Source: an uncultured Pirellulales bacterium
GTDB taxonomy: Bacteria; Planctomycetota; Phycisphaerae; Sedimentisphaerales; Anaerobacaceae
Direction: 5' to 3'
Length of the DNA: 26,144 bases
Assembly: GCA_964634515.1 (NCBI GenBank)
Contig: CAZWME010000001.1
Span: 1 to 26,144 of the forward strand
Below the pieces are notes generated by a model. It was not told where the DNA came from. It saw nothing but the letters and a program-made list of their open reading frames with translations, and did no database searches. Position numbers and translations under genes: made by a program. Shown piece by piece: positions 1-26,144 of the stretch; position 1 is the stretch's first letter; every line of letters begins with the position of its first letter.

Positions 1-94
1 TTTGACCCGCCAGATCCGTATAAAACTGGCTGGCTTCTGCTTCACCTGCTATCGCAAAATCCAAAATCTCCTCGATACTGTTAAATTCATCCAT
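1..94 (-). CDS. Ferritin-like/rubrerythrin family protein (N-terminal part only; runs off the window start)
   Basis: Not in the ORF track. Manual translation from ATG at 94 gives MDEFNSIEEILDFAIAGEAEASQFYTDLAGQ..., matching the first helix of rubrerythrin/ferritin-like proteins (E-I-L-x-x-A-I-x-x-E-x-x-A-x-x-F-Y-x-x-L-A). A purine-rich GAAGGGA lies just upstream. Confidence 0.75.
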   Translation of the reverse strand, partial: MDEFNSIEEILDFAIAGEAEASQFYTDLAGQ

Positions 95-371
95 AACACG
101 TATCCCTTCAATAGTTTCTCATTCCAATCCACTCAAACAGGATTTTCCCGCCGAGTTTAATTTTCGACATAGTACCCCGATTACCCCTGAAATTCAAGAT
201 TTCCAATTAGCATAATAATACATGGTGAAATTTTGTCATTTACATTGCCTTATAATAGTTCTCATATCTTCACCAATACTGCGCCCTTGCAAAAACAGTA
301 CCTTAAGATGATAATGAAATTGATTCAACAGGTAATATTAATAGGATAATAACAGAGGTCTAATCCGGACT

Positions 372-1097
372 ATGAAGGTAAGAAAAGAGAAATTCACGGT
401 TAAATCCTATGAGTGCCGGCCTGATGGAAATATTAAGACAGCTTGCCTAATGCAGTATTTACAGGAAGCCGCGGCCCTGCACGCCGAACAGCTTGGCTTT
501 GGAGTTGACAGGTTAAATAAAATAAACAGCTATTGGGTCCTGTCAAATCTCAGGATCGAAATCAACAGACTGCCAAAATGGAATGATGAAATTACCGTCA
601 AAACATGGCCGAGCGGATATACCCGTTCAATAGCTGCGAGGGAATTTGTCGGTAGGGATCAAAATGACTGTGAGTTATTCAAAGCCAGCAGCCAGTGGAT
701 GGTATTGGATAAACAAAGCAACCGGCCGAAAAATTTATTCCGTCTCGAATTGAGCCTGCCCAAAACCGGGCTAAAAGCATTATCGGAAAAACTGGTAAGA
801 TTAGAACCGCAGGATGATTACAGCGAAGCTGACCGAATAAGTGTGCCCTACAGCTCAATCGACTTAAATGGGCATGTGAATAATACGGAATATGTGCGGT
901 GGGGCATTGACGCATTGAGAAAAGCATTCAAATTCCAGGGGAACATTCGTTCGATGCAAGCTACTTATTTGTCCGAAGTTTTTGAAGACGATGAACTTGA
1001 TCTGCTGCTTTCTCACAGCAATAACGGACATTTCTGTGTGCTCGCTCGAAGAGCAGATGTGGATAGCAACGTGCATGTTATGGAGATCGGCTGCTAA
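372..1097 (+). CDS. Acyl-ACP thioesterase (FatA/FatB-like, double hotdog fold)
   Basis: 241 aa. N-terminal F-x-V-x-SYE-x-x-x-x-G and LQEAA-x-x-HA motifs, EI-x-VKTWPSG, SSQW-x-x-LD, and the catalytic-region motif SIDLNGHVNNTEYVRW. Confidence 0.92.
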   Translation: MKVRKEKFTVKSYECRPDGNIKTACLMQYLQEAAALHAEQLGFGVDRLNKINSYWVLSNLRIEINRLPKWNDEITVKTWPSGYTRSIAAREFVGRDQNDCELFKASSQWMVLDKQSNRPKNLFRLELSLPKTGLKALSEKLVRLEPQDDYSEADRISVPYSSIDLNGHVNNTEYVRWGIDALRKAFKFQGNIRSMQATYLSEVFEDDELDLLLSHSNNGHFCVLARRADVDSNVHVMEIGC

Positions 1098-1133
1098 ATC
1101 CACTGTGCGGTTCTTCTATCTCATAAAGCAACA

Positions 1134-2318
1134 TCAAGAGTATGCGTTTTCATAAATGTTAACTACATCGTCCAGTGTAAGCTCGGCCGGAGTTATATCG
1201 AAAAGACTGCCCATAGCATAGAAGGAGTTTTCCGCGAAAGTTCTTAAATTGCTTTGCTCAATACCGAAATCGGAGAGCTTGTCTTCAAAGCCTATATTTT
1301 TTATCAGCTTCTTCAATCCGGCTATAAATGCCATGGGCCTTTCCTTTTCGTCAAGCTCATCAACATTTTCCCCCATAGCCCTTGCAAGGTCGGGAAAACG
1401 TGCGGGATTTTTTTCTGCCAGGCAGCTAAAGTAGGAAACCGAGAGCATCGTAAGGCCGCAGCCGTGAGCGACATCAGGAAAATATGCACTGATGGCATGT
1501 TCCATAGAATGATGAGATATACAACGGGATAGTGACTCACATATTCCCGCTTCGGTATTCGCCCAGGCCAGCTTGGTTCTTGCCTCCATATTCGCGCCGT
1601 CTTTGACGGCTATTGGCAGATATTTTGTAATAAGACTGATTGCCTCCAGCGCCAAAAGGTCGCTCGTCGGCTGATTGATTGTTGCGAGATATGTTTCAAC
1701 CGAGTGAAAAAAAGCATCCATGCCGGTGTAAGCGGTAGTTTTCCCAGGGACGCTTACCATTATCTCCGGGTCAACGATTGACAATCGCGGAAAGGTAAAA
1801 TTGTTTCCCCATCCTATCTTCTCGTTCGTGTCGCTTTTGGTAATTACCGTCCATGGATCGGCTTCGGTTCCTGTGCCGGCGGTTGTGGTTATGGCCACGA
1901 TAGGCAAGGCGCCGTTGGGTGGTGTTTTGCCGCCGCCGCTTCCTCTGTTTATATAGTCCCAGTAATTCCCCGGATTAACCGCCATTAAAGCTATGCTCTT
2001 TGACGAATCGAGGGTACTGCCCCCTCCGAGACCAACTACGAAATCACAGCTATTGTCTTTGGCGACGGATGCCCCCTCCTGCACATGTTCGGAAACAGGA
2101 TTAGGCTTAATTTTATCATATACAACCGACTCAACTCCATTGTCTTTAAGGTACTTTATCACTCGGTCAAGATATCCGTATTTCCTCATAACTCCGGATT
2201 CACCGATTACTACAAGAGCTTTCTTTCCGGGTAAATACGGCGTGGTTTTAAGCTCGCTCAACTTGCCGCAACCGAATATTATTCTGGTTGGCATGTAATA
2301 ACAAAAATCAAGGTTCAT
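1134..2318 (-). CDS. Iron-containing alcohol dehydrogenase (Fe-ADH family)
   Basis: 394 aa. MPTRIIFG start, NAD(P)-binding GLGGGS-x-x-D-x-x-K, ITTTAGTGTE, and metal ligands in GMDAFFHSVE, HHSMEHA and VAHG. Confidence 0.95.
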   Translation of the reverse strand: MNLDFCYYMPTRIIFGCGKLSELKTTPYLPGKKALVVIGESGVMRKYGYLDRVIKYLKDNGVESVVYDKIKPNPVSEHVQEGASVAKDNSCDFVVGLGGGSTLDSSKSIALMAVNPGNYWDYINRGSGGGKTPPNGALPIVAITTTAGTGTEADPWTVITKSDTNEKIGWGNNFTFPRLSIVDPEIMVSVPGKTTAYTGMDAFFHSVETYLATINQPTSDLLALEAISLITKYLPIAVKDGANMEARTKLAWANTEAGICESLSRCISHHSMEHAISAYFPDVAHGCGLTMLSVSYFSCLAEKNPARFPDLARAMGENVDELDEKERPMAFIAGLKKLIKNIGFEDKLSDFGIEQSNLRTFAENSFYAMGSLFDITPAELTLDDVVNIYENAYS

Positions 2319-2389
2319 TTTTTACTTCCTTACAAACAACATGAGGTCTGCTGTCCCTGGAACAGGGGAAATAATTGCAGGTACGTTCT

Positions 2390-3976
2390 TTATATCTTAA
2401 CTTTATCGCCGACACTTTCCTGCCATTTATTAATCATCGCCGTGAGCTTTCTGATAATATCCTCGTGCCGACCTGAATCGTACAGATTGACAGTCTCGCC
2501 CGGGTCTTTATTTAAATCGAACAACTGACATTTGTCTGTATCACTAATACATAACTTCCAGCCATCGGGTGAAACAGCAGCCCGCGTGTGCTCGTTTTCC
2601 AGACGACGCAGTTCTTCCTTCGCTGCAAGCAGCGTACCCCCTTTCTTGACCTTCATTGCCCCGCTGTTCGGATTCCATTCAATAAAGACATTATCTTGCC
2701 CTGCCCGACCTCCCTTGATAAGTGGAACCAGGCTTTTGCCCGGAAAACGCCCATCTGATCCACAACCCAGCAAGTCCATTAAAGTCGGAACCATGTCGAT
2801 TTGACTGACCCTGTCTTTGATAAGGCTGCCCTGCATCTGAGGTATCCGCATCAGCCAGGGCACTTTGACTGCTTCTTCATACATCACGCTCTTTTCCACC
2901 ATATGATGCGAGCCCATCATATCTCCGTGGTCGCTGGTATAGACAACAATTGTATCATCTGCCAGCCCCAGGTCATCCAGGGTTTTAAGAATCGCACCGA
3001 CACTAAGATCAACCTGCGTAACCAGGCCCCAGTAGCGACTAATAAGAGCCATTATGTCCTGTTCATCTTTACCGTATTTAGCCCGGCAGTATTCACGAAT
3101 GATACGATAACGGAGTGGCTCGTTTTCTTCCAGTAAATCAGGAAAGTTGGAAGGTAAATTTATTTCTTCCGGACTATGTTCATCGTCAAGCGGCCCAAAA
3201 AATGGCATATGCGGTTCGAGAAAATTGATGTACAGGATAAAAGGTTCTTGACGATGCCGGCGTAAGAAATCGCAGGCTTTTTTCTCCAAAAACTTCGGCT
3301 TACAATGTTCGAGAATCCTCCGCGCTGCAAACGAGCGGCTGAATGCGTTGTTACCGGAATCCGGTTTATAACCATTCTCGATGAGAAAATGATGATAATC
3401 GCTTCTCCTGTCACGGTCGCGCCCGTCGCTGTAATAACGCCTGTACCCGTCTTCAATGGAAACCCACTCTTCAAAGCCACGCTGGGCAAATATCTCGTCA
3501 CCAAGGTGCCATTTGCCCATATAAGCCGTGCGGTAGTCACTGTCGCCGAGCATCTCCGGAAGACATGGGATATCCGGTGGTAATGGTACGTTGTTTTTGA
3601 TACAGCCGCTTTGGTGCGGCCAGAGTCCGGTCATCACAGCCGAGCGGTTAGGCGTACAGACCGGTTGTGTTACATAAGCGTTCTCGAACACGACACTTTG
3701 GCCGGCCAGCTTATTCAGGTTGGGCACATGGATTTTGTTATTGCCATAAGCGGCCATTGTGTCCGCACGCTGCTCATCGGTCCAGATAAATAAGAGATTG
3801 GGTTTCTTTTGTTTTGGCCTGTGGACCTTTCGTGAGGTTGTGGTCCTTGGGACTCCTGACGGAGAACATGCGCCGGTAACGAGTGCGGCTGTCCCTAAAG
3901 TCGCAGCTTTCGCAAATTCTCGTCGGCTTAGTTTTGGCTTCATGGTACACTTCTTACTTGTGTTATCTTCAAACAT
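2390..3976 (-). CDS. Tat-exported sulfatase (Cys-type formylglycine-dependent)
   Basis: 528 aa. Twin-arginine SRREFAK plus a hydrophobic stretch, PNLLFIWTDEQR, the FGly motif CTPNRSAVMTG, YMGKWHLG, and YTSDHGDMMG. The start may instead be the ATG at 3943. Confidence 0.95.
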   Translation of the reverse strand: MFEDNTSKKCTMKPKLSRREFAKAATLGTAALVTGACSPSGVPRTTTSRKVHRPKQKKPNLLFIWTDEQRADTMAAYGNNKIHVPNLNKLAGQSVVFENAYVTQPVCTPNRSAVMTGLWPHQSGCIKNNVPLPPDIPCLPEMLGDSDYRTAYMGKWHLGDEIFAQRGFEEWVSIEDGYRRYYSDGRDRDRRSDYHHFLIENGYKPDSGNNAFSRSFAARRILEHCKPKFLEKKACDFLRRHRQEPFILYINFLEPHMPFFGPLDDEHSPEEINLPSNFPDLLEENEPLRYRIIREYCRAKYGKDEQDIMALISRYWGLVTQVDLSVGAILKTLDDLGLADDTIVVYTSDHGDMMGSHHMVEKSVMYEEAVKVPWLMRIPQMQGSLIKDRVSQIDMVPTLMDLLGCGSDGRFPGKSLVPLIKGGRAGQDNVFIEWNPNSGAMKVKKGGTLLAAKEELRRLENEHTRAAVSPDGWKLCISDTDKCQLFDLNKDPGETVNLYDSGRHEDIIRKLTAMINKWQESVGDKVKI

Positions 3977-4069
3977 TGCCTATCGCTGATAAAGGCTGTC
4001 CGGAATAGTTTACACTCTGAGGATCAATATAACAAGCTGTTTATACTGCTCCTTGAGTTCATATGCTTG

Positions 4070-4098
4070 TTGTCAACCGCTTACCGATTAGCTACAAT
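4070..4098 (+). promoter_or_regulatory. Putative sigma70 promoter for the URO-D-like/DUF5703 pair
   Basis: TTGTCA (4070-4075), a 17-nt spacer, then TACAAT (4093-4098), 57 nt upstream of the ATG at 4156. Confidence 0.5.
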
Positions 4099-4155
4099 TA
4101 ATTTAGTCTCTGCGATATATTGGTACTATGTTTAATATGATACGGAGTAAGCGTA

Positions 4156-5358
4156 ATGGGAATGTTCGATAATACAGCGGACAGCTCAAAGGCTCGCAAG
4201 AGGAAAGAAGGCACACTTGCCAAGCTCGACCGAATGAGGAAAACCCTGAACCATCAGGAGCCGGACAGAGTTCCTGTGAGCGATTTCTTCTGGGGCGGTT
4301 TTATAACACGCTGGCGAAAGGATCTGAATCTGCCCGATGATGCCAATCCTTATTATTATTACGACCTGGACTGGACTGTTACCGTGTCCAATATGGACCC
4401 GTTTATCCGGCCGTTTGAGACCCTGAAGGAAAACAACGAGGAAGTTATTCTGAAAACCGGTTTTGGTGCGATTTTGCGGAAGAAATTTTCTGACCCTATG
4501 CCCGAGTTTGTTGCTTTTGAAACGGACACCTTAGAAAAGCTGGAAGCTCTTGAGTTTGACGACCCTTACGACAAAAGAAGATATTTCCAGGCGGGTGACA
4601 ATCAAATCGCCGGTGTCGGGGACGGCTTCGAACGGAATTCGCCGCCCTGGATTGAAACCGTAAAATCTTTATGGCCGGACTTTCCTGTATTCGGCAGTAT
4701 TATAGAATGCAACGAATGCCTGACCCGCCTTATTGGGCCCGAGAATAATATGCTATGGATAGGAATGCATCCCGAGCGAATGGGTAAAGCTATCGACCGG
4801 ATTGGACGGTTCTATCTTGAATGTGCAAAGGCTGAAATCACAGCGGCCGAAAATCTTTTGGACGGCTTTGTCATCTGGGGAGACGTGGCCTATAGGAATG
4901 ATATGTTTTTCTCACCCGACTATTGGCGCCGATACTTCAAGCCATGGGTCAAGGCAATCGTAGATTACGCTCATGCAAAAGGCCTGATGGTCATCTATCA
5001 CGGTTGTGGCAATATTAACAAAATCCTCGATGACTATATCGAGATTGGTATCGACGCATTGAATCCGCTGGAGGCCAAGGCGGATTTGGATGCTGTGCAG
5101 TTGCGCCGCAAATACGGCCAGAGGTTAGGCATTTGCGGAAACAGCAATATAAAAATATGGGAAGCCGGCCGCAGGGAGCTTATACGAAAGGAAATTTTAA
5201 GAAAGCTCAATGCCGCAAAAGGCGGTGGCTATGTTTTCCAGTCAGACCATTCCGTAAGCAGCAATGTCTCGGGGCATACTTATGATTATATCGTAAACCT
5301 TGTTCGCCAATTCGGACAATATCCCCTTGATTTGGGCCGGTTCAATGAGGCAATTTGA
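4156..5358 (+). CDS. Uroporphyrinogen decarboxylase/MtaA-CmuA methyltransferase superfamily protein
   Basis: 400 aa. R-x-x-x-x-L-x-H-x-EPDRVP start, DGFVIWGDVAY, YHGCGN, GIDALNPLE, and GGGYVFQSDHSV. SD GGAG lies upstream. Confidence 0.85.
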   Translation: MGMFDNTADSSKARKRKEGTLAKLDRMRKTLNHQEPDRVPVSDFFWGGFITRWRKDLNLPDDANPYYYYDLDWTVTVSNMDPFIRPFETLKENNEEVILKTGFGAILRKKFSDPMPEFVAFETDTLEKLEALEFDDPYDKRRYFQAGDNQIAGVGDGFERNSPPWIETVKSLWPDFPVFGSIIECNECLTRLIGPENNMLWIGMHPERMGKAIDRIGRFYLECAKAEITAAENLLDGFVIWGDVAYRNDMFFSPDYWRRYFKPWVKAIVDYAHAKGLMVIYHGCGNINKILDDYIEIGIDALNPLEAKADLDAVQLRRKYGQRLGICGNSNIKIWEAGRRELIRKEILRKLNAAKGGGYVFQSDHSVSSNVSGHTYDYIVNLVRQFGQYPLDLGRFNEAI

Positions 5359-5376
5359 TAATTCCTGGAGGAATAA

Positions 5377-7650
5377 ATGCTGACACTTAAATCTCAGAAA
5401 ACATTTTGGTTAATATTATGTGTGGTTGTGTTTTGTTCCTGCACTGGTTTTGGGAAAGAAAAGGCAGCTCAAAATTTTAATGATATCGAAACTTACAACG
5501 TCCTCTGGAGTAGTCCGAGCAAGGACAGTTCCGGTTCGATGCCGATAGGCAATGGAGACATCGGCTTAAACCTCTGGGTGGAGGAAAACGGAGACCTCCT
5601 GTTCTATATAAGCAAGACCGACGCCTGGAGTGATAACTGCCGGCTGCTCAAACTTTCTCGGGTACGCCTGAAACTTTCACCTAATCCGTTCGGCAAAGCC
5701 GGCCCTTTCTGCCAGACGTTGAAGCTGCGCCAGGGTGAGATTGAAATCATCGCCGGCCAATTGGAAAAACAGGTTGCATTACGCATTTGGGTGGATGCCA
5801 ATCGACCTGTAATTTATGTCGAAGCTGAAAGCAAGAAGTCCTTTAACATTCAATGTAATCTTGAGGTTTGGCGTAACGAGACTCGCCGGCTCAAAGGCGA
5901 TGAAGCCAATAGTGCCCGTGCCCTGACAGGTAACGATGATTATCCTATCATCGTTTATCCGGATGTGGTTCTGCCGGCCCAGAACAATCGCATCGTTTGG
6001 TACCATCGCAACGAGAAGTCCTGTTATCCGGTCACGTTAAAGAACCAGCATCTTGACCGGTTGCTGGCAAAGTATCGTGACCCGCTTCTAAACCGCACAT
6101 TTGGCGGATGCATGAAAGGCGATGGATTACAGGCCATTGATAAGAATATTCTCAAATCAGCCAAACCGGGCAAGCATTTTGTGGTTTCGATTTACCCTCT
6201 GACGGCGCAGACAAAATCCATTGACGACTGGCTGAGTTTGCTGGAAAAACAAATAGCTGCGATTGATGCAATAGATCTGAAGACCGCACGTGCTGCACAC
6301 AGGCAGTGGTGGGAGAGGTTCTGGAAGCGGAGCTGGATTTTTATAGACGGCCTAAAAGATGCCGAAGTAGTGACTCGTGGCTATAACCTCCAGCGATGGA
6401 TAAACGCCTGCGGTGGCCGTGGTACTTGTCCCATCAAGTTCAACGGTTCGATTTTTACTGTTGATGCCAAGGTGGGCAAGGAGCATCTTGACGGTGATTA
6501 TAGACGATGGGGTGGAATGTACTGGTGGCAGAATACCAGGCTGCCTTATTGGTCGATGCTGGCAGCGGGGGATTTCGATCTCATCCAGCCGCTGTTTACG
6601 ATGTACATAAAGGCGCTCGGTCTGTGCCGTGACAAAACAAGGATTTATTATAACCATGATGGTGCTTTTTTTCCGGAAACGATGCACTTTTGGGGCACGA
6701 ACGGCAATTGCGATTTTGGCTGGGGCCATAAAGGGCCTGAAACCGTTAACCGATACATACGCCGCGAATGGCAGGGCGGGATCGAACTAACAGCCATGAT
6801 GCTTGATTATTACGCCATTACACAGGACAGAAAGTTTCTGCGTGATATGCTTTTGCCCCTGGCCGATGAGACCATTACTTTTTTCGACAGGCACTGGCCT
6901 CGCGATGAGCAGGGTAAAATTCGCTTCGAGCCTTCCCAGTCACTGGAGACATGGTGGCAGTGCGTCAATCCCCTGCCGGAGGTTGCCGGACTTAAGTTCG
7001 TACTCAGTGCGTTATTGGAGCTGCCCGAAGAACTGACAACCAACTCACAGCGAAAGTCCTGGAAGAAAATCCTGACCGACCTGCCTGCTGTTCCAATGAA
7101 ACAAGACAAGGGCAAACAAATTTTACTCCCGGCTGAAAAATACAGCGAAAAGCGAAACCAGGAAAATCCCGAATTATACGCCATTTTTCCATACCGGCTT
7201 TTTGGAATTGAAAAACCAAACCTGGAAATTGGAATTGAGACCTATCAGCGACGAGTGCATAAGGGTACCGGAGGCTGGTATCAGACACCGGTCCAGGCCG
7301 CGTATCTTGGCTTAACGCAGGACGCCTCGAAATTCGTTACTCAGAATTTCTCAACTAAGCACAAGGGCAGCCGTTTCCCCGCATTCTGGGGGCCCAATTA
7401 CGACTGGATTCCCGACCAGGACCACGGCGCCGTAACGATGACAGCTCTGCAGCGAATGCTTATACAGACAGACGGCAGGAAGATATACCTGCTGCCCGCC
7501 TGGCCCAATAACTGGGACGTCGATTTTAAACTTCATGCACCTTTCAAGACAATCGTTCAGGGCACTGTCCGAAATGGACGAATTGAGAAACTCTACGTCA
7601 CACCTGAAAGTCGGCGTAAAGATATAAAAATTTTGAGTGGCAAATCCTAA
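5377..7650 (+). CDS. Secreted DUF5703-domain, GH95-like glycoside hydrolase (alpha/alpha barrel)
   Basis: 757 aa. Signal peptide, SMPIGNGDIGLNLWVE, WWQNTRLPYW, SQSLETWW, ENPELYAIFPY, WIPDQDHG and LLPAWP-x-x-WDVDFKLHAP. Perfect SD GGAGG, 18 nt after the upstream stop. Confidence 0.8.
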   Translation: MLTLKSQKTFWLILCVVVFCSCTGFGKEKAAQNFNDIETYNVLWSSPSKDSSGSMPIGNGDIGLNLWVEENGDLLFYISKTDAWSDNCRLLKLSRVRLKLSPNPFGKAGPFCQTLKLRQGEIEIIAGQLEKQVALRIWVDANRPVIYVEAESKKSFNIQCNLEVWRNETRRLKGDEANSARALTGNDDYPIIVYPDVVLPAQNNRIVWYHRNEKSCYPVTLKNQHLDRLLAKYRDPLLNRTFGGCMKGDGLQAIDKNILKSAKPGKHFVVSIYPLTAQTKSIDDWLSLLEKQIAAIDAIDLKTARAAHRQWWERFWKRSWIFIDGLKDAEVVTRGYNLQRWINACGGRGTCPIKFNGSIFTVDAKVGKEHLDGDYRRWGGMYWWQNTRLPYWSMLAAGDFDLIQPLFTMYIKALGLCRDKTRIYYNHDGAFFPETMHFWGTNGNCDFGWGHKGPETVNRYIRREWQGGIELTAMMLDYYAITQDRKFLRDMLLPLADETITFFDRHWPRDEQGKIRFEPSQSLETWWQCVNPLPEVAGLKFVLSALLELPEELTTNSQRKSWKKILTDLPAVPMKQDKGKQILLPAEKYSEKRNQENPELYAIFPYRLFGIEKPNLEIGIETYQRRVHKGTGGWYQTPVQAAYLGLTQDASKFVTQNFSTKHKGSRFPAFWGPNYDWIPDQDHGAVTMTALQRMLIQTDGRKIYLLPAWPNNWDVDFKLHAPFKTIVQGTVRNGRIEKLYVTPESRRKDIKILSGKS

Positions 7651-7779
7651 GCCACTGGTAGAAAGTTTACAACGTAGGTTTCAGAATAGTGTTTGAAACC
7701 GACAACCAGGTTCAACTGTTCGTCAGCAACAAGTGAGCAAGCTCGGGATTCTAAATAAGACAAAAGCTCGCAAGAATTA

Positions 7780-8472
7780 CTAACCGTCGAGGGCCATTCG
7801 GCAGAAAAGGTTAAGTGCCTGAAGAACACGCTCTCGTTTCTCGGAGATTTGAAGGAAAGGCGCCCGCGAAAGCTCGACCTGTACCCAGGGCAGCTCGGAT
7901 GAATGCGAACGGATAATATAGCCGCCTTTGAACGGATGATTGATCGATATTTCACTCTCGAATGATGCCTCCAGGCATTGAACCAGTTTTTCAAACCACT
8001 CCTGTGGGCATGTCCCATGTGCATTACTCAGACATATTTTGGGCCGCTCACAATCCGAATCTGTAGCAGAAGGAGGGCCGACGGCGGCCATAGTATGACA
8101 ATCGACGCCGAATTTGACATCGGCCGCAGATTCTAAAAGCCGCTGATGATAAGGGCGGTAGTAACGCTCCAGAAGAATCTCGACCGCATCTTCGGGGACG
8201 GGCTGACGATATACACTGGCGTTGTAGCAGGTATGGGTTTTAACGATACCGTCCCGGCCTCTATCATCTTCGGCCCGATTCATGTCCACTATTGTGCGGG
8301 CAACATCCGTTGTGATATGCGCTGTCACCTCGGATTTCAGCTCGTATATCTCTGCTGACCCCTCGTCACTGTCGGCAAGTATCTGCTCCGGTGTCAGCAC
8401 ACAATATTCCTGCACTTCCTGTGGCACGGTCAGACCGGCATGAGGGACCGAAATAATTAGTGGCAGTTTCAT
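7780..8472 (-). CDS. N-formylglutamate amidohydrolase family protein (Zn-carboxypeptidase-like fold)
   Basis: 230 aa. PLIISVPHAG, DSD, ARTIVDMNR, YYRPYH-x-x-L, VDCHTM, INHPFKGGYI, and WVQVELSR. The start overlaps the GGT stop (ATGA, 8469-8472). Confidence 0.9.
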   Translation of the reverse strand: MKLPLIISVPHAGLTVPQEVQEYCVLTPEQILADSDEGSAEIYELKSEVTAHITTDVARTIVDMNRAEDDRGRDGIVKTHTCYNASVYRQPVPEDAVEILLERYYRPYHQRLLESAADVKFGVDCHTMAAVGPPSATDSDCERPKICLSNAHGTCPQEWFEKLVQCLEASFESEISINHPFKGGYIIRSHSSELPWVQVELSRAPFLQISEKRERVLQALNLFCRMALDG

Positions 8473-10082
8473 TTGGTTGGGCCTCTGGCCTCTCCGTCAC
8501 GACGCGGATCCGCCACACCTACAAACTTATTGTCCTCGTGTATCACTAACTGGACGCAGCCGAGATAAAACGAATAGGGCTCTCTTACATCGAGACTAAA
8601 TCCATGACTTTCCAGTGTCGTTGGAATATCACTACGCATCCGGGATGCTTCCAATGATACCGTCCCTTCAGCAGAACAATGCAGGCGAGGCGCGTCCACG
8701 GATTCGAACGGCAACTGTTTGCCAAGCCGAAGGAAGACCTGTGCGATAGACGAAACGATACGCTGACTCCCCGGAGATCCAATCGCCATCCAGGGTTTTC
8801 GGTCTTTGAAGATAATTGTCGGCGCGACACTGGCCCAGGGCACGGCATTCGGTCGCAAATAGTAAGGATGTTTCATGTCCTTCTCTTCAAACGCCGTCAT
8901 ATAGTTATTATATAGAAAGCCGAGTTCGGGCGTTGCCACACACGAGCCGTACACGCGCTCAATAGACTGTGTTAAAGCTGCCACGTTTCCAAACCTGTCC
9001 ATAACAGACAAATGTGTAGTATCCCCACCTGTCTTTATGTTTTTCATCGACCAGCGGGCGATATCTCTGGCATAATCCGTACTTAGCATTCGCTTCTGCG
9101 GGACCTGTGCATACGAGTTTGGATCGAAAGGCCTGTCTTTGCGGTCGCGATTGGCCTGTCGTATGGCCTGGGCAAGCGTCAATGCTCCTTCTGGCGTGTC
9201 CACATTTCGATACTTCTTCGGAATATGACTTATAATATTAAGCAGCTCTATTAATGTCCTGCCTGCCCCCGGCGGAGGAAATGTTACAATCCTGAATTCT
9301 CCAAACTGACTGGAAACTGGTTTTCTTTCGATAGGCCACGGTATTTGGGCCAGATCCTCTTTTGTAATGAGCCCTTCGTTCCGGGCCATATCTTCATGTA
9401 TCAACCTTCCGATTTGCCCATGATAGAAATCAGTAACTCTCCTGCGCCCGAGTCTTCTCAGTGTAGCGGCCAACGCAGGCTGAGAAAACTTTTCCCCGAC
9501 CTTAAAGGTTTTCTTGCCATCCTTCAGGAATAGCTGGGCCGCCGGCCCTTGCCGTAAATGCTTTCTTACTCTTCGAGTCAGCTTACGTTGAAGCTCGCTG
9601 ATACGATATCCATTCTCGGCAAGTTGAATGGCAGGCTGCAGGATTTCAGCAATCGGGATGGTTCCAAAGTGTTCCAGCGCATAGGCCAGAACCGCCGGTG
9701 TGCTGGGTACTGTTGTGGCTTGGAATCCTCGTAAGCGCTGCTCAATGCTCATGTCCTGCACCGAAGTTCTGTTAGGAGCCCTGGACGAACCGTCCAATGC
9801 AAGTGTTCGGCGTGAACGGGCCAGATGGATTAACGCCATCGTCTGACCGCCCAGTCCGGAGGCTGCCGGTTCACACACACCCAGAGCGAAAGCAGCGGCT
9901 ACGGCCGCATCGATGGCATTACCTCCCGACTCAAGAATTTGGACCGCCGCTCCGGTTGCAAGATAATGCTGTGTACTTGCCATGCCGTATTCTGATACGG
10001 ATACACGCTGGGGCTGGTAAACTTTGGCAGGGCTAAAGTCTCGTACATCTGTGTCGTCCTGTTGCTTCGGCGTAGAAGCCAT
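8469..10082 (-). CDS. ggt: Gamma-glutamyltransferase-family Ntn hydrolase, cytoplasmic, with an atypical substrate pocket
   Basis: 537 aa. GGNAIDAAVAAAFALGVCEP-x-x-SGLGG, TVPSTPAV, FPPPGAG, autocleavage site GGD|T355-THLSVMD, and GSPGS-x-RI. No signal peptide. The start lies 6 nt after the upstream stop. Confidence 0.92.
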   Translation of the reverse strand: MASTPKQQDDTDVRDFSPAKVYQPQRVSVSEYGMASTQHYLATGAAVQILESGGNAIDAAVAAAFALGVCEPAASGLGGQTMALIHLARSRRTLALDGSSRAPNRTSVQDMSIEQRLRGFQATTVPSTPAVLAYALEHFGTIPIAEILQPAIQLAENGYRISELQRKLTRRVRKHLRQGPAAQLFLKDGKKTFKVGEKFSQPALAATLRRLGRRRVTDFYHGQIGRLIHEDMARNEGLITKEDLAQIPWPIERKPVSSQFGEFRIVTFPPPGAGRTLIELLNIISHIPKKYRNVDTPEGALTLAQAIRQANRDRKDRPFDPNSYAQVPQKRMLSTDYARDIARWSMKNIKTGGDTTHLSVMDRFGNVAALTQSIERVYGSCVATPELGFLYNNYMTAFEEKDMKHPYYLRPNAVPWASVAPTIIFKDRKPWMAIGSPGSQRIVSSIAQVFLRLGKQLPFESVDAPRLHCSAEGTVSLEASRMRSDIPTTLESHGFSLDVREPYSFYLGCVQLVIHEDNKFVGVADPRRDGEARGPTK

Positions 10083-10088
10083 GATATA

Positions 10089-12242
10089 TTATCCCTCTGC
10101 TTGTTTAGCTAAAAATTCGGCGACCAACAGTGTTCTTTGAAGAAGGCTGATCCTCTCCACCGCCTCGTTTGGTGTGTAGGCGTCCCTTGTAACGGGTCCC
10201 AGGCCGCAAACAACTGGCGTCGATGAAGGCACGAGTCCCGCAACCGAAGGCCACAGGGAAGACTCTTTTCCGAACGGTATTTCCCAGTTGGATGCAACCT
10301 CTGCCAGATCGGCAACGAGACGCTTGTTTGCTGTACGGTTTTTCATTGCCGGCCGGTCCGAGACAATCTCAAGTTGACAGCGAAAACCATTCTCGACGAG
10401 CATATCTCTTATTGACGCCTCCGCATCATCCGCCGTCTCTTTGTCGCCGTAACTTAGCAGGATAGTGGCCTCGACCTTATGCGGAAGAAGCATGGGGAAC
10501 GTAGTCGGGTGGATATCTGAGACAGCAATGGAAAGGCGATTCTGCTTGGAAGAGAGTTTTGAGATGTCCTCCAGTTTGTTGCATACCCAGCGCAGTATTT
10601 CAGGTTTTTTTCTGGCTTTGCCGAGTCGGGCGGGTACGTCTTCTGCAACAAGCTGATATTTCCGCCAACCACGCCGCTCTATTACAACCTTGTTCTTAGG
10701 ATTACCCGGCCGCAGAACCAGAACTCGCCTGGCTCTTTCCGCGGCGGCTCTGATTATACTACTGCTTTCTATGTTATCTCTGCCTTCATCGGCAAAGTAA
10801 AGAACTCCAACGGGCATCGAATTCAACTTTCGCAGACTTTTTAACACCTTGAGAACGAATTCCAACATCACCAGGGGAGCACGGGAAAGACCTATACCTT
10901 CTCCATACAGCCACTCCGGAGTTCGGCGGAACACCTGTATGGGTATCTCAGGTGTAAGCGCCACGTCTAAATGCCCGACAAAAAGAGTCCCGTCTGTCAG
11001 GCCGGACTTTGTCTGCCAGGTCCAGACGGTCTTGTTGTCCGTTAATTCCTCCACGGCTTCAAGGCCTATTTCCTCGAGTGTTTGGCTGAGTTTCATCGTC
11101 GCCTGTTGAATCCCGAACGGATCAGAGGTCCTGCTATGCAGGTTTGTCCAAATCCGCAGCCGCCTCTCGATTTGGTCCCGCCGCTGAGTTAAGAATGACA
11201 TAACTAACTGGCCCGTATCGGTCGACTTTTTTGTTATCCTGACCGGCTTCGGAGTACCGAAATAACGGGTACTTGTCACCTCAACGAGACGATTTACCAG
11301 CGCCGGAAAATCAAGACCTACATGTTGAGCGCCGATCGTATATGAACCATGTTCACCCATGCTCGGCAGGCTGTTCACTTCGAGCAGTTGGAGATTTTCC
11401 TCGGCATCTAAACGCATGTCCACACGGGCGCAGTCAAAGCAGCCAAGGACCTCGAAGGCCCTGCGGGCAAGTTTTTTGGCTTCTTCTACCGTCTCTTCGC
11501 TCACTCTTGCGGGACACTCGAATCCGATCTCGCGTCCGGATTGGTGGACCTTGTCTTGATATGTGTAAATAGCCGGCCCGTCTCCCGGGAACAATAATTC
11601 CACCGGCGGGAAAGCCTCCGATGGATTGTTCCCTATTAAGCCGACATTTATCTCGCGACCCTCGATATATCGCTCCGCAAGTACAGGCTGTTTGAAAGCC
11701 TCAAAAATCGTCCGTGCAGCTTCCCTTAATTCACTCTCATTATGGACTACTGTCACGCCAAAGGACACGGATTCATTTTTAGGTTTTACAACCATGGGAA
11801 ACGATAGATCCGTCGGCAATTCATCTTCCCATGAGTTTAGTACAACGAACTCCGGCGTCGGCAGCTCGTGCTGACGAAAGATTATTTTGGCAACTACCTT
11901 GTCGAGGGCAAGGCCGTGTGCAAGGGGGCCTGAGCCCACATAGGGAATCCCGACCATCTCGAGAATGCTCGGAACATGTGCGTATCTCGCCTGGCCCTGA
12001 ATCCCGTAAGAGACATTGAAAACCAGACCCGGGAGTTCTCCCTTCAGGACCTTAGGCATGAAATCCTCCAGCCGCTCGATTAGGTCCTTGTCCCCCTCAA
12101 CCTCTTTGACCTGATGTTTTCCAGCCTTGAGTGCATCCGAAATGCGCTTTATTGTCTTGTGCCCGATTCGTTCCCGGTTCGGAACTCCGAAAAGGTTTAT
12201 GACATTTTGAGAATCACGATTATAAACTACTGCTATTTTCAT
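10089..12242 (-). CDS. Fusion protein: Ddl-like ATP-grasp ligase (aa ~1-330) plus degenerate M20/M25/M40 peptidase domain (aa ~345-717)
   Basis: 717 aa. ATP-grasp motifs GIPYVGSG, LALDKVVAK, VVKPKNESVSFGV, ERYIEGREINVG, ARVDMR and LLE288-V-N290-SLP. M20 motifs FVGH424LD, LYGEG, ADEG and VVCGLGP...TPNE. Confidence 0.9.
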   Translation of the reverse strand: MKIAVVYNRDSQNVINLFGVPNRERIGHKTIKRISDALKAGKHQVKEVEGDKDLIERLEDFMPKVLKGELPGLVFNVSYGIQGQARYAHVPSILEMVGIPYVGSGPLAHGLALDKVVAKIIFRQHELPTPEFVVLNSWEDELPTDLSFPMVVKPKNESVSFGVTVVHNESELREAARTIFEAFKQPVLAERYIEGREINVGLIGNNPSEAFPPVELLFPGDGPAIYTYQDKVHQSGREIGFECPARVSEETVEEAKKLARRAFEVLGCFDCARVDMRLDAEENLQLLEVNSLPSMGEHGSYTIGAQHVGLDFPALVNRLVEVTSTRYFGTPKPVRITKKSTDTGQLVMSFLTQRRDQIERRLRIWTNLHSRTSDPFGIQQATMKLSQTLEEIGLEAVEELTDNKTVWTWQTKSGLTDGTLFVGHLDVALTPEIPIQVFRRTPEWLYGEGIGLSRAPLVMLEFVLKVLKSLRKLNSMPVGVLYFADEGRDNIESSSIIRAAAERARRVLVLRPGNPKNKVVIERRGWRKYQLVAEDVPARLGKARKKPEILRWVCNKLEDISKLSSKQNRLSIAVSDIHPTTFPMLLPHKVEATILLSYGDKETADDAEASIRDMLVENGFRCQLEIVSDRPAMKNRTANKRLVADLAEVASNWEIPFGKESSLWPSVAGLVPSSTPVVCGLGPVTRDAYTPNEAVERISLLQRTLLVAEFLAKQAEG

Positions 12243-12453
12243 AATAATGCTGCATTATTCGACGCCATAGAAGACGCATAGAATATACCTTTCACACTGA
12301 CCACAATAGACTCTTCCTCGGCAATACTGGGGTGTAGATTCCAATAATTCCGTAAAAAAAGTGCCTGAAAGCGGATATTAGCAGCACCTGCTTGCTGATT
12401 CGAACAAATTCCCGCTAATATCAGATACAAATGCTCATATATGGATTTTTTCA

Positions 12454-12483
12454 TTGACAGCAAAGCAGTTAATTTGGTATAGA
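12454..12483 (+). promoter_or_regulatory. Putative sigma70 promoter (extended -10) for the LamG gene leader
   Basis: Consensus TTGACA (12454-12459), an 18-nt spacer ending in TGn, then TATAGA (12478-12483). Confidence 0.5.
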
Positions 12484-12744
12484 TAATAGTGGTGAAGTTT
12501 GTATCCACGAAGTCGGGAATCTGAGGATTCTCGTTTTCGTATAGGAGTGATTTTTTACAATTTACCGAATAGAGGAGGATGTTTCTATGCCGGGGGTAAA
12601 GTTTGTTGTGACAATGGCTTTGTGTCCCGGAGTTTAGCTTTCACATTTGAGCTAAAAAAAATCATCCTATAAAAACAACGAGCATTTTGGTGTGTGGCCA
12701 AAGCATAATTGGTAATTATTGTAACTTATTTAAGGAGGACTATT

Positions 12745-14916
12745 ATGTGTAGAAAATTAATTTGTCTGGTTTCTTTTGTTTTCGTGCTGGGCCTCGTTCT
12801 AACAAGTGTAGCCGGCGCTGCCGACCCCGACCTTATTGGTTGGTGGCCGTTGAATGAAGGTTCCGGGGATGTTGCTATTGATTTGTCCGCCTCAGGCAAT
12901 GATGGGACCATCGCCAACATTGACGGTGGCGGCCTGGGCGATAACGGTTCGGCATGGGTGGACGACCCGGAGCGTGGCATAGTCCTGAGCTTCAATGGAA
13001 TCGATGGTTCCGGCGCAGTTGTAGGCACTGACCTGATTCTTCCGGCTATGACCATGGACAACGATTTTACATGGGCATTCTGGTGTTTCCAGCACCCCGA
13101 TCAAGCCACTGATAATGATACGATATTGGGCAATCGCTACGGTGGTACCACAGCCCCGCTTCAGTTCATAAAGTTCACGCCGACAAGGTTTGAGTTCTAC
13201 AACGACGATGGTAGTTACACAGAGGGCATTAATTACGATCCAATCCCGCTCGGCGAATGGGTGCATCACATTATATCCAAGGATGGAGCCGACTTTACTT
13301 ATTATCGCAATGGTGAAGAGGCGGGAACCAACACGATTTCGAAAACCATCGATGAAAATCCCTTTGGATTTGGTGGCGACTTCACAAATAACAATGAGAA
13401 GTGGCAAGGCTATCTGAGCGACATACGCCTCTACACAAAAGCGCTATCGGCCACTGAGGTACTCGGTGTTATGCAAGGGGCAGGTGGGTTATGGCCTTAT
13501 GCATCCGCGCCAACGCCGGCTGACGGCGCCCTTCATGCTGATACATGGGTAAATGTTTCATGGAGGCCGGGTGGCTATGCGGTCTCGCACGATGTGTATT
13601 TAGGTGACAATTTTGACGATGTGGACAGCGGTGCCGAGGGAACGTTCCTCGGCAACCAGACAGACACATTTATTGTTGCCGGCTTCCCTGGATTTACCTA
13701 TCCGGATGGTCTTGTTCCCGGCACGACATACTATTGGCGGATTGACGAAGTCAATGAATCCGAACCGAACAGTCCCTGGAAAGGCGATGTCTGGAGCTTT
13801 AGTATTCCTCCCAAGACAGCATACTTTCCCGACCCGGCTGATGGCGCCGAGTCTGTAGGTGTCAATGTGCAACTTAGCTGGACGGCAGGTTTCGGTGCAA
13901 AATTGCACACCCCGTACTTCGGTGAGACTTTTGAAGAAGTGGACACTGCAGCAGGTGGCATGGCTCAAGGAACTACGACCTACGATCCCGGTCCGCTTAA
14001 AATGGCCAAAACTTACTACTGGCGAGTCGATGAGTTTGATATCATCAACACCTTCAAAGGCAATGTCTGGAGCTTTACTACCGAGGGCGCCGTTGGAAGT
14101 CCGAGTCCGGCTAATGGTGCTGTCGATATAACGCAAACACCCGTTCTAACCTGGACACCCGGATTTGGTGCTTCACATGAAGTCTATTTTGGCGCCGATG
14201 AAGCTTCTCTGGAATTAAAAGGCAGCGGCAACCTTGGCTCAGAGAGCTATGAGTCCGGACAACTTGAGTGGAATACTACTTACTACTGGCGTGTAGATGA
14301 GGCCAATAACGCCAACGCCGACAGCCCGTGGACAGGTCCACTCTGGAGCTTTACTACGGCCAACTTCCTTATCATAGACGATATGGAGAGCTACAACGAC
14401 ATTAATGAAGGTGAACCCGGAAGCAACAGGATTTATAACGCCTGGATAGACGGATACGACGACCCGACAAACGGTTCTCAGTCTGGTCATTTGGATGTTC
14501 CATTTTACGAAGAGACTATCGTTCACGGCGGCGATAAGTCGTTGCCGCTTTACTATGACAACCCCTTATCCGGCGGAAAATCCGAGGCAACTTTAACATT
14601 GACTGCAAATAACGACTGGACCGTTAATGGTGTAACTTCCCTGACAATTTGGTTCAGAGGCGCTTCTTCTAATACATCGAATACCGGCGAGACGATGTAT
14701 GTCACTCTCAATGGCAGCGCCAAAGTCAATAATGATAATCCGGACGCGGCAACGATTAATAATTGGACACAGTGGAACATCAGCCTGACACGCTTTGCCG
14801 ACCAGGGTGTCAACCTTGCAAATGTAAATTCGATTACTCTTGGCCTTAGCTCGGTTACAGGCGGTACAGGTATCATGTACTTCGATGATATTCGGCTGTA
14901 TCCACCTGCAGAGTAA
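12745..14916 (+). CDS. Secreted LamG (concanavalin-A-like) domain protein with three ~90-100 aa repeat modules and a C-terminal carbohydrate-binding-like domain
   Basis: The start is reassigned from TTG 12709 to ATG 12745, which follows SD AGGAGG at 12733-12738. Signal peptide MCRKLICLVSFVFVLGLVLTSVAGA. LamG hallmarks LIGWWPLNEG, WVHH...YYRNG and GYLSDIRLYTKALS. C-terminal DDMESYND...YFDDIRLY. Confidence 0.88.
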   Translation: MCRKLICLVSFVFVLGLVLTSVAGAADPDLIGWWPLNEGSGDVAIDLSASGNDGTIANIDGGGLGDNGSAWVDDPERGIVLSFNGIDGSGAVVGTDLILPAMTMDNDFTWAFWCFQHPDQATDNDTILGNRYGGTTAPLQFIKFTPTRFEFYNDDGSYTEGINYDPIPLGEWVHHIISKDGADFTYYRNGEEAGTNTISKTIDENPFGFGGDFTNNNEKWQGYLSDIRLYTKALSATEVLGVMQGAGGLWPYASAPTPADGALHADTWVNVSWRPGGYAVSHDVYLGDNFDDVDSGAEGTFLGNQTDTFIVAGFPGFTYPDGLVPGTTYYWRIDEVNESEPNSPWKGDVWSFSIPPKTAYFPDPADGAESVGVNVQLSWTAGFGAKLHTPYFGETFEEVDTAAGGMAQGTTTYDPGPLKMAKTYYWRVDEFDIINTFKGNVWSFTTEGAVGSPSPANGAVDITQTPVLTWTPGFGASHEVYFGADEASLELKGSGNLGSESYESGQLEWNTTYYWRVDEANNANADSPWTGPLWSFTTANFLIIDDMESYNDINEGEPGSNRIYNAWIDGYDDPTNGSQSGHLDVPFYEETIVHGGDKSLPLYYDNPLSGGKSEATLTLTANNDWTVNGVTSLTIWFRGASSNTSNTGETMYVTLNGSAKVNNDNPDAATINNWTQWNISLTRFADQGVNLANVNSITLGLSSVTGGTGIMYFDDIRLYPPAE
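13498..14358 (+). repeat. Three tandem intragenic protein repeat modules
   Basis: Each module reads P-x-P-A-[DN]-G-A...L/V-x-W...YYWR-[IV]-DE...WSF. Approximate spans are 13498-13806, 13816-14082 and 14088-14358. DNA identity persists, e.g. CTGGAGCTTTACTAC at 14067 and 14343. Confidence 0.85.
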
Positions 14917-14964
14917 ACAGTTATTTAGATGTTAAGTAAAAGTATGTAGTAGATGTATAAATTC

Positions 14965-14997
14965 GGGGCCTATACTAACTCGGTATAGGCCCCTTTT
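14965..14997 (+). terminator. Rho-independent terminator after the LamG gene (may also act on the convergent DUF1593 transcript)
   Basis: Perfect 11-bp stem GGGGCCTATAC / GTATAGGCCCC with a 7-nt loop, followed by TTTTAGTT. It lies between convergent stops at 14916 and 15037. Confidence 0.85.
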
Positions 14998-15036
14998 AGT
15001 TCGACATCTGTGAGGTTTCAATATTTACCTAACCTC

Positions 15037-16485
15037 TTATGGTTTTATATTGACGATGATTCTGCGATAACTGTAAAGGCTCGGCTTGCCATTATCTTTT
15101 ACCTCCAAAAGGATATGGACAGCACACGGCGTCTTGACTTTTGGCGCAGTAAAATGAGCATGCTGAGACGAGCCATTTTTGATATCGATTGAACCGTTAT
15201 AATTTCCCGCTTCTTTATACACAAACCATCGACAGGAAAATTTGTCACCATCGGGATCATAGCTGCCATCGGCGCTGAGATTGACTGTCTCTTCGGCTTT
15301 TACAGTCAGATGTACTACAGCCTTGCTCTTGTCATTGTCAAAAGCAACTATGGGGTTGTGATTAGCTTTCTCATACGTCTTGGCCACACACCAGTCCATC
15401 CGGGCCGCGAAATCGTGCTGGTAAGCCTCGCGCCAGCGCCAGATAGTTGCCTGGGCCGAGGTATATTGTAAACCGTTTTCAGCAATTACCGTGTCCTGGC
15501 AGCCTTCGGCATTGGTCCAGATAGGACGGGTCTCGGCGTATGTTTGATTAAGGACGTAGCGTCCACCCCATCCTCCGTAGGACGGACTGACGCGGCTGCC
15601 AAGCCCGTTGCTGATTAGATTAAGGAACGATGGTGTGTCACCTTCCATGATGTATTCCAGTTTGGGATATAGTGCTCCGAGCGGACCGTGGTCTTTAATA
15701 ATGTTTTTTTCAAGCCACGGATTATCGACCAGTTCAAACTTATGCATTGGCCCGTTTTGGTATCGGCGGTCTCCGGAAATACCAGTCCATGTTGCTTTGT
15801 AGTATTCGTGATAGTCCACACTGCTGGGAGTCACGATGTAAAAAAGCTTCGGGAACGTCAGCCGCATCCAGCGTCCGGAGTTGTCCTGATCGGAGATAGT
15901 ATAGACCCGCAGCTTGGAAACGAAAGCGTCCAGCTCTTCCTTGCTGCGGTTATACTTCACATCCCAAAGCGCCTGTGCCAAACAGTTAGCTCCGCCCCAG
16001 ACGCTGATCCAGACGGGGCGGTCATCCGGTCTATCGACAACCTCGATAATATGCCGGGAACCTTGTGAACTTTTACCCGGGCCAACTCCCTTCATACCAA
16101 ACTCGGGCCGACCTTCTTTCGTGATATTGAGCAAGTGTTCCATCGTCGGATAACCGGATGCGTGTTTTAAAAGATTGCTGCGAACCTGACCAAATGCTTC
16201 GATGCGTTCACGAATATTTTCCGGCCGGACCTTGTCCCTCAACCATACCGATGTGGTCGCAATCAGACCTTCGACATCGAATTCGTTGGAATATACCAAA
16301 AAACGAACCATGGATTCCTCGTCATCCGGTTCGTTGGTAATGTCCGTCAGAACAATAACGCGGGGCCTGTCAGGCTTTTCAAACACTGCCTTCTGTCCGG
16401 CAAAGCTTGTTTGAGAAGCTATAAGAACAGATAGCAGTGCGAATAAACTCTTTCTAAAAATGCAATTGATATATTTCATCACCAC
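15037..16485 (-). CDS. Secreted DUF1593 protein (Sde182-like nucleoside-hydrolase-like domain plus C-terminal Ig/PKD-like domain)
   Basis: 482 aa. GTG start with SD AGGAG, signal peptide, RVIVLTDITNEPDDEESMVRFLVYSNEFDVEGLIATTS, WISVWGGANCLAQAL, MEGDTPSFL, GGWGGRY, FAARMDW and SYDPDGD. Confidence 0.88.
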   Translation of the reverse strand: MVMKYINCIFRKSLFALLSVLIASQTSFAGQKAVFEKPDRPRVIVLTDITNEPDDEESMVRFLVYSNEFDVEGLIATTSVWLRDKVRPENIRERIEAFGQVRSNLLKHASGYPTMEHLLNITKEGRPEFGMKGVGPGKSSQGSRHIIEVVDRPDDRPVWISVWGGANCLAQALWDVKYNRSKEELDAFVSKLRVYTISDQDNSGRWMRLTFPKLFYIVTPSSVDYHEYYKATWTGISGDRRYQNGPMHKFELVDNPWLEKNIIKDHGPLGALYPKLEYIMEGDTPSFLNLISNGLGSRVSPSYGGWGGRYVLNQTYAETRPIWTNAEGCQDTVIAENGLQYTSAQATIWRWREAYQHDFAARMDWCVAKTYEKANHNPIVAFDNDKSKAVVHLTVKAEETVNLSADGSYDPDGDKFSCRWFVYKEAGNYNGSIDIKNGSSQHAHFTAPKVKTPCAVHILLEVKDNGKPSLYSYRRIIVNIKP

Positions 16486-16545
16486 AGTTCTTCTCCTTCG
16501 TATTATGTCACTTACAAAAATTGCGATATTACAATCTTAAATCCG

Positions 16546-17634
16546 CTACAACTGTCTTTTTACGGCCTCGGCATGGATCAGCTCGAACACGGCCTTGATG
16601 AATTCACTCTCAAGGCCGAGCTGCTTGGCTTTAGCCATGTGGTCCTTCAAAAGCTGCTCCCATCTGTTAATCTGAAGAACGGGGATATTGTGCTCCTGTT
16701 TGAGTTTACCTATTTCATCAACCCACTTCATCCTTCCCGCAAGGTCCTGTATGATTTGTGAGTCTGAATGGCTGATCTCTGTACGCAGGCGGGCTATCTT
16801 TCTTTTTACCTGTTCATCTGTTATAGCCGTATTTCGAGCCCGAAGCTTTTTGAGCAGCTTCATCAACGCGTTGGGTGTAATTTGCTGTTTTGAATCACTC
16901 AGCGCCCGGTCCGGGTCGTTGTGAGTTTCTATCATAAGACCTTTGATGCCTAAATCCAATGCAGTCTGAGAGATAGGTTCTATGAATTTGCGCCGGCCCC
17001 CTATATGGCTCGGATCACAAATAAGTGGCAGGTTCGGCAGCAGCCTTTTCAGTTCGATAGGAATCTGCCAGTTTGGATTGTTGCGGTATGCCATACGAAC
17101 GTAAGTTGAGAAACCTCTGTGTATGGCCGCAAGCTTTTTTATCCCTGCGTTATACAGCCTTTCGATGGCACCCAGCCAAAGACCTAATTCGGCATTGATA
17201 GGATTCTTCACGAGTATCGGCACATCGACTCCTTTGAGAGAGTTGGCTATCTCCTGTACAAGGAACGGATTCACCGTCGTTCTTGCTCCAATCCAGAGAA
17301 TATCAACGTCATTCTCCAGACACAGTTCAACGTGCTGTGTATTCGCCACCTCGGTTGTAGTAAGAAGGGAGGTCTCAGCCTTGACCATCTTGAGCCATTC
17401 CAGGCCGACTTCGCCGACCCCTTCAAAAGTGTTGGGCCGCGTACGTGGTTTCCAGATTCCCGCACGAAAAACCTTGACATGGGGAGATTTTACTAATTTA
17501 CGGGCTATCATCTTTACTTGCTTTTCAGACTCCGCACTGCAGGGTCCCGCAATCAACCAGGGAATCCTCTTAAATTTCAACCAGGTTGAGATATCTGATA
17601 TATTATGATTCAGCTTTTTCAGGTTCTCAGTCAT
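16546..17634 (-). CDS. Bifunctional DAHP synthase (type I-beta, N-terminal) / chorismate mutase (AroQ, C-terminal)
   Basis: 362 aa. IAGPCSAES, RAGIWKPRTRP-x-x-FEG, WIGART, VKNP, HRGF, CDPSH, MIETH and SD-x-x-QQ. The C-terminal LR-x-x-I-x-x-x-D...R...IG-x-x-K...RW pattern is AroQ-like. Confidence 0.92.
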   Translation of the reverse strand: MTENLKKLNHNISDISTWLKFKRIPWLIAGPCSAESEKQVKMIARKLVKSPHVKVFRAGIWKPRTRPNTFEGVGEVGLEWLKMVKAETSLLTTTEVANTQHVELCLENDVDILWIGARTTVNPFLVQEIANSLKGVDVPILVKNPINAELGLWLGAIERLYNAGIKKLAAIHRGFSTYVRMAYRNNPNWQIPIELKRLLPNLPLICDPSHIGGRRKFIEPISQTALDLGIKGLMIETHNDPDRALSDSKQQITPNALMKLLKKLRARNTAITDEQVKRKIARLRTEISHSDSQIIQDLAGRMKWVDEIGKLKQEHNIPVLQINRWEQLLKDHMAKAKQLGLESEFIKAVFELIHAEAVKRQL

Positions 17635-17816
17635 TGACAGTTAAAACCTCAATACTTACTTGATATTCTCGGCTTCTAAAGCTTAATACTTTAGAGGTTC
17701 CCTTTTATACATAAAGTAACAATTCAAAAGGTTCTATCCCTGAATCGCAAATTTTAACCTGCCAGGCATGAAATATCAAGAATCCCCGAAGGCATATCGG
17801 TAAAGAAGATATCCCT

Positions 17817-19889
17817 CTAACGGCGGCGGATTTTTAATATGCAGAGCTTCCGTGGCAGCAGCTCGAAAAAGACCCGCGCCCTGCCCCCTTTGACTTCAAA
17901 TTTATCTGTTACCAAAGGCTTTTGTTCTTCACCATTTTTAATTGTTAAGGTAAGAATATATTCACCGCCCTTGAGTAAGTAAAATTCCGCCGACATCGGG
18001 CGTTTTTCCCTGCCAAAGTGGAACAGCTCCGCTTCAAATTGTTCGGTTCCCGATTCTCTCACTAACGCTGCGATATTACGCGCCTCTGTCAGCCAGCGGA
18101 CAGCGTTCAGAGGAAAGTACCCGGCACCGCCCGGATCGCCGGTTACCGTTGAATAAAGAAGCGAGGGATCCGGGGTGTGAAATGTTACAGCAGGTTCGGC
18201 TAATGTATCGTTACCTGTAAAAAGTGTCGGGAACCGCAGGACTCGGTCGGTATAGCGGACTTCGCTGGTGTATCCTTCAAAATTCACCCGCAGGGCTTCA
18301 GCGTTGTTGCCGAGCGCAGAAACTAATGACCGGAACTCACCATCCATCCTAAAACGAATATACGGTAAACTCTCCCTGCCTATAAGCTCATCGAACTCGG
18401 TATTGCCTGTCAGGAACCTGTATTTGGCGATCACACTCGACAGGCCGCCAAGTCTCGATGCGCACCATGCTTCGGTGCCGGGAGACGGTTCCTTTTTCGG
18501 CGGTGAGCTTAGATACTTCAGGCGGGCATTTGCCACCGAACGGATTGGTTCGAGGTACTTGGCCTTACCTGTGATGTAATGAGTTAGTAAAAGTGTGTGG
18601 GTCATCTGGCTCATTGCGCTTGGGTAAAGATAAAGTGTATATTCGCCATGATTCCTGGGGTCCCACCAGTCAGGCGACAGGCCGCCGACCCTTCCGTCGG
18701 GCCAGTGGATTGCCGTAGGAATAATACCGGCAGGCTTTCCGCGTTCTGCTCGCGCCGCCGCATCGACCCATGTATCCATCCAGGCCGAAAAGAGCCTCGT
18801 CAAATCCGCATCAGCGGTCCGCTGCCAATAAAGCAAAGTTGGCTGAACTACCCTCGGATGATATACAGTGTCACAGGCTCGCGCTGGATTCGTGTCGATT
18901 TTGTTTGCCGTGAAATACGTGCTTTTGAACTGCAGGAAACCGCGTTCGTTTCGAGATGCCCAAAGCTCCTCCATTAGCTCAGCCATTCGAAGCGCACGCC
19001 TGCGCCAGAGGTCATTGTCCGGATCGATGTGCATCATCGGTGTTATAACATCGGCAGAGTCCTCGGCGGTATGTTCGACGTCCGACATTCTGGTTGTATA
19101 GCCGAGCTTCATGTGCTGCTGGTCCATTAGTGCCGTGGAAAACCTCGCTTGTGCACGCGAAATCTTCGGGCTGTCAAATCCAATCAATACCGGCACCCAC
19201 CAACGCCACATTTCACAGTCGTCCCCCCATCCGCCGCCGTATTCACCGTTTTCCTGCATGCGGTTGTCAATCCACCACTCAATGATATCAGCCAAACGTT
19301 CCAGACCCTCTCGCTGGTAAACGGCCCATTGAGGCGCGCCCGAGACGGCCTGATATTCCTTATATGGGCCGGTGGGCTGACCGAGATACATCCGGACAAT
19401 CTTGTTTTCGGGAAATGCCCGGGCCGCTTTCTCAAAAAATCCCCGCGCTATACCAAAAAATTCTCGCCGTCTTTGTGGAATACTCCAGACCCCGCCGGAC
19501 TCCATCGTGTACCAGATAACCATCCTGCCGCGATACAGCCAGGTCAATGGATAAAGCACAGAACTCTCGGGAATCTGGAAGTCAAAGTCCCTATTGCGGC
19601 TTACCTGCCGACCGAAATAGTCCAGTCGTTTTTCGCCTAACCAACGTTCGATCTGTGTGATGAGTTTGGTTAGGTCGTTCCTTAAAGAATTATCCAAATT
19701 CCCTCGTTCCCTGAGTTGTCTTAAATAGTCCAGACGGACCTCATCGCTAGCGGCATTACCTGCCCGTTGAATAACAGCCGCAATGGAATCGTCCCCGGCT
19801 TGAGCTTGCGTTGCACAAAGCACAACGGTCAATCCTGTCACCAACCACAAAAACACCAGTTGCCGTCTTTTACTTTGAAACCGCTCCAT
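17817..19889 (-). CDS. Secreted hypothetical protein (~690 aa), probably an alpha-helical toroid with a C-terminal beta-sandwich
   Basis: Long open ORF. The start is reassigned from 19928 to ATG 19889, which follows SD GGAGG. Signal-peptide-like N-terminus ending AQA-G. Acidic and aromatic motifs YGGGWGDDCEMWRWW and SDVEHTAEDSAD. No family recognised. Confidence 0.75.
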   Translation of the reverse strand: MERFQSKRRQLVFLWLVTGLTVVLCATQAQAGDDSIAAVIQRAGNAASDEVRLDYLRQLRERGNLDNSLRNDLTKLITQIERWLGEKRLDYFGRQVSRNRDFDFQIPESSVLYPLTWLYRGRMVIWYTMESGGVWSIPQRRREFFGIARGFFEKAARAFPENKIVRMYLGQPTGPYKEYQAVSGAPQWAVYQREGLERLADIIEWWIDNRMQENGEYGGGWGDDCEMWRWWVPVLIGFDSPKISRAQARFSTALMDQQHMKLGYTTRMSDVEHTAEDSADVITPMMHIDPDNDLWRRRALRMAELMEELWASRNERGFLQFKSTYFTANKIDTNPARACDTVYHPRVVQPTLLYWQRTADADLTRLFSAWMDTWVDAAARAERGKPAGIIPTAIHWPDGRVGGLSPDWWDPRNHGEYTLYLYPSAMSQMTHTLLLTHYITGKAKYLEPIRSVANARLKYLSSPPKKEPSPGTEAWCASRLGGLSSVIAKYRFLTGNTEFDELIGRESLPYIRFRMDGEFRSLVSALGNNAEALRVNFEGYTSEVRYTDRVLRFPTLFTGNDTLAEPAVTFHTPDPSLLYSTVTGDPGGAGYFPLNAVRWLTEARNIAALVRESGTEQFEAELFHFGREKRPMSAEFYLLKGGEYILTLTIKNGEEQKPLVTDKFEVKGGRARVFFELLPRKLCILKIRRR

Positions 19890-21300
19890 TATTCTTGACT
19901 CCTCCGAAATCTTCATTATCGTTTTCATTTGCGTATATTTTGTTGATTAGAGTAAAAGCGATGAGATTGCAGAATACGCCGATGACCAGACCGTCTATTC
20001 CCATCGGCGATTCCAATAAACCATTCCATATCAGCACGCCCGTTGCTCCGGCTATAATACCGCTGAAAAATCCCGCCTTGGTAACCCGGGCACCCAGGAA
20101 CACAGCCGCTAATGGAACGAGGATGACAGGCGCCCAGAAACGATAAGCATAAATAAGAATATCGAGAATACTGCTGATTTTGATGGCGAATATAACAGCG
20201 AGAACACCCACAAAGCAGTTTGTAAGTTTAGCTAAGAGCAGTTCCTGCCGCTCGGGCAGGGGATTTTTCCGAAGAGGTTTCACAATATCGTTGATACAGC
20301 CGGTGGCCGCTCCATTGAGAAAAGAGTCCGCTGAGGACATCACTATCGAAATCACCCCGGCTATGACAACGCCCCGCACTCCCACGGGCAGCACCGTACG
20401 AATAACATAGGGCATTGCCAGATTGGGGTCCAGTTTCGGGTCCATCGCCAGGGCGACCAGTCCGATAGCGCCCGTAATCACAAAAAACGGAATCGAGAAA
20501 ATACCGCTAAGCATAGTGCCGCGGGCTGTGTGCGCAGCATCCTTGCCGATAAGCAAACGCTGAACGTAAGGAGGCACAAGCGTCTCACCCAACAAAAAAG
20601 TAAGGAACAGTGACAGAAAGGCTCCGATTGTCATAGTATTGGACGGGACTGAAAAGTGACCTGCCGGTACAGCCTCTCTGATAGCTGAAAAACCCCCAAG
20701 CTTTACAATGCCGAATATAAGAGCTGCCGGAAGTCCAACGGCAAGGACGCAGAACTGGATGATGTCTGTCAGCACTACAGCCCGCATCCCGCCTATCGTT
20801 GAATATGCTATTACAATTCCGCAGCCAATCAGGATGCCCCAGATCTGTTCGATGCCGACAAACTCCTTGCAGATGAGTCCCATTGCCCCCACCTGTGCAC
20901 CCACAATCCCTGCGCAAAGGAAGATAGAAAAAAAACCAGTTATGATTTTTGCCGGCTTGCCGTATCCCAGCTCCATAATGTCACCCACAGAGATAACGTT
21001 GGGAAAATTGTCCATCTTTGGCGCAATAAACCTGGCAACAAGAATCTCTTTAAGACTGAATCCCCAAAGCACTACGATATTTGCAATACCAAAGCGAAAA
21101 ACCTTCTCTGCGTTACCTATAGAAAATCCACCTCCTATGAAAGATGCGGAAAGGGTCGCGAAAATCACAAACGACGTATAAGACCGGTGAGAGACCGAGA
21201 ACTCCTGAAGACTCTTCATACCCTTTCCACTCCACAATCCCACCAAAAGGATTGCGAATAAGTAGAAGATAATAATTACATAGTCCAGATAATTCAGCAT
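19870..21300 (-). CDS. Sodium:solute symporter (SSS; PutP/PanF-like) family transporter
   Basis: 476 aa with about 13 hydrophobic segments. LDYVIIIFYLFAILLVG, ATLSASFIGGG, YSTIGGMRAVVLTDIIQF, YVQRLL and SIVMSSADSFLNG. Confidence 0.93.
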   Translation of the reverse strand: MLNYLDYVIIIFYLFAILLVGLWSGKGMKSLQEFSVSHRSYTSFVIFATLSASFIGGGFSIGNAEKVFRFGIANIVVLWGFSLKEILVARFIAPKMDNFPNVISVGDIMELGYGKPAKIITGFFSIFLCAGIVGAQVGAMGLICKEFVGIEQIWGILIGCGIVIAYSTIGGMRAVVLTDIIQFCVLAVGLPAALIFGIVKLGGFSAIREAVPAGHFSVPSNTMTIGAFLSLFLTFLLGETLVPPYVQRLLIGKDAAHTARGTMLSGIFSIPFFVITGAIGLVALAMDPKLDPNLAMPYVIRTVLPVGVRGVVIAGVISIVMSSADSFLNGAATGCINDIVKPLRKNPLPERQELLLAKLTNCFVGVLAVIFAIKISSILDILIYAYRFWAPVILVPLAAVFLGARVTKAGFFSGIIAGATGVLIWNGLLESPMGIDGLVIGVFCNLIAFTLINKIYANENDNEDFGGVKNNGAVSK

Positions 21301-21537
21301 AATATTCAGGACCCCGTGCAGGTCTTTTTCATAAGCTAAAGTCGGTTGTTTAAAGCTCTCATGTTGCTCTTTCAGTGAAAAAGGTAACAGGTGGGAATTC
21401 GCCTATCGTCTTAAGGCCTACTGTATTAATCATTTGTATCTGTCCTTTTGTGATTTGAAATCAAGTTATTCATAATTTGTAAGTTTTTAGAGACCGGACC
21501 CCGTGTCTCCCGGCGCGTGTCGGGGCCGCGGATAAGA

Positions 21538-22557
21538 TTACTCGAAAATCCTGTTTAATTTTCTCCGTTGCCTGCCTTCCCAGTTTCGCCCATGATAAAC
21601 ATAGCTGATTATCAGCGGCAGGACGGAGGTGGCTTCTGCATAAACCATCTGTTCGTCAAGAGTACTAACTTTCCCCCATGAGTGGGCCTCTTTAAGTGTT
21701 GAGCTTGAGCAGGCGCCATCTCTAACATCAGCAACAGTAATCTGTACGGCGTATTTATGCATACTCGATTCTTCTCCCAGAATTTCCGCACAAACAACCG
21801 TGTCCTGAGCAAAGTTCTTCGGAACACCGCCTCCGATCATAAACAGTCCCGATACCTGAGATTTTATTTTTATTTCTGTCAGCTCTCTGAAGTCTTTAAC
21901 AGAGTCGATGGAAATATGGTTATCTTCATTTTCGACCTGATGTTTTACCAGGCCAAACCCGGCACTTGAATCCGAAAATGCCGGGCAGAATATCGGCACA
22001 TCATTTTCATAAGCGGCCTGAACCAGAGAGTCGGATTTTTTTGCATTGTTGTTAACAAGATACTTACCCATCTCACGGATAAATTCTCTTGATGAATAAG
22101 CTCCCGGAGAAAGTGAATCGGCTATTGCTTTTATAGTATTATCACAGACCTGAAGCTGTTCTTCGTCAATAAGCGTGTCATAGATCCTGTCGATATATAG
22201 TTTTCTGAGTATCTTATCGTCCGAATATGGATTTCCCTGATAGTGCTTAAAACCAAGGGCTTCAAAGAAATCCATATCAACTATTGTTGCTCCGGTTGCG
22301 ACAATAACATCAACCATATTATGCTTTACCATATCGACATAAATCTGCATACATCCTGCCGCACTGGTACTCCCGGCTATGCATAACATAATTGTGCATT
22401 CTGCGTCATTTATCATCTTGACGAGAATATCAGCCGCTCCCGCGGTATCTCTTGCCGTAAAGGACATATTTTTCATCGCTTCGATTATTTGAGTAGAATC
22501 GAAAGATTTTATATCTATATGTTTTACAGGGTCTTTAAGAAAATCGCTCTTTTCCAT
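21538..22557 (-). CDS. speY: Bacterial deoxyhypusine-synthase-like protein, probably 1,9-bis(guanidino)-5-aza-nonane synthase (SpeY type) or homospermidine-forming
   Basis: 339 aa. MSFTARD, IAGSTSAAG, VATGATIVDMDFFEALG, RIYDT, PIFCPAFSDSSAG, IGGGVPKNF and EAHSWGK (Schiff-base Lys). The start lies 2 nt after the agmatinase stop. The DHS family call is firm; the speY symbol is tentative. Confidence 0.8.
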   Translation of the reverse strand: MEKSDFLKDPVKHIDIKSFDSTQIIEAMKNMSFTARDTAGAADILVKMINDAECTIMLCIAGSTSAAGCMQIYVDMVKHNMVDVIVATGATIVDMDFFEALGFKHYQGNPYSDDKILRKLYIDRIYDTLIDEEQLQVCDNTIKAIADSLSPGAYSSREFIREMGKYLVNNNAKKSDSLVQAAYENDVPIFCPAFSDSSAGFGLVKHQVENEDNHISIDSVKDFRELTEIKIKSQVSGLFMIGGGVPKNFAQDTVVCAEILGEESSMHKYAVQITVADVRDGACSSSTLKEAHSWGKVSTLDEQMVYAEATSVLPLIISYVYHGRNWEGRQRRKLNRIFE

Positions 22558-22559
22558 TT

Positions 22560-23414
22560 TTATCCTCTGAACTTATAGCTCAGCAATTTATAGATGAGCT
22601 TTGCCGCCATAAAATCCGGGGCCGTAGTTCTGCTGTTCGGGCATAATTCCACAACGTCAAAACCGACGAGGTTTTTCTTTTCGCAAACGCTTTTCAGCAA
22701 TTCCAAAACATCATACCACAACAATCCCCCCGGTTCGGGCGTTCCCGTCGAAGGCATTATAGACGGGTCAAAAACATCCAGGTCGATTGTAATGTAAACG
22801 TTTTCAGTAAGTTTTGTGATGACCTTTTTAATCCAGTCCGTTTTGTTGTAGATGTCCTTTGCAAAAAAAACTCCGGCTTTGTCCATAGAGCCTTTTTCGG
22901 AAGAATCCATACTCCTGATGCCCACCTGTACAATGGGACAAAGCTCTTTCGTTCTGGCCATAACACAGGCATGGTTATATTTTGACCCGTTATATTCTTC
23001 TCTTAAATCCGCGTGGGCGTCCAGTTGTAAAACAGTAAGGTTCTTAAAGTGTTCTGCGTGCGCCTGGATAGAGCCGATACTGACAGAGTGTTCTCCGCCG
23101 ATAACCACAACGAATTTGTTGTTTTCGAGATAGTACCGCGCGGTTCCGTTAACAGCATCAATCATCTCGGTGGTGGTGATATCTCCGCCTGTTGTCTCTT
23201 CTGTAAATATGCCTTTCTTATAAACCTCTGAATCGGTCTCTATATCATATAACTCCATGTTTGCAGATGCTTCGATCATTGCTGCCGGCCCTTTGTCGGC
23301 GCCTTTCACCCAGGTGCTCGTTCCATCGTAGGTCACAGGAATAATAACTATTTCTGCATTTTCCGGTTCGGAATATTCCTGGGGCAGATATCCAAAGTTA
23401 ATTCTTTCTTTCAT
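22560..23414 (-). CDS. speB: Agmatinase (ureohydrolase family)
   Basis: 284 aa. YDGTSTW-x-x-GA-x-x-GP, GGEHS, DAHAD, QVGIRS, YITIDLDVFDPS, TGTPEPGG and DVVEL. All Mn ligands are present. Confidence 0.92.
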   Translation of the reverse strand: MKERINFGYLPQEYSEPENAEIVIIPVTYDGTSTWVKGADKGPAAMIEASANMELYDIETDSEVYKKGIFTEETTGGDITTTEMIDAVNGTARYYLENNKFVVVIGGEHSVSIGSIQAHAEHFKNLTVLQLDAHADLREEYNGSKYNHACVMARTKELCPIVQVGIRSMDSSEKGSMDKAGVFFAKDIYNKTDWIKKVITKLTENVYITIDLDVFDPSIMPSTGTPEPGGLLWYDVLELLKSVCEKKNLVGFDVVELCPNSRTTAPDFMAAKLIYKLLSYKFRG

Positions 23415-23442
23415 AGTAGATAAATCCCGTTAAAAAATTCCG

Positions 23443-23619
23443 GGAGCCTCTAAAAATTGCTTTTGTCACGAGAACGTGCGAAATTTTCCCCGGTTTTGGC
23501 AAAAGGTCAAAATCGCCGCAGGCATAGCTAAAACTGTGTCGAGGACGAATTTTGGCCTGACAACGCCGCCTTCAGGAGATTGCAGCCGTTCACAGTAAAA
23601 ATGAATTTGTAGAGGTTTC
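23443..23619. mobile_element. MITE-like/palindromic intergenic element (~177 bp)
   Basis: Imperfect terminal inverted repeats GGAGCCTCTAAAAATTGCTTTT (23443-23464) and revcomp of the right end GAAACCTCTACAAATTCATTTT, 17 of 22 matching. Internal hairpin arms AGGTCAAAAT (23504-13) and ATTTTGGCCT (23549-58). No transposase and no clear target-site duplication. Confidence 0.55.
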
Positions 23620-23621
23620 AT

Positions 23622-24173
23622 TTAATCAAACAAAAACATTGCCATTGCTACGGTTGTTGTCCAGAGAGATTTCTGTCCTTTTGCAGTTTGGGTTATGTTG
23701 GTAGTTCTAATAAATAGGCCGCTGGATTTATATGCCTGCTCTTTTTCCGACCAGGCCGTGTTCGGATCCAGTTCCATCCCCAACGTTGTGCCCAACATGC
23801 CGGCCGCCAGGTCTTCGGCCATGTCCTCCGCCTGTTGGCGGTTCATACCGTGACCGTGCACCTCGCTGAGATATCCCCATTTTTTGCTGTCTTTGGGAAC
23901 GGCAACCCCTATTGAGGAAGCCACCAATCGCCCATGCTCATCCGTATCGGCTCTGGCCATAACGCAGAAGCCTATTTCTCCAGGAACCAGAGAATTGATA
24001 CCCTTTTCCCGGCTGATCATTTTGCATTTCGGTGGTAATATCGATGAGACCTGAACCAGGTTCTGTTGGGCCACACCTGCCACACGCAGCGCCTCTTCGA
24101 AAGATTTAAGTCGATATTTGTGCCGCCCGACTCCTTTGGTCAAAAAGACTTTGCTTGGAAGTAGATTAATCAT
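23622..24173 (-). CDS. pdaD: Pyruvoyl-dependent arginine decarboxylase
   Basis: 183 aa. P-x-K-x-FLT-x-G-x-G, SFE-x-ALR-x-AG, NLV-x-VS43-S44-ILPP (autocleavage site), YLSE-x-H, and W-TTTVA. Lies upstream of agmatinase. Confidence 0.9.
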   Translation of the reverse strand: MINLLPSKVFLTKGVGRHKYRLKSFEEALRVAGVAQQNLVQVSSILPPKCKMISREKGINSLVPGEIGFCVMARADTDEHGRLVASSIGVAVPKDSKKWGYLSEVHGHGMNRQQAEDMAEDLAAGMLGTTLGMELDPNTAWSEKEQAYKSSGLFIRTTNITQTAKGQKSLWTTTVAMAMFLFD

Positions 24174-24417
24174 TTAACGCTCCTGGATTTATAGTTCATT
24201 TATTCAGTCAATTATTTATATCTGATATAAGATTTCAAAGAGATAAATAGAAATTATAATATTTTTTACAAAATTTACACCATAGGGAATGCAATTCTAA
24301 AAATTATTTTATCAACAAGTTATGGATAGTGAGATTAATATCGAGAAAATAGGGCCAACAAAGACCGAAATGATTTGTCAAATATACCTACTCACATGGC
24401 TGAAATCGAAACAGCTT

Positions 24418-25479
24418 CTAAGCATGTCGCCAGCCTTGTTCCAGCCAGGCATACTCCTTCTCCACGATATCAGCGGCTGCTATTTTCTTGATTCTTTGGC
24501 GTCGGCCCGGAGAGAGCTTTGTCCACGAGGCGCTTAGGTTTTCCCGGACCTGCTCTATAGTGTGAACTCCGCATGTACAGATATCAACCAGCTTGTTCTC
24601 CAGAACGAAGGCAATCAAGTCGCGAGGCAGGCCGGCGTCGGCGCCTTTGAGATCGCGCCCTTTCAAAAGAGCGCCGCGGACGAAGGGCTTGATGGTAATC
24701 ACACCTAAACCCTTTTTCTTCGCGGCCGGCAGCACCTTTTCAGCAGCGCGGTGTCGTACATTGTAGGGTATAGAACAAATGTCAAAATAGTCGCCATACT
24801 TATCGAACGCCTCCAGGAACAGTTCGGGTGTGAAGTGGCAGCCGAATCCGGTAAAGCGAATCTTCCCTTGTTGTTTTAGTTTGTCAAGAGCTTCAATCGA
24901 GTAGGACATGTCCCAATAGCCGCTCTGAGGTGTGTCGTTCTCGGTATTGCACAGAAGACAAAGGTCAATATAGTCGGTTTGCCAAAGCTTCAGTCTGTCT
25001 TCTGTCCACTTGTATATCTCCTGCATGTCGCCTTTGACGCCTTTCATTTTGTGAGATACACGTATCGAAACAATGAACCGGTCACGTGCTTTGAGTCTTT
25101 TGAGCGCCTCGCCGGGGACACCGGATTCTTCCAGCGCTGTGCAGGAATCGAGAAAATTCACTCCCATGTCCATACTCGCGCCAATCATTCGGACTGCCTC
25201 ATCGACAGTAGGCCTGCGATATCCTCCCTGTCCGTCCGGGACCTGTTTGTACGCCCAACTGTGTCCTCCAATTCCGATTTCGGAAACGCGCAGGCCGGTT
25301 TTACCCAGCACGCGATATTTTACTTTGCGTCCGGCTGTTGTCTGTTCCGTCGCCGAGTAAACATTGTCAAGCAGTGGTGCCCCCATACCTGCCGCTGCCG
25401 CGCCAAATCCGAATTGTTTCAGAAATTCCCTGCGCGTCGAGCTGATTTCACTTTTCTGTTTAGAAATGTGTTTTGCCAT
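24418..25479 (-). CDS. Tat-exported aldo/keto reductase-fold protein with a non-canonical active site
   Basis: 353 aa. STRREFLK Tat motif, YRVLGKTGLRVSEIGIGG, GVNFLD, TDYIDL, LKQQGKIRF-x-G, PYN and GVITIKPF. Confidence 0.88.
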   Translation of the reverse strand: MAKHISKQKSEISSTRREFLKQFGFGAAAAGMGAPLLDNVYSATEQTTAGRKVKYRVLGKTGLRVSEIGIGGHSWAYKQVPDGQGGYRRPTVDEAVRMIGASMDMGVNFLDSCTALEESGVPGEALKRLKARDRFIVSIRVSHKMKGVKGDMQEIYKWTEDRLKLWQTDYIDLCLLCNTENDTPQSGYWDMSYSIEALDKLKQQGKIRFTGFGCHFTPELFLEAFDKYGDYFDICSIPYNVRHRAAEKVLPAAKKKGLGVITIKPFVRGALLKGRDLKGADAGLPRDLIAFVLENKLVDICTCGVHTIEQVRENLSASWTKLSPGRRQRIKKIAAADIVEKEYAWLEQGWRHA

Positions 25480-25651
25480 TTTATATGTCCTCTCAAAATT
25501 ATGACAATATTGTACTCTATTTCCATCTAATCCGAAAGAAAAAGCAACAAAAGAGCGTCTTTGTATGTTATATTTATCGGCAGAACAAATTTCGGAAACT
25601 TTAAATATAGCTGTAGCGGTTAAAAGAAAATTCTACGAGAAAGGACACAGG

Positions 25652-26144
25652 ATGATGAAAAATGACAGACTTTTAATGAGCAGGAAATTTTCAGTTTCTT
25701 TTTTATACCTGATACTTACAGTTGGCAGCGTAGGTTACACAAAAACTGTTTTCAGGGCTATCGAGATATTTCCTCTCGTTAACCAGCACGTACACGGCTC
25801 GACGGTAGTTGAGCTGCCGAATGGGGATATTCTCGCGGCTTGGTTCCAGGGCTCCGGTGAACGATGGGCGGATGACGTAGCAATCATGGGGGCGCGCCTA
25901 AAAGCCGGCAACCAAAACTGGAGCGAGCCTTTCGTGATGGCGGATGTCCCCGAATTCCCGGATATTAATCCGATTCTTTTTCTCGATTCTCGCGGCCGGC
26001 TTTGGCTGATGTGGTACACCGTCATAGCAAATCAGTGGGAGACTTCCCTGCCAAAAGACCGAATCAGTGAAGACTATACCAGGCAGGATGGCCCGCCAAA
26101 ATGGTCATGGCAGGAGGTTCTGCATGTCAAACCCGGGGATTCTT
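25652..26144 (+). CDS. BNR-repeat / exo-alpha-sialidase family protein (N-terminal part; runs off the window end)
   Basis: Not in the ORF track. The frame is open from ATG 25652 (SD AAAGGA) to the window end and reads MMKNDRLLMSRKFSVSFLYLILTVGSVGYT...EIFPLVNQHVHGSTVVELPNGDILAAWFQGSGERWADDVAIMGARL...WSEPFVMADVPEFPDINPILF...LWLMWY, with a hydrophobic leader. Confidence 0.85.
   Translation, partial: MMKNDRLLMSRKFSVSFLYLILTVGSVGYTKTVFRAIEIFPLVNQHVHGSTVVELPNGDILAAWFQGSGERWADDVAIMGARLKAGNQNWSEPFVMADVPEFPDINPILFLDSRGRLWLMWYTVIANQWETSLPKDRISEDYTRQDGPPKWSWQEVLHVKPGDS

Follow-up and report, generated by a model that had tools for sequence, protein, structure and literature searches.

Organization of the locus

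The window, that is, the whole 26,144-nucleotide stretch of DNA analysed, from an uncultured Pirellulales bacterium, carries three consecutive, co-oriented genes encoding an ATP-grasp/M20 fusion protein (LIG), a GGT-like protein and an FGase-like protein (Table 1). Direct reading of the junctions revealed a 6-nt gap between the first two genes (GGATAA tatatc ATG) and a 4-nt ATGA overlap between the last two (AAATGA), in which the FGase-like start overlaps the GGT stop codon; this arrangement suggests translational coupling of the triad. The operon is flanked by a convergent DUF5703/GH95-like gene (5377-7650, plus strand) and a divergent LamG-domain gene (12709-14916, plus strand). A preliminary description of this DNA had reported the co-orientation, the gap and overlap, and the divergent and convergent flanking genes, all of which the ORF listing and the junctions bear out. 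It had also stated that none of the three proteins has a signal peptide, and inspection of the translations by eye agreed, as a signal-like hydrophobic N-terminal segment was absent from all three.

Table 1. Genes, domains and sites of the triad operon
Feature	Position	Strand	Description	Basis
LIG	10089-12242	minus	717 aa, first gene of the operon	ORF listing, Pfam and NCBIfam matches
GGT-like	8469-10082	minus	537 aa	ORF listing, Pfam
FGase-like	7780-8472	minus	230 aa	ORF listing, Pfam
ATP-grasp (Ddl-like) domain of LIG	11253-12242	minus	aa 1-330	PDB Ddl matches, invariant columns
Pseudo-M20 (carboxypeptidase-G2-like) domain of LIG	10092-11225	minus	aa ~340-717	profile versus PDB, Foldseek
Thr355 codon of GGT-like	9018-9020	minus	predicted autoprocessing site and catalytic nucleophile	alignment to E. 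coli T391
Promoter/leader region of the operon	12243-12708	minus	466 nt, AT-rich, common to the divergent LamG gene	

The promoter/leader region displays 82-89% DNA conservation in close relatives and gave no match to an Rfam family, and an 89-aa ORF inside it is broken in relatives. Polyamine genes about 9 kb away are the sole related neighbours of the triad within the window.

Active-site states of the three proteins

The ATP-grasp half of LIG matched the Pfam domain Dala_Dala_lig_C (6e-39), and its residues 1-330 find their best sequence and structure match in Ddl (PF07478; E 3e-31 against PDB), although the AF2 model of the N-domain is poor (pLDDT <50 at residues 11-27, 52-56, 61-75 and 77-113). 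LIG shares with Ddl the ATP-grasp fold and the ATP/Mg2+/acyl-phosphate residues. Its catalytic and ATP/Mg residues K115, K153, E190, R273, D275, E288 and N290 are invariant; for K115, K153, R273, D275, E288 and N290 invariance was read across 50 sequences, and we take their E. coli DdlB counterparts to be K97, K144, R255, D257, E270 and N272. The omega-loop region is of normal Ddl length. LIG differs from Ddl in an invariant motif of its own, SYGIQGQARY.H, whose family-wide form (S/A)YGIQG..RY.H is retained in a distant clade, and in a 380-aa C-terminal pseudo-M20 domain. When tested against the curated thresholds of TIGR01205, NF002378 and equivalog models, LIG fell below the cut-off in all 25 NCBIfam Ddl models listed (184.7 bits versus 243, 158 versus 245.65). 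Recognition of D-Ala1 by Ddl depends on the triad E15/S150/Y216 (DdlB numbering); in a comparison with DdlB by eye, S150 aligned with V159 of LIG (at least 90% of sequences) and Y216 with a variable position (V/T/I/K), leaving a possible E24 as the sole retained member. Moreover, no dcw or mur neighbours recurred among about 270 proteins flanking the LIG family. Identity as a Ddl was rejected on the sub-threshold scores, the lost D-Ala1 triad, the lack of a cell-wall context and the existence of archaeal members (see below); LIG looks active as a ligase, according to this prediction, yet is not a Ddl.

The C-terminal half of LIG gave a weak Peptidase_M20 match (20.9 bits, below the 24.6 cut-off). 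Its two-lobed, two-domain M20 fold comes closest to the glutamate carboxypeptidase CPG2, which was the match of a profile search against PDB (E 8e-6) and the top Foldseek match (1cg2, E 4e-21, target TM 0.73) of a domain model with pLDDT mostly >85; the poly(aspartate) hydrolase PahZ2 was also among the matches. An active M20 enzyme has five metal ligands (H, bridging D, E, E/D, H) and a catalytic Glu. LIG retains HxD (H424, D426) and the general-base Glu (E486), whereas the bridging Asp is replaced by L452, the metal-binding Glu by G487 and the last, C-terminal His by Y689. The replaced positions are variable in distant clades, and ligands are lost in every clade; many invariant arginines are kept. 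Since its metal ligands are replaced and its Pfam score lies below the gathering threshold, the domain is predicted to be a non-catalytic pseudo-peptidase. The ATP-grasp/M20 fusion noted in the preliminary description is thus real, but its M20 half would add no second hydrolase.

The GGT-like protein matched G_glu_transpept (PF01019; 6e-111, 372 bits) and scored below the TIGR00066 cut-off (330.4 versus 357.85 bits). It was aligned residue by residue to E. coli and B. licheniformis GGT. Thr355, in the motif GD-TTHLSVMD, corresponds in this alignment to E. coli T391 and to the first residue of crystallised small subunits, and is invariant in the 51 orthologues and the distant clade compared, so that the N-terminal Thr nucleophile is present and autoprocessing is predicted. 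The pocket of canonical GGT (EC 2.3.2.2/3.4.19.13) is not preserved: relative to the E. coli enzyme, R114 is replaced by S99, N411 by E375, Q430 by Y394, D433 by A397 and S462 by A417, the last followed by S418, and the lid loop is about nine residues shorter, close to the length in Bacillus GGT. These pocket and lid changes, the former conserved as a subfamily signature, argue against a γ-glutamyl donor with a free α-amino group. The protein lacks the secreted or periplasmic location of GGT, its N-terminus (MASTPKQQDDTDVRD...) being hydrophilic. Canonical GGT identity was rejected on the remodelled pocket, the missing signal peptide and the TIGR00066 score. Lid-less bacterial GGT, CapD and GGT-like amidases share with it the Ntn-hydrolase fold, the TTH nucleophile motif, the GSPG oxyanion region and the loop length; it is set apart from them by the missing signal peptide, the sub-threshold score and a subfamily signature (DGSSRAP, LTQSIE, LGFLYNNY, PWAS) conserved in the 51 orthologues and the distant clade.

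The third protein belongs to the FGase family, which includes N-formylglutamate amidohydrolase (PF05013; 2e-39, 136 bits). Its AF2 model (pLDDT 85) gave the FGase structures 2q7s and 2odf as top Foldseek matches (TM ~0.72), and poly-γ-glutamate hydrolase, MpaA, CCP5 and Csd4 as remote fold matches. H11, D63/N65/R66 and E200 never vary, while E19 and H126 are kept in at least 90% of sequences; by analogy, these residues form a putative metal/catalytic motif. The family, the fold and the HxxxxxxxE...DxNR...H...E motifs are those of HutG and of γ-glutamyl-glycine amidohydrolase, which is listed in the FGase family (PMC9397018, Table 2); the protein differs from both in being shorter and in having no hut or ethanolamine-utilisation context. 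It scored 70.3 bits against the HutG equivalog TIGR02017 (cut-off 278.75), and no hut genes were found in the window or in the related loci. HutG identity was rejected on this score and the absence of a histidine-utilisation context, and the protein is predicted to be a zinc amidohydrolase-like protein with an intact motif. The earlier statement that each member departs from its textbook namesake was thereby confirmed for all three.

Conservation and neighbourhood of the triad

Full-length homologues of LIG (55-95% identity) occur in many phyla. We collected 80 genome loci of the LIG family labelled as at least 15 phyla, a count in which some MAG taxonomic labels may be wrong, and the scan matched at least 231 of 185,579 species genomes. 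Among the informative loci, 63 of 71 preserve the order LIG>GGT and 54 of 67 the order LIG>GGT>FGase. A distant second clade also carries the triad (LIG 31-35%, GGT 42-49% and FGase 35-42% identity). Its recurrence in these loci and again in the distant clade puts this gene order far beyond chance. The preliminary description had proposed conserved synteny as the check on its operon and non-syntenic homologues as the finding that would speak against it; the synteny holds across clades at ~33% identity and in both domains of life, and the scattering it had allowed for was not seen. In addition, the three proteins co-evolve, their distance matrices being correlated (r 0.60-0.79, Mantel p 0.001). 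The distant clade includes archaea, with LIG-family relatives in ANME-1/Methanophagales and Methanosarcinales MAGs, and the ANME-1/Methanosarcinales groups are not known to have peptidoglycan. The triad is an ancient operon of sediment bacteria of many phyla and of some archaea. A literature search, which left aside the survey of ATP-grasp amidoligase and hydrolase modules reportedly made by Iyer et al. in 2009, found no published description of it.

The loci in which the partners are replaced were compared. In 13 sister-clade loci without GGT and FGase, a class-I glutamine amidotransferase lies directly upstream of the ligase; it is matched best by models of the GMP-synthase subunit A, TrpG and CarA types, and its sequence shows the Cys-His-Glu motifs. 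Active M20 "glutamate carboxypeptidase"-like hydrolases and KamA-family enzymes adjoin the ligase in L071, L082, L108, L045 and L046 (L117 is a near-duplicate of L046). The KamA-family enzymes of L071, L108, L082 and, weakly, L045 scored best as glutamate 2,3-aminomutase, with 564-574 bits for L071/L108 against a cut-off of 650, and that of L046 as lysine 2,3-aminomutase. The replacement partners are non-homologous and would carry equivalent chemistry.

Most loci, the window included, have no informative fourth gene. CorA, MgtE or MscS lies within 10 kb of the triad family in 15/80 loci (~19%) with about nine phylum labels, as in the orders MgtE>LIG>GGT>FGase>CorA (L026) and LIG>GGT>FGase>MscS>MgtE_N-CBS>MgtE (L110). 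L033 and L048 have DAC, the c-di-AMP cyclase, as a neighbour, and L012 has a Na+/H+ antiporter; KamA-family genes stand near the ligase in a minority of about 5% of loci. In L010, LIG is paired with glutamine synthetase and GNAT. ATP-grasp relatives (43-44% identity) carry a fused 7TM_transglut domain of the kind found in the Rlo-type system.

Candidate functions of the triad

Beyond the gene organisation, deep synteny, co-evolution, active-site states and neighbourhood associations observed here, we infer a substrate class, a direction for each step and a physiological role. The triad would be a cytoplasmic three-enzyme make-and-break module for an L-glutamate and/or β-glutamate amide or small peptide, with a part in osmotic and Mg2+/cation homeostasis, a reading to which we give an even chance. 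The ATP-grasp half of LIG would convert a carboxylate to an acyl phosphate and join it to an amine (amino acid or ammonia), yielding a small glutamate/β-glutamate amide, dipeptide or short oligomer, and the pseudo-M20 domain, as a dead CPG2 relative, would bind or assemble the acidic substrate or the partner enzymes. Through Thr355, the GGT-like protein would cleave or transfer a glutaryl-backbone acyl group without a free α-amine, or supply the amine; the FGase-like protein, as a zinc amidase, would remove the N-acyl group from a C-terminal glutamate-like residue. Jointly, the three enzymes would determine how large a pool of an anionic or zwitterionic solute is kept. The domains all point towards glutamate: the pseudo-M20 domain by its likeness to CPG2, and the second and third proteins by their membership of the GGT and FGase families.

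A ligase co-expressed with two hydrolases of its own product is a futile cycle unless regulated, and one or both "hydrolases" may therefore act upstream of the ligase. Because a genuine glutamine amidotransferase replaces GGT in the sister clade, the GGT-like protein may be more than a recycling hydrolase, and a role as ammonia or amine donor is a live alternative; the sister-clade enzyme fits this ammonia-donor model better than a recycling one. Of the earlier proposal of a make-and-recycle module, the idea of a cytoplasmic, self-contained unit that acts on the amide of a glutamate-like acid is upheld by the active sites and the partner replacement, and the recycling part may not hold. The compatible-solute role suggested with it gains contextual backing from MgtE, CorA, MscS, DAC, a Na+/H+ antiporter and KamA-family enzymes as neighbours, although most loci have none of them.

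Carried to its full extent, the ammonia-donor idea has the GGT-like protein releasing ammonia or transferring an amine from glutamine or a related amide and the ATP-grasp domain amidating a carboxylate, for example β-glutamate to β-glutamine or an N-acyl-glutamate to its amide, with the pseudo-M20 domain docking the amidase and the FGase trimming or deblocking substrate or product. Carbamoyl-phosphate synthetase offers a precedent for an ATP-grasp enzyme with a class-I amidotransferase, glutaminase activity is reported for some GGT-family enzymes, and the 13 sister-clade loci and the glutamine synthetase and GNAT of L010 favour such a scheme; it leaves the FGase without a clear role, however, and we think it unlikely, if well worth considering. 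Storage or cation buffering by a polymer is a distinctly weaker candidate. Here the ligase would build cytoplasmic oligo- or poly-(γ/β)-glutamate, and the lid-shortened GGT-like protein and the carboxypeptidase-like FGase would break it down, either internally or from its ends, comparable to cyanophycin and RimK/RimB. Bacillus GGT, whose short lid loop the GGT-like protein nearly shares, and CapD act on poly-γ-glutamate. Poly-γ-glutamate hydrolase, MpaA and CCP5 among the remote FGase matches, the resemblance of the pseudo-M20 domain, with its many invariant arginines, to CPG2 and PahZ2, the Mg2+ transporter and polyamine gene neighbours, and the fusion of close ATP-grasp relatives to 7TM_transglut as in Rlo, a system with an osmotic-stress phenotype (PMC11957051), are all consistent with a polymer. 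On the other hand, a closed active site of Ddl type speaks against long polymers, the normal-length omega-loop region suggests small substrates, and the triad is not accompanied by any conserved primer, exporter or polymer-binding protein. We know of no cytoplasmic poly-glutamate in its host taxa.

Recycling or remodelling of peptidoglycan peptides, in which the ligase would make D-Ala-D-X and the GGT-like and FGase-like proteins would cut the γ-D-Glu-mDAP and L-Ala-D-Glu bonds of the stem peptide, is very improbable. Ddl is indeed the closest solved relative of LIG, the acylated α-amine of stem-peptide D-Glu would agree with the missing D433-type contact, and MpaA and Csd4 are among the remote FGase matches; yet LIG lies below every Ddl cut-off without a conserved D-Ala1 triad, murein-recycling genes, like dcw genes, do not recur among the neighbouring proteins, members occur in ANME-1/Methanophagales and Methanosarcinales, and the scan matches (at least 231 species genomes) also speak against it. 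Least probable of all, and barely credible to us, is a glutathione-like thiol or γ-glutamyl cycle, with a ligase like the Ddl-like ATP-grasp domain carried by GshF, a GGT degrading the tripeptide and the metallo-amidase as dipeptidase. The formal resemblance of ligase, GGT and dipeptidase is met by a pocket altered at the free α-amino group of the γ-glutamyl moiety and by the lack of a conserved γ-glutamylcysteine ligase near the triad, and glutathione is uncommon in strict anaerobes and archaea, which are most of the triad hosts.

The preferred glutamate-amide module resembles RimK/RimB, RloABC, cyanophycin synthetase/cyanophycinase/isoaspartyl dipeptidase and glutathionylspermidine synthetase/amidase, each of which pairs the gene of an ATP-grasp amide former with genes of hydrolases that act on that type of bond; this operonic linkage is seen for the triad in its synteny and co-evolution. 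Their hydrolases are of retropepsin, S51 or CHAP type, whereas those of the triad are a GGT-type Ntn enzyme and an FGase; in contrast to RimK-type systems, the triad ligase is Ddl-like and carries a pseudo-M20 domain, and all components are cytoplasmic. Known osmoadaptation pathways share the physiological theme. KamA-family aminomutases, GNATs and glutamine synthetase adjoin the ligase family, β-glutamate, β-glutamine and N-ε-acetyl-β-lysine are documented osmolytes (PMC1224877), and eam and ablA are among osmoprotectant-related genes (PMC9337991). None of these pathways, however, has an ATP-grasp ligase, a GGT-family or an FGase-family enzyme, and an aminomutase adjoins the ligase in few loci, the window not being one of them. 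More tentatively, and with the balance of probability against it, the triad may be an unrecognised, widely transferred pathway of anoxic-sediment bacteria and ANME/Methanosarcinales, making and turning over a new (β-)glutamate amide, dipeptide or oligomer as a cytoplasmic counter-ion or osmolyte coupled to Mg2+ homeostasis, and built on a new ligase architecture, in which ATP-grasp is joined to a pseudo-carboxypeptidase domain, and a new GGT specificity class.

If true, the proposed function would define a new small-molecule pathway common to many little-understood lineages of sediments, among them Phycisphaerae, Zixibacteria, Latescibacteria, Desulfobacterota, anammox bacteria and ANME archaea, possibly linking glutamate/β-glutamate chemistry to Mg2+ and osmotic homeostasis, and would show in a concrete case how a ligase can recruit a pseudo-peptidase, besides giving first functions to three large misannotated protein subfamilies. 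Relatives are named in databases as "D-alanine-D-alanine ligase" or "M20 metallo-hydrolase" (LIG), "gamma-glutamyltranspeptidase/glutathione hydrolase" (GGT-like) and "formiminoglutamase" or "N-formylglutamate amidohydrolase" (FGase-like). Correcting these annotations is useful even without a function, as metabolic reconstructions from MAGs should not score triad proteins as Ddl, as a GGT that degrades glutathione or as HutG.

Organisation, conservation and spread of the operon

The preliminary description of this DNA had proposed a self-contained unit of three co-oriented genes whose products lack signal peptides, and the ORFs and junctions agree with it (see table). The first gene encodes LIG, a fusion of an N-terminal Ddl-like ATP-grasp domain and a C-terminal M20-like domain, and is followed by a GGT-family and an FGase-family gene. 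Read directly from the sequence, the LIG/GGT junction ('...GGATAA tatatc ATG...') is a 6-nt gap and the GGT/FGase junction ('...AAATGA...') a 4-nt ATGA overlap; the flanking genes are divergent and convergent, and no signal peptide was apparent at the N-termini of the three inspected translations. The domain families named earlier were likewise borne out by Pfam (Dala_Dala_lig_C, 6e-39; G_glu_transpept, 6e-111; FGase, 2e-39), with Peptidase_M20 in LIG below threshold (20.9 bits, cut-off 24.6). Close homologues carry Sedimentisphaerales or Phycisphaerae labels, which assigns the window to a planctomycete of that group.

Features of the window (operon genes as in the ORF listing)
Feature	Coordinates	Strand	Remark
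Fe-alcohol dehydrogenase	1134-2318		surroundings
Sulfatase	2390-3976		surroundings
URO-D-like protein	4156-5358		surroundings
DUF5703/GH95-like gene	5377-7650	+	convergent flank of operon
FGase-family gene	7780-8472	-	230 aa
GGT-family gene	8469-10082	-	537 aa
LIG	10089-12242	-	717 aa
LamG-domain gene	12709-14916	+	divergent flank of operon; secreted, LamG/Ig-repeat, TTG start
Sde182-like nucleoside-hydrolase-like protein	15037-16485		surroundings
DAHP synthase (type I family)	16546-17634	-	fused to C-terminal chorismate mutase type II domain
703-aa protein	17817-19928	-	no Pfam match
Sodium:solute symporter (SSF)	19870-21300	-	end overlaps 703-aa gene
Deoxyhypusine-synthase-like gene	21538-22557	-	polyamine trio; presumably homospermidine-synthase-type
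Agmatinase	22560-23414	-	polyamine trio
Pyruvoyl-dependent arginine decarboxylase	23622-24173	-	polyamine trio

Genes in the style of polysaccharide degraders surround the operon (1134-7650 and 12709-16485), and a polyamine trio (21538-24173, minus strand) lies 9 kb away. The gene for the 703-aa protein, directly 3' of the SSF gene, is kept together with it in close relatives (clusters c18 and c19; loci L004 and L077).

The 466 nt upstream of LIG (12243-12708) are AT-rich and 82-89% conserved at the DNA level among close relatives. An 89-aa ORF on the minus strand (12239-12508) ends in a stop codon overlapping the LIG ATG; it was rejected as a gene because stops and frameshifts break its frame in relatives with 90-94% identical LIG, and the region around it is probably a non-coding leader or promoter. 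A riboswitch or other leader RNA found no support in Rfam: no family matched at gathering threshold anywhere in the window, the sole match within 12100-12800 at E<=1 was a spurious miRNA, and 29 related loci (~295 kb) returned only a tRNA, with no element upstream of the operon. Consensus scans for promoters and terminators were uninformative, their counts lying near shuffled expectation.

When GTDB was scanned with one genome per species, a relative of the LIG fusion turned up in at least 231 genomes, from which 80 loci were retained. Their labels span at least 15 phyla, including Planctomycetota (Scalindua among them), Zixiibacteriota, Verrucomicrobiota, Thermodesulfobacteriota, Ignavibacteria, Latescibacterota, Acidobacteriota, Nitrospirota, Nitrospinota, Gemmatimonadota, Cloacimonadota, Elusimicrobiota, Sumerlaeota, Chloroflexota and Pseudomonadota. 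When synteny was scored by tblastn with the three window proteins, counting only loci with sufficient downstream sequence, a GGT orthologue (56-94% identity) lay next to LIG in the same orientation in 63/71 loci, and an FGase orthologue was present as well in 54/67; the exceptions comprise five loci with LIG and GGT, six with LIG only, one in which the arrangement is inverted and one in which GGT is duplicated. Matrices of pairwise distances, compared among the three proteins, correlate (r = 0.78, 0.79 and 0.60; Mantel p = 0.001), which fits joint inheritance and transfer of the triad.

Full-length LIG fusions down to 28% identity were recovered when cluster representatives were searched exhaustively. 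In a distant clade of metagenome loci, many again carry LIG, GGT and FGase in this order, sharing 31-35%, 42-49% and 35-42% identity with the proteins of the window; by this recurrence the triad is old, and selection acts on it as a whole. The homologues are thus syntenic, in the distant clade too, which favours the functional module put forward in the preliminary description over a chance assembly of genes. The 90%-identity cluster P0380 (38 members) is labelled as MAGs of Methanophagales (ANME-1), Methanosarcinales and Halobacteriota, and locus L081, 81% identical, has LIG followed by a GGT-like gene; these archaeal members imply that genes have passed between archaea and bacteria in sediments. 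At L094, L096 and L097 a methyl-accepting chemotaxis gene (4HB_MCP and MCPsignal, ~490 aa) lies between the GGT-like and FGase-like genes.

Catalytic features of the three proteins

LIG residues 1-330 are closest to Ddl (PDB E 3e-31, with Foldseek in agreement), the AlphaFold2 model of this domain being of low confidence. LIG is expected to be an active ATP-grasp ligase because its ATP/Mg2+/acyl-phosphate residues (K115, K153, E190, R273, D275, E288 and N290) are invariant. A housekeeping Ddl role was nevertheless rejected. LIG scores under the cut-off of every NCBIfam Ddl model; in the alignment DdlB S150 is replaced by V159 and DdlB Y216 by a variable residue; and a motif peculiar to the family, (S/A)YGIQG..RY.H, is invariant and persists even at 26-37% identity. 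Members are also labelled as Methanophagales, Methanosarcinales and Halobacteriota, archaea that to our knowledge lack peptidoglycan. ATP-grasp relatives of different architecture (clusters P0411, P0413, P0425, P0409, P0428 and P0403) include proteins with a 7TM_transglut membrane domain at the N-terminus, proteins with two ATP-grasp units in tandem and one radical-SAM fusion; relatives fused to 7TM_transglut show 43-44% identity.

For the C-terminal half (residues 336-717), a profile search gave carboxypeptidase G2 (CPG2) as the sole significant solved relative (E 8e-6), and CPG2 was also the top Foldseek match of the AlphaFold2 model, which is confident here; the poly(aspartate) hydrolase PahZ2 was among the M20 matches. 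In the alignment the HxD motif (H424, D426) persists, as does E486, the general-base Glu, and the other metal positions are gone, the bridging Asp being L452, the metal-binding Glu G487 and the C-terminal His Y689. In distant clades the lost positions vary, and only D426, G447, G525 and E693 are invariant. Since the metal positions are replaced, and variably so, the sequence marks the domain as a pseudo-peptidase of long standing that descends from a glutamate/aspartate carboxypeptidase. It is highly conserved, with many invariant arginines, and we infer a role in binding or assembly rather than hydrolysis.

In the GGT-like protein, T355 within GD-TTHLSVMD aligns with the catalytic, autoprocessing Thr of the E. 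coli and B. licheniformis enzymes, and the GSPG oxyanion region is present. The donor pocket is remodelled relative to E. coli GGT: R114 corresponds to S99, N411 to E375 (Glu in Bacillus too), Q430 to Y394, D433 to A397, S462 to A417 and S463 to S418, and the lid loop is ~9 residues shorter, near the Bacillus length. These pocket features are conserved among 51 orthologues and in the distant clade, with a common signature of DGSSRAP, (L/I)TQSIE, LGFLYNNY, PW(A/T/S)S and GSPGS.RI. The protein, which has no signal peptide and scores under the TIGR00066 cut-off, represents a distinct cytoplasmic GGT subfamily. E. coli GGT lacking the D433 contact accepts glutaryl donors. Loss of this contact therefore makes a glutaryl-backbone acid, its amine absent, acylated or displaced (as in beta-glutamyl), the likely acyl group.

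The AlphaFold2 model of the FGase-like protein (pLDDT 85) matches two FGase-family crystal structures (TM ~0.72) and, only remotely, MpaA, Csd4, aspartoacylase and a phage poly-gamma-glutamate hydrolase. An active zinc amidase is expected, given the invariance of H11, D63/N65/R66 and E200 and the presence of E19 and H126 in at least 90% of sequences. The protein falls far under the HutG equivalog cut-off, and no hut genes occur in its gene context. The FGase family is wider than N-formylglutamate substrates: the PF05013 member SCO1615 of S. coelicolor, like its C. salexigens orthologue, is listed as a gamma-glutamyl-glycine amidohydrolase (PMC9397018, Table 2).

Recurrent neighbours

Within ±10 kb of each locus, a generally conserved fourth gene was ruled out: ORF clustering of 80 loci gave no further family in more than 11 loci, and among the neighbours classified by Pfam (136 upstream, 133 downstream) no family had more than five members. 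Ion-transport genes recur nonetheless, namely CorA (11 loci), MgtE (6) and MscS-type channels (9). At least one of these lies within 10 kb in 15/80 loci bearing about nine phylum labels, where chance would give about 1/80 by a rough estimate outside formal statistics that assumes ~3 Mg2+-transporter genes per genome. Same-strand strings include MgtE>LIG>GGT>FGase>CorA (L026) and LIG>GGT>FGase>diadenylate cyclase>MgtE (L033), and the association reappears in the distant clade as LIG>GGT>FGase>MscS>MgtE_N-CBS>MgtE (L100, L110) and LIG>MgtE (L090). A DacZ-like diadenylate cyclase was found at L033 and L048, and a Na+/H+ antiporter at L012. DUF432, an MscS-type channel and CorA form a small recurring unit near the operon in several phyla (L005, L037, L044, L058, L059), which may be a separate module for ion homeostasis. 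The polyamine trio adjoins the operon at L005, L012, L024 and L034.

KamA-family radical-SAM aminomutases adjoin the ligase at L045 (directly after the FGase gene, same strand), L046 with its near-duplicate L117, L071, L082 and L108. The L071 and L108 enzymes reach 564 and 574 bits with the glutamate 2,3-aminomutase model, below its cut-off of 650, and 428 and 426 with that of lysine 2,3-aminomutase; the glutamate model is also best, at lower scores, for L082 and L045, and the L046 enzyme prefers the lysine model (454 vs 426). The aminomutases are accompanied by 'glutamate carboxypeptidase'-like M20 hydrolases predicted to be active, as in the single-strand string GGT>aminomutase>M20>LIG>LIG of L082 (1358-10200), whose two LIGs are paralogous, and in aminomutase>M20>LIG of L108.

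In a sister clade of 13 loci (L083, L084, L086, L087, L089-L092, L095, L113-L115, L123), with ligases 51-55% identical to P0380, GGT and FGase are absent and a class-I glutamine amidotransferase (190 aa; nearest to GuaA-N, TrpG and CarA types) lies directly upstream of the ligase. Four of these loci have EamA transporter and pyridine-nucleotide-disulphide oxidoreductase genes downstream. Pairs of extra stand-alone Ddl-like ATP-grasp genes adjoin the operon at L046 (15286-19036; also L117), with the aminomutase and a GNAT gene, and at L060 (~2000-7760), with an M20 dipeptidase-like gene predicted to be active and an archaeal-type PEP carboxylase; at L010, LIG is paired with glutamine synthetase and GNAT.

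Proposed substrate class and role

Four kinds of evidence point jointly to a glutamate-type acid: the domain ancestry (CPG2-like, GGT, FGase), the exchange of partners for enzymes of equivalent chemistry, the repeated recruitment of enzymes most like glutamate 2,3-aminomutase, and the recurrence of magnesium, mechanosensitive-channel and c-di-AMP genes. In the exchanges, GGT is replaced by the glutamine amidotransferase, which acts on a gamma-carboxamide, and FGase by the glutamate-carboxypeptidase-like M20 enzyme, whose target is an N-acyl bond on an acidic C-terminal residue. Classical osmolytes of the counter-ion type include glutamate and beta-glutamate, with beta-glutamine and N-epsilon-acetyl-beta-lysine as the corresponding zwitterions (PMC1224877); eam and ablA are listed as osmoprotectant-related genes associated with Na+ riboswitches, and c-di-AMP is given as an osmotic signal (PMC9337991).

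Our preferred reading, held with about even confidence, is that the three enzymes work as a cytoplasmic module, both forming and cleaving a glutamate and/or beta-glutamate product (an amide, a dipeptide or a short oligomer) and thereby adjusting a solute or counter-ion pool. The GGT-like enzyme may recycle this product; that it instead donates the amine, as an amidotransferase, seems unlikely yet deserves consideration. We doubt strongly that the product is polymeric. Peptidoglycan recycling is poorly supported and very improbable, and a glutathione-like cycle, equally short of support, is hardly credible.

The logic of such a make-and-cleave operon resembles that of modules pairing an ATP-grasp ligase with a peptidase, such as RimK/RimB, the cyanophycin enzymes and glutathionylspermidine synthetase/amidase. 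RloABC, which has an osmotic-stress phenotype (PMC11957051), follows similar logic, and the 7TM_transglut domain fused to the ATP-grasp relatives of LIG is typical of Rlo-like systems. The combination of a Ddl-like ligase/pseudo-M20 fusion with a remodelled cytoplasmic GGT and an FGase amidase was absent from full-text literature searches, an earlier in-silico mention being possible, and we rate the operon as an uncharacterised metabolic operon assembled from known superfamilies. Its description is of practical value for annotation because source databases name LIG as Ddl or M20 hydrolase, the GGT-like protein as glutathione hydrolase and the FGase-like protein as formiminoglutamase or HutG.

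Follow-up and report, generated by a model that had tools for sequence, protein, structure and literature searches.

We identified a 717-amino-acid (aa) fusion protein whose C-terminal half is, judged from its sequence, a pseudo-peptidase: a homologue of the M20 metallopeptidases that is kept by selection while lacking the essential catalytic residues. The protein is encoded on the minus strand of a 26,144-nt stretch of an uncultured Pirellulales bacterium (contig CAZWME010000001.1; hereafter, the window). Its open reading frame, intact as the initial annotation had claimed, spans 10089..12242 (minus strand) and joins a Ddl-like ATP-grasp ligase (aa 1-330) to a domain of the carboxypeptidase G2 (CPG2) type. 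Since this domain appears to have lost its zinc site and is nevertheless strongly conserved in more than 160 genes, we conclude that it has probably been repurposed. The features discussed below, for which the codon coordinates of the key fusion residues were verified, are as follows.

10089..12242, minus strand: ligase-M20 fusion, lead gene of a three-gene operon
11253..12242, minus strand: ATP-grasp (D-Ala-D-Ala-ligase-like) domain, aa 1-330; Pfam PF07478, 134 bits
11244..11267, minus strand: inter-domain linker R326-Y-F-G-T-P-x-P333, columns conserved family-wide
10092..11225, minus strand: CPG2-type M20 domain, aa ~340-717, predicted to be without a metal site; includes both catalytic-domain halves and the lid
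10971..10973, minus strand: H424 (CPG2 H112), sole retained metal ligand
10881..10901, minus strand: motif YG-E448-GIG-L452-S453-R454 in place of YGPGIADDK; L452 stands for D141, so that the bridging ligand is lost
10782..10787, minus strand: E486-G487 (CPG2 E175-E176), general base present, ligand E176 replaced by Gly
10710..10712, minus strand: R511 (CPG2 E200), acidic ligand replaced by a basic residue
10347..10697, minus strand: lid/dimerisation sub-domain, aa ~516-632 (CPG2 ~213-325), a high-confidence prediction; contains R539, M584, H588, S597 and R630
10626..10628, minus strand: R539 (CPG2 H229), lid histidine replaced
10479-10481, minus strand: H588, new clade-1 invariant in the lid
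10353..10355, minus strand: R630 (CPG2 R324), retained carboxylate-binding arginine
10206..10208, minus strand: C679, clade-1 invariant; CGLGP here versus DGLGP (Asp) in unfused relatives
10176..10178, minus strand: Y689 (CPG2 H385), ligand lost
8469..10082, minus strand: GGT-family Ntn hydrolase, 537 aa, operon gene 2
7780..8472, minus strand: FGase-family (N-formylglutamate amidohydrolase-like) protein, 230 aa, operon gene 3

The C-terminal half scores only 20.9 bits against Pfam Peptidase_M20 (PF01546), below the gathering score of 24.6, and this sub-threshold match alone is insufficient as proof of M20 homology. Searched on its own against NCBIfam, the same half matched NF005602 (E=1.6e-15) and the 'glutamate carboxypeptidase' model NF004788 (E=7e-9), both over their full length. 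In an exhaustive HMMER search, unfused M20 proteins matched at E values of 1e-19 to 1e-11, and a profile of the family together with its unfused relatives matched CPG2 (1cg2) with E=3e-78. The best PDB match of the AF2 model in a Foldseek search was likewise CPG2 (E 1e-21, TM 0.74 over ~400 columns), and the model reproduces the two-sub-domain M20 architecture of that enzyme, a catalytic alpha/beta domain with an inserted lid. Thus, the predicted fold is that of CPG2, in keeping with the fold motifs that the initial annotation saw preserved, and the sequence comparisons indicate that homology of the C-terminal domain to M20 is solid despite the sub-threshold Pfam score. Overall confidence in the model is moderate (pLDDT 71.6); the lid is predicted with high confidence, and pLDDT falls below 50 in the loops at aa 433-451 and 686-694, including those that carry the equivalents of D141 and H385. 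The M20-like domain also scores beneath the NCBIfam family cut-offs.

The initial annotation had proposed, from a manual alignment, that four of the five metal ligands of CPG2 are lost. Its equivalences (H112 with H424, D141 with L452, E175 with E486, E176 with G487, E200 with R511 and H385 with Y689) were reproduced by phmmer, MAFFT and hmmalign, the CPG2 numbering having been checked on the MAFFT alignment. All three alignments therefore leave a single co-catalytic ligand, H424, the other four being L452, G487, R511 and Y689, and the domain is predicted to be incapable of forming a canonical di-zinc M20 site. The losses extend beyond those originally listed: among the trans-acting residues of the lid, H229 is replaced by R539, N275 by M584 and R288 by S597. 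In M20 enzymes these three lid residues are part of the apparatus for substrate and transition state (PMC6271292). The residues that the fusion does share with CPG2 are H112, D114, D174, E175, R324 and E390, among which R324 corresponds to R350 of PepV, the residue that binds the C-terminal carboxylate of the substrate (PMC6271292).

A total of 164 fused genes, which fall into two deep clades, have the ligand losses in common. Clade 1 comprises 84 loci from more than 10 phyla, with 0-2 of the five ligand columns metal-competent; its sister, clade 2, comprises 80 loci with 0-3 such columns. By comparison, all five ligands are present in 38 of 39 unfused relatives. This distribution, far from what chance would produce, indicates that ligand loss is ancient and general across the fusion family. 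Within clade 1, the H424 column holds His in 72 of 84 sequences and Asn, Gln, Phe or Pro in the remaining 12, so even the one retained ligand is not essential. We also considered a Ser453-His424-Asp426 triad, and rejected it because H424 is not conserved.

The other former ligand positions have changed in a limited number of ways. Position 452 is always Ser, Leu, Thr or Ala in the 84 clade-1 orthologues. Gly occupies position 487 in 83 of 84, next to a general base, E486, that is present in all 84. Position 511 is Arg in 56 of 84 and Asn in 15 of 84 (Lys in 42 of 80 clade-2 sequences), and position 689 is Tyr in 57, His in 11 and another residue in 16 of the 84. Hence, when we asked whether the L/G/R/Y replacements noted at the outset are themselves conserved, this held for G487, which is near-invariant, but not for positions 452, 511 and 689, which are constrained yet variable; the counts define constrained positions but no fixed new motif. 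Retention of E486 together with D485 is also what would be expected of a domain that is still catalytic. In the lid, column 539 (CPG2 H229) is Arg or Lys in 77 of 84 clade-1 orthologues and His in all 39 unfused relatives, and R630 is found in every clade-1 sequence (84/84). The real invariants of the family are E448, S453, R454, H588 and C679 (clade 1). Across these 84 orthologues from many phyla, 66 positions are at least 93% conserved, and invariant residues are only mildly enriched near the former catalytic positions. Clade 2 differs at the columns of E448, H588 and C679, where it has S/T (column 137), D/N/Y (column 279) and D/E/G (column 375), respectively, and its E175 column is often Asp, Tyr or Asn.

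Purifying selection acts on the M20-like domain, with dN/dS of 0.10-0.13 compared with 0.08-0.11 for the ligase domain, at dS of 0.28-0.45. This ratio, together with ligand losses common to all 164 fused genes, agrees with the argument of the initial annotation against pseudogene decay. Identity between the clades is only 18-25% for the M20-like domain, as against 43-50% for the ATP-grasp domain, 42-49% for the GGT-family protein and 34-42% for the FGase-family protein, so that constraint has been weaker on the M20-like domain than on the three presumed enzymes.

The N-terminal half has the ATP-grasp match to Pfam Dala_Dala_lig_C given above, and matches the NCBIfam Ddl model with 184.7 bits, under the curated cut-off of 243. 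Ddl/Van ligases are its best matches, at 26-31% identity. In the family columns aligned with DdlA, the residues for ATP/Mg binding and phosphoryl transfer (K115, K153, E190, K231, R273, D275, E288 and N290) are invariant. A pairwise alignment to P. aeruginosa DdlA shows no retention of the residues that we take to be D-Ala-specific in Ddl: in DdlB numbering, the position of Y216 is Val in the fusion, and those of S150 and S281/L282 also differ. Unlike Ddl/Van ligases, the fusion falls under the Ddl cut-off and lies in an operon with GGT- and FGase-family genes rather than in a cell-wall context. The linker that connects the ligase to the M20-like domain includes P331 and P333, each present in 100% of the 84 clade-1 sequences, and its invariance suggests that the two domains meet at a fixed interface.

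At almost all loci the fusion is the first gene of an operon and is followed by genes for a Ntn hydrolase of the GGT type and an amidohydrolase of the FGase type. In the window, the GGT gene starts 6 nt past the fusion stop codon, and the stop codon of the GGT gene and the start of the FGase gene overlap in the sequence ATGA. The GGT nucleophile, Thr355, is present; the residues of E. coli GGT that bind the gamma-glutamyl group, N411, Q430 and D433, are Glu, Tyr and Ala in the operon protein by pairwise alignment. A glutamate-centred pathway, combining removal of C-terminal Glu (CPG2), of gamma-Glu (GGT) and of the N-formyl group on Glu (FGase), is a weak lead to the chemistry of the operon. 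No further conserved neighbour, such as a transporter or regulator, was found, the next most frequent cluster being CorA in 8 of 84 loci.

Full-length orthologues of ~717 aa were found at 75 of the 84 clustered clade-1 loci and at 73 clade-2 loci, and one locus, L051, carries two complete paralogues. We found no convincing case among the loci of a natural split into a ligase gene and an M20-like gene; two candidates, L063 and L069, resemble contigs with a frameshift or an assembly error. The three-gene module is present in 167 species-level genomes. The 80 loci examined belong to Planctomycetota, Verrucomicrobiota, Desulfobacterota, Chromatiaceae, Acidobacteriota, Latescibacterota and others, and cultured carriers include Desulfoluna limicola ASN36, Thiohalocapsa halophila DSM 6210 and Imhoffiella purpurea AK35. 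A metagenome scan with P0203 as the single query returned no matches; with a three-sequence alignment as the query, clade 2 was found in marine and sediment metagenomes.

Among the roles suggested by the initial annotation (sensor, oligomerisation module, channelling module or hydrolase with a new mechanism), the evidence leans towards non-catalytic binding or a scaffold. We consider it reasonably probable that the metal-free M20 domain binds a ligand, dimerises the ligase, or both, and that hydrolysis is left to the two partner enzymes. Purifying selection would then have kept the domain as a non-catalytic component of an active Ddl-like ATP-grasp amide ligase. Its old active-site cleft, once an acidic cage for metal, would now be a metal-free pocket of more basic character that keeps the carboxylate-binding R630 and the Asp-Glu pair D485-E486, and this pocket may hold a substrate, product or effector of the ligase that bears a carboxylate. 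The lid sub-domain would dimerise the fusion as it does CPG2, and amide-bond hydrolysis in the pathway would fall to the two co-transcribed enzymes of the GGT and FGase families.

A domain that serves purely for oligomerisation or stability, with the lid dimerising the ligase and the cleft binding nothing, seems to us unlikely. In its favour are an intact lid sub-domain, modelled with confidence, the role of this lid in the dimerisation of CPG2-type M20 enzymes (PMC6271292), and the faster evolution of the domain relative to its catalytic partners; however, a scaffold has no need for invariant E448, S453, R454 and D485-E486 within former active-site motifs, nor for the carboxylate-binding arginine found in every clade-1 sequence. 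More speculatively, and with a rather low probability, the genes may form a horizontally spread operon through which an acidic amide or peptide metabolite is made and turned over, the dead M20 domain serving as a module that holds or anchors the substrate and presents a carboxylate-terminated acceptor to the ATP-grasp ligase or, in clade 1, contributing a new Cys/His/Glu-type hydrolase centre in place of the di-zinc site.

The related proposal that the domain remains catalytic, acting as a hydrolase or transferase through a non-canonical centre, which would make the protein a bifunctional ligase-amidase in the manner of glutathionylspermidine or trypanothione synthetase-amidase, we regard as improbable. 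Such a centre might, in clade 1, be a mononuclear or Cys/His-based site drawn from E448, C679, H588, H424 and E486. It would account for the invariance of D485 and E486, for the clade-1 invariants E448, H588 and C679 that unfused relatives lack, and for a dN/dS among close relatives as low as in the ligase domain, and ligase-amidase fusions are known (PMC2427367). Clade 2, however, has the same architecture and operon without the candidate residues, H424 is dispensable in 12 of the 84 clade-1 sequences, H229, N275 and R288 of the lid have been replaced, the domain diverges between clades at about twice the rate of the partner enzymes, and the operon already encodes two hydrolases.

It is very improbable that the metal ligands are present and the alignment is wrong. 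Identity to CPG2 is ~17%, and the low-confidence loops are those with the D141 and H385 equivalents; however, the three alignment methods agree, flanking motifs common to the 39 unfused relatives (HxD, YGxG, DE and GLGP...E) hold the columns in register, and there is no conserved Asp, Glu or His near positions 452, 487, 511 and 689 except E448 and E486. A decaying remnant or an annotation or assembly artefact (a pseudogene in fused form, or two genes run together by a frameshift), which the weak Pfam score and the split or shortened frames at a few loci such as L063 and L069 might suggest, is scarcely credible given the independent recurrence of the ~717-aa architecture at 75 clade-1 and 73 clade-2 loci, dN/dS of ~0.1, an invariant linker, and split cases confined to isolated contigs inside otherwise fused lineages.

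The nearest relatives in sequence and fold are CPG2 of Pseudomonas sp. RS-16 (PDB 1CG2, 6XJ5) and unfused M20 proteins of ~390 aa (NF004788, NF005602). The fusion has the same layout of catalytic domain and lid as CPG2, but replaces D141, E176, E200, H385, H229, N275 and R288, and carries the domain behind an ATP-grasp ligase. Pseudo-peptidases are well documented in several metallopeptidase families. Transferrin receptor and nicastrin (M28-like) are catalytically dead homologues of clan-MH peptidases that are used as binding modules. Like them, the fusion combines a co-catalytic metallopeptidase fold with loss of metal ligands, conservation and, putatively, a non-hydrolytic role; unlike these eukaryotic M28-type membrane proteins, its domain is bacterial, M20-type, cytoplasmic and fused to an enzyme. 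A review of pseudopeptidases covers the concept without any M20 case (PMC11266112). Our literature search likewise found no M20 pseudo-peptidase, no pseudo-peptidase joined to an ATP-grasp ligase, and no description of the ligase-M20 fusion or of the three-gene operon.

LysX and LysK of the LysW pathway are a separate ATP-grasp ligase and an active di-metal M20 partner, and the LysK family appeared among our M20 profile matches. In the hmrA-ldmS system of S. aureus, an ATP-grasp amino-acid ligase is functionally paired with an M20 member, but the two are separate proteins, of which the M20 member works as a di-metal enzyme (PMC9486568). Glutathionylspermidine and trypanothione synthetase-amidases (PMC2427367) also unite an ATP-grasp amide ligase and a domain from a hydrolase family that acts on the same kind of bond in one polypeptide; their CHAP amidase is functional and works against the ligase, whereas the M20 domain of the fusion appears to be without catalytic machinery. 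The intact hydrolase active site that accompanies the ligase in GspSA/TryS-type enzymes is missing here, both metal ligands and lid residues having been lost.

Present annotation of these proteins as 'ATP-grasp domain-containing protein' or 'D-alanine-D-alanine ligase' conceals half of the fusion, and the cell-wall role implied by the Ddl annotation finds no support in our evidence. The cultured carriers make the pseudo-peptidase reading testable. Identity of the ligand of the dead domain would offer a handle on the substrate of a widespread, uncharacterised pathway, and would show, in a clean natural case, how a di-zinc hydrolase becomes a binding module.

Features of the fusion gene and its operon
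10089-12242, reverse strand: fusion of an ATP-grasp ligase and an M20-like domain, a single intact ORF of 717 aa
N-terminal ~330 aa of the fusion, reverse strand: D-Ala-D-Ala-ligase-like ATP-grasp domain (Pfam PF07478, 134 bits)
10092-11225, reverse strand: M20-like domain
8469-10082, reverse strand: GGT-family Ntn hydrolase (PF01019, 372 bits), starting 6 nt after the fusion stop codon
7780-8472, reverse strand: FGase-family protein (PF05013, 136 bits), its start overlapping the GGT stop by 4 nt (ATGA)

Pfam PF01546 matches the C-terminal half of the fusion below threshold (20.9 bits versus 24.6). Searched alone, this half aligns end-to-end with NCBIfam M20 models (NF005602, E=1.6e-15; NF004788, 'glutamate carboxypeptidase', E=7e-9). 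Exhaustive HMMER searching of 1.84 billion representatives returned 582 matches, including unfused M20 proteins of ~390 aa (E 1e-19 to 1e-11), and a profile of the domain and its unfused relatives matched carboxypeptidase G2 (CPG2; 1CG2) over its full length (E=3e-78). As the initial annotation had proposed, we compared an AlphaFold2 model of the fusion (mean pLDDT 71.6; M20-like part mostly 75-95) with known structures: CPG2 was the top PDB match (E 1e-21, TM 0.74 over ~400 columns), followed by PahZ2, PepT and DapE, and the N-terminal half retrieved Ddl structures. The C-terminal half is thus a CPG2-type M20 homologue by sequence and fold. Within the M20-like domain, pLDDT falls below 50 solely in loops 433-451 and 686-694, where the counterparts of CPG2 D141 and H385 lie; this could reflect loss of metal ordering, or equally the shallow 28-sequence alignment.

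To align the catalytic residues, we rebuilt the CPG2 sequence from the profile alignment, checked its numbering (chain index 90 = H112) and applied MAFFT.

Equivalent residues of CPG2 and the window protein (MAFFT)
H112: H424
D114: D426
D141: L452
E175: E486
E176: G487
E200: R511
R324: R630 (Arg kept)
H385: Y689

MAFFT and hmmalign confirm the four ligand losses listed in the initial annotation (D141, E176, E200 and H385, with H112 and E175 kept), and the list can be extended, since R539, M584 and S597 stand in place of the CPG2 lid residues H229, N275 and R288. The corresponding columns in 39 unfused relatives hold H in 39/39, N in 36/39 and R in 38/39. PepV H269 and N217, the equivalents of CPG2 H229 and N275, bind either the C-terminal end of the substrate or the transition state, and R288 of one CPG2 monomer touches H229 and N275 of the other (PMC6271292). 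The retained arginine, CPG2 R324, corresponds to PepV R350, a binder of the C-terminal carboxylate whose mutation in PepD kills activity (PMC6271292). In its metal ligands and lid residues the C-terminal half fails the catalytic features that define an active M20 peptidase, and it is very probably dead as a canonical M20 enzyme.

In a collection of 5.8 billion proteins, the best 120 of 1664 matches are fusions, nearly all full-length and at least 60% identical, mostly from Phycisphaerae and Sedimentisphaerales MAGs. Scanning one genome per species revealed relatives in 167 species, and the 80 loci examined from these belong to Planctomycetota (Phycisphaerae, Scalindua/Brocadiaceae, Pirellulaceae), Verrucomicrobiota, Desulfobacterota, Chromatiaceae, Acidobacteriota, Latescibacterota, Gemmatimonadota and Cloacimonadota. 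Among the carriers are cultured strains, including Desulfoluna limicola ASN36, Thiohalocapsa halophila DSM 6210 and Imhoffiella purpurea AK35. Two loci, L014 ('Pirellulales') and L015 ('Dehalococcoidia'), have identical match scores, which suggests one sequence binned under two phyla; MAG taxon labels should therefore be read cautiously. Among 84 fused sequences of the clade to which the window protein belongs (clade 1), the glycine at position 487 proved conserved, whereas the leucine, arginine and tyrosine of the window protein recur in only part of the set.

Residues at the ligand positions in the 84 clade-1 sequences
424: H 72, N 6, Q 4, F 1, P 1
452: S 38, L 26, T 19, A 1
487: G 83
511: R 56, N 15, others 13
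689: Y 57, H 11, others 16

A deeper sister group of the same architecture (clade 2), sampled from metagenomes (L084-L163; 80 loci, 73 with ~700-aa ORFs), has lost the site through other replacements: D141 to E/R, E176 to S/T, E200 to K/S/N and H385 to R/G.

Sequences by number of metal-competent residues at the five ligand columns
Clade 1 (84): none in 8, one in 69, two in 7
Clade 2 (80): none in 24, one in 15, two in 40, three in 1
Unfused relatives (39): five in 38, four in 1

No fused member with a complete five-ligand site was seen among the 84 clade-1 and 80 clade-2 sequences, so the metal site was probably lost at fusion or soon afterwards. A neighbour-joining tree separates clade 1, clade 2 and the canonical proteins, with CPG2 nested inside the last, and gives no order of branching among the three groups. 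The loss of ligands is ancient, general and non-random.

The ligase half scores 185 bits with NCBIfam Ddl subfamily models, below the cut-off of 243, and its nearest PDB relatives are Ddl enzymes (26-31% identity). Residues for ATP/Mg binding and phosphate transfer (K115, K153, E190, K231, R273, D275, E288 and N290) match Ddl motifs in the alignment and are invariant in 28 full-length homologues. Replaced in the alignment to Ddl are Y216, S150 and S281/L282, which we take to be the D-Ala-selecting positions of E. coli DdlB. With the former invariant and the latter lost, the ligase half looks active, though D-Ala-D-Ala ligation is probably not its reaction; its fold and ATP site place it in the Ddl family of ATP-grasp proteins, whose cut-off and specificity residues it fails. 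The inter-domain linker R326-YFGTPxP-333 is invariant.

The two operon partners of the fusion are amidohydrolase-family proteins, and the tight junctions within 7780-10091 (reverse strand) point to translational coupling among the three genes, which are bordered by one divergent and one convergent gene. The order fusion, GGT, FGase recurs at most clade-1 and many clade-2 loci between otherwise unrelated flanks. When all neighbouring ORFs of 84 loci were clustered, the fusion was found at 75, GGT at 64, FGase at 54 and the next cluster, CorA, at 8; conserved neighbours are limited to these three genes. At four loci (L014, L015, L017 and L026) neither GGT nor FGase adjoins the fusion over the sequence examined, so these genes do not form an obligatory module at every locus. 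An Acidobacteriota MAG locus, L051, has two complete paralogous fusions, at 4774-7188 (forward) and 9428-11881 (reverse), on either side of GGT and FGase. The GGT homologue has the nucleophile Thr (T355, 'DTTH') and no obvious signal peptide. Pairwise alignment to E. coli GGT shows replacement of what are presumably the gamma-glutamyl-binding positions (N411 by E, Q430 by Y, D433 by A), and the homologue may be an Ntn amidohydrolase of other specificity rather than a classical gamma-glutamyltranspeptidase. Elsewhere the window has the typical content of a polysaccharide-degrading Phycisphaerae genome, with a sulfatase, GH95-like and Laminin_G_3 genes and the DAHP synthase-chorismate mutase and polyamine cluster listed below, and no relation to the operon.

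Other features of the window
16546-17634, reverse strand: DAHP synthase (type I family) fused to a C-terminal chorismate mutase type II domain
17817-19928, reverse strand: 703-aa ORF, no Pfam family at E<=1e-5, overlapping by ~59 nt the start of the downstream sodium:solute symporter gene (19870-21300)
21538-22557, reverse strand: deoxyhypusine-synthase-like protein, polyamine gene cluster (21538-24173)
22560-23414, reverse strand: arginase/agmatinase-family protein, same cluster
23622-24173, reverse strand: pyruvoyl-dependent arginine decarboxylase, same cluster

Between the clades, identity is 18-25% for the M20-like domain versus 43-50% for ATP-grasp, 42-49% for GGT and 34-42% for FGase. 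The M20-like domain is thus constrained, yet less tightly than the ATP-grasp, GGT and FGase as presumed enzymes, a pattern more in keeping with a module for binding or scaffolding than with a precise catalyst; that it is purely a scaffold we consider unlikely. Across the 84 sequences the old active-site motifs have taken family-specific forms (YGPGxxDxK to YG-E448-GIGx-S453-R454, DEE to D485-E486-G487, DGLGP to C679-GLGP), and H588 in the lid is a further new invariant. In clade 1, E448, H588, C679, H424 and E486 could make up a catalytic centre that is rebuilt or non-canonical, but clade 2 has none of this set and H424 is dispensable, and we judge such a centre more doubtful still. Misalignment of the ligand positions is highly improbable: phmmer (first five catalytic positions) and hmmalign (all) repeated the MAFFT equivalences. 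Least probable is decay or artefact; the initial view that this is no simple pseudogene is borne out by dN/dS, which in comparisons with five close relatives at dS 0.28-0.45 is 0.10-0.13 for the M20-like domain and 0.08-0.11 for ATP-grasp, and by 66 positions of the M20-like domain at least 93% conserved over the 84 sequences.

The reading of a conserved pseudo-peptidase is supported by ligand losses common to both clades, by the lid replacements and by purifying selection. The M20-like domain has a CPG2-type fold without di-zinc ligands or trans-acting lid residues, and is under purifying selection and obligately fused to an apparently active ligase. As a whole, we lean towards a dead M20-like domain with a binding or scaffold role. 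The old cleft appears to have lost four acidic/His ligands and to have acquired or retained basic residues (R454 aligned with K143, R511 with E200 and R539 with H229, and R630 unchanged). With D485-E486 still present, it resembles a pocket that is free of metal and suited to an anionic ligand with a carboxylate group; the simplest candidate would be a substrate, a product or an effector of the ligase to which the domain is joined. Through its intact lid the fusion protein would dimerise as CPG2 does, and hydrolysis in the pathway would fall to the GGT-like and FGase-like partners.

Transferrin receptor and nicastrin are dead clan-MH peptidase homologues that serve as binding modules, and the M20-like domain would be analogous to them. 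The architecture resembles fusions of a ligase with an amidase, for example trypanothione synthetase-amidase (PMC2427367), and pairs of ATP-grasp and M20 genes, for example hmrA-ldmS (PMC9486568). The hydrolase is active in both of these. A review of pseudo-metallopeptidases (PMC11266112) contains no M20 case. Full-text searching, whose partial coverage leaves room for an earlier mention, found no published description of the fusion or operon. With its apparently dead domain as a marker, this uncharacterised module of three genes is widespread and has cultured carriers, and the domain offers a concrete entry point for experiments.
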